A stretch of DNA of 64,000 nucleotides. It comes from Candidatus Nanoarchaeia archaeon (GTDB taxonomy: Archaea; Nanobdellota; Nanobdellia; Pacearchaeales; GW2011-AR1). The stretch lies in assembly GCA_028718805.1 (NCBI GenBank), contig JAQUKY010000002.1:1424-65423 (forward strand), in the 5' to 3' direction. The notes beneath the pieces are model-generated. The model was not told where the DNA came from, made no database searches, and worked only from the letters and a program-made list of their open reading frames with translations. The position numbers and the translations under genes were made by a program. Below, piece by piece: positions 1 to 64,000 of this stretch (position 1 is its first letter; every line of letters begins with the position of its first letter).

Positions 1-257
1 CCGGAATCAATCGAGAACAATAGTGTATCATTCACATCATACGCATTTACAGTATAATTATATTCAACATCCTGGTATTCTAAATTATGGACACTAAAAG
101 AAAAGTTATAGGTTTTATCTAAAAACACATTTTTAGGAAGAGAGGTATGATTTTCAATATATAATTCAGTTAAAGGCTCAATTCCCAGGGGAATAAATGA
201 AAGTACAGCTAAAAAAGCAATGACAATCACAATTCCAGCAATAAGTATGTATTTCAT
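1..257 (-). CDS. partial CDS (C-terminus beyond window edge): signal-anchored secreted/membrane protein
   Basis: ATG at 257 on the minus strand, frame open to base 1. Starts MKYILIAGIVIVIAFLAVLSFIPLG (hydrophobic anchor), then Asn-rich soluble-looking sequence. Missing from the ORF track only because it is truncated. Confidence 0.5.
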   Translation of the reverse strand, partial: MKYILIAGIVIVIAFLAVLSFIPLGIEPLTELYIENHTSLPKNVFLDKTYNFSFSVHNLEYQDVEYNYTVNAYDVNDTLLFSIDS

Positions 258-379
258 TTTAAGTTTTATAATATATAACTTATTGCTTTGCTTTTGATAT
301 AACTTTTTGCATAAAAAGTTAATTTTTGGGTCAAGCCTTTTGTATCAAAAGGGTTGTCGGCAATAAGTATGTATTTCAT
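238..379. repeat. exact 20-nt direct repeat GCAATAAGTATGTATTTCAT (238-257 and 360-379) bracketing 102 nt
   Basis: Read directly. The first copy carries the start codon and first codons of CDS 1..257. The second copy is an orphan duplicate of that gene start. Confidence 0.8.
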
Positions 380-436
380 AAGCCCTCTATAATCCGGCTA
401 TTTTTAAAATGTTTCTTTTTACAATTTAAAGAATAA

Positions 437-754
437 TCAAACCAAAACTTCCTGGTCTTGTTCTTCACCTTTTATTAAGTTCCAGTCTAGTTTTATTAAT
501 TGCTGGACAGCAGGATTTTTTGTGTTTAGTTTGTACATATCAGACTTTCCAACTCTTCTTGTGTTTATTACTATCTTATTCCTTACTAAATTATCCCAGA
601 AAGTCTGCAATGTTGAATAGCTGACTCCTGAATTTTTTGCTATTTCTGTTAAATGATAATCAAATAACTGGAATGTTATAAGAAAGTCTAAGACTTTTAT
701 TATTGGATTGCTTCCAAAAACCTCTACAAATATTGTTTCATTTTCCATAAACAA
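437..754 (-). CDS. winged-helix DNA-binding protein (ArsR/MarR-like)
   Basis: 105-aa ORF. LTEIAKNSGVSYSTLQTFWDNLVRNKIV looks like helix-turn-helix, followed by wing-like RRVGKSDMYKLN. Confidence 0.55.
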   Translation of the reverse strand: MFMENETIFVEVFGSNPIIKVLDFLITFQLFDYHLTEIAKNSGVSYSTLQTFWDNLVRNKIVINTRRVGKSDMYKLNTKNPAVQQLIKLDWNLIKGEEQDQEVLV

Positions 755-845
755 TATAAAAGATTGTCATTTATAAATGTTTCTCTTTATGTTTTTATAT
801 TACAATATTAGAAACATTTAAAAATTCTAAAATTATAGATTAATT

Positions 846-1124
846 ATGGAATTTAATGATGAAGATAAAATTAAAGCAACTATTTTATATCATTTGCGAA
901 GAAAAAAAGTTATTGGAGGAGTTCATACCCCTTTTGATACATTAAGGAGAGGTTTTCCTTCTCATTTAGGAAAAGATATAAGTAAAATTGCAAAAGAGTT
1001 GGTAAAGCAGGGATATCTTTTAACAAAACCAACTAACCGGGGCCTTCATGTTTCTCTGAATAAGGAAAGATTAATAGAAATTGAAGAGTTTATTAAAAAA
1101 GTCTTAGGATATAGTTTCTTGTGA
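846..1124 (+). CDS. small wHTH-like protein, function unknown
   Basis: 92-aa ORF divergent from 437..754. ISKIAKELVKQGYLLTKPTNRGLHVSLN resembles a recognition helix plus wing. Confidence 0.4.
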   Translation: MEFNDEDKIKATILYHLRRKKVIGGVHTPFDTLRRGFPSHLGKDISKIAKELVKQGYLLTKPTNRGLHVSLNKERLIEIEEFIKKVLGYSFL

Positions 1125-1153
1125 TTAGTCACCACTATAAAATAGCACAAAGT

Positions 1154-1175
1154 AATAAGCTTTATAAAGCTTATT
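1154..1175 (+). terminator. perfect 22-nt palindrome AATAAGCTTTATAAAGCTTATT, possible terminator hairpin
   Basis: Self-complementary by inspection. Lies 30 nt after the stop of 846..1124 and is followed by a T-rich run. Confidence 0.35.
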
Positions 1176-1248
1176 GGATATATTTTTATCATATATTTTA
1201 AGCGTGAAATCCGCATATATTTTAAGCATAATTTAGGGAGTGAAATGA

Positions 1249-1284
1249 GGGGTGATATCATCGCCCCAGAAGCCTGTTTCTGGG
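1249..1284 (+). promoter_or_regulatory. two overlapping hairpins in the leader of the 1403-4446 cluster
   Basis: GGGGTGAT-ATC-ATCGCCCC (1249-1267, one G-U pair) and CCCAGAA-GCCTGT-TTCTGGG (1265-1284) share the CCC at 1265-1267. This is a G+C-rich island in AT-rich non-coding DNA. Confidence 0.3.
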
Positions 1285-1356
1285 ATAATTAAGAAAATTA
1301 AACTATATCAATAATCAAACAAAACGGATTAAGCAAGGCATCAGAAGATTAAGCTA

Positions 1357-1391
1357 TGATTGCCCCGGCTTAAAATCGTTTAACAGATTAC
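1357..1391 (-). repeat. intergenic mosaic repeat, modules B+A (reverse orientation)
   Basis: TGATTGCCCC then GCTTAAAATCGTTTAACAGATTAC, the reverse complement of the core GTAATCTGTTAAACGATTTTAAGC. Ends 12 nt before ATG 1403. Confidence 0.7.
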
Positions 1392-1402
1392 TAAAAAACA
1401 AA

Positions 1403-1681
1403 ATGGCATTTGATAAATTAAAATTTAAGTATAATATGTTTAATTTCAATTATTTTTTTGCAGAAACACTTCAGGCTATAAACCAGCAAAATACACCAAA
1501 GGCAGAGATTTATTCACAAAAGGCAGTTAAATGGGGCAAAAGAGCAAAAGACTTAAAAAGTAAAATAAGAGAGGCAGAGTTTTCAGATGAAGATCTTGCA
1601 AATTCATTATCCTATATGCAGGATATGTATGAATTTTCTAAAAAGCAGAATGAAAAATTAAGAGAGGCAAAATTAAAATGA
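1403..1681 (+). CDS. hypothetical helical protein, first gene of same-strand cluster
   Basis: 92-aa ORF. Its stop overlaps the next start (ATGA). No motif recognised. Confidence 0.45.
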   Translation: MAFDKLKFKYNMFNFNYFFAETLQAINQQNTPKAEIYSQKAVKWGKRAKDLKSKIREAEFSDEDLANSLSYMQDMYEFSKKQNEKLREAKLK

Positions 1682-2205
1682 AAAACCAATATAAACAACA
1701 CAAAATTAAAAAAATACCCAAAACAATAAACCCTGAAACAACTAAACCTTTTGCCTCATTGGGAGAATATCAGGATTATGCTGCAAGGCAGAGAATAAAC
1801 CCAAGGACAGGCAAGCATTTTGCTTCGTTTACAGAATATCAGAGTTATATTATAAAAAAGAGAATAAATCCGGGAACAAAAAAGCCCTTTGCATCAACTT
1901 CTGAATATCAGAGATATTTGGCCAATAAGCATAAGACAGACCCAAGAAGAATAAAATTAAAGGAAATAATAGAAGATGGATTAGAAGGAGTGGATGAAAA
2001 CTATTCCTGGCTTGCAAAACAATTGGGGATTCTAAGGGCATCTGTATCCCAGTATGTTAATTTCAAGGCTATTCCCAGCCCTGAAATCCAGGAAAAGATT
2101 TTTAAGATTTTTAACCTGCCCTATCGCTCAATTGATGATGCTGTAAACTCAGACTATGCGGTAAGTTCTCAGAATAAAAAATTAGAAGGAGCAAAACTAA
2201 AATAA
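1678..2205 (+). CDS. protein with 3 x 23-aa tandem repeat and C-terminal XRE-type HTH
   Basis: The unit INPxTxK(P/H)FASxxEYQxY occurs three times (aa 17-85). C-terminal YSWLAKQLGILRASVSQYVNFKAIPSPEIQEKIF looks like an XRE/Cro-type HTH. Confidence 0.55.
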   Translation: MKNQYKQHKIKKIPKTINPETTKPFASLGEYQDYAARQRINPRTGKHFASFTEYQSYIIKKRINPGTKKPFASTSEYQRYLANKHKTDPRRIKLKEIIEDGLEGVDENYSWLAKQLGILRASVSQYVNFKAIPSPEIQEKIFKIFNLPYRSIDDAVNSDYAVSSQNKKLEGAKLK

Positions 2206-2217
2206 ACAAAATAAAAA

Positions 2218-3174
2218 ATGGAATTTTTAAGTCTGGAAAAGGGAGACAAAGACAATCTGGAGGGAAGAGTAATAGTTTATACTCAGCCAAAAATAGGAGA
2301 CAATGAAATAAAAGAAATGGATATGATGAAAGACGTATTAGCAGAGCACCCTGACCTTCTTTCTAAAATTGACCCCTCTATTGACCCCGACTTCCTTAAG
2401 CATATTAACCAAGACATGTTAAAAGACATGTTAAAGGATATTGACCCGAATATGATTGTTGCAATGTATGCAACATCTAATATAACCGATTTAAAGGAAA
2501 AGTTTTCCAGCAATATGCCATCAGACCTGGAAAGCAGGATAAACAAAGAAATTAAAGAAAATTATGCAAAGCTTCCTAAAGGCCAAAAAATTGAAAATTA
2601 TTTTTGCGGTATGTTTTTTACATCGCTAGACGATATAAAAAATTCCAAGGAAGATATAATAAACCTTGGCCAAGGACTTAGTCCAAAGAATTTTCACATG
2701 GCTTCTATTGGTGCAGTCCAGTTTTATATGGCTCAATATAACCAGCAGAGAGAAGCAAAGGCAAATTATTCAAAAGCAAAACAAACCAGTGAAAAAATAA
2801 CTCCCATGGTTACTTATAATGATATGCAGTCAGACCAGAGAATAACTCATATTCAATCAGATTATATTGCTCCATTAATGCTTGAATTTGAAAGAAATAA
2901 TCTGGAACAGGCAAAGCAAATCAGCCAGAATTTTATAAGATACTCAGAAGGCAGCCCATTAGAAGATGACTCATATGCAATTGCAGCAGTATTGAATTTT
3001 GATAAGCCAGAACTTATAGAATATAAATCACCACTCCTAAGCAATTATTTTTCAAAAATAATTGCAATAACCCAGGAGAAATATAAGGAAGCTGCACAAT
3101 ACCGGGATGCAATCAGGGATATTCAAAATAAAATTCAAAACAAAATCAAAGGAACAGGTCATAATCCAAAATAA
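2218..3174 (+). CDS. hypothetical protein with C-terminal UVR-like motif
   Basis: 318-aa ORF. KEKYKEAAQYRDAIRDIQNKI resembles the UvrB/UvrC-type UVR helical motif. The rest is unrecognised. Confidence 0.45.
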   Translation: MEFLSLEKGDKDNLEGRVIVYTQPKIGDNEIKEMDMMKDVLAEHPDLLSKIDPSIDPDFLKHINQDMLKDMLKDIDPNMIVAMYATSNITDLKEKFSSNMPSDLESRINKEIKENYAKLPKGQKIENYFCGMFFTSLDDIKNSKEDIINLGQGLSPKNFHMASIGAVQFYMAQYNQQREAKANYSKAKQTSEKITPMVTYNDMQSDQRITHIQSDYIAPLMLEFERNNLEQAKQISQNFIRYSEGSPLEDDSYAIAAVLNFDKPELIEYKSPLLSNYFSKIIAITQEKYKEAAQYRDAIRDIQNKIQNKIKGTGHNPK

Positions 3175-3189
3175 ACAAACAAAAACAAA

Positions 3190-3471
3190 ATGGCATTACC
3201 AATAGATTATAAAGTAGCCCCAGAACAAGTTGAGCAATTTGCATCTCAATTAGTCCATGTTCCAAAAAATGTAAGAGAATCAATGGTGGAGTTATTTTCA
3301 GGAGTATATTCAAAGGAATATTATGAAGGCCTTCTTGCAGCCTATGCAAATATGTATGTTTTGGCCCAGGGGGCACCATTAGAAGATCTTAGAAATTGTT
3401 CAGGCCAGATAGTTGCATTTGTTGCTGATTATGTAAATAAACTGAATAAACAGGAACAAAATTCCAAATAA
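3190..3471 (+). CDS. hypothetical protein
   Basis: 93-aa ORF in the same-strand cluster, preceded by an A/C-rich spacer ending AAACAAAATG. Confidence 0.4.
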   Translation: MALPIDYKVAPEQVEQFASQLVHVPKNVRESMVELFSGVYSKEYYEGLLAAYANMYVLAQGAPLEDLRNCSGQIVAFVADYVNKLNKQEQNSK

Positions 3472-3502
3472 ACAAATAAACCAAAAAACAAACCAAAATA
3501 AA

Positions 3503-3874
3503 ATGCCAAACCCACCACCACAAGGAATTATTGCAGATTTTGTAAACAAGTATGAAAGCAAAATAAAACCATTTTTAGAAAAAGGTGATTTTAATAATGA
3601 AGCTCTAAGAAGTAGTATAATTGATGTTCGCACAAGATTTGAGTATTATGAACCTAATTTTATCGCTGAAAATCACAGGGCACACTTGAGATATGTTCAG
3701 GCAGTTAATGAACTTAACAGCCTGATTAAAGGAGAGGTTCCTCAAGGAGAACACCCTAATTTTTCCAGAAGGTTAAATAAAGCAGTAAGCGAACTGGATT
3801 TTTTCCTTTCTGAAGATGCAGAATATGAATATATCAGGAACAGGGAAAAATCAGATTCAGAAAATCCAAAATGA
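3503..3874 (+). CDS. hypothetical protein
   Basis: 123-aa ORF in the same-strand cluster. Ends ...SENPK, like its neighbours. Confidence 0.4.
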   Translation: MPNPPPQGIIADFVNKYESKIKPFLEKGDFNNEALRSSIIDVRTRFEYYEPNFIAENHRAHLRYVQAVNELNSLIKGEVPQGEHPNFSRRLNKAVSELDFFLSEDAEYEYIRNREKSDSENPK

Positions 3875-3981
3875 AATTCAAACCAGTAACAGCAAAAACT
3901 GATAAAACGCTATGGAAACAGAAGCCCAAGCGTAAGAGAGTGATTAAACATTACCAAATAAGCATCATAAAATAAAACAAA

Positions 3982-4446
3982 ATGAAAAATAATAATTTAA
4001 GAGTAGGAGTTGTTGGATATTGCCTCCCAACAAAATTTGATGAAAATAAAGCATTAGAATACATTAAAGATGCTTATAACAGGGCTTCTTCTGATTTCCC
4101 GGAAAATAATATTACCATTGTAGCAGGAGTAACAAATGTTGGAGTTCTTAAGCTAGCCTATGAAGAAGCAAGAAGAAGGGGCTGGAGAACAGCTGGTGTT
4201 GGCTGTAAAAAAGCTAATGATTTTGAATGGTTTCCAGTTGATGAAAAGCCAATGATAGTAGGAGAAAATTGGGGTGATGAAAGTAATGTTTTTGTATACG
4301 GGACCAAAATACCAAATCACCCTCATGAAAAAGGTCTGGATGCTCTGATCAGGATTGGCTCAGGTAAACAATCTCTGAGAGAAGCCGGAGAAGTCAGGGC
4401 ATTGGGAAAACCCACCTATGAATATGAATTAGATAGACTAGAATAA
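3982..4446 (+). CDS. Rossmann-fold LOG/DprA-like (SLOG superfamily) protein, tentative
   Basis: 154 aa. RVGVVG..., ITIVAGVTNVGVLKLAYEEARRRGWRTAGVG and DALIRIGSGKQSLREAGE resemble the GG-x-G-x-M ... GG-x-GT-x-E layout of LOG/TIGR00725-type proteins, with substitutions. Confidence 0.4.
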   Translation: MKNNNLRVGVVGYCLPTKFDENKALEYIKDAYNRASSDFPENNITIVAGVTNVGVLKLAYEEARRRGWRTAGVGCKKANDFEWFPVDEKPMIVGENWGDESNVFVYGTKIPNHPHEKGLDALIRIGSGKQSLREAGEVRALGKPTYEYELDRLE

Positions 4447-4476
4447 AAAATAAAATAAAATTCAAAAATAAACAAA

Positions 4477-5205
4477 ATGAAACTCAAAAAACTCACAATC
4501 CTTATACCCTGTCATAATGAAGCAAAAAGCATAGGAAAAGTAATAAAAGATGTTCCTAAGTCCAAGCTTAAAAAGCTTGGCTATAAAACAGAGATTATTG
4601 TCATAGACAATAATTGCATTGACAGGACAGCAAAAATTGCAAAAAAAGCAGGTGCAAAAATAATAAGAGAGCCAAGAAAAGGCAAGGGAAATGCAGTAAG
4701 GACAGGATTCAGGAGCATAAACAAGGACAAGACAGTTGATTTTGTAGTCATGCTAGATGGGGATAATACCTACAAGCCCCATGAAATCCCCCGTCTCATC
4801 GAACCATTAGATTCAGGATTCTGCGACATAATAATCGGAAGTAGGCTGGAAGGAAAAATAAACAAAAATTCAATGGCAATGTCGCACAGGCTTGTAAACT
4901 GGGCATGGACCTTTTTTGTAAGGCATTTCTATGGTGCAAATGTCACAGATACCTGCACAGGCTTTTTTGCCTGGAAGGCAAAAGTAATCCGCCATCTCAA
5001 TGGCTACATCAAATCCGAAGGATTTGCAATTGAAGTCGAGATGATAACAAAGCTGGCAAAATTAGGAAACAGAATCTATTCAGTTCCCATAACCTATGAC
5101 CCAAGGCCAGGCAAGTCTCATTCTCATTTAAGCCCCGTAAGAGACGGCCTGAAAATCAGCTGGATGTTAATTAAAAACCTAAGTTGGAATCCTGAAAAGG
5201 AGTAA
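4477..5205 (+). CDS. family-2 glycosyltransferase (dolichyl-phosphate sugar synthase-like)
   Basis: LTILIPCHNEAKSIGKVI, VIDNNCIDRT and MLDGDNTY form a GT-A fold DxD-type signature. Confidence 0.8.
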   Translation: MKLKKLTILIPCHNEAKSIGKVIKDVPKSKLKKLGYKTEIIVIDNNCIDRTAKIAKKAGAKIIREPRKGKGNAVRTGFRSINKDKTVDFVVMLDGDNTYKPHEIPRLIEPLDSGFCDIIIGSRLEGKINKNSMAMSHRLVNWAWTFFVRHFYGANVTDTCTGFFAWKAKVIRHLNGYIKSEGFAIEVEMITKLAKLGNRIYSVPITYDPRPGKSHSHLSPVRDGLKISWMLIKNLSWNPEKE

Positions 5206-5214
5206 GGGGTAGAT

Positions 5215-6366
5215 ATGAGTAATTTTAATTTTACGAAGAGGATGGATGCATATGCAGGAATCCCGTTAATATCTCTCCTTTCAATATTTAAACTTAGAAA
5301 CAAGGAAATTCCTCAAAAAATTAATAAAATTCTTTTAATACGATTAGGTAACTTGGGAGATGCAATTCTTTCTGTTCCTATGATAAGAGAATTAAAGAGG
5401 AATTTTCCCAAATCTAAAATTTACATGTTAACAAGCCCAAAAACAGCAGGAGTTTATACAAATGTTTCTTATATAGATAAATTAATAACCATAAACCTTA
5501 GTTTAAGCAACCTTTATAATCCGCTTAAAATTTTAAGAAAAGAAAATTTTGATTTAATTATTGATATGGAAAATTATTCCAGAGTAACTGCCTTGTTCAC
5601 TTATTTTATAAAACCGAAATTTAGCATAGGATTTAATAGTGAAAATCAGTTTAGAGCCAGTCTTTTTGATGCAAGTTTTGTTTATGATAACGGAGATAAA
5701 CATGAAGTAGATTGTTTTTTTGATTTAGTCAGGCCATTAAAAATCAAAATAAAAAACAAAGAATTAGAATTTCATGTAAAAGCAGATAAGCATGTAGATA
5801 AATTGTTAAAAGAAAACAAATTATCAAAAAAAGATTTGAAGATAATAATCCATCCTTCAAATAATAAAGATTGGAACATAAAACGATGGTCAGAAGAGAG
5901 ATTTGCAAGTCTTATAACTCAACTAATAAAAAAATATAAAGCAAAAATAATATTAATCGGAATAAAAGAAGATAAAGAGATAATAGATAGAGTAAAAAGA
6001 TTAGTTGATTCAAATAAAAATTTATTTGATTTTTCAGGAAGATTAAACATCTCTCAAACAGCATATTTAATCAAAAAGTGTGATTTATACATTGGGAATG
6101 ATACTGGTCCAATGCATCTTTCAGCAGCAGTCCAGACACCAACAATTGGAATATACGGGCCGGTTAATGTGCATAAGTGGGGACCTTATGGAAAAAAGCA
6201 TTCTTATGTTTGTAAATATAATAACAAAAATAACAAATGTTGGCCTTGTTTTGAAATAAGTAAAATAAATAAAAACTGTAAATATCCTCTCCCATGTGAA
6301 ATGGCAATAAGAGTTGATGATGTGATGAAGGTTGTTGATAAAAAGGTGAAGGAGATGGGGAGATGA
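5215..6366 (+). CDS. family-9 glycosyltransferase (heptosyltransferase family)
   Basis: LGDAILSVPMIRELKRNFP near the N-terminus and GNDTGPMHLSAAVQTPTIGIYGP near the C-terminus match the two hallmark GT9 segments. Confidence 0.75.
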   Translation: MSNFNFTKRMDAYAGIPLISLLSIFKLRNKEIPQKINKILLIRLGNLGDAILSVPMIRELKRNFPKSKIYMLTSPKTAGVYTNVSYIDKLITINLSLSNLYNPLKILRKENFDLIIDMENYSRVTALFTYFIKPKFSIGFNSENQFRASLFDASFVYDNGDKHEVDCFFDLVRPLKIKIKNKELEFHVKADKHVDKLLKENKLSKKDLKIIIHPSNNKDWNIKRWSEERFASLITQLIKKYKAKIILIGIKEDKEIIDRVKRLVDSNKNLFDFSGRLNISQTAYLIKKCDLYIGNDTGPMHLSAAVQTPTIGIYGPVNVHKWGPYGKKHSYVCKYNNKNNKCWPCFEISKINKNCKYPLPCEMAIRVDDVMKVVDKKVKEMGR

Positions 6367-7307
6367 AAACGAAAATAAGTGTTGTGATTTTAACTTACAA
6401 TTCAGCAGGTAGTATAGAGAAATGTTTAAAATCCTTAGAAAATCAAACAAATAAAAATTTTGAAGTTTTAATTGTTGATGATGATTCAACAGATAATACT
6501 TTGGGTTTAATTAAAAGAAATCTTGAAAATTATTATTTTAAGATAAAGTTCTTTAGAAATGGTGCACACAATATTTCAAGAGGGAGAAATATTGGTATAA
6601 AGAATGCAGAGACAAGATACGTTGCATTCTTAGACTCAGATGCTTATGCTGATGAAAATTGGGTTGAGAATATTCTATTAAATTTTAATAGAGATAAAGA
6701 ATTAGTTCTTGTTGGGGGAAGAGAAATACCAATCTATACAAATAATTTTTCAAAAGGGAATTCTTTAAATGATTTAACAATAAATAAATTAGCCTCTAAC
6801 TTCTGGGCAATCAAAGGATGTAATTTTGCTATAGATAAAGATAAGTTAGATGGAAATATTTTTAATGAAAAATTTATTCATAATGAAGAAGCAGAATTTA
6901 TTGAGAGATTAAATAAGAAGGGTAAAAAATATAAGTTTGATAAAGAAATCAAAGTTCATCATGAAACCAGATCTACTCCTGCTAAATTTATAAAACAAAT
7001 TTATAAATATGGAATATGGAGAGTTTTCTTTTCTTTTTATTCTAACAAATCTAGGTTAGTTGATTTTTATCCCTCTGTTTTGATTATCTTATCAATAATA
7101 TTGATGTTTAACAATTTCTTAATAGGATTATTACTAATTCCAATTTTTAGTTTAGTTCAATCTATCTTTGTGATTATTTATAATAAAAGTTCTTTGAACT
7201 TTTTACCATATTCTTTTCTTGGGTGGTTGATTAAAAATATTGGATGGGGGGTTGGTATTTTCGTGGGGCTAATTAAATATCCTTTTATTAAAGAGAACTT
7301 AAAATGA
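6363..7307 (+). CDS. family-2 glycosyltransferase with C-terminal membrane helices
   Basis: ISVVILTYNSAGSIEKCLKSLENQT, LIVDDDSTDNT and AFLDSDAYADENW, followed by a hydrophobic C-terminal 90 aa. 4-nt overlap with the upstream gene. Confidence 0.75.
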   Translation: MKTKISVVILTYNSAGSIEKCLKSLENQTNKNFEVLIVDDDSTDNTLGLIKRNLENYYFKIKFFRNGAHNISRGRNIGIKNAETRYVAFLDSDAYADENWVENILLNFNRDKELVLVGGREIPIYTNNFSKGNSLNDLTINKLASNFWAIKGCNFAIDKDKLDGNIFNEKFIHNEEAEFIERLNKKGKKYKFDKEIKVHHETRSTPAKFIKQIYKYGIWRVFFSFYSNKSRLVDFYPSVLIILSIILMFNNFLIGLLLIPIFSLVQSIFVIIYNKSSLNFLPYSFLGWLIKNIGWGVGIFVGLIKYPFIKENLK

Positions 7308-8227
7308 TATCAGTAATAATTATAGTAAAAAATGACCGAGGGATAGAGAACACTCTTAATTCATTAAAGAAAGTAAAAAAACCAGAAAAAACAGAGATAA
7401 TTGTTGTGGATGCTTCTGAAGGGGCTCTTGATGATATAAAGAAAAAATTTCCAAAAGTAAGATGGATATATTTTCATAATAAAACTGATAAGGAGATAAC
7501 AATTCCTGAACAAAGAAACTTAGGAATAAAGAAATCTAAAAGAGATATCATTGTTTTTATAGATGCAGGATGTACTGCAGACAAAAGATGGTTAAAAGAA
7601 TTAATTCGTCCCATTAGAGAAGAAAATGAAACTTTTGTAACTGGGATGGTAAAGTCTATTAATGAGGAAAAAACTCATGATGTTACCTGGAAGAAACTTA
7701 AAAATTGTAAGTATAGAAATGATGCAGGATCAGCAAATACTGCGTTTATGAAAAAAATTATAGGTAAAATTGGGCATTATGATGAGAATTTCTATTATGG
7801 GTCAGATATAGAATTTAGTTATAGAGCTAAAAAGGGAGGATACAAACTAAGATACAATCCCAAAGCAATTATCTTTCATGATTGGGGTAGTTTAAAACAA
7901 GAACTGAAACGAGGATTTAGATATGGAGAAGCTAGTATTATTATCTATAAGAAACATAGAGATAAATTATACAATCTCTTCAAACTTAAAGAAAATTTAT
8001 TCACTTTCTATGCCTTAGGATTCTTTATTTATGTTATATTCATTCCAATAATCTCCTTTTTTTGGATTGGTTATCCTATATTCCTATTAATACCCTTTTT
8101 TAAGAATATAAAAAATAATCCCCTTAGAAAACTTCTCTTTGATTTCTTTTGGGGATTCGGAGTTCTTAAGGAATTAATCTTTCCTTCAAATTATAAAATA
8201 AAAAACAACAATGACCCCCAAAAATAA
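7304..8227 (+). CDS. family-2 glycosyltransferase with C-terminal membrane helices
   Basis: ISVIIIVKNDRGIENTLNSL, IIVVDASEG and VFIDAGCTADKRW, with a hydrophobic tail. ATGA overlap with the upstream gene. Confidence 0.7.
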   Translation: MISVIIIVKNDRGIENTLNSLKKVKKPEKTEIIVVDASEGALDDIKKKFPKVRWIYFHNKTDKEITIPEQRNLGIKKSKRDIIVFIDAGCTADKRWLKELIRPIREENETFVTGMVKSINEEKTHDVTWKKLKNCKYRNDAGSANTAFMKKIIGKIGHYDENFYYGSDIEFSYRAKKGGYKLRYNPKAIIFHDWGSLKQELKRGFRYGEASIIIYKKHRDKLYNLFKLKENLFTFYALGFFIYVIFIPIISFFWIGYPIFLLIPFFKNIKNNPLRKLLFDFFWGFGVLKELIFPSNYKIKNNNDPQK

Positions 8228-10541
8228 ACTATTCATAGGAATATTGGCATTTATGCTGATTGTAAATATCTTAGTTATCTTTGATATCAATCAATTCTAT
8301 GTTAGGGCAATTTTGGCTTTTATCTTCATTATAACAATTCCGGGTTTGCTTATTATGCTCTGCTTGAAAATCAGAAACATAAATCATTGGGAATATCTTG
8401 TCTATACAATTGGTTTAAGTGTTGCTTTTATTATGTTTGCAGGCTTAGCTGTAAACTGGATACTCCCATTTTTGAATATAACAGACAAGCCTTTATCTCT
8501 TTGGCCTATTTTAATCTGCTTTGATACAATTTTATTAGTATTGTGGTTTATTGCTCACAGAAGAAATGAAGATAATGTTCATCTCTTAATTTTTCCTTTT
8601 AATGAATATGAAGCAATTGGAAAAAGAAGGATATTAGGTTTTATTCCTAAATTTCCCTCATTAACATGGCTTGATAGGATTTTCATGATAATCCCAATTT
8701 TCTTTCCCTTCATGGCAGTTATTGGAGCATTCCTCCTAAACAATCACGGAACAAACATAGTTACTATGATTATGATTGGTGCAATAGCGGTCTATGTTCT
8801 ATTAGTAGTCATCTTCAGAGATAAACTGAATGAAAATGTTTATCCATGGGCGATTTTGATGATAAGCTTGTCTTTACTATTATCGTTTTCTATGAGAAGT
8901 TGGTATATTTCTGGGTGGGATATAAGCCAAGAAACTTATGTTTTTAGGATTACTCTGGAAAATAATATTTGGTCTATTAAAAATTTTAATAATACCTATA
9001 ATACTTGTTTGAGTTTATCAATCTTACCAACAATAATAAAATTATCCACTTCTTTAAATATCCAACTAATTTTTAAACTTATTTTTCAAATCATATTTAT
9101 ATTTCATTCATTAACAATTTTTTTAATTTTTAAAAGATATATCTCAAATATTTTATCCTTTGTCGCATCATTTTTATATTTTGGAACAAGTTATTTCAAT
9201 TTTATTCTCCCAACACTAATACGTCAGGAAATAGCTTTTATATTCTTTGGGTTAATGCTTCTTGTTCTATTTAGTAAGGAGATTGGCCCAAAAGTTAAAA
9301 ATCTATTATTTGTTATCTTTGGCTTTTCAATGATTGTTTCTCACTACTCAACAGCTTACATAGCCCTTGCTCTTTTTTTATTTGCTTATATTTCAATTTT
9401 TTTCTACAAAAAATGGGAAAATAGAAATATTAAAAGAGAAAAGCTAAAACCGGAACAAAAAGAACAATTTTATCTAACAGGCATTTTAATTCTTTTATTG
9501 CTTATTTTTGGATTTTTGTGGTTGTCACAATTAACCGATACCTCAAACGGAATTATATCCACAGTTAAAAAAACTATGGATAACATTGATAGTTCTTTTT
9601 CTTATGATTTAAAACAGTCTTCTATTAAAAGTGCATTATTTGGAAACTCTGAGATCGATAGGTATACTAATAAAGATTTGAATGATTATATTAATGAGAC
9701 TAAATCCTCACTGAGTAATAAAAATTCTTATTCAGAACAACAAACACAAGTTTACTCTCCTAAGATTATGCCTAGGGGGGAGATTATTTATCCTAAAAAT
9801 AAAACTTGGGCATATTTTTTATTCTATTTATATCAATTTATAAAATATCTGATAATACTCTCCTTTATATTAGGTTCTTTGTTTATTTATTTAAATAAGG
9901 AAAGAATAGTTGATAAAGAATTTTCTTTTATAGTAATTATCTCAGTTATTTTAATGTTTTTAATAATTCTGCTTCCTTATGTCTCTAAGGCGTATAATTT
10001 CGAGAGATTATTTCAACAATGTTTGATTTTTTTATCTTTTTCGTCAATTATATTTTTTCAGAAATTGTTTAAGAATTATAAAAAAATATTCCTGATTTTT
10101 GTAATACTCTTATACTTAGGATATTCTCTATTCAATTTAGGAGTTTTATCAACTTATTCCGGAGGAGATCCTACATTAAATCTTTATAATGAAGGTTTAA
10201 CTTATAATATATTATACTTTCATAATGAAGAAATAACTTCTATTCTTTGGTTTAATAAATATTACCAAACAAATGTGGTTTATATGGATCCTTTTTCTGA
10301 GCTTAAATTTTACTGTTTTGGAAATCCCTTGTTGTATCATGATAAAAAAATTATTCCTTTCTTAATGAGTAAATCTTCCTATGTTTATTCTAACTATGTC
10401 AATAAAATAAAGAAAATTAACTATTGGGATGCTAGAGAAAAATTCAATAACGGTGTCTTGCCATTCAACTTCCCCACTGACTTTCTCAACGAAAATAAAA
10501 ATCTCATCTATAATAATGGAGGTTCTGAAATTTTCAAATGA
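8211..10541 (+). CDS. large polytopic membrane protein, candidate glycan polymerase / GT-C-like (DUF2206-like from memory)
   Basis: 776 aa with more than ten hydrophobic helices, hydrophilic segments near aa 400-420 and 450-530, and a soluble C-terminal ~120 aa. Embedded between GT genes with overlapping stops and starts. Confidence 0.5.
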   Translation: MTPKNKLFIGILAFMLIVNILVIFDINQFYVRAILAFIFIITIPGLLIMLCLKIRNINHWEYLVYTIGLSVAFIMFAGLAVNWILPFLNITDKPLSLWPILICFDTILLVLWFIAHRRNEDNVHLLIFPFNEYEAIGKRRILGFIPKFPSLTWLDRIFMIIPIFFPFMAVIGAFLLNNHGTNIVTMIMIGAIAVYVLLVVIFRDKLNENVYPWAILMISLSLLLSFSMRSWYISGWDISQETYVFRITLENNIWSIKNFNNTYNTCLSLSILPTIIKLSTSLNIQLIFKLIFQIIFIFHSLTIFLIFKRYISNILSFVASFLYFGTSYFNFILPTLIRQEIAFIFFGLMLLVLFSKEIGPKVKNLLFVIFGFSMIVSHYSTAYIALALFLFAYISIFFYKKWENRNIKREKLKPEQKEQFYLTGILILLLLIFGFLWLSQLTDTSNGIISTVKKTMDNIDSSFSYDLKQSSIKSALFGNSEIDRYTNKDLNDYINETKSSLSNKNSYSEQQTQVYSPKIMPRGEIIYPKNKTWAYFLFYLYQFIKYLIILSFILGSLFIYLNKERIVDKEFSFIVIISVILMFLIILLPYVSKAYNFERLFQQCLIFLSFSSIIFFQKLFKNYKKIFLIFVILLYLGYSLFNLGVLSTYSGGDPTLNLYNEGLTYNILYFHNEEITSILWFNKYYQTNVVYMDPFSELKFYCFGNPLLYHDKKIIPFLMSKSSYVYSNYVNKIKKINYWDAREKFNNGVLPFNFPTDFLNENKNLIYNNGGSEIFK

Positions 10542-11395
10542 AACTAAAGCAAAAACAAAAAAAACTTGAAGGCGGACTTAGACTTAAAAGAAAAATAAAG
10601 AAGAAACCCTTAATTACAATTATAACCGTTGTTAGAAATGGAGAAAAAAGTCTCGCAAAAACAATAAAAAGCGTAATTAATCAAACTGCTAGAAAATATA
10701 TAGAATATATTATAATTGACGGAAACTCAACTGATAGAACTTTAGATATAACAAGGGAATATAGCTATAAAATCGATTACTGGGTGAGTGAGTCAGATAA
10801 AGGTATTTATGATGCAATGAATAAAGGAGTTAAACTGGCAAAAGGAGAATATATTCAATTTTTGAATGCTGATGACCGTCTTTATGATAAGAGAATAATT
10901 AAAAAAGTTATTTTTGAGATGGTAAAAGAAAATGCGGATATAGTCTATGGGATGATTAAGGATTCTAGAGGGAATATCTGGCCTAAAAAAAAGAGAACCT
11001 TCCAAGATTTTAAAAAAGGAAAGACTCTTGCCCACCCCGCAACATTTATGAAAAAAAAATTGATAATCAGATCAGGATTTTTTGATTTAAGATATAAGAT
11101 TTCAGCAGACAGAGATTTAATATATAAAACATTAAGATTTGATCCCAAAATAATCTTTATAAATAAAATAATAACTTTTTTTAGTTTAGAGGGAATAAGT
11201 TCAAAATCACATATTAATGAACAAGCGAAAATAATAAAAAATAATTTTGGAGAGATTTACTCAATTTACTTCTATTTTTCTCAAGGGCTACCTCTATTAA
11301 TTATGTATTCTTTTTCGTATATTGGGATATTACCTTCATTCAGAAAGTTAAAATCAAGATTGCTTGACAATGTTTTTAGATTTATAAACAAGTAA
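10538..11395 (+). CDS. family-2 glycosyltransferase
   Basis: LITIITVVRNGEKSLAKTIKSVINQT, IIIDGNSTDRTLDI and FLNADD. Confidence 0.75.
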   Translation: MKLKQKQKKLEGGLRLKRKIKKKPLITIITVVRNGEKSLAKTIKSVINQTARKYIEYIIIDGNSTDRTLDITREYSYKIDYWVSESDKGIYDAMNKGVKLAKGEYIQFLNADDRLYDKRIIKKVIFEMVKENADIVYGMIKDSRGNIWPKKKRTFQDFKKGKTLAHPATFMKKKLIIRSGFFDLRYKISADRDLIYKTLRFDPKIIFINKIITFFSLEGISSKSHINEQAKIIKNNFGEIYSIYFYFSQGLPLLIMYSFSYIGILPSFRKLKSRLLDNVFRFINK

Positions 11396-11415
11396 TTAAA
11401 GAAAATAAAAAATAA

Positions 11416-12333
11416 TTAATACTCTCTTATCTTTCCCGTAAACAAATAATTAATTCCTGCAAAAATCCCCCTCAAATAATCCTTAAATGCCTTAAAATCT
11501 TTTTCTTTTATCAATAAGTATGCTGAGATTATGGGCGTTTTAATGAAGATATATTTTGCTATAAATAAGCTGTTTTGAATTAGATTAAAATATCTTTTAA
11601 CAAATATAAAATTATTTCTTGCTATATAATATCTAACAAATCCACTGACTTTTTTAGAGGTTGCACTTCCTTTATGCCAAATATGAGAATCTGGAGCAAC
11701 TTTTAATTGATAACCTTTTTTCTTTGCTCTAATGAAGAAGTCAACATCTTCACAATATAAAAAAAGTTCTTTGTCAAATAAACCAACTTTTCTCATAACT
11801 TTTGATTTAATTAGGGTAGAACATCCTGCAACAAAATCAACATCTGTAAAATAATCAAATTGTCCTTTATCCTCTTTATTTCTGCCAACAACTTTTCTAT
11901 ACAAAACAAGATTCCAAAATAGATTCTTTATACCTAAAAATTGTATTTTATTAGTTCCATAATTATATACTTTAGGCCCAACAATTCCGATTTCATCATC
12001 GCTTTCTGCAACTTTAACAAGTTCTGTTAAAAAATGTTTGTCTACTACCGTATCATTGTTTAATATTAAAACATAATCTGCCTTGTTCTTTAGGGCATAT
12101 CTTATTCCTACATTGTTGCCTTCTGCATATCCTAAATTTTCCTTGTTCTTAATAATTTTGATTGAGGGATATTTTTTCTTAAAAACTTTAACTGAGTTAT
12201 CAGTAGAACCATTATCAACTAAAATTATTTTATAATTAGGATAATCTATCTTCTTAACTGAATTAATACATTCAATTGTATCTTCTTTCCCATTCCAATT
12301 AAGAATGATTATGTGGACTAAAGGTTTTTTCAT
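11416..12333 (-). CDS. family-2 glycosyltransferase (rhamnosyltransferase-like)
   Basis: HIIILNWNGKEDTIECINSVKKIDYPNYKIILVDNGSTDNS and LILNNDTVV. I prefer the ATG at 12333 (MKKPLVH), which follows GGAG by 9 nt, over the track start at 12357. Confidence 0.75.
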   Translation of the reverse strand: MKKPLVHIIILNWNGKEDTIECINSVKKIDYPNYKIILVDNGSTDNSVKVFKKKYPSIKIIKNKENLGYAEGNNVGIRYALKNKADYVLILNNDTVVDKHFLTELVKVAESDDEIGIVGPKVYNYGTNKIQFLGIKNLFWNLVLYRKVVGRNKEDKGQFDYFTDVDFVAGCSTLIKSKVMRKVGLFDKELFLYCEDVDFFIRAKKKGYQLKVAPDSHIWHKGSATSKKVSGFVRYYIARNNFIFVKRYFNLIQNSLFIAKYIFIKTPIISAYLLIKEKDFKAFKDYLRGIFAGINYLFTGKIREY

Positions 12334-12335
12334 TT

Positions 12336-14540
12336 TTATTTTCTCCAAACAACCCACGTAAACATTATTGCAGTTATAATCTGCCCAATTAAATAAGCAT
12401 AACCTATCCCTAAAAGGCCATATCCCTGTTTCATAAATAACAATGATAATCCTAAGATTAGAATTGCACTTAAGGTGCTTCTTGTTATTAATGCCGGTAT
12501 TTGTTTTCTTATCTTGATTATGCTTGCAATTACCGCATTTATCGCCACAAAAATCCCATTTATTGCCATAATATTCAAAAACATATAACCTTCGCTTGAA
12601 TACTGTTTTCCAAACAATAATAAAACATATTTCCCAAAGAAAATTGTGATAATTATCGCAGGAATCATGAACAATGCAATCAGCTTAATTGCTTTCCATA
12701 TATTATGCTTTAGGTTTTTTTCATCATAGCTTCCTTCTGCAAATAATGAATTGCTTGTCGCATTTGGGATAATGAAAAGGGCGCTTGCAATTGTCATAGC
12801 CATGTAATAATAAGCAGATGTTTCTGCCCCGATATTATTCAAGATTATCAAAGGAAGGATCAAGGTAGGTAATGCAGAAATAATGCCTGCGAGATAATTC
12901 CCAAAGCTATATTTCCCTATTTTTTTGATTATTGAATCATAAAAAGCAAACTTTGGCTTATAGTTAAATCTGTAGATTAAAACAAAAAAGCTTACAATAG
13001 CCCCGGATGTTATCGCAAGCATATATGACCCAAAAATACCGTAAGCTCCTAAGCTTACAAGTAAAAATGGAAAAACTAATTTCAAAACAGAATAGATTGA
13101 ATTTTCAAGCAAAACAAATTTAGTGTTTCTATATGCAATAAAAATACTGTCAATTAAACCTCCTAAACTGCTAATGACTAAGAATATAATAAAAATAAAT
13201 GCCAACAGCATGTTTTCTTTAATAAAATGCAGTTTTGGAGAAGTGAAATCAATAACAAGCAGGAAAATAACACTTACAACAATTGTAAATAATGCAATAA
13301 GAGTAAAGCATGTGTTTATCTTCTCATTTTTTCTTTCTGAGCCTGGGAGATATCTTATTAGTCCTGCTCCCAACCCCAAACCCGCTATTGAAGTTATTAA
13401 TGAAGCAGCAGAAATTATTGTTGTAGCTAATCCAACCTGTTCTGTTGTGAACAGCCTTGCATTTATCATCCAGAAAACAAAACCAAAAACTGACATGATA
13501 AATGTGCTTAACATTAAATATAAAGAATTTTTATAAAGAGTATCTCTTGGAATAAAATTTGATTTTTCATCCTTCATCCATTTGTAAAATAGAAACCAAA
13601 ATACTGCAAAATATAGCAGGAAGAAAATCATTCCCGTATAGCTATGGTACATTCCCATAGCAACATCTTTTGAAACATAAGCTCCAACTAAGAATAGTAT
13701 GAAAACTCTTAAAACATTTACTAAAAAAGCACCTATTACTGCTGGAACGAACAAAAGATAGGCTTTTTTCTTGTTTATTTTCTTCCAGTCTACAAACATA
13801 ATAAAGAGATATAATGCTGAAAACAAGAATATAGAATAAATTCCTGAGCAGGCTTCTGCAATTTGAGCTCCAAAACTTCCAACTATTATTGTTCTTGGTT
13901 CAATAATTCTAAAATCTGCGCCAATAATTTTTAAAAGAACCGCAGTCATTCTTAATACTAAATCACTAAAATAAGGCCATAAACTCCAGACTAAATTCAT
14001 TAAACTCGCTGTTACAATTCCAAAGATAATAAAATAGCCTAATTCTTTTTTAAACTTCTTAATGAACTCTTTAATAAACTCAAATCCATAAACAGCTAAA
14101 CCAAGAAAAACAAATGTAGAAACTCCTAAAATATGGACTAAAAGAATATTGATTGTGCTTATTGGTATTTTGTTGGCATTTATTTCAAACAGATAAAATC
14201 CTATTAATAAAATAAATGAAATAACTAATAAAAGGAAATCTTTTACTTTATACCTGAATTTTTCAAGCTTTAACAGCCTATCCCTGTAAAGAAGAATAAA
14301 TCCTGCGATAGAGAACAGTAGGATGTAACCAACCCTGCCCCAAATTTCAATTTTCCAGTCAGATAATATCCCATACTGATACAGCTTTGTTCCTATAACG
14401 ACTGCAAAAGCCATGAATAAAGCTATGAATATGATTGTTTTTATTAAAAACTGCTTGAAGCCTTTGTTTAAACTGCCGAATCTGCCTAATCTGTCTGCAC
14501 TACTTAATCTGCTGAACTTATTTGGCTTATTTTTTATCAT
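12336..14540 (-). CDS. fusion protein: N-terminal exosortase/archaeosortase-family domain + C-terminal Wzx-type (MOP superfamily) polysaccharide flippase
   Basis: A single 734-codon frame. Polytopic aa ~40-320 carries AEACSGIYS (Cys231, codon 13848-13850), NVLRVF (Arg278) and MYHSYTG (His299). From aa ~335 onward, LYKNSLYLMLSTFIMSVFGFVFWMINARLFTTEQVGLATTIISAASL plus about 10 more helices is typical of Polysacc_synt/Wzx proteins. Confidence 0.7.
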   Translation of the reverse strand: MIKNKPNKFSRLSSADRLGRFGSLNKGFKQFLIKTIIFIALFMAFAVVIGTKLYQYGILSDWKIEIWGRVGYILLFSIAGFILLYRDRLLKLEKFRYKVKDFLLLVISFILLIGFYLFEINANKIPISTINILLVHILGVSTFVFLGLAVYGFEFIKEFIKKFKKELGYFIIFGIVTASLMNLVWSLWPYFSDLVLRMTAVLLKIIGADFRIIEPRTIIVGSFGAQIAEACSGIYSIFLFSALYLFIMFVDWKKINKKKAYLLFVPAVIGAFLVNVLRVFILFLVGAYVSKDVAMGMYHSYTGMIFFLLYFAVFWFLFYKWMKDEKSNFIPRDTLYKNSLYLMLSTFIMSVFGFVFWMINARLFTTEQVGLATTIISAASLITSIAGLGLGAGLIRYLPGSERKNEKINTCFTLIALFTIVVSVIFLLVIDFTSPKLHFIKENMLLAFIFIIFLVISSLGGLIDSIFIAYRNTKFVLLENSIYSVLKLVFPFLLVSLGAYGIFGSYMLAITSGAIVSFFVLIYRFNYKPKFAFYDSIIKKIGKYSFGNYLAGIISALPTLILPLIILNNIGAETSAYYYMAMTIASALFIIPNATSNSLFAEGSYDEKNLKHNIWKAIKLIALFMIPAIIITIFFGKYVLLLFGKQYSSEGYMFLNIMAINGIFVAINAVIASIIKIRKQIPALITRSTLSAILILGLSLLFMKQGYGLLGIGYAYLIGQIITAIMFTWVVWRK

Positions 14541-14549
14541 GTTAAATTA

Positions 14550-14930
14550 TCAGAACTCTTTTTTAGCTAATCTTTTGGCAATGCCCTCATAATATCTTCC
14601 GAGAGAGGCGTAAATCTCAGGAGATTTGTCCCTTTTAATAACTGCCATTCTTCCATCATCTTCAAACCCCATCTCCTTCCTGCTTGTCATTTCATAACTG
14701 ATAACTGCCCCGCAAAACAGCTTTTTTATTAATGAGTCCAGGGGTTTATCAGTGTCTATGCTAAATTTCCCATTATTAGATATTACCTCTGCTTGTAGAT
14801 CCATGTATGATGTAAAAATCTCTTTAGGTAAAAGTTTATTTGCAGTTGCAATTTCTCTGGCTCTTGCATCTGATAAATCATCAATTGAGCTTATAACTGG
14901 TGTTTTTTTCTTTCCGAACATTTTCAACAT
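14550..14930 (-). CDS. hypothetical soluble protein, first gene of the sortase-flippase operon
   Basis: 126-aa ORF ending 9 nt before the fusion gene start. Purine-rich GGAGAAGGAGAG upstream. No motif recognised. Confidence 0.45.
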   Translation of the reverse strand: MLKMFGKKKTPVISSIDDLSDARAREIATANKLLPKEIFTSYMDLQAEVISNNGKFSIDTDKPLDSLIKKLFCGAVISYEMTSRKEMGFEDDGRMAVIKRDKSPEIYASLGRYYEGIAKRLAKKEF

Positions 14931-14989
14931 ATCAGAACTCTCCTTCTCCTTCCTAAGCTCCTAAGCTTCCCTAAGGCAAAAATACAAAG

Positions 14990-15090
14990 AAATTTGGGTT
15001 TTTAAAGGTGTTTGATTTACTGGTTTTTAATGTGATAAACGATTTTATTCTGATTGCCCCCTATTGATTCGTCTTTGGAGATTACCGATA
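14990..15090 (+). repeat. intergenic mosaic repeat, composite copy 1
   Basis: AAATTTGGGTTTTTAAAGGTGTTTGA ... GATAAACGATTTTA ... CTGATTGCCCC ... TCTTTGGAGATTACCGATA. Parallels 15976-16060. Confidence 0.7.
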
Positions 15091-15138
15091 TAATAAAGCA
15101 ACCAAAAACTACTTAAAAACCATATGCTTTAATTAAAA

Positions 15139-15747
15139 ATGGAATATAATCCTGAGGAAAAAGAGATAATTTCAAACAAGGAGCTGAATGAACTTGATAA
15201 GTTTGTAATTGATTTTTGCAGTTATTTAGATGAATATGTTATTGTTTCAGGTTATGTTTCCATATTATTGGGGAGAAGCAGGGCAACAGAAGATGTAGAT
15301 TTATTAATACCTTCAATGAGCAAAGAAGAATTTGAAATCCTTTGGGATAAGCTGCATAATAATGATTTTGAATGTATGAACACTTCTGATCCTGGTGAAG
15401 CATTTAAAATGCTTAAAGAGCATGCAATCAGATTTTTTAAGAGAGGCAAGCCAACCCCTAATATTGAGTTTAAGATTATAAAAAATGATTTGGATAAATA
15501 TGCATATGAAAATAAGCTCAGGGTTATATTGACTAAAGGGGAATTATTTATCTCTCCTTTAGAATCCCAAATTCCTTACAAGCTTTTTTTAGCTGCTGAC
15601 GGGGCTGATAAAGAGCTTCAGTCAGATAAAGATATTGAGGATGCAAGGCATTTATACAAACTTTTTGAACAAAAGCTTAATAAAGAAGAACTGCTTTTTT
15701 TTATTAATAAACTAAAGGTTGATAAAAAATTAAAGTTTTTAAAATGA
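15139..15747 (+). CDS. putative nucleotidyltransferase-fold protein
   Basis: 202 aa. VSGYVSILLGRSRATEDVDLLI resembles a G-x-x-A/S ... D-x-D Pol-beta-type NTase motif. Weak call. Confidence 0.35.
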   Translation: MEYNPEEKEIISNKELNELDKFVIDFCSYLDEYVIVSGYVSILLGRSRATEDVDLLIPSMSKEEFEILWDKLHNNDFECMNTSDPGEAFKMLKEHAIRFFKRGKPTPNIEFKIIKNDLDKYAYENKLRVILTKGELFISPLESQIPYKLFLAADGADKELQSDKDIEDARHLYKLFEQKLNKEELLFFINKLKVDKKLKFLK

Positions 15748-15950
15748 AAGCATCTGAAGTTAAAGTTGATATAGAAGAATTAAAGAGATTCAAGGCTCAA
15801 AATGCCAGAGAGAGATTAAAATTCATTGATTTCTGGGCAGAATACATTAAAACTCATTCAGATGAAGACTGGAGCAAGCAGCAGAATATGCTTATTGATT
15901 CTCAGATAGAGTCTGCAGATAGCTTTGCTTTAACGCAGGGAAAATCTTAA
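15744..15950 (+). CDS. small hypothetical protein coupled to 15139..15747
   Basis: 68-aa ORF with an ATGA overlap to the upstream gene. Confidence 0.35.
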   Translation: MKASEVKVDIEELKRFKAQNARERLKFIDFWAEYIKTHSDEDWSKQQNMLIDSQIESADSFALTQGKS

Positions 15951-15975
15951 AGCTCAAACAAGAGCTCATTTAAAG

Positions 15976-16060
15976 GAAATTGGGATTTTTGATGGTTAAA
16001 GGTGTTTGAGTAGCTTTGTCTGATTGCCCCTTAGAACTTCGCCTTTGGATATTACTGATA
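15976..16060 (+). repeat. intergenic mosaic repeat, composite copy 2
   Basis: GAAATTGGGATTTTTGATGGTTAAAGGTGTTTGA ... CTGATTGCCCC ... TTCGCCTTTGGATATTACTGATA. Confidence 0.75.
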
Positions 16061-16132
16061 CTTGGTTTAATTAAACGAAAGATTTATAAGTAGGAAAATC
16101 TTACCTTCTTACATAAGGAATATAAACATAAA

Positions 16133-16339
16133 ATGGAAATAACAAAAATAAGTTCAAAGGGACAGGTAGTAATACCATCTAAAATAAGAATAGAATTAGG
16201 GATAGAAGAAGGCTCTGTGTTAGGAGTAGAAAAAATGAAAGATATGGTAATTCTAAAAAAAATAGATTTAGATTTAGTAAGGCAATTCAAAGAAGGATTA
16301 GAAGATTTAAGATCAGGAAGAGTTAAAAGAGTTGCTTAA
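16133..16339 (+). CDS. AbrB/SpoVT-family antitoxin-like DNA-binding protein
   Basis: MEITKISSKGQVVIPSKIRIELGIEEGSVLGVEKMKDMVILKKI is a swapped-hairpin motif. Paralogous to 39764..39997. Confidence 0.7.
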   Translation: MEITKISSKGQVVIPSKIRIELGIEEGSVLGVEKMKDMVILKKIDLDLVRQFKEGLEDLRSGRVKRVA

Positions 16340-16638
16340 TTTTTCTGCATATTTCCTGTATTCTCTAAAATATTTTACAATCTCGCTTATAGTTTCCTTT
16401 TGGGCCTTCTTTCCTCCAATAGCCACCATTAAGACAATTTTCAAGTCATCATAAACAAGATAATATATTCTTTTTTCTTTTATTCTCTTTTCTCTAAAAA
16501 AATTATACCTTATTTGGTCTCCAATATGGGGTTTTCTTTAAGCTGTAAGAATATTTTTTGAATAATCTCTTTATCAAATTCAGAGAGTTTATTCATTTCT
16601 TTGTCAAAAACATTAATAGTATAAACTGCATAAAACAT
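16313..16638 (-). pseudogene. RelE/ParE-family toxin gene interrupted by a 1-nt frameshift
   Basis: Hand translation gives MFYAVYTINVFDKEMNKLSEFDKEIIQKIFLQLKENP in one frame, which then stops. The -1 frame continues HIGDQIRYNFFREKRIKEKRIYYLVYDDLKIVLMVAIGGKKAQ... to a stop at 16313. The switch is at the GGGG run 16528-16531; one extra G/C would restore a ~105-aa RelE-like ORF. Confidence 0.6.
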
Positions 16639-16696
16639 GATTATTTTAAGAATTTTCAGATTTTAAGTTTGTCTATTTCTTCCTCCCCCGCCTTAC

Positions 16697-16719
16697 TTCG
16701 CCTTTGGATATTACTGATA
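16697..16719 (+). repeat. exact 23-mer TTCGCCTTTGGATATTACTGATA (second copy; first at 16038-16060)
   Basis: Identical strings read at both positions. Confidence 0.9.
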
Positions 16720-16750
16720 AAAGTTTTCTTATTAATAGACTTCCAAAAGG

Positions 16751-16780
16751 TTTAAATATAGTATATACTCAGTATATACT
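16751..16780 (+). promoter_or_regulatory. TATA-like box plus tandem palindromic operator candidate
   Basis: TTTAAATATA at 16751-16760. It is followed by two copies of the self-complementary 10-mer AGTATATACT (16760-16769 and 16771-16780) that abut ATG 16781. The spacing implies a leaderless or near-leaderless mRNA. Confidence 0.5.
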
Positions 16781-17563
16781 ATGATACAGGAAGAGAAAAT
16801 ATTGAGGAGAGTGACTGAAATAGGAAATGGGGCGCACATCTTTGCCCCGAAAGAATGGCTTCATGAAGAAGTTATAATAATCAGGGTTCCAAGAAAAAAT
16901 CCGAAGGAAGAAATACTTAAATTAATTTACCCCCATCTTGACAAAATAATCGCTGTTTTCCTTTTTGGGAGCTATGCAAGAAACGAGCAGGAAATGGACT
17001 CAGATATGGATGTTTTTGTAGTCTCCAGCGAGAAATTTAAAATCAGGGCAAAAGACATAGAGGTTATTGTTATCCCTGAAGACAAGCTGGAAACAGCAAA
17101 GAGGCTCAACCCGGTTTTATTTTATTCAATGCTGCAGGAAGCAAGGCCGATAATAAACCCCTCTTACTTGGAGAAGTTAAAACAAGAAAAAGTTAGGTTT
17201 GATTATTTTAAGGATTTTTTAAAGGGAACTGAAAGTTCAATAAAATCAATCCAGGAGATAATGGAAATGGACAGGAAGCTTAAAAATAAAGAGGCTCCAG
17301 GGAGTGTAATTTACTCCCTAATCCTAAGGCTCAGGGGGATATTTATCATCAACTTTCTTTTAAATAAGAAAAAATACTCAAAAAAAGCATTCCTAGCCTG
17401 GCTTATTAAAAATTTAGAAGTAGATTTTGATAATATTCATAAGGTTTATAGGGCTTTTAGGGATAATAAGAAAATAAGTGGAAAAGTTTCAGTGAAAGAT
17501 GCAGAATCGTTGCTTTCATTTATTATAAAAGAAATAGAAAAACTGTCTAAAAAGATAAAATGA
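16781..17563 (+). CDS. AbrB-like domain fused to minimal nucleotidyltransferase plus helical C-terminal domain
   Basis: The N-terminus ILRRVTEIGNGAHIFAPKEWLHEEVIIIRV is AbrB/SpoVT-like. IIAVFLFGSYARNEQEMDSDMDVFVV is the GS ... DxD Pol-beta NTase motif. The C-terminal ~130 aa are helical with YSLILRLRG. Confidence 0.6.
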   Translation: MIQEEKILRRVTEIGNGAHIFAPKEWLHEEVIIIRVPRKNPKEEILKLIYPHLDKIIAVFLFGSYARNEQEMDSDMDVFVVSSEKFKIRAKDIEVIVIPEDKLETAKRLNPVLFYSMLQEARPIINPSYLEKLKQEKVRFDYFKDFLKGTESSIKSIQEIMEMDRKLKNKEAPGSVIYSLILRLRGIFIINFLLNKKKYSKKAFLAWLIKNLEVDFDNIHKVYRAFRDNKKISGKVSVKDAESLLSFIIKEIEKLSKKIK

Positions 17564-17745
17564 AGAGGAAAAAGAGGATTGAGAAAGGAGTGAAATCTTT
17601 AAAAGAGCAGATAGCAATCCATGAAGAAAAGAAAAAACAGGCAGAAGAAGCAAATCTGCCAGAGCTAGTTAAATACTATGAGAAAGAAATCAGTGGCTTA
17701 GAAAAAACAAAAGACAGAAAAGAAGATCAATTAGAAAAAAACTGA
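17560..17745 (+). CDS. small highly charged helical protein, partner of the AbrB-NTase gene
   Basis: 61 aa with an ATGA overlap to 16781..17563. KRIEKGVKSLKEQIAIHEEK resembles KRIKSTQKQIDKHEGMIENEK in 19249..19449. Confidence 0.45.
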   Translation: MKRKKRIEKGVKSLKEQIAIHEEKKKQAEEANLPELVKYYEKEISGLEKTKDRKEDQLEKN

Positions 17746-17771
17746 ATCTTATAGGTTTTAAAGCTGTTTAA

Positions 17772-18308
17772 TTATCTAGTACTCTGATAGGACAGAATTC
17801 TCCTTAACTCTTCATCAATTTCCTTAAATCCTTTATTAAAAGCAGCTAAGTCCTGGTGGTATCTTTCAGCCCAATTATGAGATTCATAAAATAATCTATT
17901 CAACCCCAGATTAAACACAATAAAATAAACTCCTTTATTGCTTTTTTCCAGGTGAAAGTATAAAGGTATATTATTTGGGTCTTCATTTTCAGGGTTCTCT
18001 GTCAAACCTATTCGTTTATTCATTGCTTCAGAAGATCTTAAATCCAGATGAGCCCTGATTGGATCATCATCTGGTTGCATTTTTATCTGTCTGATAAATG
18101 TGGATAAAGTTCTGGCTAACCCTCCGAGTTTTCTTGATTTTCCGCGGCCGTCATAACCGCCAAACTCAAGTCTTAAGCAAGGTATTTCAATCCCGCTTTG
18201 CGACAAGTCATAATCAGAGAAATAATCAGATTCTACTACTTCTTGTAAATTAGCTAAAGCTTCTTCTGTATGCAAATTTCCAACTTCAAACCTGTAGTAA
18301 TCTCCCAT
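17772..18308 (-). CDS. hypothetical protein between the two AbrB-NTase modules
   Basis: 178-aa ORF with no recognised motif. Confidence 0.45.
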   Translation of the reverse strand: MGDYYRFEVGNLHTEEALANLQEVVESDYFSDYDLSQSGIEIPCLRLEFGGYDGRGKSRKLGGLARTLSTFIRQIKMQPDDDPIRAHLDLRSSEAMNKRIGLTENPENEDPNNIPLYFHLEKSNKGVYFIVFNLGLNRLFYESHNWAERYHQDLAAFNKGFKEIDEELRRILSYQSTR

Positions 18309-18443
18309 GTTAAATTTATCCTGTCAGTTTTCTCAGAATTTAGTCTGAGGTCTTTTCACCTCAACAATTCAATTATATTCTGGTTTATAAGCTTTTCTTC
18401 ACTTCTTTCAAATTTATTTTTAAGAATTATAGATAATAGGTTT

Positions 18444-19244
18444 TTATGCTGATTGCTTCTTAACCATTGCCCTTACCCTTTCAAGGTCTTTCTCCAGGTA
18501 TTCATACAGTTGTTCAGCTTCCTCAACTTTTAGCCTGTTTTCCTCTTTTAGGTTGTTTTTGGAAGCCAGGTATCTTTCATAAGGGTTGTTTGATCCTGAA
18601 ATCCGGTTTATCAGCCTCATAAAATCTTTTTTTGAATAATCTTTGTTTTGCATCAGTCTCTTGATTATTTCAAGAGTCCTTATCCTTAAGATAAGGGTGT
18701 ATGCAATCTTATCTTTTAGGTATCTTTTATTATTTTTTGATTTTTTGGCACCATCAATGTATTCTTTGATTATTCCTAATTTTTCTTCAGTTGTATCAAG
18801 ATACCATTTTATGTTTTCTTTTGTTACCTTGACTTCTATTGAATTAAGGTAATCCTCATTTATAAGAGGTTTTGCTTCTTTTATCATCTGCCCTACAGGG
18901 AATAAATTTTTGATTAATTTTTGATGAAGCAATTGATAAGAAACTATCAGGATATTATAAATCCCTTCTTCAATCATCTCCTTGTCAATTCCATCTGTTA
19001 TGACCAGTATGTCTATATCACTGTTTTCATCTTCTTCCTCTCTTGCATGGCTCCCCACCAGATAGATTCCAATTATTGACTTTAGAGCAATGTATTTTTT
19101 TAAGATTTCAAGCGTATCACTTAATATCATTTCAGAAGTTTTTTTTACTAATTCAATCCTTACTTCCTTGTTCAGCCATGCCCTTGGAAGTATGACTGCT
19201 GAAGAATTTCCTGCCTTGATTGCTTTTTTTACTTGAATTTCCAT
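18444..19244 (-). CDS. AbrB-like domain fused to minimal nucleotidyltransferase plus helical C-terminal domain (paralog)
   Basis: KAIKAGNSSAVILPRAWLNKEVRIELV, IIGIYLVGSHAREEEDENSDIDILVI and YTLILRIRT give the same architecture as 16781..17563. Confidence 0.6.
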   Translation of the reverse strand: MEIQVKKAIKAGNSSAVILPRAWLNKEVRIELVKKTSEMILSDTLEILKKYIALKSIIGIYLVGSHAREEEDENSDIDILVITDGIDKEMIEEGIYNILIVSYQLLHQKLIKNLFPVGQMIKEAKPLINEDYLNSIEVKVTKENIKWYLDTTEEKLGIIKEYIDGAKKSKNNKRYLKDKIAYTLILRIRTLEIIKRLMQNKDYSKKDFMRLINRISGSNNPYERYLASKNNLKEENRLKVEEAEQLYEYLEKDLERVRAMVKKQSA

Positions 19245-19248
19245 ATTT

Positions 19249-19449
19249 TCAGTTTTCTTCTAAATATTCCTCATCTTCTTCCATCTGCTTTGAAAATTTC
19301 TTCTCAATTTCTTTTTTCCAGTAGTCCTGAGTGGTGTCTTTAATTGGTTTTTCATTCTCAATCATGCCCTCATGCTTATCTATCTGTTTCTGGGTTGATT
19401 TTATTCTTTTCTCTCTTAATTTTCTCATATGTTTTCTGTCTTTTCCCAT
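19249..19449 (-). CDS. small highly charged helical protein, partner of the AbrB-NTase gene (paralog of 17560..17745)
   Basis: 66 aa, ending 4 nt before the start of 18444..19244. Confidence 0.45.
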   Translation of the reverse strand: MGKDRKHMRKLREKRIKSTQKQIDKHEGMIENEKPIKDTTQDYWKKEIEKKFSKQMEEDEEYLEEN

Positions 19450-19471
19450 ATCCCACAGTTTATTCTGGTTT

Positions 19472-19497
19472 TTACATGTACTTACATGTACTTACAT
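19472..19497 (-). promoter_or_regulatory. 2.6 tandem copies of TTACATGTAC (palindromic core ACATGT), operator candidate
   Basis: Read directly. Lies 23-48 nt upstream of ATG 19449 on the minus strand. Confidence 0.45.
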
Positions 19498-19569
19498 ATT
19501 TATAAACTTTGTGGTTATCTTCTCCAGACGACTCAAACAAAAATTGTTGAAGTTAGAAATGCTGACTGC

Positions 19570-19971
19570 TTATATCCAATAATTATGTTCAATGATAAAG
19601 ATATCTATGATAAGATGGACTGCAACGCCTATCACAAAAAGCAGATAAGCCCAGTTTATTTCTTTGACCTGCTCTTTTTTCAGCCTTTTGATATAATACA
19701 GAAAGAAACTTGAGAAGATAACAAACAGGCCTATTATAACCCAGGTATGATAATCAGAGCCAAATGCTTCTAGTTTCCAGAATAGTTTATCTCTCAATAT
19801 CATAACGGGGGAAAATGTCCTTAATTTTATTCCTGTTATCCCGAACTTGATTGCATCAGGAATGATCTGCCCGATAAAAATAGAAATGCCATACAGCCAT
19901 TTCCTTGATACAATCATAACTATAATCATAAGAGCCAATGAAACTCCCAAATGTGTTAGTAATCCTGCCAT
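19570..19971 (-). CDS. integral membrane protein (4 helices)
   Basis: 133 aa. MAGLLTHLGVSLALMIIVMIV... is hydrophobic throughout. Confidence 0.5.
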   Translation of the reverse strand: MAGLLTHLGVSLALMIIVMIVSRKWLYGISIFIGQIIPDAIKFGITGIKLRTFSPVMILRDKLFWKLEAFGSDYHTWVIIGLFVIFSSFFLYYIKRLKKEQVKEINWAYLLFVIGVAVHLIIDIFIIEHNYWI

Positions 19972-20016
19972 AATTATAAGGATATTTCCTGCTTTTTAAA
20001 TTAGATTATCTGTCTA

Positions 20017-20065
20017 GTAATCTATTAAACGATTTAAGCTTTGATTGAGTAGCTTTGCTTGATCC
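20017..20065 (+). repeat. intergenic mosaic repeat, module A copy
   Basis: AGTAATCTATTAAACGATTTAAGCTTTGATTGAGTAGCTTTGCTTGATCCC. Confidence 0.7.
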
Positions 20066-20132
20066 CTTTGCTATTCTAATATATAATCTGTACAATAATA
20101 AGCTTTATTTATGCTAAATTCCTGCAATTAAC

Positions 20133-20381
20133 ATGCCAAATTACAACAGAACAGAAGATTATGAAGAAAGAATGAAGAAGTATCTTGAATATAAGAAGAG
20201 TTTAAGAGAGGAAAAGTCCAAGATTAAAGAAATAGAAAAAGAAATAGGCAGCCAGCCAGTCCAGGGACCGTCCATAATAGAAGAACAGCCAGAAGCAAAG
20301 AAATCAACAAGTTCATGGATAATCGCTGCTGTTATAATCGTTATATTGATGCTTGTTTTGGGCTACTTTTTCTTTTTTTAG
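20133..20381 (+). CDS. tail-anchored small membrane protein
   Basis: 82 aa. A charged helical N-terminus and a C-terminal WIIAAVIIVILMLVLGYFFFF. Confidence 0.45.
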   Translation: MPNYNRTEDYEERMKKYLEYKKSLREEKSKIKEIEKEIGSQPVQGPSIIEEQPEAKKSTSSWIIAAVIIVILMLVLGYFFFF

Positions 20382-20396
20382 TAATAATAATAAACT

Positions 20397-20492
20397 ATTT
20401 TAAGCTGGGGCAATCATAGCTTAATCTCCTCAATCCCACCTTACCTAGTTCTTTTGATATTACTGATTTAGTCTTTAAGAATTACTGATAAG
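20397..20492 (+). repeat. intergenic mosaic repeat (inverted module B + module C, doubled CTGATAAGAAT end)
   Basis: ATTTTAAGCTGGGGCAATCATAGCTTAATC matches the reverse complement of 1340-1375. It is followed by TTCTTTTGATATTACTGATTTAG...GAATTACTGATAAGAAT. Confidence 0.7.
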
Positions 20493-20518
20493 AATCACTA
20501 ATTTATTATTAATGCCGC

Positions 20519-20875
20519 TTATCCATACACCAGCATTTCTTTTCTGGGAGTCTTATGCCCCAAATCTAGGGTTAAAGGAATGGGGATATTAACCTCTTTG
20601 CCATCTTTTTTAAAGACAATAACAAGCAGGACATAAACATGATTAGTTTTATATGTGACAGACATTTTAATGCTTTTAACATTTTTTAGGATTTCTTTAT
20701 CTATTCCTAAATTTTCACTGGCATCCATTATCTCTATGCCGCAGATAAGGTTGTCATGGCTTACATCCAGAATAAAATCCCCAATATCCAAGGAAGCTTT
20801 TACTTTTTCTCCGTTAGATATAAAGAATATATCATTCTCAGGGTCATAATCTATTGTTTTAATTTGTTTTGCCAT
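20519..20875 (-). CDS. DUF2283-like antitoxin candidate (tentative)
   Basis: 118 aa. IDYDPENDIFFISNGEKVKASLDIGDFILDVSHDNLICGIEIMDAS matches my recollection of the YD-x-E-x-D-x-L-Y-I ... G-I-E-I pattern of DUF2283. Confidence 0.45.
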   Translation of the reverse strand: MAKQIKTIDYDPENDIFFISNGEKVKASLDIGDFILDVSHDNLICGIEIMDASENLGIDKEILKNVKSIKMSVTYKTNHVYVLLVIVFKKDGKEVNIPIPLTLDLGHKTPRKEMLVYG

Positions 20876-21158
20876 TTTCTATCACTATTCCATGCGCTTA
20901 TTACTTTTAAATCTTTTGAAAGATTAACTTCAATTATCAAAACTAATGAGTATTTTCTGCTCATTTTAAACCATAACTTAAACCTGTTTTCCTCTTTTCC
21001 TTGCTCAATTTTTTCTAATTTATGAATTTGGGATAAAAAACTTCTAATCATGCTCTCACTTATAGGCCGCTCTCCGATTCTTTATAAAAATGAGGATCAA
21101 ATGTAATATCACCTTGGTTTAATCTCTCAAGCAATGTTTTAACTTCTTTTAGCTCCAT
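20851..21158 (-). pseudogene. DUF4258-like toxin candidate interrupted by a 1-nt frameshift (or shortened to 20851..21051)
   Basis: Hand translation from ATG 21158 gives MELKEVKTLLERLNQGDITFDPHFYK, then ESESGL-stop. The -1 frame reads RIGERPISESMIRSFLSQ..., joining the tracked 66-aa ORF. One extra A in the AAA run (plus-strand TTT 21081-21083) restores a 102-aa ORF. Confidence 0.45.
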
Positions 21159-21187
21159 TACTCTAAAGAGGAAATCTAATTTTTAAG

Positions 21188-21234
21188 TTTTTCTGATATT
21201 ACTGATTTAGTTTTATCTGTTGCTGATAAGAATT
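21188..21234 (+). repeat. intergenic mosaic repeat, module C copy
   Basis: TTTTTCTGATATTACTGATTTAGTTTTATCTGTTGCTGATAAGAATT parallels 20449-20492. Confidence 0.7.
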
Positions 21235-21260
21235 AATAAAAATAGAACCAATAAATAAAT

Positions 21261-21752
21261 TTATCTTCTTCTAACTAAAAAGAAAACACCTACAGCACTT
21301 ACAAGTGTTAAGCTTCCTGCAAATAATCCAAATTCAGGTATTAAGTTCAAAGGAACATTGATAATGCCTACATCTAAACATTTAACCGCGGTATTCTCAA
21401 TTTCTCCTGAATTTTCGCCGCTTAGCTCACCTTTTGTTGCAGTAACAATTGCTTCATCTCCGTCTTCACACTGGCTTTGCGGAAACATAACAAAATAACT
21501 CCCTTTTAACATAATACTATTTGGGCCATCGTTATTCAAACTTTTTACAATCTGTGAGTGGCCATCACAGGTTATATTAACAATTGCATTTCCAACAGGG
21601 GCATTGTTGTTTGTAATGTCATAAATCCTTCCTCTGACAATTGTCCAGCCAAAAGGGCAGTCAGATTGATTGTTATAATCACATGCAGCAACATAGCTTA
21701 TACTTACTAATAGAAATAATGCCAATATTGGTAAAATAAATGATTTTTTCAT
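21261..21752 (-). CDS. secreted CarboxypepD_reg-like domain protein with PEF-CTERM sorting tail
   Basis: Signal peptide MKKSFILPILALFLLVSISYVAA. GRIYDITNNNAPVGNAIVNITCDG is a beta-sandwich motif. The C-terminus is IPEFGLFAGSLTLVSAVGVFFLVRRR. Confidence 0.7.
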   Translation of the reverse strand: MKKSFILPILALFLLVSISYVAACDYNNQSDCPFGWTIVRGRIYDITNNNAPVGNAIVNITCDGHSQIVKSLNNDGPNSIMLKGSYFVMFPQSQCEDGDEAIVTATKGELSGENSGEIENTAVKCLDVGIINVPLNLIPEFGLFAGSLTLVSAVGVFFLVRRR

Positions 21753-21809
21753 GTTGTATAATTGTAATATTATTAAAAATCACTCTCAATTATTGTTTGA
21801 TTAGCTTGA

Positions 21810-22259
21810 TTATTTCCTTCTAATCAAAAAGAACACCCCAACAGCACCCATCAAAGTCAAAGCGCCTACAAAAACCCCGAATTCTGGGATTAAAGCTATG
21901 TTAATAACTCCTAAATATAAATCAAAGTTTTCAGTATAATCTTGTACATCTGCGGTCATAGTATCACTCGTAACATCACCCAATGTAGCATATGCGCTTG
22001 CTTCTATATCATAACAACCTTCTTCTGGAGCATATTCAACAGAATAAGTTCCATCAATTTTGCTTGTTGCAGTTTTTGTTATATTATTACAAGTTACATA
22101 AACAGTTGCATCAGCAACTGGGTTTGCATCTTCAAAATTAGCTGAATCATAAATTTTTCCGGCTATAAGAGTTTTATATTGTGCAACATCAGCACTTACC
22201 ATTGCTATAGAAGCAATTAAGAATAATGTCATGAATGTTAATGCTAGTATCTTTTTCAT
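21810..22259 (-). CDS. secreted CarboxypepD_reg-like domain protein with PEF-CTERM sorting tail (tandem paralog)
   Basis: Signal peptide, AGKIYDSANFEDANPVADATVYVTCNN, and C-terminus IPEFGVFVGALTLMGAVGVFFLIRRK. Confidence 0.7.
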   Translation of the reverse strand: MKKILALTFMTLFLIASIAMVSADVAQYKTLIAGKIYDSANFEDANPVADATVYVTCNNITKTATSKIDGTYSVEYAPEEGCYDIEASAYATLGDVTSDTMTADVQDYTENFDLYLGVINIALIPEFGVFVGALTLMGAVGVFFLIRRK

Positions 22260-22385
22260 GAAAATGGTTAGATGATTTGGTTTATAAACAAATTTATACT
22301 CGTAAATATAAATTTATTTGTTACCGCTAGGTGTCACTTTTATGGGTTTTTGATGATTTTATTTTTTATGATTTTTTATATTCTC

Positions 22386-22691
22386 TTAATAGAAATAACT
22401 GCTATTGCCTCCTTCACCTCCTTCGGTAAGATTAGGAGAAACTGGATCCTCTCTTGCATAATCAGGATGGCCTTCATCAAAGCCATCACTATCTGTATCT
22501 GGGACAGAGCCGCCTGATGGGCCTCTTCCTGATAGACTGCCTCCTGCTGAACTTTTAGCCTTGGCTTCAAGTCTGGAAGGTTTAAATGATACATATTTCC
22601 CAAGTCTTTTATAACAAGCAACACTATATTGAATAAATTTGGAGCCAAAGTAATCTAATCCATGTTTTGTTTTTCCTTTCTTGAATACCAT
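22386..22691 (-). CDS. hypothetical protein with Gly/Ser/Asp-rich acidic tail
   Basis: 101 aa with a basic N-terminus MVFKKGKTKHGLDYFGSKF and a DTDSDG-containing tail. It competes with the overlapping frame 22376..22648. I prefer this one for its natural-looking N-terminus. Confidence 0.35.
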   Translation of the reverse strand: MVFKKGKTKHGLDYFGSKFIQYSVACYKRLGKYVSFKPSRLEAKAKSSAGGSLSGRGPSGGSVPDTDSDGFDEGHPDYAREDPVSPNLTEGGEGGNSSYFY

Positions 22692-22999
22692 GATTAAAAA
22701 GAAGTAACTTATTTATTTAAGTTTTTATGTGATTTTTGATATATTCTTCTGATATTAAACTTCCATTTTATACAGAAAAAATAGAACAAAACATAGAACG
22801 AGTTTATGGATTTATTTTCCATACTTTAGGTTGCAGTTTAGAGGATGCTAAGAAAATATTTGAAGAAGTTTTGAAGAAACATGAAAAAACAATTGTTAAT
22901 TTTATTAAAAATAATTAGTTTCTCTTTCTCCTAATCATGTGTAATTCCAAAAAAGAATAAAAAAGATAATTTTTTATATAGTGCAACACTCATGTTGGC

Positions 23000-23194
23000 A
23001 TGATAGCATTAAATGACTTTGAAAGCTTGTCCCCTATATTATTAACTGTTGTTCTGATAATCTACCTGATAGTCATTGAACTTGGTAATAAGAGAACAAG
23101 AAAAGCCCTTCTTCCGTTTGTCATAATCCTCGCAATAATTTTCTTTACAATAGCAATAAGAAGCATTTATGCAACTTATACAGGACTAAAATGA
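23000..23194 (+). CDS. small two-helix membrane protein
   Basis: 64-aa hydrophobic ORF. Confidence 0.35.
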   Translation: MIALNDFESLSPILLTVVLIIYLIVIELGNKRTRKALLPFVIILAIIFFTIAIRSIYATYTGLK

Positions 23195-23258
23195 AAACTA
23201 AAATAGTAAAAACCAAATCAATAATAACTAGGGACTAGAACGCTATGGGAGAGAAAAG

Positions 23259-23308
23259 CAAGCTTGATGCGCTCATCTGCAAAGCGAATAAGAGTTGAAT
23301 ATTACTGG
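23259..23308 (-). repeat. intergenic mosaic repeat, module D copy (reverse orientation)
   Basis: The reverse complement reads CCAGTAATATTCAACTCTTATTCGCTTTGCAGATGAGCGCATCAAGCTTG. Parallels 30928-30987. Confidence 0.7.
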
Positions 23309-23359
23309 TAGTAAATTAAACAAAAAACTAAAAAAATAAACAAAAATAAAAAATCAAAC

Positions 23360-24055
23360 ATGAAAAAACTCTATTTCATCCTGCTTGTTTTGGCATTTAT
23401 CCTTCCTGAGATAATGCTGAACGTAAACAAATATGCAGGAGTCTTGATTTATGCAGTTATTATTGGATTTATTCTTTTTGATATTGAAGAATATGAATTT
23501 ATGAACAACAGCGAGAAACTGCTTATTTTTCTTATGATAATCCCTCTTGCTAGGATATCTGAATTTTTTATTAATTTCAACTTTTTCTGGAAAACAGCTA
23601 TTTTTTATTTTGTTATATGCTTCTTGGTTATATTATATACAGGGAAATTTAGGATAAATCCCAGATATACAAAAAGCAAATTATGGTTTCTTCCTATATC
23701 TATTATAATTGGTATATGCCTTAGCTATATAGGAAGCCTGTATTTTGACTTTGGAAATCATTTTGAACTTGTATTTCTTATTCCGTTTATAGTTTTTTCA
23801 GAGGAGATTTTGTTCAGAGGAATGATTCAGAATATTGCAAAAAAAGAATATGGCTCAATGGTCTCGGTTATCTGTGTGTCATTATTGTTTGCTATTTTCA
23901 GCTTAAGCTTTGGGTTTAAATTTGCATATTTCATGTTTGCAGCAAATCTGATTATGTGTTTAGTCTATGACAGGACAGAAAACATATGGCTCACAATTCC
24001 TATAAATCTCTGCATAAATCTCTTCTTGTTTGTTATGCATATGCCTTATTTGTAA
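23360..24055 (+). CDS. CPBP (CAAX protease/Abi) family membrane protein, His motifs not evident
   Basis: 231 aa, polytopic. FSEEILFRGMIQN is the EExxxR motif. At the positions where FxxxH and HxxxN are expected I read FAIFS and INLCIN. Confidence 0.6.
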   Translation: MKKLYFILLVLAFILPEIMLNVNKYAGVLIYAVIIGFILFDIEEYEFMNNSEKLLIFLMIIPLARISEFFINFNFFWKTAIFYFVICFLVILYTGKFRINPRYTKSKLWFLPISIIIGICLSYIGSLYFDFGNHFELVFLIPFIVFSEEILFRGMIQNIAKKEYGSMVSVICVSLLFAIFSLSFGFKFAYFMFAANLIMCLVYDRTENIWLTIPINLCINLFLFVMHMPYL

Positions 24056-24125
24056 ATTAATAATAAACAAACCCTTAAAATTTAAAATTTTCACTGCTTA
24101 TATATATGATAAGACCTCATAAAAG

Positions 24126-24135
24126 TTTAAATATA
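24126..24135 (+). promoter_or_regulatory. TATA-like box TTTAAATATA
   Basis: Starts 29 nt before ATG 24155. Same sequence and spacing as at 16751. Confidence 0.45.
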
Positions 24136-24154
24136 ACTTATTCTTGCATGTTTC

Positions 24155-24883
24155 ATGGGTTTCAAAAAAACATTAGCGAGTTTGGTTCTTGCTGGAGCCT
24201 TGGCTATCGGAGGATTGTGCAGCAAGGCAAAATGTGATAATTATGATTTTGCCCCGCCCTCATATAGAGGCCAGCCGCAATCTGCACAATTTATCTGGGA
24301 TTTTACTTCACAGCCAGATATAATCCACAATACTTCTCCTTTTGGTACTGTGAATTATGTATCTGCAGTTAAAAGCTCTGTTGGGAGCCTTGCTGGGAAT
24401 GGAACTATGCGTTGGAATGATAATTCTTTTTACTGGGACACAAACAGCAATAAGTTCACGAAATTATATGACCCTGTTCTTCAAAGTCCTGAAGTATGCG
24501 GTTTAACCCTGGCTATGCCAAACTTTAACAATATGCCTAAAAAAGAAATGCGCATACAGATAACTTATGGAAATGCATTGGATTCTAATTCCCCTCTGCC
24601 AAATCCGTCTTTCTCGAACCCGAGTATCCCGTCCATTCCGGGGTGGCCGCCACCTGAAGGAACAATACATGTGCCTGAAGGTTATGCAAGAATAGATTCT
24701 AACCATTTTTATCAGGATTTGGCATTCTATCCAAGCCCTGAAAGAGAAATGTTTAATATCGGTTTCAAGAACAGCGCGTATATAGACAAGATAATTATAG
24801 ACACCATCTCTATTCCAGAGCCTTCAACCATCGGCTTGCTGGGATTAGGAAGTCTGGCCCTGGTTAAAAAAAGAAAAAAATAA
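24155..24883 (+). CDS. secreted protein with PEP-CTERM-type sorting tail
   Basis: Signal peptide MGFKKTLASLVLAGALAIGGLCSKA. The C-terminus IPEPSTIGLLGLGSLALVKKRKK has Pro-Glu-Pro, a hydrophobic helix and a basic cluster. Confidence 0.65.
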   Translation: MGFKKTLASLVLAGALAIGGLCSKAKCDNYDFAPPSYRGQPQSAQFIWDFTSQPDIIHNTSPFGTVNYVSAVKSSVGSLAGNGTMRWNDNSFYWDTNSNKFTKLYDPVLQSPEVCGLTLAMPNFNNMPKKEMRIQITYGNALDSNSPLPNPSFSNPSIPSIPGWPPPEGTIHVPEGYARIDSNHFYQDLAFYPSPEREMFNIGFKNSAYIDKIIIDTISIPEPSTIGLLGLGSLALVKKRKK

Positions 24884-25039
24884 TTCTTCTTCTGTTTCTC
24901 CTTAAAACTTATGCTGCTCTTTGTATGTATTATTTTATTTATTATGATTATATATTCCCTGGTATTGCTCCGGCAAAGCTGGGTTTTGTGTTAAAGAAGT
25001 TCTTGAAATTTATAAAATGTGAACATCAGAAAATCAAAT

Positions 25040-25864
25040 CTATTTTCTTCTTATGACAAAGAAAACACAAACAGCGCCTGTGAGGGTTAAAACCCCGGCG
25101 AAAGTGCTGAATTCAGGGATTATTACAGGGGTGTAATATTCTGGTTTATAAAATTCTCTTAAACCTTCATAAGCATCAATAAGTTCAGGATGCTCATCTA
25201 AGATGCCTCTTATTTCTTCAACACTTCTCTGTTCATTTAGTCTGTTTTTGGTTGTTATAAGATAAAAGTCTGTTTCTTTTTCTCCACACCAGGTTACCTT
25301 GTTGGCTTCAATATCTTTTGCTTCAAAATCCATATCCCCTTTTCCGATTATATCAACTTTATTATTCTCTTTGTCAAATGTTGCAATGATATCATAAAAG
25401 CTTAATTTATCCTGATTCAATGCCCCATCACCAACTGCTTTGAATTTTAGTGTCTGGGCGTTTGTTTCTAAAATTTCTGTGATTTCAAAATCTAAATTAA
25501 ATATATTATACCTCCCTTCCCGGGCAGTTAATCTTCCTCCGCCTAACCCCCCATTTGGTAACGGTATGTAAAAGCCTAAATCAATATTACCAAGGCTCAT
25601 CTCATCAATATCCAGGTTGTCTCCTCCTGCGCTCACAGAGCATTTGTCATCTGTAACATATCCATATGTTTTCTGAACCTCAAAATTATATTCAATTAAA
25701 ACCTCTTTTATAATTTTGGAGCTTGCCTTTTCAGTTCCAGCACTTGTTTGTATGTAAATTGGAATATTAAAATCAGCAGCAGAAACAATTTCAACAAAAA
25801 CACTCAGAATTATTAAACTTAGTAAAATATTCAGTATTAAAAAAACCCTTATTTTGCCTGTCAT
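25040..25864 (-). CDS. secreted protein with PEF-CTERM sorting tail
   Basis: N-terminal anchor IRVFLILNILLSLIILSVFVEIVSA and C-terminus IPEFSTFAGVLTLTGAVCVFFVIRRK. Confidence 0.65.
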   Translation of the reverse strand: MTGKIRVFLILNILLSLIILSVFVEIVSAADFNIPIYIQTSAGTEKASSKIIKEVLIEYNFEVQKTYGYVTDDKCSVSAGGDNLDIDEMSLGNIDLGFYIPLPNGGLGGGRLTAREGRYNIFNLDFEITEILETNAQTLKFKAVGDGALNQDKLSFYDIIATFDKENNKVDIIGKGDMDFEAKDIEANKVTWCGEKETDFYLITTKNRLNEQRSVEEIRGILDEHPELIDAYEGLREFYKPEYYTPVIIPEFSTFAGVLTLTGAVCVFFVIRRK

Positions 25865-26063
25865 CTTTTTCTCACCTCTTCTGTCATCATCGTTCTTACT
25901 ACCTAATAGTATTTCTTGCTATAGAAAGATGGTTTTTCTTTATAAACACTTTTAGAGATTGATATATATCTTGCTGAATATACTTAATGTACTTACTTTT
26001 TTCTGATGAAAAAATAAAATCATGGATTTTTATAAAAAATTAGAAAAATTGAATTACTAACCT

Positions 26064-26134
26064 GTAATTTATTAAACGATTTGATATGTTTGTGGGTTTT
26101 CATTAAGTTTTTTATAGCTTTTTGCTGATTGCTT
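26064..26134 (+). repeat. intergenic mosaic repeat, modules A + B (subfamily 2)
   Basis: TGTAATTTATTAAACGATTTGATATGTTTGTGGGTTTTCATTAAGTTTT...TGCTGATTGCTT. Parallels 60425-60500 and 63428-63475. Confidence 0.7.
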
Positions 26135-26358
26135 GATATTATTTAGTTTTTTATATTACGAGAACTATTCCCTCATTCCCAACGCCCCGCCAATTATCAT
26201 CAGCAAAACGAAAATAATATTAAATATCATGCTTCTCTGGGCTAATGCCTGAAGTATTGCAGGATTTGCAAAATATGCAAGGTAAACTGAATTGATTAAA
26301 ACTCCTATTAAACCTATTCATATCATAAAATTACCTGTAATAAGTCTGGTTTTTCTTT

Positions 26359-26757
26359 TCATTTTCTTCTCCCTCGTTTTTCTCTTGAAAAAATTGCAAC
26401 TAAACTATCGTCGCACTTTATGGCTTTAGAAGTTCCTTTTTTCATGTTTATGCAGCTTCTTCTTAAAATATCTTCAATCTGTTCATTTAAAGTAAGCATA
26501 TTCTTCTTAGCTCTTTTATCAATAATTTTTAAGACATCAGAGTCAAGAAATATTGAAATCTTATTCTTTAATTTGTATTTTGGTTTTAAAACATAAAACG
26601 CTTTTTCAATTTCATCAAGAGGCCAGCCTTTCTTCAGCAAAGGCTCTCTTATTTCAAAATCATCAAAACCTCTTTTTCTGGATTCTTTTATGAATTTAAC
26701 AAGCTCTGCATTTGCTTTCATTTTTACCTCTTTTCCTTGTCTTGGATTGGGCTCCAT
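26359..26757 (-). CDS. hypothetical protein, possible ribbon-helix-helix C-terminus
   Basis: 132 aa. The C-terminal SIFLDSDVLKIIDKRAKKNMLTLNEQIEDILRR resembles CopG/RHH. Confidence 0.4.
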   Translation of the reverse strand: MEPNPRQGKEVKMKANAELVKFIKESRKRGFDDFEIREPLLKKGWPLDEIEKAFYVLKPKYKLKNKISIFLDSDVLKIIDKRAKKNMLTLNEQIEDILRRSCINMKKGTSKAIKCDDSLVAIFSREKRGRRK

Positions 26758-26945
26758 AATTTTATTTTATCATATACAATGGCATAAATGATAATATTAA
26801 CACTAAGAGGAATTAAGATCCTGATAATTCCAACCCACAGCACCCCATCTGTAGTCAATTGCCAGTTAGTCAGGATAGTATATAGATACCAAATAAACCC
26901 CACTGTTACAAAGATAACTATCAATTTTTTTGAAATTTCTTTCAT
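26724..26945 (-). CDS. small two-helix membrane protein
   Basis: 73 aa. GGAGG lies 5 nt before the ATG. Confidence 0.45.
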   Translation of the reverse strand: MKEISKKLIVIFVTVGFIWYLYTILTNWQLTTDGVLWVGIIRILIPLSVNIIIYAIVYDKIKLWSPIQDKEKR

Positions 26946-26997
26946 TTTAACCTCCTTTTTTATTTTAGTAATTTAACTTGTCTATAATGTTGTATTC

Positions 26998-27050
26998 TTA
27001 TCCGCTTTGTCATAATTGCTCAAGCATCTTATTTTTTTTGTTACTGATTA
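26998..27050 (+). repeat. conserved upstream element TTATCCGCT..AATTGCTCAAGCAT..TTACTGAT (copy 1)
   Basis: Parallels 29402-29457. Lies 53-105 nt upstream of minus-strand start 26945. Confidence 0.7.
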
Positions 27051-27061
27051 TTCTTAGTTTC

Positions 27062-27355
27062 TTATCTTCCTTTTTTAGTATAAACTTTTTCCACTTTAAA
27101 TGATTTATAAACTCCTTCTAAAATATCTGTTCCTGCATAACCTGCTAATAAGCTTAATCTGTAATCAAAATTAAAAATTAATCCAACAAATATTCCTATG
27201 ACAAGAGCAACCATAACCGTAATAGCATAATAACCCCATAAAATTTTTCTTCTTAAAGAAAGTGCTTTTAATAATCCAATAAATCCTCTGGTCAATCCCC
27301 CGACTCCCCCAAGCAGAGCAGGCAATACAATTGCATTCCAGGTAGCTAGTTCCAT
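27062..27355 (-). CDS. small membrane protein (3 helices)
   Basis: 97-aa hydrophobic ORF. Confidence 0.5.
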   Translation of the reverse strand: MELATWNAIVLPALLGGVGGLTRGFIGLLKALSLRRKILWGYYAITVMVALVIGIFVGLIFNFDYRLSLLAGYAGTDILEGVYKSFKVEKVYTKKGR

Positions 27356-27397
27356 TCTTCCCCTTTTTTATAATAAGTATATAAGGAAAAATGCTTT

Positions 27398-27787
27398 TTA
27401 TATGTTTTGGCTTTTGAAATTAATGCAATTTTTATGTATTTCTTCTGGCTGCATGCACCATAATTGCATGGAAAAGTGATCTACATGGGAGTTATACTGG
27501 CAGCTAAAAATTTTTGGTTTTTCTGTAAACTTTGCCCCGGTTTTTTCTAACTCTTCGGCTTTTTTATCGCAAAAATAAAAATAGTTATCTAATTTTTCTA
27601 AATGCGGGCATCTGTCTTTTCCTTTATTCTCCTCTTCCAGCTGGCTGACAACGGCTTTTTGTTCTTTTATGACCACATCATCCCAGGTTTTTACTTCGTC
27701 CCAGGATTGGGCAGCCTCTCCATAAAGCTTTTTTAATTCTTTTTGAGATTCAGGGCCATTAAAGTCAAGTATGTCTCTTAATTCCAT
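27398..27787 (-). CDS. hypothetical Cys/His-containing protein
   Basis: 129 aa. CPHLEKL...FCDKK...SCQYNSHVDH...WCMQ...NCINF suggests metal binding. Confidence 0.4.
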   Translation of the reverse strand: MELRDILDFNGPESQKELKKLYGEAAQSWDEVKTWDDVVIKEQKAVVSQLEEENKGKDRCPHLEKLDNYFYFCDKKAEELEKTGAKFTEKPKIFSCQYNSHVDHFSMQLWCMQPEEIHKNCINFKSQNI

Positions 27788-27835
27788 TTTCTATCTTAAA
27801 ATAAGAATTATTTAAATGTTCTTATTTAGTTTTTT

Positions 27836-27889
27836 GGAAATTTATTAAACGATTTTAAGCTTTGCAGATGAGAAAATTAAGCTTCTCAT
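27836..27889 (+). repeat. intergenic mosaic repeat, modules A + D
   Basis: GGAAATTTATTAAACGATTTTAAGCTTTGCAGATGAGAAAATTAAGCTTCTCAT. Confidence 0.75.
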
Positions 27890-27955
27890 AAACAACTTAT
27901 TTCGTTTTATTTATTATAGACGCGGTTTATATTTAAAAAATAACTCTGGATTTTT

Positions 27956-29083
27956 TTAATATTTAACTTCGAACTCCCCAGTAGAAGACCCAATTGCATT
28001 TCCAGCTTCATCTGTTATCTGGATATCAATTATATGACTGCCTCTTGAGAAAGATTTTTTTGTTGCGCAGATTCCATTCTTTAAAGCAGAGCATAAATTT
28101 TTCCATGACGGTTTTGAAGCAGATTTATCCATATACTCTATTTTGTCTAAATTAAGCTCTGTTACATTAAAAACAAAATAAACGTATCTCTGTCCTGGCG
28201 TATAACTCCAGAAAGGAGGAGGATTATGCAAAACCGGAAACACGGTATCAACAGGAAGATTCTGCTTTATCTGGGAATCTTTTATATTCCCTGCAATGTC
28301 CTCTGCTGTAAACCAGTATTTTATTTTTTCTTCATTATAATCTTTTAAATCAATACTAACCTCGCACCATTGCTTTGTTCCTGAACTGCATCCGCTTATT
28401 TCTTTGCTTCTCATACCAGTTTCATTATTCCCGTAATTTATCTTCATCTTCTTTAAATTATCTTCAGAATACTGAACACCAAATATTCCATTAGCATATC
28501 CCTCTCTTGGTTCTGTTTTGTGTATTACTGGTTTTTTAGAGTCAATAAGAAAACTCCGATTAACATGTCTTTCATTCCCTGCAACATCAACGGCTTTAAA
28601 TGTTAAATTATTCCAGCCCTCATCAAAAGATCTCTTATTGCTGTAGCTATCGCAATCCTGGCATACCTTTGTCCATCTTCCTCTTCCGTTTACAGCATCT
28701 ATATAATACAAATCAGCTTCTTCATCTAATTCGATGTCAAATAATATGGACCTTGAATTGTAAATCCCTTTTTGTAAGGGGGTGTTTATTGTAATTTCGG
28801 GAGCAGACTGATCAATGCTTGAATTTTCATCATAAAAATTTAAACAAGACCCAAGGGCATTGCAAAAATTAGGATTTCCAGTAGTAAAACACTTTTTTGT
28901 TTCATTATAACTATACATGCAATAATTGCATTTTGTAGTTGAGCAGGTATCATCTTTTATCAGTGGATTGCAAAAATCTATCTTATCTCCTTTTTTAAAA
29001 GAAACACAAAAATATGCGCTTACTGAGCTTATAAGCAAGACTGCGAAGATTATGCTTATTGTTAATATTACTGTTTTTTTCAT
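27956..29083 (-). CDS. secreted protein, Cys-rich N-terminal region plus Ig-like repeats
   Basis: Signal peptide MKKTVILTISIIFAVLLISSVSA, then 12 Cys in the next ~65 aa, then beta-rich sequence. Confidence 0.55.
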   Translation of the reverse strand: MKKTVILTISIIFAVLLISSVSAYFCVSFKKGDKIDFCNPLIKDDTCSTTKCNYCMYSYNETKKCFTTGNPNFCNALGSCLNFYDENSSIDQSAPEITINTPLQKGIYNSRSILFDIELDEEADLYYIDAVNGRGRWTKVCQDCDSYSNKRSFDEGWNNLTFKAVDVAGNERHVNRSFLIDSKKPVIHKTEPREGYANGIFGVQYSEDNLKKMKINYGNNETGMRSKEISGCSSGTKQWCEVSIDLKDYNEEKIKYWFTAEDIAGNIKDSQIKQNLPVDTVFPVLHNPPPFWSYTPGQRYVYFVFNVTELNLDKIEYMDKSASKPSWKNLCSALKNGICATKKSFSRGSHIIDIQITDEAGNAIGSSTGEFEVKY

Positions 29084-29397
29084 TTTGGGATATCTATTTT
29101 TTTCTTCCTTATGGTCATCTGCACATGATAATCCTTGCCTGGATAAAACTGTTGAGCAATTTTAACGAGACCCTCATAATGCTCTCTGGGTGTTGACCCA
29201 ACCCCATAATGAATTGCTTTTTTGAATTCCTTGCTTTTGTCTCTGACTATATATCCTGCATGGGCTATTTTGCCATCTAATGAGTCGGGTTCAAGTTCTT
29301 CTGCCCAATAAGCATATTTTCGTTTTCCTTCAATAAACAATTTTATTTCAAACCTTGCTTGTATTCTTGCCATTTTATTTTTTATTTGTAATCTCAA
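29080..29397 (-). CDS. hypothetical soluble protein coupled to 27956..29083
   Basis: 105-aa ORF with a 4-nt overlap to the downstream secreted-protein gene. Confidence 0.45.
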   Translation of the reverse strand: MRLQIKNKMARIQARFEIKLFIEGKRKYAYWAEELEPDSLDGKIAHAGYIVRDKSKEFKKAIHYGVGSTPREHYEGLVKIAQQFYPGKDYHVQMTIRKKKIDIPK

Positions 29398-29401
29398 ATC
29401 A

Positions 29402-29457
29402 TTATCCGCTCTGCTTTCAATTGCTCAAGCATATCAGTGTTTTTTCATTACTGATAC
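29402..29457 (+). repeat. conserved upstream element TTATCCGCT..AATTGCTCAAGCAT..TTACTGATA (copy 2)
   Basis: Begins 5 nt upstream of minus-strand start 29397. Parallels 26998-27050. Confidence 0.7.
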
Positions 29458-29468
29458 TTTTTTTATTC

Positions 29469-29505
29469 AGGAGTTGCTGGCTCGTGCCAGTCTCCTCTTT
29501 TTTAT
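29469..29505 (+). terminator. hairpin followed by a T-run (intrinsic-terminator-like), function unclear
   Basis: AGGAG-TTG-CTGGC-TCGT-GCCAG-T-CTCCT followed by CTTTTTTAT. No plus-strand gene lies upstream. A G+C-rich CCCGCGCGC follows at 29522-29530. Confidence 0.25.
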
Positions 29506-29603
29506 AAAAATCACCTCCTCTCCCGCGCGCAAAAGGGTTACTTTTTCTTTATTTGCTTTTTTTATGTAAAATAAATTAAAAAAATAAAAACAAAAATTAA
29601 AAT

Positions 29604-30677
29604 TTAAATAGCTTCTCCCCAGAAGTAGATACTTCCAGTATCGAAGTCACCGTTACATGGCTCTGGCAAATCTAACCTAAATGTTAATGCCATTTCAGAT
29701 CCAGGAGTCAATACATTACCGACATTGTTTGCAATGTGTGTGCTGTATCCTTCTGTACCTATTATTTCCTTTGCCTCATTAATCTGATCTCCGTATGGGA
29801 TTTCAGAATAACCTTCACTGTCAATATTATAAGGTCCTACTCCGCCAACATTTGCTGTTGAAGAGTATCCGTTTGTAGCAAAGTATCTGAAGTTTTCTAA
29901 TTCAAGAACATTGCTGTCTGGGCACATTGCACCGCTTGATGAAGAATCAAAGAAGTTTGTACCTGCGATATACATCTCAAGTCTAACTCCTGTTCCTGCA
30001 CCGTCATCATCATTTCCTATAAGGATAGTGTCTGAATAAGCAGTTGTTCCAGGTCTAACATCTTCAAATGTTAAATCTCCCTGAATTGTTAAAGCAATTT
30101 TAGGGTTTAAGAACCAGTACTCGTTTTCATCCATTGTTCCAGATAAACCGTCTATGTCCATTGCTTCAACAGTTATCCATTGTTCTCCATACATGCTGTC
30201 AGCAGTTTCAACATTCAGTGTACATTCATAGAATTCCATGATATCGCTATCAAAATCATCTATTTCTTCTTCACCGATTCTTGCATTGCAGCTTTCTGGG
30301 ATTTTTTCAGATTGTCCGCCAATTTTGTTACAGTTAACTTCTATGTCATTACCTGCACCCTGTCCAGATCCAACAGTTGCGAAAACATCTTGAATCTTTT
30401 CAACACCATTCTTATCCATTACAAGAACTTTCCATTTTATACTTTCCCCTTCGAAAGCATAGTTCTGTTGTCTTTCAATAAGTTTTTCTCCTGGTGTTGT
30501 TCCTGGTTGCCATTCATCATCATAAACGACTCTTGAATCACACATCCAGACTAAAGGAGCGAAATCTTCTGTTGTTACGTCAGGATTTATTTCTCCCCCA
30601 GTATCAGCAGCCATTATCATAGGTATAACTGAAACTACTAGTAAAGCCATTACTAATAAGCTATATAATTTTTTCAT
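29604..30677 (-). CDS. secreted acidic protein
   Basis: Signal peptide MKKLYSLLVMALLVVSVIPMIMA. AGGAGG lies upstream. No C-terminal anchor. Confidence 0.55.
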   Translation of the reverse strand: MKKLYSLLVMALLVVSVIPMIMAADTGGEINPDVTTEDFAPLVWMCDSRVVYDDEWQPGTTPGEKLIERQQNYAFEGESIKWKVLVMDKNGVEKIQDVFATVGSGQGAGNDIEVNCNKIGGQSEKIPESCNARIGEEEIDDFDSDIMEFYECTLNVETADSMYGEQWITVEAMDIDGLSGTMDENEYWFLNPKIALTIQGDLTFEDVRPGTTAYSDTILIGNDDDGAGTGVRLEMYIAGTNFFDSSSSGAMCPDSNVLELENFRYFATNGYSSTANVGGVGPYNIDSEGYSEIPYGDQINEAKEIIGTEGYSTHIANNVGNVLTPGSEMALTFRLDLPEPCNGDFDTGSIYFWGEAI

Positions 30678-30927
30678 TTTCTAAAACCTCCTTTCATTGC
30701 ATTTATGCTTAAGCATGAAGCAAATTCAGTAAAATTCTCCAACAAATCTTTTTTTATCCCACTCATAAGTTACACTAATTGTATTTCTTTATAAACAAAA
30801 TTAAGATTAGAAATATATTTCTTATTTTCCTCATACAAGAAATATATTTTATTAAGTATAAGGTTTGTAATTACTTTCTTTCAATGAAAAAATACTTTTT
30901 TATAATTTGATAGACGACGCGGTCTTT

Positions 30928-30987
30928 TGATAATTTGTTAAACTCTTATTCGCTTTGCAGATGATTAGAGCAAGCTTGATTGCTCAT
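30928..30987 (+). repeat. intergenic mosaic repeat, module D copy
   Basis: TGATAATTTGTTAAACTCTTATTCGCTTTGCAGATGATTAGAGCAAGCTTGATTGCTCAT. Confidence 0.7.
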
Positions 30988-31068
30988 TATTATCCTTATT
31001 TTTTTGTTATTAGGGACTTAGAAGAATAAGTAGGTTAGAATCACGTTCGAATCCTGCTTAAATTAAAA

Positions 31069-31154
31069 TGCGGGGGGTAGGATTCGAACCTACGAAGGCA
31101 CTAAGCCACAGGATCTTAAGTCCTGCGCATTTGACCGGGCTTTGCTACCCCCGC
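31069..31154 (-). tRNA. tRNA-Leu (anticodon UAA), type II with long variable arm, no encoded CCA
   Basis: Hand-folded. Acceptor GCGGGGG/CCCCCGC, anticodon stem CAGGA/TCCTG with loop CTTAAGA, T arm GTAGG-TTCGAAT-CCTAC, discriminator A. Confidence 0.9.
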
Positions 31155-31360
31155 TTCATAAGTTCACGAAACCCTTTCTCATATATAATGAGTGGGCTTA
31201 TGAACATAAAAAAGTTAAATATCAATTCTTTAAAAATATAACTGTTTATTTTGGTAACTTAGTGACTATCCTAATATGTTGCTCATGTTCATAAAGCTTG
31301 ATGTGAGATTGCTATAATTTATCTTAGTTTTATTTAGAGAATATTAATAAGAATAATATT

Positions 31361-32263
31361 TTACAGATTTATCATCAAGGTCAGGTGGCTTAAGTCAGCG
31401 GCATCTTCGGATATTTTGACAACATGCCTCACCAGCCTTATTGCATATTTATCATTATTTTTTATTTTCATTGACTCTTCCCTTATCTTTTCTCTTGTGG
31501 AATATAAATCTTCATTTTTCTTGGAATTAAACTGGTAATAAAGTTCAAATGCCTCTCCAAGGCTTTCAAGGGATTTTTCAGCTAATTTTTTTATGTCATT
31601 GGTTTTCTTTATTTTATGCTTTATATTTGCCCTCCAGAATCTTGTTACTTCATCGCCTATTCTTTCAATCTCAAAAGAGTACGTGAAAAGCGCTCTTCCT
31701 TTAATCTGGTTAGGATATGACATCTTGTTTATTGCCCTCTGCAGGAACAGGCAGAACTTGTTGATTTCCCTGTCCCTTTGCTGCAACCCTTCCAAGGTTT
31801 CTTTCTGCTCTCCAAAAACATCGTTTATTGCAGATTCATAAAAAGCAAGGACCATCTGGAAAACCCTTTTGAATATTTCATCAAGATTAGAATAGTTTGT
31901 TCCGCCGATGTCTTTTATCTGGAAAATATCATTTTTTTTGCATAATAAGGCATAGCCAATTGTATTGCTCAATCCCCATGAAAGATCAGAAGTTATGTCT
32001 TTTTTTGATTCAATATTTATCTCATCAATTCCCTTGGCATATAAGGCAGTGATATGCCTTGTGAGATTTCTTTTGTCCAAATCCTCTACCTTGAGGTTTG
32101 CTGAACTGCTCTGGACATCTCTGTCATTTTTAATTATAAGGGTTTTCTCCTCTTCTGTTACTTCTAACTCCCTGTTTTTATCGACGTTATTTCTCCTCAC
32201 CCAGTCAATAGGAAGAGTTATTGTATATGCCTGGTTTGCCTGCTTAATGACTTTTCTTTTCAT
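31361..32263 (-). CDS. AbrB/SpoVT-domain + PhoU-domain regulator (archaeal PhoU-like)
   Basis: The N-terminus KVIKQANQAYTITLPIDWVRRNNV is followed by helical repeats containing FEIERIGDEVTRFW and KISEDAADLS. Confidence 0.7.
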   Translation of the reverse strand: MKRKVIKQANQAYTITLPIDWVRRNNVDKNRELEVTEEEKTLIIKNDRDVQSSSANLKVEDLDKRNLTRHITALYAKGIDEINIESKKDITSDLSWGLSNTIGYALLCKKNDIFQIKDIGGTNYSNLDEIFKRVFQMVLAFYESAINDVFGEQKETLEGLQQRDREINKFCLFLQRAINKMSYPNQIKGRALFTYSFEIERIGDEVTRFWRANIKHKIKKTNDIKKLAEKSLESLGEAFELYYQFNSKKNEDLYSTREKIREESMKIKNNDKYAIRLVRHVVKISEDAADLSHLTLMINL

Positions 32264-32353
32264 TTTTAATTATTAACCTGTAAGTTATTCGTTTTATCGA
32301 TTTATATCATTTATATAAATTATATCGAAAGTATATAAATATTTCGGTTTCCT

Positions 32354-32809
32354 ATGTATATTGTAACAAGGAAAATGGAAACACAAACTCAAAACAAAAG
32401 AACAGACGGAAGCTACAGGATAGTATGCAGAAAATGGGAAGAATATGGGGATTATTCTAAAGCACATTTTACAAAAGGACCTATAGAAACAGTTGAAGAA
32501 AAAGGGCTCGCGCAAAAAGTAGCAGAAGCTAAATGTGCAAGATTAAACAAGGAACTTGGCGGCAATAGAAAGGATACTAAAGATTTTTTTGTTCATGGAA
32601 ACTTAGAAGGAACAATTTACAGAAATTACAGAGTTGAATATGATCCTACTACCCAAATAACTCATGTTGAAAAAGTTCCATACAGAAGGAAAACTCAAAT
32701 TAAATTCAGGTCTTTTTATGAGGATTTAGATTTTTTAGAAAGCATAGGCCATTGGCCAGAGCCAGTTAGAACATCTGGATGTTACTGGAATCCTAAAATG
32801 TGGCCTTAG
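32354..32809 (+). CDS. hypothetical protein, tandem paralog A
   Basis: Shares GSYRI-C, ETVEEKGLA and LEGTI-R-YRVEYDP with the next gene. Confidence 0.45.
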   Translation: MYIVTRKMETQTQNKRTDGSYRIVCRKWEEYGDYSKAHFTKGPIETVEEKGLAQKVAEAKCARLNKELGGNRKDTKDFFVHGNLEGTIYRNYRVEYDPTTQITHVEKVPYRRKTQIKFRSFYEDLDFLESIGHWPEPVRTSGCYWNPKMWP

Positions 32810-32817
32810 GAGGAAAA

Positions 32818-33168
32818 ATGATAAGACAAAATTTGGATACAAAAGTTGAAGGAAGCTACAGAATAATCTGTCTGTCATTTGGAGCATTTTACACAAAGGA
32901 ACATCCTTACACAGAGAAAGGTCCTAATGTCCGTTATTTGCTCTGGCCTAACGAGACAGTTGAGGAAAAAGGTCTCGCAAGAGAAGTTGCAAAAATATTA
33001 TGCAGAAAACTCAATAAATATTCAGGCGGGTGCAGCAAAACACCAGCGAATTTTTTTCATAAGAGAGATTTAGAAGGAACAATAGACAGGAAATACAGGG
33101 TTGAATATGATCCTAATATGCCTGTTAAAAATAATAATAAATGTTTGAAAGGAGGAAGAACAAAATGA
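32818..33168 (+). CDS. hypothetical protein, tandem paralog B
   Basis: I prefer the ATG at 32818 (MIRQNL), 5 nt after AGGAGG, over the track start at 32800. Confidence 0.45.
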   Translation: MIRQNLDTKVEGSYRIICLSFGAFYTKEHPYTEKGPNVRYLLWPNETVEEKGLAREVAKILCRKLNKYSGGCSKTPANFFHKRDLEGTIDRKYRVEYDPNMPVKNNNKCLKGGRTK

Positions 33169-34058
33169 CACCAAAATACATAGATTTGCACACGCACACA
33201 ATGTACTCAGATGGGATTGAAACACCTAAAATATTAGTGCAGAATCTCAAGCTTAATGGAATTGACATAGCAGCCAAGACAGACCACGACACTATTGCAG
33301 GATATTGGGAATTTAAAAAAGCTGCAGATGCTGTCGGGTTAATAACAATTCCCGGAATAGAATTCTCAGACAGGGATTACCATATTTTAGGATTAGGGTT
33401 TAATCCTGATGATGCTGAATTTAACAGATTAATTAAAAAATCAGAGTATTTTCAGAGATTAACAACAGAACAAAGAGTTGAACTCTTGCATGAGCATAGT
33501 ATTCCGGTTTCAATGGAAAAGATAGATTTTTATTTCCCAAGTTCAAGGTTGGGTAAGCAAAATATATTCAGAACTCTTTATAATGATGAAGAATGCAGGC
33601 AATGGTTAGAAAGAAATCTTCCAGGAGCAAGTCCTAAAGATGTTTTTGAATACACTTTAAGAAAAAAAGGAGTAGCTGCCAAAGTTCCTCATTATTATGA
33701 CCTAGAAAGGTATGAGATATTTGATGGAATTCATAAAGCCGGAGGGATAGCAATTCCCGCCCACCTCCCCAAAGACATAGAAAATATTAATGAATTAGAT
33801 GAACTGAGGTACGCAGGAGCAGATGGCTTTGAAATCCAGCCTAATTTTTATGAGGATAATTTTGATGTAATTAGCTATCAGGATGTTAAAGATTATGCAA
33901 CTAAGCATAATATGTTAATTACTTATGGCTCTGACTATCATGGCTCAAGCATGCCAAGAAGCTTATTAGGAAGAAGTTTTAATGTTCTAAGCCAGGATTT
34001 AGAAGAAAGACTTTTCCAGCATGATAATACTGATTGTAAGGAGGCTTGTTTAAAATGA
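33165..34058 (+). CDS. PHP-domain metal-dependent phosphoesterase
   Basis: YIDLHTHTMYSDG is the PHP motif I. I prefer the ATG at 33165 (MTPKY) after GGAGG. Confidence 0.75.
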   Translation: MTPKYIDLHTHTMYSDGIETPKILVQNLKLNGIDIAAKTDHDTIAGYWEFKKAADAVGLITIPGIEFSDRDYHILGLGFNPDDAEFNRLIKKSEYFQRLTTEQRVELLHEHSIPVSMEKIDFYFPSSRLGKQNIFRTLYNDEECRQWLERNLPGASPKDVFEYTLRKKGVAAKVPHYYDLERYEIFDGIHKAGGIAIPAHLPKDIENINELDELRYAGADGFEIQPNFYEDNFDVISYQDVKDYATKHNMLITYGSDYHGSSMPRSLLGRSFNVLSQDLEERLFQHDNTDCKEACLK

Positions 34059-34363
34059 TAGAAGAAACAATAAGCTGTTGTAATCTGGAAAAAATAAGAG
34101 AATCTAATCTTATAGGAAGATGCATTAAATTTGCAGAGCAGGGAAGGGTAACAAGAGAAGTTTATGCCTGGCATACACATTATCATGCTTCGAACAGTAG
34201 AGGAAAATTAAGAGTTACATTTAATGATGGAGTCAACTCTCAGGGAGGAGGGGACATTAAGGTTAATTATAATAAGGAGAATGTTTTTTACGCAAGTGTT
34301 GATCCTCTAGCAAATTTTGTTGTTATTAAATACATTCCCGGAGAATGGGAAAACTGTCTTTAA
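34046..34363 (+). CDS. hypothetical protein
   Basis: 105-aa ORF (TTG start in the track; an ATG lies 3 codons in). Coupled to its neighbours. Confidence 0.4.
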   Translation: MFKMIEETISCCNLEKIRESNLIGRCIKFAEQGRVTREVYAWHTHYHASNSRGKLRVTFNDGVNSQGGGDIKVNYNKENVFYASVDPLANFVVIKYIPGEWENCL

Positions 34364-34364
34364 G

Positions 34365-34670
34365 ATGAAAAAACAAACAAAAAATAAAAAAGTAAGTCCG
34401 GAGATAGGGCAGAATATCTATGTTGGATCGTCTTTATATCTTGGTCATGCAGTAGACGATTTTCATGGCGGGCTTTGCAAAATCCTAAGAGTAGAAGATG
34501 GTATAAGCGCCGGAGAAAAAACTTTATTTATTGAAGTTGCAGAAAGGCTAGGATTTGGTTATAACTGGGATATTCTTTCAAAAGAACAGGGTCGTTTAAA
34601 AAAACAGTTTGGAAACCAAAGAGGATACAAATGTCCTGATTATGACCCGAGATTTAATGAAGATTTTTAA
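34365..34670 (+). CDS. hypothetical protein
   Basis: I prefer the ATG at 34365 (MKKQTKNKK), 1 nt after the upstream stop. Confidence 0.4.
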   Translation: MKKQTKNKKVSPEIGQNIYVGSSLYLGHAVDDFHGGLCKILRVEDGISAGEKTLFIEVAERLGFGYNWDILSKEQGRLKKQFGNQRGYKCPDYDPRFNEDF

Positions 34671-34727
34671 AAAGCAAGTTTTGTTTTATCTATAATCTCT
34701 AAAACTAAGGAGAGCTGGGATAATCAA

Positions 34728-34771
34728 GCCTAATTTCTTCATGCAAAGCTTAAATCGCTTTATAGATTACC
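34728..34771 (-). repeat. intergenic mosaic repeat, modules A + D (reverse orientation)
   Basis: The reverse complement reads GGTAATCTATAAAGCGATTTAAGCTTTGCATGAAGAAATTAGGC. Confidence 0.7.
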
Positions 34772-34838
34772 AACTAAGTCTTAATCTCTTGAATCCCTAA
34801 ATAGAAAATCTTAATAATCCTTTCTGCTTTGATTATAC

Positions 34839-35012
34839 ATGGTAAAGAGGTGTGTTATTTGTAAGAGAATTATTACAGTCCTTGACAGAAAGATTGAAGG
34901 AACTATGCTGCGAGTTAAAGAGCTTTGCGGCAAAATGGGATTTATTTATGTTTGTTCTGAATGCATGAAAGCAGACGGATGGGTTGAAAAAGCCAAGATT
35001 AAGGGCGTTTGA
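34839..35012 (+). CDS. 57-aa zinc-ribbon protein (below the ORF-track length cutoff)
   Basis: Hand translation MVKRCVICKRIITVLDRKIEGTMLRVKELCGKMGFIYVCSECMKADGWVEKAKIKGV, with CxxC ... CxxC. Confidence 0.4.
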   Translation: MVKRCVICKRIITVLDRKIEGTMLRVKELCGKMGFIYVCSECMKADGWVEKAKIKGV

Positions 35013-35053
35013 AATCTGAAAGTGAATTACTAAAATTAAATATAAAACAATTT

Positions 35054-35683
35054 TTATTTAGTCATAAAGTATTCTCTCTGTATATCCCCGGAAATATTCA
35101 ATGATTCTTCTCCAGTCCTGCCGCACATTTCTGCAATTCCAATTTTAAGAGCTACCTCTCTTGGGAAATATTTCCCTGACTTTTCTATTGCTTCAGAGAG
35201 TGTGCTTCCGCCCTCCAGATAATCTCCTATCTTTTTTATGTTATTTGCATAAGGAAAAGCTTTTAGTTGCCTTGATGTCTCTTGTAGAATCCTAATTGAC
35301 CTAAGACAAGGCAATCCCGCTTCTAATAAAGTCCCAAGAGAGTGATAAAATAATAACTCTTCCATTTTTTTAGGTTTATTTTTTTGCAGGACTAATTCAC
35401 TGGCTTTTAGCAGAGTCTTATCAAGATCCGATGTTTCTTCTCCAATACCTGTAAGATAAATTGCAGGGATATGGAAGGAGTTTCTTTTTTCCAGCATTGC
35501 ATTGTACATAGTATCTCCTTTTCTAATGCTTTCATGAATAAATTTAAGCTCAGCATCATATTCAGGATAAATTTTGGCGATATTGCTTATTACATCAAGA
35601 ATTGGCATACCATAAGAGATATATCTGGAGAATGACTTTAGCAATCCTGCTTCCCTTCCCCGGGTCTTATTTGCCATTATCAA
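35054..35683 (-). CDS. soluble protein with two GspF/PilC-type (T2SS-F) domain-like repeats, tentative
   Basis: 209 aa with no hydrophobic helices. IRKGDTMYNAMLEK...IGEETSDLDKTL and LLEAGLPCLRSIRIL...YLEGGSTLSEAIEKSGKYFP...AEMCGRTGE resemble the cytoplasmic T2SS-F domain consensus. Confidence 0.4.
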   Translation of the reverse strand: MIMANKTRGREAGLLKSFSRYISYGMPILDVISNIAKIYPEYDAELKFIHESIRKGDTMYNAMLEKRNSFHIPAIYLTGIGEETSDLDKTLLKASELVLQKNKPKKMEELLFYHSLGTLLEAGLPCLRSIRILQETSRQLKAFPYANNIKKIGDYLEGGSTLSEAIEKSGKYFPREVALKIGIAEMCGRTGEESLNISGDIQREYFMTK

Positions 35684-35804
35684 TTAGATGGCCTTGCCCT
35701 TTTTAAATATTTAGATATTTTTGCTCTAAATTGAAAATTATCAATAAAAACTGTTTTAATAATTACCAATAAAATTAAAACCTCTGAATAATTTATTCTT
35801 TTAT

Positions 35805-35878
35805 GCCTCTGTAGCTCAGTTGGCTAGAGCAATTGCTTCGTAAGCAATAGGTCGCAGGTTCAATCCCTGCCAGGGGCT
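35805..35878 (+). tRNA. tRNA-Thr (anticodon CGU), no encoded CCA
   Basis: Hand-folded. Acceptor GCCTCTG/CAGGGGC (one G-U), D arm GCTC-AGTTGGCTA-GAGC, anticodon arm ATTGC-TTCGTAA-GCAAT, T arm GCAGG-TTCAATC-CCTGC. Confidence 0.9.
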
Positions 35879-35948
35879 TAAAATATTGTTGTAACTTCTA
35901 AATTGTAACAATAAAAGGATTTATAAGGGGAAATAATTAATTCTAAAT

Positions 35949-36341
35949 ATGAGATATCAAAGGATAAATGAGAACTTAATTGAGATAATACCAGAAGAAA
36001 ATGTCCTGGAAGTACTATTGGCAACAGCTAAAAAGTCCTATGATACTGCTACTCCAAGGGGCAAAGGACAATTACAACCTCATCAAACACCAAGTATGGA
36101 AGTAATCTTTGATAAATTTATTAAATATAATGGGAGTAAGCCCGTAATGTTGCTGATGGATTATGTTAACGGCAGGGATTGCAGAACAAAAGTATTCTTA
36201 GGGGAGGGTGATAAATGGTATTTTGATTGTTATGCTTTTGGTCAAAGAGGAGTAACCTCAGAAGAGTTTCTGAGAGGAGTAAGAAGAGATAATCCAGAAG
36301 AATTGTTAAATAAAGTATCAGAAGAATTATCAGGAAAATAG
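35949..36341 (+). CDS. hypothetical protein
   Basis: 130-aa ORF with no motif recognised. Confidence 0.4.
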   Translation: MRYQRINENLIEIIPEENVLEVLLATAKKSYDTATPRGKGQLQPHQTPSMEVIFDKFIKYNGSKPVMLLMDYVNGRDCRTKVFLGEGDKWYFDCYAFGQRGVTSEEFLRGVRRDNPEELLNKVSEELSGK

Positions 36342-36496
36342 AAAATGGGAAAAAATTCAATGTTAAGCTTTTGGCCCGGACCAAAGAGTATAATACAGCC
36401 AAAATCAAACAAAGATGAATATTTTTCATTTGGAAAACATCCCTCAATTTCTTCTATATAAACAACTTTTATAAATACACTTTTATTATCTAAAAC

Positions 36497-38188
36497 ATGT
36501 TCAAAGAGGAAATAATAGGTGTTCTTGAAAAGCAGACAAAACTAAGAAAAGAGGAAATTGAAAATCTAATTGAGATTCCCCCAGATCCAGATTTAGGAGA
36601 TTATGCTTTTCCCTGCTTTGTTTTATCCAAACATTTTAAAAAATCTCCAAACGAGATAGCTATTAAACTGGCTTCTGAGATTAAACCCACTAAAAATATC
36701 AGCGAGATAAAGGCAGCAGGCCCTTATCTTAATTTTTTTATTAATAAAATAAAATTAGCAGAGCAGATAATAGAAATAAATGCTAATTTTGGAAAAAATA
36801 AAATAGGAAAAGGAAAAAAAATAGCAATTGATTTTTCAGGCCCAAATATAGGAAAACCAATGCATGTAGGTCATATTCGTTCAACAGTTATAGGAGATAG
36901 TCTGATAAGAACCTATGAATTTTTAGGATATTCTCCAATAGGAATTAATTATTTAGGAGATATTGGATTGCATATAGGAAAGCTAATAGTTGCCTATGAA
37001 TTATGGTTAGATAAAACAGCTTTAAAAAAAGATCCTGTAAATGAATTATTAAGATTGTATGTTAAGTTCTGCTCAAAAGAAAAATCATTAGTCCAGGAAG
37101 GATTTGATGAGGAAATGCAGGATAATGAATGGGCAAAAAAGGCAAAAGAAGCCCTGAAAAAACTTGAACTAGGAGATAAAAAAACAGAAAAAATCTGGAC
37201 AGAGATCAGACAGGCTTCTGGAAAGGCATTTGACAGGATTTATGATTTGTTAAACATAAATTTTACAGAAACAACAGGCCAAAGCCAATTTTCTGATAAA
37301 GGAAGGCAGATAGTTATGAATGCTCTTGAAAAAGCAATTGCAAAAAAAGAACAGGATGGAGCTGTTTATGTGTTGTTAGATAAAGATCATAAAAAATATA
37401 TTCAGAGAAGCAATGAAACAGCCTCGTATATTACTTATGATTTAGGTGCTGCTGTTGAAAGGTATAAGAAATACAAGTTTGACAAGATGATTTATGTTAC
37501 AGACTTCAGGCAATCTGCTCATTTTGATGCTTTATTTTCAATATTGAAACTAATGGGCTATGATTTCACACCTAAGATGGTCCATCTCCCATTTGGGACA
37601 GTCAAGTTTGGAAATGAGATAATGGCAACACGGGAAGGCCAGATAATTCTTCTGGAAGATGTTTTGAAAAAAACAATTGAAAAAGCAAATGAAGAGATAA
37701 AAAAGAGAAAAACAAAAGGAGATGCAGAAAAAGTTGGTGTTGGAGCAGTTAAATATATTATTTTAAAGAACGAGCCTGCAAGTGATGTTCAGTTTAGCTG
37801 GGAAACAGCATTAAACTTCGAGGGAAATACAGGCCCTTACTTGCAATATTCCTATGCAAGGGCAAGTTCAATATTAAAAAGAGCAGGAAACTTCAATAGG
37901 AATAATAAAAAAGCAAAGATAAAGCAATTAACAAAAGAAGAAACAAGTTTAATTAAGAAAATTTCAGATTTCCCTGAAATTGTTGAAAAAGCAGGAAAAC
38001 AAATGAACCCCTCTTTGATTGCAAATTATTCATTTGAACTTGCACAAATTTTCAATGAATTTTATCATAATAATAAGGTAATTGGGGACAAAGAAGAAGC
38101 TTTCAGGCTGAGGCTTGTTCAGGCCTTCAGGACAACAATAAAAAACTCTTTATGGCTTCTAGGAATCGAAGTCATGGAAGAGATGTGA
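36497..38188 (+). CDS. argS: arginyl-tRNA synthetase
   Basis: 563 aa. NIGKPMHVGHIRSTVIGDSL is the class I HIGH region in ArgRS context. The helical C-terminus ends ...EVMEEM, as in the ArgRS anticodon-binding domain. Confidence 0.9.
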   Translation: MFKEEIIGVLEKQTKLRKEEIENLIEIPPDPDLGDYAFPCFVLSKHFKKSPNEIAIKLASEIKPTKNISEIKAAGPYLNFFINKIKLAEQIIEINANFGKNKIGKGKKIAIDFSGPNIGKPMHVGHIRSTVIGDSLIRTYEFLGYSPIGINYLGDIGLHIGKLIVAYELWLDKTALKKDPVNELLRLYVKFCSKEKSLVQEGFDEEMQDNEWAKKAKEALKKLELGDKKTEKIWTEIRQASGKAFDRIYDLLNINFTETTGQSQFSDKGRQIVMNALEKAIAKKEQDGAVYVLLDKDHKKYIQRSNETASYITYDLGAAVERYKKYKFDKMIYVTDFRQSAHFDALFSILKLMGYDFTPKMVHLPFGTVKFGNEIMATREGQIILLEDVLKKTIEKANEEIKKRKTKGDAEKVGVGAVKYIILKNEPASDVQFSWETALNFEGNTGPYLQYSYARASSILKRAGNFNRNNKKAKIKQLTKEETSLIKKISDFPEIVEKAGKQMNPSLIANYSFELAQIFNEFYHNNKVIGDKEEAFRLRLVQAFRTTIKNSLWLLGIEVMEEM

Positions 38189-38192
38189 TTAC

Positions 38193-38426
38193 TTACTCCT
38201 TTTTCTTATCTATAACATAACAAAACGCTCCCGCGGTGATATAAATAGGTACTAACAAAGATTTTTGAAAATTTTCTTGAGCTTTTTCATATTTGACACT
38301 TATCTGTTGTGATGTACTTTCTCTTTTGTAATATTTCATTTGGCTATAGTTTTGTTGTGCAACAAATATTGATTGCTCAGCAGCCCAACCAAGTGTTAAA
38401 ATACCTATTTGTTTTAAGAGACTCAT
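38193..38426 (-). CDS. small membrane protein
   Basis: I prefer the ATG at 38426 (MSLLKQIG) after GGAGG. Confidence 0.4.
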   Translation of the reverse strand: MSLLKQIGILTLGWAAEQSIFVAQQNYSQMKYYKRESTSQQISVKYEKAQENFQKSLLVPIYITAGAFCYVIDKKKE

Positions 38427-38427
38427 T

Positions 38428-38568
38428 TTATTTTTCCTCCAAAATTTCAATTGTTATTTTGGCAATTATGCCTGGTTTAAGTTGAGATTCTAAAATCTTA
38501 GGCACAACTATAATTGCCTGATTGTCATGCTTAGCTATTCTTTTTGTGATGGTGAATTGTTTTTTCAT
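38428..38568 (-). CDS. 46-aa AbrB/SpoVT-like mini-protein (below the ORF-track cutoff)
   Basis: Hand translation MKKQFTITKRIAKHDNQAIIVVPKILESQLKPGIIAKITIEILEEK. Its ATG lies 1 nt after the upstream stop, and its stop lies 1 nt before the next ATG. Confidence 0.35.
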   Translation of the reverse strand: MKKQFTITKRIAKHDNQAIIVVPKILESQLKPGIIAKITIEILEEK

Positions 38569-38569
38569 T

Positions 38570-38881
38570 TTATTTCAATATCCTCGCTTTAGTTCCAAAT
38601 TCATACCATTCTACTTTACCTTCAATATCTCTTTCATCATACCCCCTACCATAAAAAATCTTAGATTTACCGTCTTTGTATTTCACAATATAATCTAATA
38701 TCCCATCATGATTATAATCTTCGGGCTGTGAGATTTGTTTAACATTAGAATTCTGCGGGAGATTTAAGGCCGCTTTTCCCTGCAGATTCATGGCATATTT
38801 CTTGGTTGAGACCATGACCCAAAAGCAAGCTAGGGCCATTGCCGCAAGTGCTCCATAAATAATTATATTTTCATTTTTCAT
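38570..38881 (-). CDS. signal-anchored protein with one FG-GAP/VCBS-like Ca-binding motif
   Basis: 103 aa with an N-terminal helix, then DYNHDGILDYIV. Confidence 0.45.
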   Translation of the reverse strand: MKNENIIIYGALAAMALACFWVMVSTKKYAMNLQGKAALNLPQNSNVKQISQPEDYNHDGILDYIVKYKDGKSKIFYGRGYDERDIEGKVEWYEFGTKARILK

Positions 38882-38942
38882 TTTCCAATCACCTTAAATC
38901 ATTACAACTAAGTAGAAACATGACTTGTTTTATATTTTTGTC

Positions 38943-38970
38943 GTAGTTTGAACTACAAAATATTTATAAA
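38943..38970 (+). promoter_or_regulatory. palindrome GTAGTT-TG-AACTAC plus TATA-like TATTTATAAA upstream of a trmB-family gene
   Basis: Perfect 6+2+6 inverted repeat at 38943-38956. The TATA-like box at 38961-38970 starts 31 nt before ATG 38992. Confidence 0.4.
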
Positions 38971-38991
38971 CTAAGGAAGATAATAAGATTC

Positions 38992-39717
38992 ATGGAAGAA
39001 CTTAAAGAATTCGGCTTGACAGATAATGAAATAAAGATTTATCTGGCTTTGCTTAAATTTGGGAACTTAAATCCTTCTGAAATAGCCCAAAAAACAGGAT
39101 TTTCAAGGAGTTATGTTTATGATGCACTTGAAAGATTAATGGAAAAAGGAGTTGTTTCGACTTCACTAATAAAAAATAAAAAGCAGTTCATGGCAATTGA
39201 CCCAAAAAAATTAGGGGAATCCTTAAAACAAAAGCTGGAAAAATTACAAAAGATTATCCCTCAATTAGAACAATTAAGAGAATCCTCAAAAGAAGATATT
39301 AAAGTTGAACTTCATAAAGGGACTTATATTTACAAAATTCTGCTTAATGATATTATTTCTACATTAAAGAAAAACAATGAGGTGCTTATTTTTGGCGTAG
39401 ATGATGAAGCTCTAATGAAACTTGATAAACACTATAAAACCAATCTTGACATTTATTTCTCAAAATTAGAAAAATTAAATATAAAAGAAAAGGTAATTGC
39501 AAATAATAAGTCAAAAATGTTAAAAGGAGCAAAAACAACTTCCTACAGATTCCTGCCAAAACAAGTAATAGGGAATACTGCATTTCAGGTTTATGGAAAC
39601 AAAGTTGGGATTTTTTTATGGGGAAATCCTAATTATCTGATTTTAATAGAAAATATGGAAATTGCAGATTCTTACAGAAATCAGTTCAAGATTTTATGGG
39701 ATAATGCGAAAAGATAG
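38992..39717 (+). CDS. TrmB-family transcriptional regulator
   Basis: LTDNEIKIYLALLKFGNLNPSEIAQKTGFSRSYVYDALERLMEKGVVS is the TrmB N-terminal wHTH. Confidence 0.75.
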   Translation: MEELKEFGLTDNEIKIYLALLKFGNLNPSEIAQKTGFSRSYVYDALERLMEKGVVSTSLIKNKKQFMAIDPKKLGESLKQKLEKLQKIIPQLEQLRESSKEDIKVELHKGTYIYKILLNDIISTLKKNNEVLIFGVDDEALMKLDKHYKTNLDIYFSKLEKLNIKEKVIANNKSKMLKGAKTTSYRFLPKQVIGNTAFQVYGNKVGIFLWGNPNYLILIENMEIADSYRNQFKILWDNAKR

Positions 39718-39739
39718 GACGAGATGTAGAAAAGCTTAT

Positions 39740-39759
39740 AAGTAAGGAAATTCTTACTT
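39740..39759 (+). promoter_or_regulatory. palindrome AAGTAAG-GAAATT-CTTACTT, TA-operon operator candidate
   Basis: Perfect 7+6+7 inverted repeat ending 5 nt before ATG 39764. A related string ATAAGTAGGAAAATCTTACCTT sits upstream of the paralogous AbrB gene at 16086-16107. Confidence 0.45.
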
Positions 39760-39763
39760 TTAT

Positions 39764-39997
39764 ATGGAAACAAAAATAATCAGAGTTACTGATAAAGGGC
39801 AGATATCTATTCCAGTTGATATAAGAAAATCTATAGGAATAGATGCTGGGGATGATTTAATTGCAGTAAGAAGCGGTGATACTTTATGCTTGAAAAAAAT
39901 TAAAAAAGAGGATTTTTCTGACTTGTTGAAACATTCTGAAAGTGTTGCTGAAAAGTTATGGAATAATAAAGAAGATGAAATCTGGGACACTGTTTAA
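39764..39997 (+). CDS. AbrB/SpoVT-family antitoxin (MazE-like)
   Basis: IIRVTDKGQISIPVDIRKSIGIDAGDDLIAVRSGDTLCLKKI. Confidence 0.7.
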   Translation: METKIIRVTDKGQISIPVDIRKSIGIDAGDDLIAVRSGDTLCLKKIKKEDFSDLLKHSESVAEKLWNNKEDEIWDTV

Positions 39998-40322
39998 TCA
40001 GGGAGAAATAGTTATTGTGCCATTCCCGTTTTCTGATTTAAGCAGCATTAGGCAAAGACCAGTCCTGGTTTTATCAAATCTGGTTTATAATAAAAATTGT
40101 GAAGATATTATTACATGCGGGATAACATCAAATCTTAAGGATACTAAGTATTCAGTTTTAGTTGATAAAGAAAACATGTTCGAAGGATTAATTCCAATTA
40201 AAAGCAGGATAAAAGCAGATAAATTGTTCACCTTAAACAAAAATATTGTAATAAAAAAGCTGGGCAGGATAAATAAAAATACTTTTAATAAAGTTAAAGA
40301 TGAACTGTTTAAGTTAGTTTAA
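39975..40322 (+). CDS. mazF: MazF/PemK-family toxin endoribonuclease
   Basis: GEIVIVPFPFSDLSSIRQRPVLVLS is the PemK N-terminal signature. I prefer the ATG at 39975, which overlaps the antitoxin 3' end. Confidence 0.7.
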   Translation: MKSGTLFNQGEIVIVPFPFSDLSSIRQRPVLVLSNLVYNKNCEDIITCGITSNLKDTKYSVLVDKENMFEGLIPIKSRIKADKLFTLNKNIVIKKLGRINKNTFNKVKDELFKLV

Positions 40323-40706
40323 GTCATGGACGAAATGTGATGTATTTTTATTAAATATTCTTTCTTCAAACGCATCAACATCTGCTCTAACCTTGCTAAA
40401 AGGAGGTTTAACACCTAAAATTCCTAATTCACTAGCAATATGATATGCTTGTTCCCCATAATCTAGATGCCCGTTATAAGTATTTGCAAAAATTGTTCCT
40501 AATTCTTTGTCTTCCCATTGAAGATAAAGTTGATGAGCCAGCTCAGGATTTTCATTAACTAATATTCTCTTTAGATTAAGGCAATCATAAATTTGTGCTC
40601 TGGTATAATATTCTCCATTAAGCTTTACTTTTGGGCAACTTTTCCTAAGTTTTTGCTCAATTTTTCTATAATCTTTTCTCCTTGCCATGTTTTTTTTTAA
40701 TAGCAA
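40314..40706 (-). CDS. hypothetical protein
   Basis: 130-aa ORF with no motif recognised. Confidence 0.4.
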   Translation of the reverse strand: MLLKKNMARRKDYRKIEQKLRKSCPKVKLNGEYYTRAQIYDCLNLKRILVNENPELAHQLYLQWEDKELGTIFANTYNGHLDYGEQAYHIASELGILGVKPPFSKVRADVDAFEERIFNKNTSHFVHDLN

Positions 40707-40728
40707 AACACGTTTAAAACCTTTTCTG

Positions 40729-41598
40729 TTATCTCACAAGCATGGAGATTTCTTTTGCAAATCTGAGGATTTGCATGACGCCCTTTAATTTTTCCTTATC
40801 TGCTTTTATTCTTTCACATTTTTTATTGAGGATATTTGCCTCTTCCCACAAAGGAAGAGCTTTTTTGAAGTCACTTTGCATGAAATAATTAAAAGATTTT
40901 GAATAATACTCTTCTACGCTTTTTGATATAGGGATAAGCTCTTTGTCAATTTTTTTTATGCTTTCTATAATCTCTCCAATCCTCTGTATTTTCTCAGCAA
41001 CCATTCTCAAATCAAGGGCTCTTGTGAGAGGGATCTGATTCTCGTCTGCAAATTTCCCTTCTGAAAGAAATCTTCTGATTTGCATTACAAGCATGTAATA
41101 AAATCTTGTCATCGTGTCTCTCATCTCTTTCATGCTAGAATAATCTTCAGAAATAGTGTCTTCAAGCATATTTAATGAAAGAAAATACATTCTCTTAAGA
41201 CATTCTTCAATTGACAAGTCTTCTATTCTGAATGACTTTAAAACTATTTTTGATTCTGTCTCCTCAATAATCTGAACATTCATGAACCTTTTGATAAAAG
41301 CATAGATTTTTTCCTTTTCTTTTTTTGAAACTTCTCTTATAATGATAGTTATTTTTTCATTTCCTTCGAAATATTCCTTGAAGAAGAGTCTTTTAAAATT
41401 TTCATCATAAATAATCTCTGTATCTTTGCTTTTTTCAGAGATTGTAAATTCAGGGGCAATTGAAAGCAATCCCTGTTCAGATACCATCATTTTTATCTTT
41501 GAACCCTTTTTTAATTTTAATGAGCGGGTCCAGTCTTTAGGCAGGCTTACAAGCAGGGATTTCCCTATTTCCTGCAGATTTCTTTCTATTATTTTCAT
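40729..41598 (-). CDS. AbrB/SpoVT-domain + PhoU-domain regulator (second copy)
   Basis: SLLVSLPKDWTRSLKLKKGSKIKM, then helical repeats with VAEKIQRIGEIIESI. Confidence 0.65.
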   Translation of the reverse strand: MKIIERNLQEIGKSLLVSLPKDWTRSLKLKKGSKIKMMVSEQGLLSIAPEFTISEKSKDTEIIYDENFKRLFFKEYFEGNEKITIIIREVSKKEKEKIYAFIKRFMNVQIIEETESKIVLKSFRIEDLSIEECLKRMYFLSLNMLEDTISEDYSSMKEMRDTMTRFYYMLVMQIRRFLSEGKFADENQIPLTRALDLRMVAEKIQRIGEIIESIKKIDKELIPISKSVEEYYSKSFNYFMQSDFKKALPLWEEANILNKKCERIKADKEKLKGVMQILRFAKEISMLVR

Positions 41599-41698
41599 AT
41601 AGGTTTTAAAACTCTGAAATTTATAAATCTTTCTAAAGTTTAAACTTCTTTAAAGATTTATAGAAAATGTTTATATTAAATTATAACTTCAGCGTGTT

Positions 41699-41935
41699 AT
41701 GGCAAAGCAAATACAGGAGTTTTTGGGCATGGATGAGAAGAAAGATAAGCCCCAATCAAAGGTTTACTACTTAGATGATATTCTAGACAAAGACCCTACA
41801 TTATACTGCCCTAATTGCGATTCTTGCAAGATACAGCTTTTGCATACCCATAATGAAGATGGTTATGATTATCAGTGCAATAAATGCAAATTTTTGTATG
41901 AGATAATTTTATGTAACCGGGGTGACGATTTTTAA
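41699..41935 (+). CDS. small zinc-ribbon protein
   Basis: 78 aa. CPNCDSC ... CNKCKF. Confidence 0.45.
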   Translation: MAKQIQEFLGMDEKKDKPQSKVYYLDDILDKDPTLYCPNCDSCKIQLLHTHNEDGYDYQCNKCKFLYEIILCNRGDDF

Positions 41936-41948
41936 GACAGGAGGAAAA

Positions 41949-42770
41949 ATGAAAAAAATAGACATACATGTGCACGCAACCAACCGAAAGGTTTTGGGAG
42001 TCTTGCCTAAATCATGTTCTGTAGATTACATAGCCGGAGAAATGAAAAAATATGAAATTGAAAAAAGTGCTGTTTTGGCAAGCTACTTCCCGCATAAAAC
42101 ATCTGGGATTTCAAATTTCAGGCTTTTGCACTGGATAAAAGACAGGCCTGAATTTTATCTTTTTGGTAGTCTGGACTTTAAAAACTACTTTATGCAGGGA
42201 ATGAATGAGCTAAACGAGCTTGCTGAAATGAATCATCTTGATGGAATCAAAATTTATACATGTTATCAGGAAATTGACATTCATTCACCAAAAATGAAAG
42301 AAGTAGTAAAGATTGCAAAAAAATTCAATATCCCGCTGGTTTTTCATTGTGGTTATTCACATTCGTCATTAAGAAAATATGGCAAGCCGGCAATAACTAA
42401 AATGGTTAAGCCAACAGATTTGGAATTTTTAGCCAGAGAAAATCCAGAAGTTAATTTTCTTGCTGCTCACATGGGAAATCCTTTTTTTGGCGATGTAATA
42501 AAAGCTGCAAAAAGAAATCCTAATTTTTATACAGACATGAGCGGGCTTATCTCTTCAAAACACAACAGAAAGGAAATTCCTAAATCAATAGATGCGATAA
42601 AGAAATTTTTACAGGAATCCAGCACAGATAAATTATTATTCGGAACAGATTTTCCGGTTCAGACTCATGAAGATAGCATTTACATGGTGGAAAGTGCCAT
42701 GAAAAATTGTGCTGATTCATGCAAACAAAAAGTCTATTATGACAACGCAAGGAGGTTTTTAAAAAAATGA
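41949..42770 (+). CDS. TIM-barrel metal-dependent amidohydrolase (amidohydrolase-2-like)
   Basis: KIDIHVHA, HCGYS, AAHMGNPFF and LFGTDFP. I prefer the ATG at 41949 after AGGAGG. Confidence 0.65.
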   Translation: MKKIDIHVHATNRKVLGVLPKSCSVDYIAGEMKKYEIEKSAVLASYFPHKTSGISNFRLLHWIKDRPEFYLFGSLDFKNYFMQGMNELNELAEMNHLDGIKIYTCYQEIDIHSPKMKEVVKIAKKFNIPLVFHCGYSHSSLRKYGKPAITKMVKPTDLEFLARENPEVNFLAAHMGNPFFGDVIKAAKRNPNFYTDMSGLISSKHNRKEIPKSIDAIKKFLQESSTDKLLFGTDFPVQTHEDSIYMVESAMKNCADSCKQKVYYDNARRFLKK

Positions 42771-43336
42771 AAGAAAATCAAGATTTGCAGGTTGAGAGAA
42801 TAGGAAATCAGTTGGAGAATTATTCAGTAGCCCTATGCGTAACAGGAGGAATTGCTGCAATAGAATCCCCAAAGATAGCAAGGCATCTAAGAAGATACGG
42901 GGCAGATGTAAAAGTTTATACAACTCCCTTAGCTTTGGATTTTGTTGGAGAAGCTTCTTTACAATGGGGTTCTGGGAATTCTGTTGTAACCAAATTAACA
43001 GGAAATGCTGAGCATATCTGCCTTGAGGATATTGTTCTTGTAGCTCCGGCAACACTGAATACTATAAATAAGATTTTTTTAGGGATAGCTGACAATCCTG
43101 TGACTACCCTGATAGCAAGTGCTTTAGGCAGCAAAATTCCAGTTTATTTAGCTCCCACAATGCACATTTCTCTTTATAACAATCCGATTTTTCAGGAAAA
43201 TCTGCAAAAAGCAGAAAAATATGGATTAAAAATAATTGAGCCTAGATTCGGAGAAAACAAAGCAAAAATAGCAAATACAAGAGCAATAGTGCAGGAGATA
43301 TTAAATTATTTTGGAGAAAAAAATGCCAAAGCTTGA
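42767..43336 (+). CDS. coaC: flavoprotein, phosphopantothenoylcysteine decarboxylase (CoaC)-like
   Basis: ALCVTGGIAAIESPKIARHLRRYGADVKVYTTPLALDFV and VAPATLNTINK. Confidence 0.7.
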   Translation: MKENQDLQVERIGNQLENYSVALCVTGGIAAIESPKIARHLRRYGADVKVYTTPLALDFVGEASLQWGSGNSVVTKLTGNAEHICLEDIVLVAPATLNTINKIFLGIADNPVTTLIASALGSKIPVYLAPTMHISLYNNPIFQENLQKAEKYGLKIIEPRFGENKAKIANTRAIVQEILNYFGEKNAKA

Positions 43337-45302
43337 AGTAATTATAACCAGCGGAGGAACTGTCTCTAAAATAGATGATGTCAGGCATATAGGCAATTTT
43401 AGCAGTGGAACTACTGGTTCATTGATTGCAGAAGAATTTCTCAAAAGCGGGGCAGTTGTGCATTATGTTTACTGCAAAAATGCAAAACGCCCGTTTATAG
43501 AGAAGCTTAAAATAAATGTGACAAAACCAAAAGCACAGGAATTAGAGAGGCTTAGCAATGAATATGACAAATTTAAAAAGTACTGCAATAACCTGCATGA
43601 ATATCCTGTTGAAACCTTTGAAGAATATCATTCTGCTATCAGAAAAATTTTAACAGAAAAACCAATAGATACTGTTGTCTTGGCAGCAGCAGTCAGCGAT
43701 TATAGTGCAGTACCGATTGAAGGGAAAATAAGTTCAGATAAAGAGAATTTAACTATTGAACTTAAAAAAAATCCAAAAATTATTAGTTTAATAAAAGAAT
43801 ACAATCCAAAAGTTTTTCAGGTAGGGTTCAAACTGCTTTCAAGAGCAGGAATTGGAGAATTAATAGACACAGCCTACGCGCATGGATTAAAAAATCATTC
43901 AGACTTAACTGTTGCCAATACGTCAATTGATGGGAATTTTGCTAACCGAAAAATTATTTTCATTACTCCTGAAAAGGGCCTAATCCCTGTGTCAATGAGG
44001 GAATTAGCTCCCAAGCTAGTCGAAATATTGAATACAAGAATTTCAAAACTTCATTACAGAACCGAATTACATCAGAATACTGATTTCTATAAAACCTATG
44101 CTGAACAGATTCAGCTTTTTATGGATAATGTGAAAAAACTTTGGAAGCTTAACCTGTTTGAAAGCTATTTTAAGGACGCTAAATATCATTTTGGAAGCTA
44201 TTCGATAAGACTGCCTGATGGCTTCCTTATTACTGCAAGAAAAAGTGACAAGGAAAATATGCCTCTTGAAGATATAGTTTATGTTTCTCAGGTTGATTTT
44301 TGCGAAAGAAAACTCATCGTGAACTCTGCATTTAAAAAAGCATCTCTGAATGCAAACCTAATTGCAAAAATATTTGCAGAAAGGCCTGATATAAATATGA
44401 TACTTCATGCGCATGTTCAATTGAACTTAGAAAACAAGACAAAAACAGATTTTTCTCCAGGAACACAAGAGGATATAGAAGAAGTAATTCCTTATCTAAA
44501 AGAAAAAAATCTGGTTGAACTAAAAAATCATGGCATAATCTCTTTAGGTAGGAATTTAGATGAAATAATCAGCAGCCTATATGAAAATAATGTCTATACA
44601 CGTAATCCTGAAGTATATGATTTAGTTTACAAAAGATTTCAGGATTCTGATGATTTTATCAATCTCATTTTAAAACAGGCAGGTAAAAATAAGAAAATAC
44701 TTGATTTAGCAGCAGGAACAGGAGAATTAAGCTTGCAGCTTTTAAATAAAGGTTATAAAAATATTTCTTTAGCAGACAGAAGCAAAGGAATGCTGGATAT
44801 TGCTAAAAAAAAGCTGGATCTTCAGACTTACACTCAATCAATGGAGGATCTTAGTCTAAAAGAAAGATATGATTTAATACTTGTCAGGCAGGCTATTAAT
44901 TATCTTATGGACAAAGATGGACTTTTAAAAGCCTTTTCAAAAATTTATAATACTCTGAATCCAAATGGAAAGTTTATCTTCAATTCCTTTAACTATAAAG
45001 GCAGCATTAAGCAGGAATTTGTGCATAATTATGATTACAAAGATTACGATGTAAATGTCAGGGAGATGAATACAATTGAAAATAAATCTGTGATTCATAC
45101 GCAGAATTGTGAGCTGATAAAACTAAATCCTCTGGAAATAAAGAAGATTTATGATATTAATAAATTTAGAATATTCACAAAAGAAGAATTTGAACAAGCA
45201 CTTGTAAAAGCAGGATTTTCAGATACTAGGTTTTTTGGGAAAAACTTAGAGGAATATACCCCAGAATCAAAATCCCTTTATTGTGTAGCCAAAAAGAATT
45301 AG
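43311..45302 (+). CDS. three-domain fusion: phosphopantothenate-cysteine ligase (CoaB, eukaryote-like NFSSG type) + class II aldolase/adducin-like domain + class I SAM methyltransferase
   Basis: aa 1-245: VIITSGGTVSKIDDVRHIGNFSSGTTGSLIAEEFLKSGAVV, AAAVSDY, GKISS. aa ~290-430: SIRLPDGFLITARKSD...ASLNANLIAKIFAERPDINMILHAHV...NHGIISLG. aa ~450-663: ILDLAAGTGELSLQLLNKGYKNISLADRS. An alternative start is at 43323. Confidence 0.65.
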   Translation: MEKKMPKLEVIITSGGTVSKIDDVRHIGNFSSGTTGSLIAEEFLKSGAVVHYVYCKNAKRPFIEKLKINVTKPKAQELERLSNEYDKFKKYCNNLHEYPVETFEEYHSAIRKILTEKPIDTVVLAAAVSDYSAVPIEGKISSDKENLTIELKKNPKIISLIKEYNPKVFQVGFKLLSRAGIGELIDTAYAHGLKNHSDLTVANTSIDGNFANRKIIFITPEKGLIPVSMRELAPKLVEILNTRISKLHYRTELHQNTDFYKTYAEQIQLFMDNVKKLWKLNLFESYFKDAKYHFGSYSIRLPDGFLITARKSDKENMPLEDIVYVSQVDFCERKLIVNSAFKKASLNANLIAKIFAERPDINMILHAHVQLNLENKTKTDFSPGTQEDIEEVIPYLKEKNLVELKNHGIISLGRNLDEIISSLYENNVYTRNPEVYDLVYKRFQDSDDFINLILKQAGKNKKILDLAAGTGELSLQLLNKGYKNISLADRSKGMLDIAKKKLDLQTYTQSMEDLSLKERYDLILVRQAINYLMDKDGLLKAFSKIYNTLNPNGKFIFNSFNYKGSIKQEFVHNYDYKDYDVNVREMNTIENKSVIHTQNCELIKLNPLEIKKIYDINKFRIFTKEEFEQALVKAGFSDTRFFGKNLEEYTPESKSLYCVAKKN

Positions 45303-45431
45303 ATAGTCTCCAAAACCCTTTTATCTAATCTTATTAATATACAAAACCAAAATTATATTTACATTGAAACCTTCAGATGTTATATTTTAGACTAAAACAA
45401 TGCTTTTAAATCTCTTAATAATATTGTTCTT

Positions 45432-45917
45432 ATGATTTTGCAAAATATAGAAGATGTTTTTAAAATTTTAGATTCCGACTGTGAGCAGTGCGGTAACGAT
45501 TTTAGAGAATATCCTGGTTATCAGACAAAATATGATTCAGTAATAAAGAAAGATGGGAAAGCGGTATTCTCTTGCGAAAGAAGATGGCATGGGGTTTATG
45601 AAGCATTTGCAACTTTTGAAACTTCAGAAAAAGATTTTAAGAATTTAGAAGAAGAAATCAAAGAAATAACAAACTGCTTTCCATGGCCTCAAGAAAGTGA
45701 CTCTGATACTTTAAAAGAAGAGAGATTTAGATTATATAACCGACTGAATGCAAAAATTCAGGCTTGTGCGTCATTTGCTCCAAGAGATTTAAAGATTAAA
45801 ATAAATGGGTTTTGTAATTATTGTGGTGATAAAATAAAGATTGCAATAGAAGGCAGTAAAGTTTTGTATGGTTGTTCAGATTGCGCAAGTGTTATTGCAG
45901 ATGCTGCATCAGGTTAA
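45432..45917 (+). CDS. hypothetical Cys-rich (zinc-ribbon) protein
   Basis: 161 aa. CEQCGN ... CNYCGD ... CSDCAS. Confidence 0.4.
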   Translation: MILQNIEDVFKILDSDCEQCGNDFREYPGYQTKYDSVIKKDGKAVFSCERRWHGVYEAFATFETSEKDFKNLEEEIKEITNCFPWPQESDSDTLKEERFRLYNRLNAKIQACASFAPRDLKIKINGFCNYCGDKIKIAIEGSKVLYGCSDCASVIADAASG

Positions 45918-45963
45918 TCAAAACTCACACAAGTTTTAAAACCTTTATCTTCTCATTAAGTTT

Positions 45964-47343
45964 ATGGAAAAATATGTTTACATTGAAACTTATGGATGTT
46001 CTGCAAATAAAAACAATTCAGAAATACTTGCAGGCATTTTGAAGCAGGCAGCTTATGAAATTACCAACAATGAAAAATTAGCAGATATTATCATTTTGAA
46101 CACGTGTGTTGTAAAAAGCAAGACAGAAAGCAAAATAAAAAGAAAAATCCAGGATTTAGCAAAGAAATCAAAGAGAAAACTGGTTATTATCACTGGCTGC
46201 ATGCCAGAAACAGATGCAAAACAAATCAAGCATTTAAATCCAAATGCAATTCTTCTTGGGACTCATCATTTTAAGGATATAATAAATTTAATCAGGAAAC
46301 ACAAAGAAGAAAAGCTCAGCTGGGAAGAGCAAAATAAGTTTTTAGATTTTCAAAAAGAGCAAAAAATAAATCTGCCAAAACTTCCTGATAATAAATTAAT
46401 TTCAATTATCCAAATCAGCGAGGGATGTTTAGGAAACTGTACCTATTGCAAAGCCAGGCTGGCAAAAGGAGCATTATTTTCTTATGATATAAATGATATA
46501 ATTAAATCAATTGAGAGTGATTTGAAGAATGGAGCAAAAGAAATATGGCTCACAAGCCAGGATTGTGCAAATTATGGCATGGATAAAAATTCACTGTCCT
46601 CTCAAAATGCTGAAGACCAAAGCTTAAATGAGAGCAGAGCAAAGCGTTCTATGGATAATAGATATAAAGATAACCAAAGATTACCCGAATTACTTAATAG
46701 AATATTAAGCTTAAATCACAGATTTAAACTCAGATTAGGGATGATGGATCCAAATAATGTCATTTCTATCCTTGATCATCTTATAGATATCTATAAACAT
46801 CCAAAAATGTACAAATTTATTCATATTCCAATACAATCAGCTAGCAATTCTGTTCTCAGACATATGAATCGCTTGTATACTATTGAGCAAGCTGAACAAA
46901 TTATTGAGAAATTCAGAAAAGAATTTCCAGATATTACAATTGCGACAGACATAATTGTAGGTTATCCAACAGAAACAAAGGAAGATCATGAAAAAAACCT
47001 GGATTTTATCAAAAAATTTAGACCCAGTGTATTTAATCTTTCTAAAATGTCAATACACAAAGGAACAGAAGCCTGTAAATTTAAACCTCTCCCAATAAAT
47101 ATTATTAACAAAAGGGCAACTGAGCTAATGGGAGCTCATAGAAAAACAGCACAGGAAAACAAACAAAAATTCCTAAACAAAAACATTAATGTTTTTGTAG
47201 ACATGAAAAGGCAGGGGTTTTATGAAGCAAGAGATGAAAACTATAATATTGTCATACTTGTCGGAGATAAAATTTTAGGAGAAAACGTTAGTGTTAAAAT
47301 AAAAGATGTTGGTGTGCATCATATGTTAGGGGAGATTATTTGA
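45964..47343 (+). CDS. radical-SAM methylthiotransferase, archaeal/eukaryal MtaB (CDKAL1)-like
   Basis: YIETYGCSANKNNSE is the UPF0004 domain. ISEGCLGNCTYCKA is CxxxCxxC. The C-terminus is TRAM-like. It carries a ~30-aa low-complexity insert, SLSSQNAEDQSLNESRAKRSMDNRYKDNQ. Confidence 0.8.
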   Translation: MEKYVYIETYGCSANKNNSEILAGILKQAAYEITNNEKLADIIILNTCVVKSKTESKIKRKIQDLAKKSKRKLVIITGCMPETDAKQIKHLNPNAILLGTHHFKDIINLIRKHKEEKLSWEEQNKFLDFQKEQKINLPKLPDNKLISIIQISEGCLGNCTYCKARLAKGALFSYDINDIIKSIESDLKNGAKEIWLTSQDCANYGMDKNSLSSQNAEDQSLNESRAKRSMDNRYKDNQRLPELLNRILSLNHRFKLRLGMMDPNNVISILDHLIDIYKHPKMYKFIHIPIQSASNSVLRHMNRLYTIEQAEQIIEKFRKEFPDITIATDIIVGYPTETKEDHEKNLDFIKKFRPSVFNLSKMSIHKGTEACKFKPLPINIINKRATELMGAHRKTAQENKQKFLNKNINVFVDMKRQGFYEARDENYNIVILVGDKILGENVSVKIKDVGVHHMLGEII

Positions 47344-47354
47344 TGTTAATTTGA

Positions 47355-47666
47355 TTATTGAACTGCTAGTGTCTCTAATATGCTTTTAACGCCCTCAATC
47401 AATCCTTCTCTATTTCGTGAGAGGTAAGCATCATCTACTATAGAAAATTTATTCATTAAGATAGAATATACAGTTCTTTCTGGGTTGTTGTGATAACCTC
47501 TTTGAAATTTCTTTACAGCAAGATATATGCTATCCATACTTCCTCTGAAATTTATAGGATGAATTTCACCCATGCGAAGACCATGACATATATGTTTTCC
47601 GGTCATTAAAGTATAGAAATCAAATTTACCTATTATAGGCCGGGACTGTATTTTCTTTCTATTCAT
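47355..47666 (-). CDS. hypothetical protein
   Basis: 103-aa ORF with no motif recognised. Confidence 0.4.
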   Translation of the reverse strand: MNRKKIQSRPIIGKFDFYTLMTGKHICHGLRMGEIHPINFRGSMDSIYLAVKKFQRGYHNNPERTVYSILMNKFSIVDDAYLSRNREGLIEGVKSILETLAVQ

Positions 47667-47915
47667 TAAAATAAGAAAAGAGGTTGTGTTTATAATAATT
47701 ATTGTGCTGATTAAGAATCACATAAAAATCAGCCTTAATATGAGCGCAAAGACAGCAGCAAAAATCAGGATTCCTGCAAGACCAAGGGTCATCTTAATAT
47801 TTTCTGTCATTTTAATTCATCTGTTTTAAGTAGTAATTCTATTCTTTAAAAATATTTATGTTTTATAAACTATATTTAGGCTTCAAACATATTTGAAGCT
47901 ATTAGAATTGTTTTT

Positions 47916-47960
47916 GGTAATCTGATAAACGATTTTAAGGTGAGATAGAAAAGATTAAGT
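47916..47960 (+). repeat. intergenic mosaic repeat, module A copy
   Basis: GGTAATCTGATAAACGATTTTAAGGTGAGATAGAAAAGATTAAGT. Confidence 0.7.
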
Positions 47961-48038
47961 TATATTTCAATAGCTTGTTCTTCTCATCCATATCTTATTT
48001 ATTTTTTATTTATTACTAATTAAAGAATAATATTTTAT

Positions 48039-48623
48039 TTAAATCACTTCAGCTTTCTCGATAACAACTTTTTTAAGAGGTTTGTCATTTGCGTCTGTTT
48101 GAACTTTTGCTATTTTATCAACAACGTCCATTCCTTCAACAATTTTCCCAAAAACAGGATGTTTTGAATCAAGAAAATTATTATTTACAGGATTAATAAA
48201 AAACTGGCTCCCCCCTGTATCAGGTCCCGCATTTGCCATTGCTATTGTTCCTCTGTCATTTCTATTGTTGCTTGTAAATTCATCTTTAATAGTATAGCCC
48301 GGACCCCCCATCCCAGTTCCTTGAGGGTCTCCCCCCTGAATCATGAAACCATTAATAACCCTGTGAAAAATGACCCCATTATAAAACCCCTGTTTAACAA
48401 GCTTTTCAAAATTTCCTGCTGTAATAGGCATATTTTTGTCTAACTCAATTATAATATCCCCATAATTAGTAGAAAGTTTTACTTTTGTATTCTCATCACT
48501 TTTTACTGCATTTCCTGTCATATATTTAACTCCGGCAAACCCTATTATTAAAACTATCGCAATTACAAAGGCAGTTATAAGAGTTTTTTTCATGTTTTCA
48601 GATGCTGACATTCTTATTCGCAC
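48039..48623 (-). CDS. cyclophilin-type peptidyl-prolyl isomerase with N-terminal membrane anchor
   Basis: [15 protein letters not shown] and [15 protein letters not shown]. The true start is probably an internal ATG (48611 or 48593, MKKTLITAF...), because the upstream small ORF overlaps 48614-48623. Confidence 0.85.
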
Positions 48624-48784
48624 TCTTCAGCCTCTTCAACTTCTGCTTCAGCTTTTTCTATATCTTTCACAGCTCTTGTAAGAGGTTCTTGAGCTGGTGC
48701 ACTAGCTTCTTTTGCAGCATCAAAAGTTGCATTTTCTGCCTCTTTTATCTCTTTTTTGGCTTTTTCTAATTTTTTTCTTCCCAT
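48614..48784 (-). CDS. 56-aa acidic helical protein (below the ORF-track cutoff)
   Basis: Hand translation [62 protein letters not shown] lies 7 nt before the ATG. Confidence 0.4.
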
Positions 48785-49000
48785 TTTTTTACCTCCAACA
48801 AATATTATAATGTGCTGTTTTTAAATGTTTTGTCTCATTTAAGGAGACTCCATAATTCAATTATGCCCGATAACTTTTGTGTAAAAAATGGGATAACCGA
48901 GAACCCTTAATCTTCCCATTTCTAATTAAAAAGGTTTTTAAATACAAATATTCTAATAAAATAACCTGCAGGGAAAGAAGAGTTCTGTGATAAATTTAAA

Positions 49001-49552
49001 ATGGAAGAAGAAAAAATAAATAACCATCGTGATATTCTGCTTTCAAAAGAAGGAAAAAGAATTCAAGATTTCAATGATGTTACTGCAGGAGATATTTTGT
49101 CTATTTTTAGTTTAGAAAATCTCCCACATGGTCCAAATGAAATCAGGTTGTATTATGTAAACTCTATTGAACATGAGCCCAAATTTTTTAATACTCCTAT
49201 GGAACCTTATGTTTCTCTTAAACGACCCCACATTGGGGTTAGATTTTCAAAACCTTCTTTAGAAGATTGTTATGTTCATTTGTCTATTCCTTCTTCAGGA
49301 GACAAGTGTAGGGAGTGTTGGAATCCTAAAGAAGATAAAAAAGAACATGTTTATCTGTTAAAGAGTGGGATTCTTTATGAATGGGGAAAACTTATTCCCA
49401 ATTTTGAATTACCAAATTGGAGTTTTTTATTTCAATCTGGGAAAAGTAGTAGATTAATATCCCTTTGTGAGTCAACCAAAGGTGATTTTGAAAAAGCAAG
49501 AGAAATTTATGAAAAAATAAAAACAGAATTTGAGAAACATACTCGCAAATAA
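49001..49552 (+). CDS. hypothetical protein
   Basis: 183-aa ORF with no motif recognised. Confidence 0.4.
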   Translation: MEEEKINNHRDILLSKEGKRIQDFNDVTAGDILSIFSLENLPHGPNEIRLYYVNSIEHEPKFFNTPMEPYVSLKRPHIGVRFSKPSLEDCYVHLSIPSSGDKCRECWNPKEDKKEHVYLLKSGILYEWGKLIPNFELPNWSFLFQSGKSSRLISLCESTKGDFEKAREIYEKIKTEFEKHTRK

Positions 49553-49781
49553 ATGTTAAAATTAAAAACAAGCCATTCTCGGTTAAATCGCTTATTTTAT
49601 GCTTAGGAATGAGGGTTGTCGGTAATTATTACAGGCAAGACTTATAAATCAAACAGTTATCGGGCGTAATTCCATAATTCATCTGCATCCTTTTTAAATC
49701 CTGGATATGTTCCAGGATACCTAAATTCTATGGCTACTCTCCAATCTCTATTAATCCATTCTTTAAAATATCCCTCTAGAA

Positions 49782-50585
49782 CTAAACCTTCTTAAAACCT
49801 TTCCAGGCAGCTTCGAATAACTGCTCCATTGCCTGGGCAAAGAACTCTGTTGATAGCCAGACAGCTACATCATAATTAGGATGAACCTTGTCATCATCTA
49901 ATACCATAAATAATAATTGTTCACTATCAATGATAGCAAATCTTGCCCTTACTTCTCCTGTATCCCTGACTTCAGCAACCTTGCCTAAGTCTTTTGCAAA
50001 CTGCCTGTTGCTTTCATTGACTTTAGCAGCAATTCTTATTTTAACTCCTCTTTTCTTTGCTTTTTCCAAAGAAGGCAATAAAGCGTCTAGTTTCCTGTTC
50101 AGACCGGCAGCAGTTGTGACAATAGTAATAGTACTTTCTGCCTCTCTTATCATCATATCTAAATGATTATAAACATTCTGCCTTCCCCTCAAACTTCCTG
50201 ATAAATCACTTGGTTCAACAAATTTAACTCCTGTAGTAAACAATGTATTAAGTTCATCTAAAACCTCTTCTCCTTTTAATCTCTCAAGTCTCTTGCTTCT
50301 TTCGTCAGCATCTTTTACTAAATTCTTTTTAACCCTTTCAATAACTTCTTCTGGTTTTAAGGCAACGAACTTAATTGGCTTGCCTAATTTCATCACTATA
50401 AATCCTTTCTTTTCTAAGGTCTCTAAAATATCATAAGTTCTGCTCCTCGGAACATCAGAAATATTGCTTAATTCACCTGCAGTGCTTACTCCCCGTGAAA
50501 GAAGGGCAGTCCAGACTCTTACCTCATATAAATTGAGGTCGAATATCTTTCTCAGCCTGCTCAAAAACTCCTCTTTGACAATCAT
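49782..50585 (-). CDS. TrmB-family transcriptional regulator
   Basis: LYEVRVWTALLSRGVSTAGELSNISDVPRSRTYDILETLEKKGFIV. Confidence 0.75.
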   Translation of the reverse strand: MIVKEEFLSRLRKIFDLNLYEVRVWTALLSRGVSTAGELSNISDVPRSRTYDILETLEKKGFIVMKLGKPIKFVALKPEEVIERVKKNLVKDADERSKRLERLKGEEVLDELNTLFTTGVKFVEPSDLSGSLRGRQNVYNHLDMMIREAESTITIVTTAAGLNRKLDALLPSLEKAKKRGVKIRIAAKVNESNRQFAKDLGKVAEVRDTGEVRARFAIIDSEQLLFMVLDDDKVHPNYDVAVWLSTEFFAQAMEQLFEAAWKGFKKV

Positions 50586-50616
50586 ATTATTTGAATTGTT
50601 TTTACTTAATATTTTA

Positions 50617-50633
50617 AAATACTTTTAGTATTT
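50617..50633 (-). promoter_or_regulatory. palindrome AAATACT-TTT-AGTATTT upstream of a trmB-family gene
   Basis: Perfect 7+3+7 inverted repeat, 32-48 nt upstream of ATG 50585 (minus strand). Confidence 0.4.
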
Positions 50634-50668
50634 AAATGTTTTTGTTATTTGAAAATGGTATATAGGAA

Positions 50669-53497
50669 CTATATCTTGGTGAACAGTATTTTCAAATCTA
50701 TACCTTTAATTTTATCCTCGTACTTGTTTTTGTAGTTTTTTTCATCCAAATTTATGGAAATCTCTTTGCTGTTTGTCCTTTCTTTAATGAAATCAAGCTG
50801 TTTTTCAATAATTTTCCTGAAATTACCGTCGACAATTAAATTAAGTTTTATTTTATCTGTTTTAATTAGCCCAGCCCTTTTTCTCGAATCCTGAACCTTT
50901 CTTGATATCTCTCTTGCATAGCCTTCTGCTTCAAGTTCAGGAGTAAGCTTTGTATCGAGCTCAACACTAATTTCTTTTGCTTTTTTTTCAACATTTATCT
51001 CGATTTTCTTTACATTTAACTGGTTGGCTATTAAATTTTGCAGTTCTTTGCCTATAGAATTGTTAGTTGTGATTTTTGCCTTTGCCAATGGCCATTTTAA
51101 TCCTATTTGGGCTTTATCTCTTGCATATAGCCCCTTTTCAATTACTCCCAATATAATTGAAAAATCCTCTTCTAATTTTTTGTTTATCAGTTTTTTGTCA
51201 TATTTAGGCCAGGAAGAAAGATGAACACTTTCTTCTTTAACAATTTTATTTTCTTTTAGCTCCTGCCAGATGTGTTCTGTTGTAAAAGGGCATATAATCG
51301 AGAACATTTTGATTATATCAAGATAATTTTCTTGGATGGCATGTAAAACTTTTCCTGGTTCTGAATTAGATTTATCTCTGGTGAACTGTATATAAACTCT
51401 CGATAAATCCAAAAACAAGTTCTCAATCTCCTTAATCATCTCATCAATCCTGTACTCTTCCATTAATTCTGTAACCTTTTTGATAGTGGAATTTTTTCTT
51501 GAGATTATATATTTTTCTTCTAAGTCAAGAGTTTTGCTTGGCTTTGCCTGCTTGTTTAAATCAAGTAATAATTTAGAAATATTATATAAAACATTCATAT
51601 TCCTCTGCTTTTGCTTGACATCTTCCCAGCTAAAATTAATATTTTCTCCTGCAGCTGTTTCACACATATAATACCTTAGAATATCTGCTCCTGCCTTGTC
51701 TATTACTTCATACGGAGATATGACATTCCCAAGAGATTTTGACATTTTTGTTCCTTGGTAGTCCAATATCATCCCATGGCAGTATACATTTTTATAGCAG
51801 GATTTTCCAAAAGCAATTGCAGAACACATCTGAAGCATGCTAAACCACAGCCTAATCTGCTCAGTTGCCTCTAAAATAAAATCAGCAGGCCAGTATTCAA
51901 AATATTTTTTATTTTTAGGATATTCTAAGCAATTCCATGAAGTTGTTCCAGAGTCAACCCATACATCAATTACATCTTTTATCCTTGTCATTTGTTTGTT
52001 GCATTTAGGGCATTTAAGCTTTACATCATCAATCCAGGGCTTATGCAGGTCAGCTGGAACTTTTCCTCCTTTTTTCCTTATCTCTTCAGAGTTTTCAATA
52101 ACTTCTACATGATTACATTCACACTGCCATATTGGAGCAGGGCATCCCCAGTACCTCTGTCTTGTAATTCCATTATCTTTTAAATTTTCTATCCATAAAT
52201 CATAGTTTTTTGAGGTAAACTTAGGCTGCCAATTAACCTTTTTATTAAAATCAATAAGTTTTGGGATTAAGTCTTCAATTTTCATAAACCATTGTTCAGT
52301 TGCCCTGAAAACAACAGGACTATGGCATCTCCAGCAGGTTGCATATTCATGAGTAACAGGAGTTTGTGCAATTAAGGAATTTTTTTTAGTTAATTCCTCA
52401 ACAAACTGCTTGTCATCTCTCTTTGCAGCTAATCCATTAAACTTGCCCATGTTCCTGAAAACTCCTTTTTCATCGATTTCATTGAATATATCTATGCCAT
52501 TTTCTCTTCCAACTTCATAATCTTCTGGCCCGCATCCAGGAGCGCAATGAACTAATCCCGTCCCAGAATCTAAATTAACATATTCTTTAGAAAGGACAAC
52601 TGTATGGATATTTTTTGATTTTTTCTTCAGGCTTTTATAGTCAATTTCATTTTCAAAAGGATGTTCATATTCCAATCCCTTAATCTCTTTTCCTTTAAAC
52701 TTCTTTAATATCTTGTATTTTCCATTGATTAATTTCATTAAATTATCAACAAGCTCTTTTGCGATAATCCATTTTTCATTTTCAATTAAAACTTCAGCAT
52801 ACTCAATATCTGGATTTGCCATAACTGCAAGGTTAAACGAAATGGTCCAAGGAGTAGTTGTCCAGATTACTAAATATCTGCCATCTTTTGTTTTGAATTT
52901 TAAGAAAATTGAATTATCTGTTAAGTTCTCATATTCAAGCTCATGTTTTGCCAGGCTTGTCTCGCAGACCCCGCACCAATGCATAATTTTCTTTCCTTTA
53001 TACAATCTTTTCTGCTCCCATGCTTTTTTTATCAGCCACCATTCTCCTTCTATAAACTCGTTTTTAATAGGCCAGTACGCATTTTCAAAATCCATCCAAA
53101 TACCCATTCTCATCAGGTCCTTATTCATTTGTTTTGCATTTTCACTTGAAAATTTAATGCATTCTTTTATGAATTTTTCAACACCATATTTTTCAATTCC
53201 TAATTTATCCTCTATCTCTAACTTTTTCTGGACAGCGTTTTCAGTAGGAAGCCCATGCATGTCATATCCTGCTCTGTCCCAGACATTGAAATTATTCATT
53301 CTTTTATATCTCAAAACAACATCTTTCATAGAATTATTCCATGCATGCCCTATATGCAGTTTTCCAGAAGTGTAAGGCGGGCCCTGAAGAAAATAAAACC
53401 TCTTGCCTTTTTTATTCTTGCTTTTAACCTTGTCATAGATCTTTTTATCTTTCCAAAACTTTAAGGTTTTTTCTTCAATCTCTTTAAAATCTAGCAT
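50669..53497 (-). CDS. ileS: isoleucyl-tRNA synthetase
   Basis: 942 aa. LQGPPYTSGKLHIGHAWN, GYDMHGLPTE, HWCGVCETSLAKHELEY and KMSKSLGN. Confidence 0.9.
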   Translation of the reverse strand: MLDFKEIEEKTLKFWKDKKIYDKVKSKNKKGKRFYFLQGPPYTSGKLHIGHAWNNSMKDVVLRYKRMNNFNVWDRAGYDMHGLPTENAVQKKLEIEDKLGIEKYGVEKFIKECIKFSSENAKQMNKDLMRMGIWMDFENAYWPIKNEFIEGEWWLIKKAWEQKRLYKGKKIMHWCGVCETSLAKHELEYENLTDNSIFLKFKTKDGRYLVIWTTTPWTISFNLAVMANPDIEYAEVLIENEKWIIAKELVDNLMKLINGKYKILKKFKGKEIKGLEYEHPFENEIDYKSLKKKSKNIHTVVLSKEYVNLDSGTGLVHCAPGCGPEDYEVGRENGIDIFNEIDEKGVFRNMGKFNGLAAKRDDKQFVEELTKKNSLIAQTPVTHEYATCWRCHSPVVFRATEQWFMKIEDLIPKLIDFNKKVNWQPKFTSKNYDLWIENLKDNGITRQRYWGCPAPIWQCECNHVEVIENSEEIRKKGGKVPADLHKPWIDDVKLKCPKCNKQMTRIKDVIDVWVDSGTTSWNCLEYPKNKKYFEYWPADFILEATEQIRLWFSMLQMCSAIAFGKSCYKNVYCHGMILDYQGTKMSKSLGNVISPYEVIDKAGADILRYYMCETAAGENINFSWEDVKQKQRNMNVLYNISKLLLDLNKQAKPSKTLDLEEKYIISRKNSTIKKVTELMEEYRIDEMIKEIENLFLDLSRVYIQFTRDKSNSEPGKVLHAIQENYLDIIKMFSIICPFTTEHIWQELKENKIVKEESVHLSSWPKYDKKLINKKLEEDFSIILGVIEKGLYARDKAQIGLKWPLAKAKITTNNSIGKELQNLIANQLNVKKIEINVEKKAKEISVELDTKLTPELEAEGYAREISRKVQDSRKRAGLIKTDKIKLNLIVDGNFRKIIEKQLDFIKERTNSKEISINLDEKNYKNKYEDKIKGIDLKILFTKI

Positions 53498-53532
53498 TTT
53501 TATATTAGTTTTCTGGCATATTTAAATTTATT

Positions 53533-53730
53533 TTAACCTCTAAAACTTGCTGCTTTTAGGTCAAGGCTATAAAATTTATGACTTTTAATGTAATGCTGGG
53601 CTTTTGGGCCCAGTTTATTATAATATTCTAATGCTTCTTTTTTCTTATTTCTCCAGACTAAATTAGAGAAATGTCTAGCTTCTTCTATTTCTTTATCTTC
53701 TTCTTTAGTTTCTACATCATCTAAACTCAT
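53533..53730 (-). CDS. small hypothetical protein
   Basis: 65-aa ORF. Confidence 0.35.
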   Translation of the reverse strand: MSLDDVETKEEDKEIEEARHFSNLVWRNKKKEALEYYNKLGPKAQHYIKSHKFYSLDLKAASFRG

Positions 53731-53877
53731 TTAAAACTCCTGCAAGCCAGAAATAAATTAGGCTTGCAATTAAATAATAATTATAATAATAGATATAATT
53801 TCAGCTATGATTGTAGAAATTGCAATTTGTGGGTTAAACTTCTTCATAGCCATGTTTTTCAAAAGAAAACTGGATTT

Positions 53878-54225
53878 TTAAAGCTTCTGAAAACAAGGTT
53901 CTTTAGAATTTTCTGTTATGTATTCAAGATTTGCATGCTCGCTTACAATCTTAATTCTTTTTTCAGCCATGAAAGCTATCATATAAAACTGTATCTCAGG
54001 TTTTGATTCAATTATTCTTGCTATTTTTTCATAACATTCTTCATTTTTATGGGGATGCGTAATAATAGAAGTGTACTTATTTAAATCATCAAGATTGTTA
54101 ACTTCACATAAACATTTTTTATTATCTTCATCAATTTTTACCCCGTGTTTATCTGCCATATCTTTGACAAGAAGCTCAGAATTTTCAAATTCTTTAGGTA
54201 AAAATAAACCTGTTCTCATAATCAA
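53878..54225 (-). CDS. hypothetical protein
   Basis: 115-aa ORF with no motif recognised. Confidence 0.4.
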   Translation of the reverse strand: MIMRTGLFLPKEFENSELLVKDMADKHGVKIDEDNKKCLCEVNNLDDLNKYTSIITHPHKNEECYEKIARIIESKPEIQFYMIAFMAEKRIKIVSEHANLEYITENSKEPCFQKL

Positions 54226-54291
54226 AATAACTCGATTATATATTTAAGGATTTATATTAATCTTTATATATCCCTCATATCCCCTAAATTA

Positions 54292-54684
54292 ATGGAAAAA
54301 ATAGAAGTAAATCCAAATGAAGTTGGTATTTGGGTGGGGTATATTAAACCACATAAAGAACCTCTGGAAAATATTATTAAAATAGAGGGTTGGAAGAATA
54401 TCCCTCCTGTGCCTATATTCAGACTTCCAGAAGGTTACAATCATAAATTTGTTTTGATAGATGGACATGCACGGCGCGATGCAGCGATTATAACTAATAG
54501 TTTATTGCCCTGTATTTTATATGCTCAAGGAGAATTAATCAATCCTGCTAAAGACGGGCTTGCATCTTTTGGGTATCAAGACAGATGTTCAGACTCTAAT
54601 TTTTATCAAAAGATTGTGGCTATGTACCTCGTTTATGAAAATGCTCCACTCATAAAAAAATCTTCTATCTTGAATACTTCTTGA
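54292..54684 (+). CDS. ParB/sulfiredoxin-fold domain protein, tentative
   Basis: 130 aa. KFVLIDGHARRDAAI resembles the ParB N-terminal DGxHR motif. Confidence 0.4.
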   Translation: MEKIEVNPNEVGIWVGYIKPHKEPLENIIKIEGWKNIPPVPIFRLPEGYNHKFVLIDGHARRDAAIITNSLLPCILYAQGELINPAKDGLASFGYQDRCSDSNFYQKIVAMYLVYENAPLIKKSSILNTS

Positions 54685-55438
54685 TAGGGATAGACTGCTT
54701 CCACATCTCATTAAACTGGTTTCTTAGCATTATAATAAGAGCTTTTGAATCTGTCCATATTGTTATGTAATTTTCAGGATTTTGGATTTCTGGCTTTCCT
54801 ATTGTCATCCTTGCATATTTTCCATCAAAAATGCTGAATCTTAAGGGATAATCTCCAAATTTTTTATTAAAAGCTTTTATCTTGCACCCAACTTTTTTCC
54901 ATTCTTTTACTCTTTCGATATTCTCATCATTAATTACTCCAATAAATTTAACATCAACTCCTCTTTTTATTGCATTCTGCATTTCTCTTAATCCTTCTCC
55001 CCACACTTTCCAGTTCCTTTGCACCCCAAGAATCTCTTTTTCAACCTGGTTGTTGGTTTCTGCTATTTTATTCATAATGGCTCTCTGTCCTTTGATTAAA
55101 GAAAAAACAGCCTGATTACCTCTCTCTTTAAGCTCCTGCATTTTTCCAGAATCCTTTTTTAATAATTTTAATTTCTCTTCTTTTTCTTTTATCTTGTCTT
55201 TTATGAATTGTTTAAGATTAATTAATTCATATTTTTTAGTTTCAGAAGGGATAACAGCTAAAATGCCCAATTTTTCGAATTTATTTAAAATAGAGTATAA
55301 TTTATTCTGGGGCACACTAGAATTTAAGCTGATTTCTTTTGGGCTTGCGGATTTTAATTTTATTAAAGAGGATAATGTTTTTGCTTCATAATCTGAAAAT
55401 CCCAAATTTTGGAAAAACTCAATCCTTTCCATAACCAC
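54665..55438 (-). CDS. TrmB-family transcriptional regulator
   Basis: FSDYEAKTLSSLIKLKSASPKEISLNSSVPQNKLYSILNKFEKLGILAVI. Confidence 0.7.
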   Translation of the reverse strand: MVMERIEFFQNLGFSDYEAKTLSSLIKLKSASPKEISLNSSVPQNKLYSILNKFEKLGILAVIPSETKKYELINLKQFIKDKIKEKEEKLKLLKKDSGKMQELKERGNQAVFSLIKGQRAIMNKIAETNNQVEKEILGVQRNWKVWGEGLREMQNAIKRGVDVKFIGVINDENIERVKEWKKVGCKIKAFNKKFGDYPLRFSIFDGKYARMTIGKPEIQNPENYITIWTDSKALIIMLRNQFNEMWKQSIPIKKYSR

Positions 55439-55468
55439 CCTGCCTTTCTCTTATTTTTAAATACTATT

Positions 55469-55483
55469 GTACTCTGAAAGTAC
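55469..55483. promoter_or_regulatory. palindrome GTACT-CTGAA-AGTAC in a divergent promoter region
   Basis: Perfect 5+5+5 inverted repeat between the trmB-family start at 55438 (minus) and start 55519 (plus). AAATACT recurs at 55459-55465. Confidence 0.4.
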
Positions 55484-55518
55484 TTAAAGTATATATAGAA
55501 TCATCAGAGATAAGGTAT

Positions 55519-56436
55519 ATGGGTGGTTACAATGACAATTACCGTTCAGATTATAGCAGAAAAGAAGCGAAAGAAAGAAAATTAAGAAAAGAAAAACTAA
55601 ACTTATTATTTCAGAATTTTAGTAAAAAGAGAGATGAATCTAGTTTGATCTTAGTATATAAAGAATTTCAAAAACAAATAGGCCACAATTTTGTAGGAGA
55701 ATTATTAAAATTAGATAATAAAAAACTAGAGAAAGATTTTCCCGGAGCTGAATATGAAATAAAGATGAGGGTTAATGCAGATTTTAATTCTGATAATCCA
55801 GATCAATTTTATTTTTTAGATTCAATTAGAGAAAAAATTAGTATCTCTAAAGGATTTTTACCAGATAATCTTGAAGCTTATCGAAGGCCATCTGAAAATT
55901 TTTATTACGGAAGGGGTAATGAAGATATTCTTGTGATAATGAGCGGAATTGAGGGATATATATTAAAAAAGAAAGGAGTTTTGGAAAATATCTCTCTTGG
56001 AATAAAAAATGATGAATTTATCTTTAAAAGAAGCGAGCATCTTAAAAGAAAGTGTTCACAAGAGGATGTTTTTAAGGCAATACAAAAAGTTACTCTTGAA
56101 GGAGCAGAGTATAAAGGAAAAATTTTAAGGAACCGTTCTAGAATCGATTATCTTTCTACAGAAACTGGAAGGCTTTATGAGGTTGTATTTGATATTTGTG
56201 ATATTATAAAGCCGAAAAATAAACCATTTAAGAAAACTCAAATTGAGGCAGAATATCTAGGCCATGTTCCAGATTTATTCAAAAAGTTTCAACAAGGTTC
56301 TGAAAGACAGATAACTTTGGAGTTGCTTGCTCTTTCAGACATACTTATGACTGTTGCTAAAAAAGTAGAAACCCATTGTGGGCGAATTAAAAGTGTTGTT
56401 CTAACAAAAGAAAGGAAATACGATTTTTTAATCTGA
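55519..56436 (+). CDS. hypothetical protein with possible CYTH (triphosphate tunnel)-like strand pattern
   Basis: 305 aa. The alternating charged beta-strand motifs AEYEIKMRV, ILKKKG, KILRNRSRIDY and TQIEAEYLG resemble ExExK ... RxR ... ExE of CYTH enzymes. Weak. Confidence 0.3.
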   Translation: MGGYNDNYRSDYSRKEAKERKLRKEKLNLLFQNFSKKRDESSLILVYKEFQKQIGHNFVGELLKLDNKKLEKDFPGAEYEIKMRVNADFNSDNPDQFYFLDSIREKISISKGFLPDNLEAYRRPSENFYYGRGNEDILVIMSGIEGYILKKKGVLENISLGIKNDEFIFKRSEHLKRKCSQEDVFKAIQKVTLEGAEYKGKILRNRSRIDYLSTETGRLYEVVFDICDIIKPKNKPFKKTQIEAEYLGHVPDLFKKFQQGSERQITLELLALSDILMTVAKKVETHCGRIKSVVLTKERKYDFLI

Positions 56437-56437
56437 A

Positions 56438-57067
56438 ATGAATACTTTAAAAAATTTAGTTTTTGTATCAGGACCGCATGGTTCTGGAAAATCTACTCTC
56501 ATAAAGAAACTTTTAGAGGAAATCCCTAATTCAATCTCGCCCGAATTAAAAACAAGAACACCTCAATTTTATTGGGGAGGAGATGAAAATTATCTTAAGA
56601 TCAATTTCTTTCATAGGCAGGCATTAAAATACGCACAAAGAGCATTTGAGAGCTATGAATATCTTATATCTGCAATGAGAAAAAAAGATAAATGGGTAAT
56701 AGGAGATCGGTGTATTTATGATGCAAAGGCATATAGAAAAACCGGGATTGAAATGGGTTGGCTTACTATAGAGCAAGATGGAGTTATAGAACAAAACTTA
56801 AGTATTCTTAATTTAGAGGAATTAAAAGAACCATATTGTATAGTGCTTAATCCTGGTTTTGAAACTTGTAAAAATCATCTAGAAAAAAGATGGAAAGAGA
56901 CGGGTTGGATAAAATTTATGGAGGGGGATATGGTTTATTTAGAATCTGTATGCAGAAATTTTGAAATTTTTAAAAATCAAGATAAAATATTTTATCTAGA
57001 TAGAATTCCCGAAAATAATGAGATTATTCCAATAAAACTCTGGCTAGATTCAATTAGAAACCGTTAG
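56438..57067 (+). CDS. P-loop nucleoside/nucleotide kinase-like protein
   Basis: VFVSGPHGSGKSTLIKKLL is Walker A. GDRCIYDAKAY resembles the dNK-family DR motif. Starts 1 nt after the upstream stop. Confidence 0.55.
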   Translation: MNTLKNLVFVSGPHGSGKSTLIKKLLEEIPNSISPELKTRTPQFYWGGDENYLKINFFHRQALKYAQRAFESYEYLISAMRKKDKWVIGDRCIYDAKAYRKTGIEMGWLTIEQDGVIEQNLSILNLEELKEPYCIVLNPGFETCKNHLEKRWKETGWIKFMEGDMVYLESVCRNFEIFKNQDKIFYLDRIPENNEIIPIKLWLDSIRNR

Positions 57068-57119
57068 AAATTAATTTTTCTCCTTTTTTTAATTAAGCAT
57101 GCTCAATTTCTTTTAATAT

Positions 57120-57650
57120 TCAATAGTCCAAAAAATAAATATGAGCCTTGCTCATTTTCCTGTAGAAATCATACTCAGGCTTTTTTTGATTTGCATCTTT
57201 GAATATCTTATTAAGACCTTCCCAGAAAAAGAACCAACCTGCAGGTTCAGTTATAATAAATAAAAGATTAAATAAGAATCCAGGTAATTTATATAAAAAA
57301 GTTGCAGCAATCATTATGACCGCCCCAAGAAAAAACCAGATTAGCCCATCTCTTTTAATTTCTTTAATTTCTGTTTCTTTTTCTTTAAAATGTTTCTGAA
57401 AGTGATTTCTAAGTCTTTTTCTTATTTCATATTCATCACTAGTGTTTCTGTTGTGTTTTGGAATTAAAAACCTTAATTCCAGTTCCTTATTCTTATCAAC
57501 AGAAGCTTTCTTGCATTCCAATAAAAAGTCATCTGATAATGCCCTGACATTATAGGGTCGCGGATCAAAGTCTGAGAATATGTCATCATAAGAGTCTAAA
57601 ATTAATCCTATATTCCCTTTTCTTAAATTAACCTCTTTTTTCTGCTTCAT
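57120..57650 (-). CDS. hypothetical membrane protein (2-3 C-terminal helices)
   Basis: 176-aa ORF. Confidence 0.45.
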   Translation of the reverse strand: MKQKKEVNLRKGNIGLILDSYDDIFSDFDPRPYNVRALSDDFLLECKKASVDKNKELELRFLIPKHNRNTSDEYEIRKRLRNHFQKHFKEKETEIKEIKRDGLIWFFLGAVIMIAATFLYKLPGFLFNLLFIITEPAGWFFFWEGLNKIFKDANQKKPEYDFYRKMSKAHIYFLDY

Positions 57651-57680
57651 ATATTAAGATAATGAATATAGTTTATAAGT

Positions 57681-58307
57681 TTATTTATTTTTTCTTCTCC
57701 TTTTCCACTCAACAACCTTTCCTATTTTTCTTTCAATCTTATCAGCTTTTCTCAGGTTTTTAATTTGTTTTTTTGTTAAAATTGAAAAATGCTTGACTTT
57801 ATCTAAATAAGTATCAATATACCATAAATCTTTTTCAGAAATTGTCCATTTTTTTTTGTCAAAAATTGATAAATCAACAGGAACAGAATAGCTTCTTAAT
57901 GCCTTTCTGCCTTTATTATTAAAATATTCATGGAAAAAACTCATAACCAGTTCTCTTATGTCTTTGTATATAGGTTCTCTATATCTTAAAACTCCATGAT
58001 TTGTCTTTGTTATTGCGCCCCATTTTCCATCTTCTTGAAAAACAGCAATAACATGGTCATAATCATCTTTGCTTGCTTTTAAATGAACAATTAAAGGTTT
58101 TCTTCCTTGCATTTGCAGAGCTAGCGCAGCAAAAATAGCACCTTCAATGCAATGGCATTTCCATTTTCTTAAAACCTCTCTAGGAGACAGGCATGTATCT
58201 TTGTTATAATCAAAATTAATGGGAATTTTATTTAAAAAATCCTGAATTTTTGCAGGAGTATTTAACTTTTTTAATATTTCTTCCTCTTTTTTTGTTAAGT
58301 TGAACAT
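57681..58307 (-). CDS. hypothetical protein, possible papain/transglutaminase-like Cys-His fold
   Basis: KWKCHCIEGAIFAALAL then DYDHVIAVFQEDGKWGAI. I prefer the ATG at 58307 (MFNLTKKEEE), which avoids a 53-nt overlap with dph5. Confidence 0.3.
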   Translation of the reverse strand: MFNLTKKEEEILKKLNTPAKIQDFLNKIPINFDYNKDTCLSPREVLRKWKCHCIEGAIFAALALQMQGRKPLIVHLKASKDDYDHVIAVFQEDGKWGAITKTNHGVLRYREPIYKDIRELVMSFFHEYFNNKGRKALRSYSVPVDLSIFDKKKWTISEKDLWYIDTYLDKVKHFSILTKKQIKNLRKADKIERKIGKVVEWKRRRKNK

Positions 58308-58335
58308 TTTTTTAGTAATAGTTAAACAATTTACA

Positions 58336-59058
58336 CTATGTTTGAGGAGATTTTCTTTTCTCAAACCTCTCCAACGCATCCTGTTCAAGGAAATGCATTT
58401 CTCCTGGGATGATGAAACAAAAGGGTTTTTCTATTTTTTTCCTTCTTAAATTATAAATTGTATCATAATATATCTGGGAATTTTCTGTTCCGAGCTGGGA
58501 ACATACAATAATTTTGTCTAATTTAACATTGTTCTTGGCAGCTTTATCCAGATAAAAAAAAGCATCTTCAGAACTTAGCCCTATATCAATCAGGATTAAG
58601 GAATGTGCGTTGATTGACTGATTCTCTTTTACATATTTTAAAAAGTCTGTTTCATACTTGTCATCAAAGGCAGGCAGGCTTGTTGTTTTGCCGAATTTGT
58701 ATAATTGCAGGCCTGTTTCTGCAATTGCATCAAAAACAGATGCAGCATAGATTACTTTCACTTTGACTTTTTGTTTTTCTGCGTCTAAAATTAATCCCAT
58801 ATGAGTTGTTGCAAACAAAGGACTTCCGTAAACCAGCAATGCAATGTTTCTTCCTTTTGCTTCATCTATCAATCTGTTGGACTCAACTTCTCCTCTTTTA
58901 AGCGGAAAAATTCTCTTGCTTAATTTTAAGTCAATCAGTTCATAAGGAAAATTAACAGTATAATTTTCCAAGTAAATTTTCTTGCATTTTTCAATGGTAA
59001 GAAGCCCTTCTTTGCTAATTCCTCTATTGTTTAACCCTAAACCAATTATGAATAACAT
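58336..59058 (-). CDS. dph5: diphthine synthase
   Basis: MLFIIGLGLNNRGISKEGLLTIEKCKKIYLENYT is the tetrapyrrole-methylase-fold Dph5 N-terminus. Confidence 0.85.
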   Translation of the reverse strand: MLFIIGLGLNNRGISKEGLLTIEKCKKIYLENYTVNFPYELIDLKLSKRIFPLKRGEVESNRLIDEAKGRNIALLVYGSPLFATTHMGLILDAEKQKVKVKVIYAASVFDAIAETGLQLYKFGKTTSLPAFDDKYETDFLKYVKENQSINAHSLILIDIGLSSEDAFFYLDKAAKNNVKLDKIIVCSQLGTENSQIYYDTIYNLRRKKIEKPFCFIIPGEMHFLEQDALERFEKRKSPQT

Positions 59059-59154
59059 AAGAATAATAGAAATAACTAACTTTTAATCTTTTCTAAAATC
59101 ACTAATATCGATAATCTTATAAAAAATTTAAGATGCAACTGAGAGAGATTAAGC

Positions 59155-60408
59155 TTATGATGATTGACCATTATTCTCTGCGTATTTTGATATCACAGAA
59201 ATAGATTGCTTCATGTTAATATGAACAACTTTCGCAGGAGGATAACCATTAAAATTTGTTGCAGATGCATTTGTATATGCTCCCATATTTTCTGCATAAA
59301 CCATGTCTCCGTCACTTAATTTTGGCAGGAATATCCTTGAAGTGTTATGAATATATTCATTTTCTGAAAGTGTATCAAGCCCATCACAGGTTGGTCCGAA
59401 AACATAACATTCTGATTTTTCTCCTTCTTTAAATGATTCCAGGTTAATAGGAGCATGATCATAGATCATTGAAGAGAAGTCATGATAAACTCCTGTATTA
59501 AGATGATAACAGATAGGCTTTTTAGAATGCTTTGCAAGTATTATGCTTGCAACTTCTGTCCCTGCATTTCCAACTAAAAACCTTCCTGGCTCTGCTAAAA
59601 CATCTACTTTGTCAATTGGAAACAATCTGTCTAACTCTTTGTTTATTGTTTTTGCAAGGCCTGTAAATGACTGTTCATTTCCATTGTATTTTATTGGAAA
59701 TCCTCCGCCTATGTCAAGTATTTTCACAGGGTATCCTCTTGTTACAGATTCACCTATGGTGATTCCTCTTAAATCAGCTTCTTTGAATATATATGCAGCA
59801 GATTTAAGAGCTTTTACAAAATTTTGAGGATCATTGCACTGGCTTCCTGCATGAAAACTTACTCCTTCAACTGTTAATCCGGAATTTATTGTTTTTTCAA
59901 TTAAATCAACAGCTTCCTTAGGTTCAATCCCGAATTTATTTGAGAATTTAACAACAGAACCCTCGTCAGATACCTTAAGCCTCAGAAGAACCCCTGCTTC
60001 AGGGCAATGCTTTGTTATTTTTTCCATTTCTTCTATGCTGTCATAAGTTAAAAGAGGCTTGTATTTATCGAGCACATGGAGAGAATCTGTTTCTTTTACA
60101 GGATTAGCATAGATAATATTATTCCAGATAAAATTATCCAATGTTTTTGGTGGAAGAGTTTTTATGACATCAAGAACCAGAAGGAACTCTTTAAGAGATG
60201 CGACATCAAAACTTGCTTCTTCCTTGAATAATGTTTCAATTATTTCTCTTTCTGAATTTGCCTTGACAGCGTAATAAACCTGGACTCTTGGAAGTTTTTC
60301 TGTGAATTCTTTATAGTTTCTTCTTATCTGGGCATGGTCCATCACTAAAATAGGTGTGCCCTCTTTTTGCGCTATTTTTTCTAATTTTTCAAGTTTATCT
60401 TTGTTCAT
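59155..60408 (-). CDS. PLP-dependent group IV decarboxylase, ornithine (or Lys/Orn) decarboxylase-like
   Basis: YYAVKANS, FHAGSQ, DIGGGFP, AEPGRFLV and GPTCDGLD. Confidence 0.8.
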   Translation of the reverse strand: MNKDKLEKLEKIAQKEGTPILVMDHAQIRRNYKEFTEKLPRVQVYYAVKANSEREIIETLFKEEASFDVASLKEFLLVLDVIKTLPPKTLDNFIWNNIIYANPVKETDSLHVLDKYKPLLTYDSIEEMEKITKHCPEAGVLLRLKVSDEGSVVKFSNKFGIEPKEAVDLIEKTINSGLTVEGVSFHAGSQCNDPQNFVKALKSAAYIFKEADLRGITIGESVTRGYPVKILDIGGGFPIKYNGNEQSFTGLAKTINKELDRLFPIDKVDVLAEPGRFLVGNAGTEVASIILAKHSKKPICYHLNTGVYHDFSSMIYDHAPINLESFKEGEKSECYVFGPTCDGLDTLSENEYIHNTSRIFLPKLSDGDMVYAENMGAYTNASATNFNGYPPAKVVHINMKQSISVISKYAENNGQSS

Positions 60409-60424
60409 TTTTGTATTTTTTTAT

Positions 60425-60500
60425 CAGTAATTTGTAAGACGATTTTTAAGTTGTTTATGGGTTTTTATTAAGCTTTGTTTGATAAGCTTATGCTGATTGC
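60425..60500 (+). repeat. intergenic mosaic repeat, modules A + B (subfamily 2)
   Basis: CAGTAATTTGTAAGACGATTTTTAAGTTGTTTATGGGTTTTTATTAAGCTTTG...TGCTGATTGC. Confidence 0.7.
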
Positions 60501-60544
60501 TTTTTATTATCTGGTCTTTATGTTATAAATTTGGTTTTTTAATT

Positions 60545-61987
60545 TTATGCAAATGGCCTGAAATTTTTAAATTGCCAGGGATCTTCATCAAACTTGTTGT
60601 CTGGATTTTCTGGGAAATATAATCTCTTGTTTTTTAGAGGAGTCCAGTCATAGGGAATTGATATTAAATCTCCTAAATATGGTTTTGCTATATCCAAAAC
60701 ATAATCATGTGGTAAGTCCTCAGGAACACAAATTCCTCTCTTAGGATTATCAATTGCCCATTTTGCTGCTGATACAACTCCTGCTGCTACCTGTAATGTT
60801 GTTGCATTCTGCCCGGCGCCCCTGACTCTTCTTGTTTCTTCTATACTTAAACTACTCCCTGTCCACCATGAATTATAAGCATGCCCCATTAATAAGGCCC
60901 CTAAAATATCTTTCCCAGAAATGATATCATCATTCATTATTCTGATTTTTGGTTGCATTTCATAGTTTCTTGCTCTTAGTTCTGCTAATGAAGAGATTGC
61001 TTCATGGCATGGCATGTATGCATAATGAACTGTTGGCCTGTAAATAACCTTTTCATTATCACGAACAGTTAAATAATCAGAAATTGTAAATGCTTCTCCA
61101 TGCCTGACTATCATTCCTTCTATTTCCCCTACTTCTGGAACCCAGGATCTTATCCTGGTATTTATCCCCATTTGAGCTAAAAAAATCTGATTTTTTGGAC
61201 CATAAGGAGCAGTATGGGCTAAACGAGGATATTCTTTTTCATGAGTTCCCCATCCCATTTCAGCAGTAGTTGTTCCTTCTTCCCTGAATCCTTCAATGCT
61301 CCAGGTATTCACAAATTCATCAACTTCTTTAGGCCTGTTTGTAATCTGTGTATCTCTTTCACTGCAATGAATTACTTTTACTCCTAATTCCTGTGCAAGG
61401 TGCGGGAAATCTAGTCTTGCTCGATAATCCATAATTTTTTCTAGGCTTTCTCCTGAAATTTTTTTGTCATAAATTAATCTTTCAGATATATCAAGTAATG
61501 CTTTTTTAGTAAAATGCGAAATTAATCCGGGATTTGCCCCATGTTCAACAACTGCTGTTGCAGAATCTTTTGGAAAACCATCAGCTAATTTTATTAAATT
61601 CATATGCCTTATATAAAGGGTTTTATCAAAAACTGTTTTTGGTTCATTTGGATCCCATAATTCAACAGAAGTATTCACATACAACATATTATTTTTCAGG
61701 CAACATCCAATTATATCATTTGCACCAATGTTCCAGGCCAAATCTATAACCATTCCATCTCTTCCGGCATTTTCTGACAAAACCGATTCAAGATTTTTAG
61801 GAGTTACTTTTATTTGCTTAAATTTGATTCCTTTGTCTGTATATGGTTTTATCTGTTCTTTTTTGTCTTCAAAGTCAATTATAGTTACTTTTTCGGGATT
61901 GACACCTATATGTTTAAGAAATAGCGGGAGAGTGCACTGAGAAACAGCTCCATACCCTAAAATTAAAATATTTTTATTAAATGTCAT
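60545..61987 (-). CDS. hss: homospermidine synthase-like (bacterial HSS / saccharopine dehydrogenase fold)
   Basis: 480 aa. ILILGYGAVSQCTLPLFLKHI resembles the N-terminal NAD-binding segment of bacterial HSS as I recall it. The length fits. Confidence 0.6.
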   Translation of the reverse strand: MTFNKNILILGYGAVSQCTLPLFLKHIGVNPEKVTIIDFEDKKEQIKPYTDKGIKFKQIKVTPKNLESVLSENAGRDGMVIDLAWNIGANDIIGCCLKNNMLYVNTSVELWDPNEPKTVFDKTLYIRHMNLIKLADGFPKDSATAVVEHGANPGLISHFTKKALLDISERLIYDKKISGESLEKIMDYRARLDFPHLAQELGVKVIHCSERDTQITNRPKEVDEFVNTWSIEGFREEGTTTAEMGWGTHEKEYPRLAHTAPYGPKNQIFLAQMGINTRIRSWVPEVGEIEGMIVRHGEAFTISDYLTVRDNEKVIYRPTVHYAYMPCHEAISSLAELRARNYEMQPKIRIMNDDIISGKDILGALLMGHAYNSWWTGSSLSIEETRRVRGAGQNATTLQVAAGVVSAAKWAIDNPKRGICVPEDLPHDYVLDIAKPYLGDLISIPYDWTPLKNKRLYFPENPDNKFDEDPWQFKNFRPFA

Positions 61988-62221
61988 CTATTTTTTTGTT
62001 ATAATTAATCAAGACTTATAGTAGTTATTGTTTAAAAATATTTTTATTATGCAGTATCTATTTTATTTTAATAATCTGTATTCTCCGAAGATAAAATTCA
62101 GTTGATGGATTGACCTGAATTTTAATTACAAACATATTCTTTCCATAAAATAAAATATCTAAAGATTTATAAACTAATATTTCATAAAATATAAATAAAA
62201 TTATTTCACAGGCTTTGTAAC

Positions 62222-62764
62222 GTGGTACCAACGAAGATTTTTTTGAGCAAGGGAGTAGGAGTTCATAAAAACAGGCTTCAATCATTTGAATTGGCATTAA
62301 GAAGTGCAGGCATAGAAAAATGCAATCTTGTTTATGTTTCCAGTATTCTTCCCCCAAATTGTAAAATAGTCTCAAAAGAAGAAGGATTAAAATTATTGCA
62401 TCCAGGACAGATAACTTTTTGTGTAATGGCAAGATTGGAATCAAATGAGCCAAACAGATTAATGTCCACTGCTATAGGAATTGCTATGCCGAAAGATAAC
62501 AGCAACTATGGTTATCTGTCAGAACATCATTCTTTTGGAGAAAAAGGAGAAAAAGCAGGGGAATATGCAGAGGATTTGGCAGCGACTATGCTGGCCTCAA
62601 CTTTGGGAATAGAATTTAATCCTGATACTGCCTGGGAAGAAAGAGAGCAGGTATATAAAACAAGCGGGCAGATTTTTAAATCAGCAAACATCTGCCAGTC
62701 TGCAGAAGCTAACAAAGATGGTTTATGGACAACGACAATTGCTGTGGCCGTTTTATTAGAATAA
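62222..62764 (+). CDS. pdaD: pyruvoyl-dependent arginine decarboxylase
   Basis: [44 protein letters not shown] includes the VSS self-cleavage site. GTG start. Confidence 0.8.
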
Positions 62765-62807
62765 TAAAACCCTATTCTCTGCCGTTTTATTAGAATAAAT
62801 TTTTTCT

Positions 62808-62858
62808 GGTAATCTGTAAACGATTTTAAGTTTTGCAGATGAATTGTTTAGCTTGAGG
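62808..62858 (+). repeat. intergenic mosaic repeat, modules A + D
   Basis: GGTAATCTGTAAACGATTTTAAGTTTTGCAGATGAATTGTTTAGCTTGAGG. Confidence 0.75.
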
Positions 62859-62920
62859 ATGGTTAATTATAGCTTAAACTGGTTTTGAACATTATAGATT
62901 TAGTTTTTATTAGAAAATCA

Positions 62921-63376
62921 TCAGACAATTCTGCAATAGCAGCTTTGCTCATCAATTAGACATTGCCCATTAGGGCAAACTCCTGCGCATGTACCATACT
63001 CTAAAAAATAATGCCCGCAGGGTTTTGAATCTAGGTCATGAGGTAATTCAGAATTGTTTGATTCATCTTCTGGGTTACTTTCAGTTCCAGAACCTGTGCT
63101 GGAACCTCCGCTACTGCCTCCTCCATCTCCGCTTCCGCCGCCCCCTGAGTCTCTTCCAGAGCCTCCGCCATCTTCACCACTGCCGCCCCCAGCTAAACTT
63201 TCAACCTCTGTTCCTGGTTTTTCTTCTCCGAGAATACCTACCTCTGTTTTATTAGTGTTTAGATTATCTTCAATCTCGTTATTTCCAGTATCTTTTAAGT
63301 TGCTGATGCTTATAAAAATAAAAACAATTGCAATTAATGCTACTAAAATTAGTAAAAATGTAACCCAGTTTTTCAT
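62921..63376 (-). CDS. signal-anchored protein with Gly/Ser-rich linker and Cys-rich C-terminal knot
   Basis: MKNWVTFLLILVALIAIVFIFI, then GGGSGEDGGGSGRDSGGGGSGDGGGSSGGSS, then six Cys in the last 38 aa. Confidence 0.5.
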   Translation of the reverse strand: MKNWVTFLLILVALIAIVFIFISISNLKDTGNNEIEDNLNTNKTEVGILGEEKPGTEVESLAGGGSGEDGGGSGRDSGGGGSGDGGGSSGGSSTGSGTESNPEDESNNSELPHDLDSKPCGHYFLEYGTCAGVCPNGQCLIDEQSCYCRIV

Positions 63377-63427
63377 ATTCTTATTCTTTTTATCCTTTTC
63401 AACTATAAAAATTTATCTTTATTTTTC

Positions 63428-63475
63428 GTTAATTTATCAAATGACTTTAATATGTTTGTGAGAGGATTAAGTTTT
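63428..63475 (+). repeat. intergenic mosaic repeat (subfamily 2, diverged)
   Basis: GTTAATTTATCAAATGACTTTAATATGTTTGTGAGAGGATTAAGTTTT parallels 26064-26110. Confidence 0.6.
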
Positions 63476-63546
63476 CCACCAGAGCTTTTGTCCTCTTCTC
63501 CTCACTTATCTTCGTTTTTTTAATGTTATAGGTTCATTTCGTTTAT

Positions 63547-63960
63547 TTATTCCCCATAAGTTTCAGTATGATTGGAATCTATTTTAATCCAGCTATCATG
63601 GATTTCTGCTATATCACATCCGGGTCCTGAAAAATATAGATAATCAATAACACATCTATCTTTTACCTCAATTCCCTGAATTGATAATTTATGAGTATTG
63701 ACTAAACTTTCAATGCCATTTGGGTCTGCTGATAAATCTCCCTGTAACCTTTTTAAGAAACTAGGAGCATCTGTATGATTAATATAATATGAATTTTCAA
63801 AGTGATTTGTCAGGTTAGCAGTTAAAACAGGAACATTATAAGGTGTTTTTACAAATTTGTTTACAACTTTTGCATTTGTGTTCACAATATAAAGAGGGTC
63901 TTCAAAATTTTCAATAGGAATATACACATAATAATCTGCAGTTTTATTCCATAATGCCAT
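63547..63960 (-). CDS. hypothetical protein (possibly longer; frame stays open upstream to the window edge)
   Basis: The track gives a 137-aa ORF. By hand, the frame upstream of ATG 63960 has no stop through base 64000, so the N-terminus may lie outside the window. Confidence 0.4.
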   Translation of the reverse strand: MALWNKTADYYVYIPIENFEDPLYIVNTNAKVVNKFVKTPYNVPVLTANLTNHFENSYYINHTDAPSFLKRLQGDLSADPNGIESLVNTHKLSIQGIEVKDRCVIDYLYFSGPGCDIAEIHDSWIKIDSNHTETYGE

Positions 63961-64000
63961 ATTTCCTCTGTCTTTGATTATTAAATTAGATTTTAAACTG

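Follow-up and report, generated by a model that had tools for sequence, protein, structure and literature searches.

What would join, in one polypeptide, an enzyme of the type that processes exported proteins at their C-terminus and a transporter of the type that flips lipid-linked glycans? The question is raised by a single gene of a DPANN archaeon, found in the 64,000-nucleotide stretch of DNA that we analyzed, hereafter called the window. The gene is a frame without break of 734 codons, far longer than chance allows in DNA of ~30% G+C, and consists of the following parts:

12336..14540, minus strand: the fused gene, encoding an exosortase/archaeosortase-type domain, a short cytoplasmic linker and a Wzx/MOP flippase domain (734 aa)
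13572..14468, minus strand: sortase-like domain, residues 25-323, with 8 TM helices (PF09721, TIGR04178, predicted topology)
13848..13850, minus strand: TGC codon of Cys231, CxG motif, putative nucleophile at the outer end of TM6
13707..13709, minus strand: codon of Arg278, NxxR motif, towards the outer end of TM7
13644..13646, minus strand: codon of His299, HxxxG motif, at the outer start of TM8
13542..13571, minus strand: cytoplasmic linker of ten residues (324-333, DEKSNFIPRD), belonging to a short-linker class
12339..13541, minus strand: Wzx/MOP-type flippase domain, residues 334-734, with 12 TM helices (PF01943, PF13440, Foldseek)

The N-terminal half matches the Pfam family Exosortase_EpsH (PF09721) over residues 64-319 with 61.6 bits (gathering score 25.7) and the NCBIfam model exo_archaeo (TIGR04178) over residues 226-322 with 50.7 bits (cut-off 23). 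It contains in the expected order the motifs CxG, NxxR and HxxxG, which are invariant in the exosortase family and define it (PMC1569441): C231-S-G lies in AEACSGIYS (starting at residue 228), N275-V-L-R278 in NVLRVF (residue 275) and H299-S-Y-T-G303 in MYHSYTG (residue 297). Residues C231, S232, G233, R278 and H299 are invariant in 65/65 fused homologues, among which N275 and G303 are conserved at 90% or above. Judged by its sequence, the N-terminal half is therefore an exosortase/archaeosortase-superfamily domain with its Cys/Arg/His set intact. By analogy, its eight-helix fold would carry a putative endopeptidase/transpeptidase activity on a tail signal.

The C-terminal half matches Polysacc_synt (PF01943) over residues 336-591 with 51.2 bits (cut-off 28.2) and Polysacc_synt_3 (PF13440) over residues 361-648 with 49.1 bits (cut-off 23); the score of the fused protein with NCBIfam PRK10459 is below the cut-off (41.4 bits vs 273). 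In the AlphaFold2 (AF2) model of the fused protein (pLDDT 86.5, pTM 0.75), 20 TM helices are predicted, 8 + 12, the twelve of the flippase half lying in residues 334-733. Foldseek matched this half to the WzxE entries 9g9p and 9g9o with a target-normalised TM-score of 0.78-0.79 and probability 1.0, the same probability being obtained with MATE and MurJ entries. The flippase half alone was matched in this way, since Foldseek returned no solved structure for the sortase half, and a PDB sequence search with the fused protein gave no meaningful match. The C-terminal half is, according to the structural model, a MOP/Wzx flippase fold, which resembles WzxE and MurJ in its Polysacc_synt match, 12 TM helices, cytoplasmic N-terminus, predicted fold and location in a glycosyltransferase locus, but differs from them in being preceded covalently by an 8-TM protease/transpeptidase domain.

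When the AF2 helices are oriented by the positive-inside rule, 28 Lys and Arg residues fall inside vs 9 outside. In this predicted topology both the N- and C-termini of the sortase domain are cytoplasmic, the 10-residue cytoplasmic linker joins the two halves in a topologically consistent way and the Cys/Arg/His set lies near the outer membrane surface, on the consecutive helices TM6, TM7 and TM8. An earlier note, made from the DNA alone, had read the gene as an unbroken in-frame fusion of a sortase-type domain carrying Cys231, Arg278 and His299 to a Wzx/MOP flippase; profile searches, structural comparison and the topology just described bear out this reading in all its parts, including the positions of the three residues.

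That a sequencing, assembly or annotation error merged two genes, the outcome which the same note had named as fatal to its reading, is practically out of the question and was rejected. At least 65 full-length fused clusters occur in DPANN archaea, their 65 proteins (46-80% identity) sharing one architecture and falling into conserved linker classes in independent assemblies from NCBI, JGI, ENA and Logan, and fused genes are present also in eight species-representative genomes. The contig index has no entry for the exact protein of the window. The database name of these homologues is only 'archaeosortase/exosortase family protein', and in the literature we found no description of a sortase-flippase fusion, nor of exosortases in DPANN or CPR. 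The earlier suggestion that the architecture is undescribed thus stands as far as publications are concerned, but the fusion itself is frequent among DPANN metagenomes and has been deposited in databases with a generic label, and is hence undescribed rather than unseen.

Related genomes searched for fused versus split genes contained both forms, plus the reverse order. In relatives with two genes, sortase and flippase overlap by 4 bp (reading ATGA), are adjacent or lie a few kb apart; one protein (P0156) is a reverse-order fusion with an intact triad, and another (P0153) is a sortase fused to polysaccharide pyruvyl transferase. (The standalone-sortase representatives P0128 and P0135 lie on contigs too short for reading their context.) Linkers across the family measure either ~11 or ~22-23 residues, the short one being conserved within its class, and alignment indicates that the long-linker fused proteins keep the whole N-terminal segment of the flippase. 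A conserved Met before DSLYRNS in fused proteins was considered as a possible relic of a start codon and rejected in favor of the retention that the alignment shows. In the neighbor-joining (NJ) trees from which the history of fusion and fission was read, split forms are nested inside the fused clade, and the sortase tree contains a second fused clade; sortase and flippase have stayed adjacent over deep divergence, in CPR-labelled loci too. Because the fused state and the split state can pass into each other, covalent linkage is not required for function. Nevertheless, the recurrence of sortase and flippase in fused, overlapping or reversed form, or of the sortase with a glycan-modifying enzyme, constitutes a 'Rosetta stone' signal of functional linkage, and the comparative genomics of split, fused and reversed arrangements suggests that sorting is functionally coupled to glycan export.

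Candidate substrates of the sortase domain are present in the window. As the earlier note had indicated, they lie 7-11 kb from the fused gene, which they do not adjoin, and number four, three proteins with a PEF tail and one PEP-CTERM protein:

21261..21752, minus strand: candidate cargo, 163 aa, with signal peptide, Cys-rich, tail LIPEFGLFAGSLTLVSAVGVFFLVRRR
21810..22259, minus strand: candidate cargo, 149 aa, tail LIPEFGVFVGALTLMGAVGVFFLIRRK, weak CarboxypepD_reg-like match
25040..25864, minus strand: candidate cargo, 274 aa, tail IIPEFSTFAGVLTLTGAVCVFFVIRRK
24155..24883, plus strand: second type of cargo, PEP-CTERM, 242 aa, tail SIPEPSTIGLLGLGSLALVKKRKK (TIGR02595, PF07589)

The PEF cargo comprises small Cys-rich secreted proteins with a C-terminal (V/I)PEFG-TM-RRK arrangement, which are found near fused and split sortases alike; the mature part of the 163-aa protein has cargo homologues among the related loci, in 27 further ORFs. 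PEF tails occur in 17/24 loci with a sortase vs 3/58 in which no sortase was detected (Fisher p=1.8e-9). These three exceptions are all archaeal, and in two of them, L006 and L022, the sortase gene is uncalled because the query match runs to the locus end. Among 43 tails, for which the PEF triplet was the selection criterion, Pro-Glu-Phe stands directly before the TM helix, a Gly follows PEF in 91%, the consensus is PEFGxxxGxLTxLxAxGxFFxVRRK and 36/43 measure exactly 25 residues when counted from that Pro to the end of the protein. The PEP-CTERM protein exceeds the cut-offs of TIGR02595 (24.6 bits, cut-off 16) and PF07589 (25.9 bits, cut-off 20.7). The PEF tails of the window do not reach the cut-off of PEF-CTERM TIGR03024 (23): the best score is 12.8 bits, for the 274-aa protein, and no match to this model was obtained for the 163-aa and 149-aa proteins.

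Besides PEF-tail cargo, the conserved partners of the sortase and flippase are a CPBP protease, a membrane protein of ~133 aa and DUF2206, and a search begun from the sortase side returns the same cassette. In the window these partners are:

23360..24055, plus strand: CPBP/Rce1-like intramembrane protease inside the cargo cluster (PF02517, 51.4 bits)
19570..19971, minus strand: conserved membrane protein of ~133 aa, encoded between cargo and sortase, putative metallohydrolase
8211..10541, plus strand: DUF2206 membrane protein, 776 aa (PF09971)

The ~133-aa protein has invariant H7, D39, H119, D123 and E128, and a relaxed Pfam scan gave YdjM and Zn_dep_PLPC matches that are sub-threshold only, so that from its sequence it is possibly a YdjM/PLC-like metallohydrolase. 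DUF2206 is present in at least 12 related loci. Its AF2 model (pLDDT 86) looks GT-C-like, the top 10 Foldseek matches being all GT-C enzymes, though weak (TM-scores 0.30-0.47, E 0.01-0.2). A relaxed Pfam scan of DUF2206 gave nothing useful, no mention of it was found in the literature, and profiles of DUF2206 and the 133-aa protein had no matches among PDB sequences.

DUF2206 also belongs to the glycosylation locus adjoining the fused gene, which the earlier note had recognized and which contains in addition five GT2 genes and one GT9 gene. These, together with the ORF on the other side of the fused gene, are:

4477-5205, plus strand: GT2 glycosyltransferase, cytoplasmic
5215-6366, plus strand: GT9 glycosyltransferase, cytoplasmic
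6363-7307, plus strand: GT2 glycosyltransferase, cytoplasmic
7304-8227, plus strand: GT2 glycosyltransferase, cytoplasmic
10538..11395, plus strand: GT2 glycosyltransferase, 285 aa
11416..12357, minus strand: GT2 glycosyltransferase, 313 aa, next to the fused gene on its downstream side
14550..14930, minus strand: orphan ORF, 126 aa, upstream of the fused gene

The fused gene had been taken for the middle of a three-gene minus-strand operon, formed with the last two entries. Both flanking genes exist, and the listed GTG start of the GT2 gene overlaps the end of the fused gene by 22 nt; however, the unit is not conserved, given that only in L032 and L060 is the flippase followed by a homologue of this GT2 gene. 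The 126-aa ORF has no Pfam or NCBIfam family match and no homologue in 85 related loci, and was thus rejected as part of the system. GT4 genes are found in related loci, and it is from this context of GT2, GT9 and DUF2206 genes, with GT4 in relatives, that we infer the putative function of the flippase half in moving a lipid-linked oligosaccharide.

Taken together, the fused gene probably encodes a PEF-type C-terminal sorting enzyme of DPANN in one chain with a Wzx-type flippase, the latter serving a lipid-linked-glycan pathway encoded alongside. By homology to ArtA and sortases, the cargo would be exported and held in the membrane by its C-terminal helix, Cys231 would attack at the PEF motif on the outer leaflet, and the TM-RRK peptide would be released with formation of an acyl-enzyme intermediate. 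The gene context suggests that the neighboring GT2 and GT9 enzymes (GT4 in related loci) may build a polyprenyl-phosphate-linked oligosaccharide, that the flippase half may bring it to the same outer-leaflet spot as the sortase site and that the delivered glycan may be used by the GT-C-like DUF2206 and/or the sortase. The flipped glycolipid would either resolve the acyl-enzyme as acceptor or only glycosylate the same cargo; the carrier lipid of the flippase would be, in archaea, of the dolichol type. Fusion implies 1:1 stoichiometry and nanometre proximity, and would therefore, as we propose, couple the processing or anchoring of cargo to glycan supply in one surface-glycoprotein assembly line.

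Comparison with known systems shows both likeness and difference, statements on Art subfamilies resting here on NCBIfam models and reviews. ArtC (TIGR03762) with PEF-CTERM (TIGR03024) shares the superfamily, the Cys/Arg/His motifs, an archaeal host and a cargo signal in which Pro-Glu-Phe abuts a TM helix followed by a basic cluster. However, the fused protein scores 31.6 bits with ArtC and does not reach the cut-off of 100, the host here is DPANN, the flippase is fused or overlapping and the cassette adds a CPBP protease, the ~133-aa membrane protein and DUF2206. The scores with XrtA (TIGR03109, 31.1 bits vs cut-off 208), XrtV (NF035943, 43.5 bits vs 313) and exosortase E (TIGR04162, 42.4 bits vs 150) also fall short, and no model of a specific Art or Xrt subfamily is matched above its cut-off, which we count, together with the failure of the PEF tails to reach that of PEF-CTERM, against our main explanation. 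The same holds for the 7-11 kb that separate cargo and fused gene in the window, for the CPBP protease within the cargo cluster, for the interconversion of fused and split states and for the weak fold match of DUF2206.

ArtA of Haloferax volcanii is the only archaeal member of the family studied experimentally; it removes the C-terminal helix in a process linked to lipid anchoring, and mutants have been used to test its catalytic Cys (PMC7157517, PMC6098224). In Methanosarcina, artA is syntenic with pssA and pssD, the genes making its proposed acceptor lipid (PMC7157517). The present system thus resembles that of ArtA in having an archaeal family member with partner genes syntenic with the sortase gene, but differs in that ArtA is a stand-alone enzyme acting on a PGF signal, whereas here the signal is PEF and the enzyme is fused; moreover, PssA and PssD make a phospholipid headgroup, while the partner here is a flippase for lipid-linked glycan. 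Bacterial exosortases such as XrtA/EpsH, which are embedded in polysaccharide biosynthesis loci (PMC1569441), are of the same family, and the window encodes one PEP-CTERM protein. Exosortases fused to accessory domains are known in XrtA-EpsI and in the exosortase E/protease of the VPEID-CTERM system, but here the sortase is fused to a MOP flippase, an arrangement of which we found no description in the literature. To our knowledge, archaea and CPR bacteria lack an outer membrane, unlike the hosts of bacterial exosortases. Sortase A with lipid II and GPI transamidase have no homology to the fused protein and offer functional analogies only: each is a Cys protease that cuts a C-terminal signal and hands the protein to a lipid-linked acceptor on the outer face. 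This analogy would hold entirely on the supposition that cargo is handed to the flipped glycan.

Such a direct transfer would operate as in GPI anchoring, an amine-bearing sugar or substituent of the flipped glycan resolving the Cys231 acyl-enzyme so that the cargo C-terminus is joined to a glycolipid; it may be likened to sortase A with lipid II, ArtA with archaetidylethanolamine and the eukaryotic GPI transamidase. We regard it as a tentative and rather unlikely possibility. It would agree with the repeated fusion or overlap of sortase and flippase in both orders, with a linker of ~10 residues that keeps the domains side by side, and with the fusion of a sortase to a glycan-modifying pyruvyl transferase. 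The ArtA model has a lipid amine as acceptor, its synthesis genes being syntenic with artA (PMC7157517), and the acceptor of exosortases is unknown (bioRxiv 10.1101/2023.06.07.544157). Yet the GT-C-like DUF2206 nearby would be a conventional consumer of the flipped glycan, making an unusual role of the flippase unneeded; no biosynthesis gene for an amino sugar or ethanolamine phosphate was identified in the cassette; and split and distant arrangements of sortase and flippase also occur. About equally doubtful is a fusion driven by economy, in which overlapping coupled genes of a streamlined DPANN genome were merged by loss of a stop codon without mechanistic gain, both domains still acting within the same broad pathway. 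A single indel would join the ATGA-overlapping genes of split relatives, the N-terminal segment of the flippase is kept in long-linker proteins, and the nesting of split forms in the fused clade of the NJ tree implies easy interconversion. A neutral origin sits less well with the independent reverse-order fusion, the second fused clade of the sortase tree, the persistence of adjacency across deep divergence, CPR-labelled loci included, and the conserved trimming of the linker to ~11 residues in the class to which the window belongs.

The CPBP/Rce1-like protease at 23360..24055 might instead remove the PEF tails, as myxosortases do with MYXO-CTERM, leaving the sortase-like domain with a role in glycan assembly. 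Its gene lies directly upstream of cargo in the window, and homologues hold the matching position in 12 related loci; it has sub-threshold matches to MrtS and MrtJ, both of them proteases that serve C-terminal sorting; and CPBP enzymes are an established class of sorting protease (PMC11980579). Still, the triad of the sortase shows no variation, the PEF and PEP motifs adjoin a TM helix, just as the signals that exosortases and archaeosortases process do, and in the CPR-labelled loci L013, L031 and L060 the cargo gene adjoins the sortase and no CPBP protease was detected. CPBP-processed signals described so far have an invariant Cys in their motif, and PEF tails are without one. NCBIfam TIGR04162 describes, moreover, the exosortase E/protease of the VPEID-CTERM system. 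With its protease part being of the CPBP type, both kinds of enzyme would be able to work together, neither having to replace the other. We consider this alternative improbable, more so than either of the preceding two, and retain the reading of the fused protein as a PEF-type sorting enzyme joined to a flippase.

Exosortases and archaeosortases are widespread, and what they attach their cargo to is unsettled; the fusion gives a testable lead, turning the vague association of exosortases with polysaccharide loci into a specific testable hypothesis. Our analysis further delimits a compact cassette for surface proteins in DPANN archaea and CPR-labelled loci, in ultra-small organisms whose surface biology, relevant to an episymbiotic lifestyle, is almost uncharacterised. 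At the speculative end, it is conceivable, though not what we would expect, that the fused flippase hands the lipid-linked glycan to the sortase site as acyl acceptor, and that DPANN and some CPR anchor small surface proteins by a C-terminal glycolipid. Were this true, the fusion would reveal an acceptor for an exosortase-type enzyme, the first to be identified, and a prokaryotic counterpart of GPI anchoring.

The gene at 12336..14540 (-) is a single unbroken ORF of 734 aa, which the earlier note had read as an in-frame fusion of an exosortase/archaeosortase-type domain, carrying a Cys/Arg/His catalytic arrangement, with a Wzx-type flippase. Both readings are borne out by family profiles and alignment. 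In Pfam, Exosortase_EpsH matches residues 64-319 (61.6 bits vs a gathering score of 25.7), Polysacc_synt residues 336-591 (51.2 bits vs 28.2) and Polysacc_synt_3 residues 361-648 (49.1 bits vs 23); the NCBIfam exosortase/archaeosortase signature TIGR04178 covers residues 226-322 (50.7 bits vs 23). The peptides AEACSGIYS, NVLRVF, MYHSYTG and LYKNSLYLM start at residues 228, 275, 297 and 335, respectively, and codon 13848-13850 encodes Cys231. The family is defined by invariant Cys-x-Gly, Asn-x-x-Arg and His-x-x-x-Gly motifs, predicted to sit on three successive helices, each at the outer end (Haft et al. 2006, PMC1569441). These appear here as C231-S-G, N275-V-L-R278 and H299-S-Y-T-G303; across 65 aligned full-length fused homologues, C231, S232, G233, R278 and H299 never vary, and N275 and G303 show at least 90% conservation.

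An AlphaFold2 model built on the same 65 homologues (mean pLDDT 86.5, pTM 0.75) shows 8 + 12 transmembrane (TM) helices, with a small three-stranded sheet just ahead of Cys231. The positive-inside rule, applied to the modelled helices, assigns 28 Lys and Arg residues to cytoplasmic loops vs 9 outside, and the catalytic residues are predicted at the outer end of TM6, TM7 and TM8, one on each. The linker of ten residues (324-333) is predicted to be cytoplasmic, so that the flippase half would retain its canonical N-in orientation. Foldseek comparison of the model with the PDB pairs this half with MOP transporters; by target-normalised score the closest is the lipid III flippase WzxE (9g9p/9g9o, TM-score 0.78-0.79, probability 1.0); neither sequence search nor Foldseek found a solved structure in the PDB resembling the sortase half. 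By all available sequence and fold tests, the protein belongs to the exosortase/archaeosortase superfamily and to the MOP/Wzx family. The sortase-type domain is complete and apparently active, the Wzx-type domain is complete and the topology is coherent.

A search of 5.8 billion proteins retrieved 68 clusters with both Pfam domains, 65 of them full-length fusions of 710-758 aa with 46-80% identity. Their origin in NCBI, JGI, ENA and Logan assemblies rules out an assembly artefact. Sources that name them do so as 'archaeosortase/exosortase family protein' and assign them to Nanoarchaeota, Pacearchaeota or Nanoarchaeia. These names, together with the 99% identity between the DUF2206 protein of the window and a partial protein labelled 'Candidatus Nanoarchaeia archaeon', identify the host as a DPANN archaeon. 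The earlier note knew of no description of this architecture; the fusion is already in databases, under a name that ignores its flippase half, and we found no published description of it. Within an incomplete coverage of the literature, no paper was found on a sortase-flippase fusion or on any exosortase system in DPANN or CPR organisms. The fusion is real and widespread, and apparently an undescribed form of a known superfamily.

The fused gene is part of a cassette recurring in the order CPBP/Rce1-like protease, PEF cargo, membrane protein of ~133 aa and sortase plus flippase, followed a few kb away by DUF2206 and glycosyltransferases. Its members in the window are as follows.

Members of the recurring cassette in the window
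23360..24055 (+), CPBP/Rce1-like protease (PF02517, 51.4 bits), inside the cargo cluster
21261..22259, cassette cargo
19570..19971 (-), membrane protein of ~133 aa
12336..14540 (-), fused gene
8211..10541 (+), DUF2206 protein

The invariant residues of the ~133-aa protein, which is always encoded between cargo and sortase, are H7, D39, H119, D123 and E128. Its only family matches, YdjM and Zn-dependent phospholipase C, are sub-threshold, and it may be a membrane-bound metallohydrolase with a lipid anchor as its substrate. Its gene is adjacent to the fused gene in related loci and is here separated from it by ~4.5 kb of unrelated genes (15139..19244), comprising two nucleotidyltransferase-domain proteins (NTP_transf_2/Polbeta) and unannotated ORFs. 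NTP_transf_2 and HEPN genes also flank the fused gene of a related locus, L001, and such genes look like toxin-antitoxin or defence-type insertions. A DUF2283 protein is encoded between the 133-aa gene and the cargo (20519-20875, -); tRNA-Leu(TAA) (31069-31154, -) and tRNA-Thr(CGT) (35805-35878, +) are found further along the window. The three-gene operon described in the earlier note does not hold as a conserved unit, because the 126-aa ORF 10 bp upstream of the fused gene (14550-14930, -), with no family match and no homologue in 85 related loci, is an orphan or lineage-specific gene, and the downstream GT2 has homologues in matching position in L032 and L060 only.

No paper on DUF2206 was found in the literature search, nor any sequence match in the PDB. 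The ten best Foldseek matches of its AF2 model (pLDDT 86, pTM 0.88) are all GT-C enzymes using lipid-linked sugars (STT3, PglB, AglB, AftA and ALG12; probability 0.97-1.0, E 0.01-0.2, TM-score 0.30-0.47). With TM-scores this low, the confidently modelled fold is suggestive of GT-C rather than proof of it, and DUF2206 may be a GT-C enzyme family, so far uncharacterised, in DPANN and CPR organisms.

A scan of the window for secreted proteins that combine a C-terminal TM helix with a basic tail returned four proteins with sorting-type tails, in agreement with the candidate cargo previously proposed near the fused gene.

Candidate cargo in the window
21261..21752, 21810..22259 and 25040..25864, PEF-tail proteins with nearly identical tails
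24155..24883 (+), PEP-CTERM protein, tail SIPEPSTIGLLGLGSLALVKKRKK

The three PEF-tail proteins share the ending (L/I)IPEF(G/S)xFxGxLTLxxAVxVFFxxRR(K/R), which stays below the curated PEF-CTERM cut-off (≤12.8 bits vs 23). The fourth protein exceeds the curated PEP-CTERM cut-offs (TIGR02595, 24.6 bits vs 16; PF07589, 25.9 vs 20.7), lies beside PEF-type cargo in an apparently archaeal genome and has no homologue that we could find in related loci. In related loci, with fused and split sortase alike, the sortase gene is immediately preceded by one to seven PEF-tail genes. PEF tails occur in 17 of 24 non-redundant loci with a sortase vs 3 of the 58 in which none was detected (Fisher p=1.8e-9); these three are all archaeal, and in L006 and L022 the gene went uncalled because the query match extends to the end of the locus. 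Among 43 non-redundant tails, with consensus PEFGxxxGxLTxLxAxGxFFxVRRK, the distance from the PEF Pro to the C-terminus is exactly 25 residues in 36. The candidate cargo proteins are mostly of 145-190 aa and Cys-rich (3.75% vs a background of 1.57%), with twice the background density of N-x-S/T sequons; the mature parts of many are mutually homologous, and one has a weak CarboxypepD_reg-like match. As the locus scan relied on flippase-derived patterns, it was repeated from the sortase side as a counter-check, which located the standalone sortase P0121 in a full cassette and found a PEY-tail protein overlapping the sortase fusion P0153 upstream, with flippase and DUF2206 within 5 kb. The genomic association of the fused gene with PEF-tail proteins and a glycan pathway is tight.

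The same two domains are encoded separately elsewhere. The nearest flippase-only relatives are ~415 aa long and at most 62% identical to the C-terminal half; in two independent assemblies one of these, P0073, directly follows a distinct 306-aa Exosortase_EpsH gene, with which it shares 4 bp (ATGA). Local HMMs for each half sorted 80 loci from species-representative genomes, ~50 of which carry more distant bacterial flippases without sortase.

Arrangement of sortase and flippase
Fused: window, L001/L002/L012, L005, L007-L011
Overlapping or adjacent genes: L003/L004, L013, L030, L031, L032, L040, L064
Genes 0.7-8.6 kb apart: L016, L019, L020, L023, L026, L037, L039, L045, L060

Searched exhaustively with HMMER, the sortase half by itself gave 1215 relatives at E ≤0.001, mostly standalone proteins of 300-330 aa. 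Of the longer relatives, P0159 is a fusion ordered as in the window (33% identical). P0156 (733 aa), known from one 4.6-kb contig only, has the reverse order (Polysacc_synt 16-270, Exosortase 508-725) with C639, R686 and H707 intact, and P0153 (743 aa; L087 6001-8232) joins a sortase to a polysaccharide pyruvyl transferase. Other combinations include P0082 (720 aa), a flippase with a GINT1_N glycosyltransferase-like domain, P0152 (802 aa), a sortase plus ~490 residues lacking annotation, and P0256 (448 aa), a sortase joined to a DUF1616-like N-terminus. A neighbour-joining (NJ) tree of sortase domains nests split forms in the main fused clade, places a second fused clade elsewhere and P0156 among standalone sortases; this topology points to repeated fusion and fission. 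The linker of fused proteins is either short (~11 aa, window included) or long (~22-23 aa), and an origin by read-through of overlapping genes would fit, because the long class retains the flippase's own N-terminal segment.

Sortase and flippase also occur in loci with the CPR record labels Daviesbacteria (L013), Levyibacteriota (L031) and Saccharibacteria (L064), and on a 1.3-Mb contig labelled Gammaproteobacteria (L060); L013, L031 and L060 have in addition DUF2206 and a VPEFG-tail gene abutting the sortase. L087, a locus of 50% G+C with a VanY gene, carries a cargo-sortase-flippase cassette. The presence of the cassette in bacteria-labelled loci points either to gene transfer linking DPANN archaea with CPR or other bacteria, or to mis-binning.

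Overall, these genes probably form a sortase-flippase system. Homology with ArtA, in which the catalytic Cys173 has been tested (PMC7157517; PMC6098224), suggests that Cys231 would cut cargo at the PEF motif in the outer leaflet via an acyl-enzyme intermediate. The protease of the cassette, with sub-threshold MrtS and MrtJ matches and kept upstream of cargo genes in 12 related loci, is very unlikely to be the true tail protease instead, since PEF tails lack the Cys that is invariant in the CPBP-processed signals described so far, and since no CPBP protein was detected in the CPR-labelled loci L013 and L031, nor in L060.

Given its context, the flippase half may deliver a lipid-linked glycan at the site of sortase cleavage. 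On a conservative view of the coupling, the glycan would pass to the GT-C-like DUF2206 for cargo glycosylation or polymer building, and the fusion would provide stoichiometry and co-localisation. A more direct coupling, in which the flipped glycolipid itself would be the acceptor resolving the sortase acyl-enzyme, is an unlikely but specific option; it has a parallel in the role proposed for archaetidylethanolamine with ArtA, and in Methanosarcina the genes that make this acceptor, pssA and pssD, show synteny with artA (PMC7157517). Because fused and split states interconvert freely, some small weight also goes to a purely neutral fusion.

The putative sortase-flippase system differs from those previously described. 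The protein scores below every specific Xrt/Art subfamily cut-off of NCBIfam (ArtC 31.6 vs 100, XrtA 31.1 vs 208, XrtV 43.5 vs 313, exosortase E/protease 42.4 vs 150) and belongs to none of the curated subfamilies ArtC, XrtA, XrtV and XrtE, and its cargo signal is PEF-like yet fails the PEF-CTERM model. Known fusion partners of such sortases are EpsI (PMC1569441) and, in NCBIfam, the protease of the VPEID-CTERM system (TIGR04162), whereas the partner here is a flippase. The main value of the finding lies in the specific hypothesis that it offers on the acceptor and the partner of exosortase/archaeosortase-type sortases.
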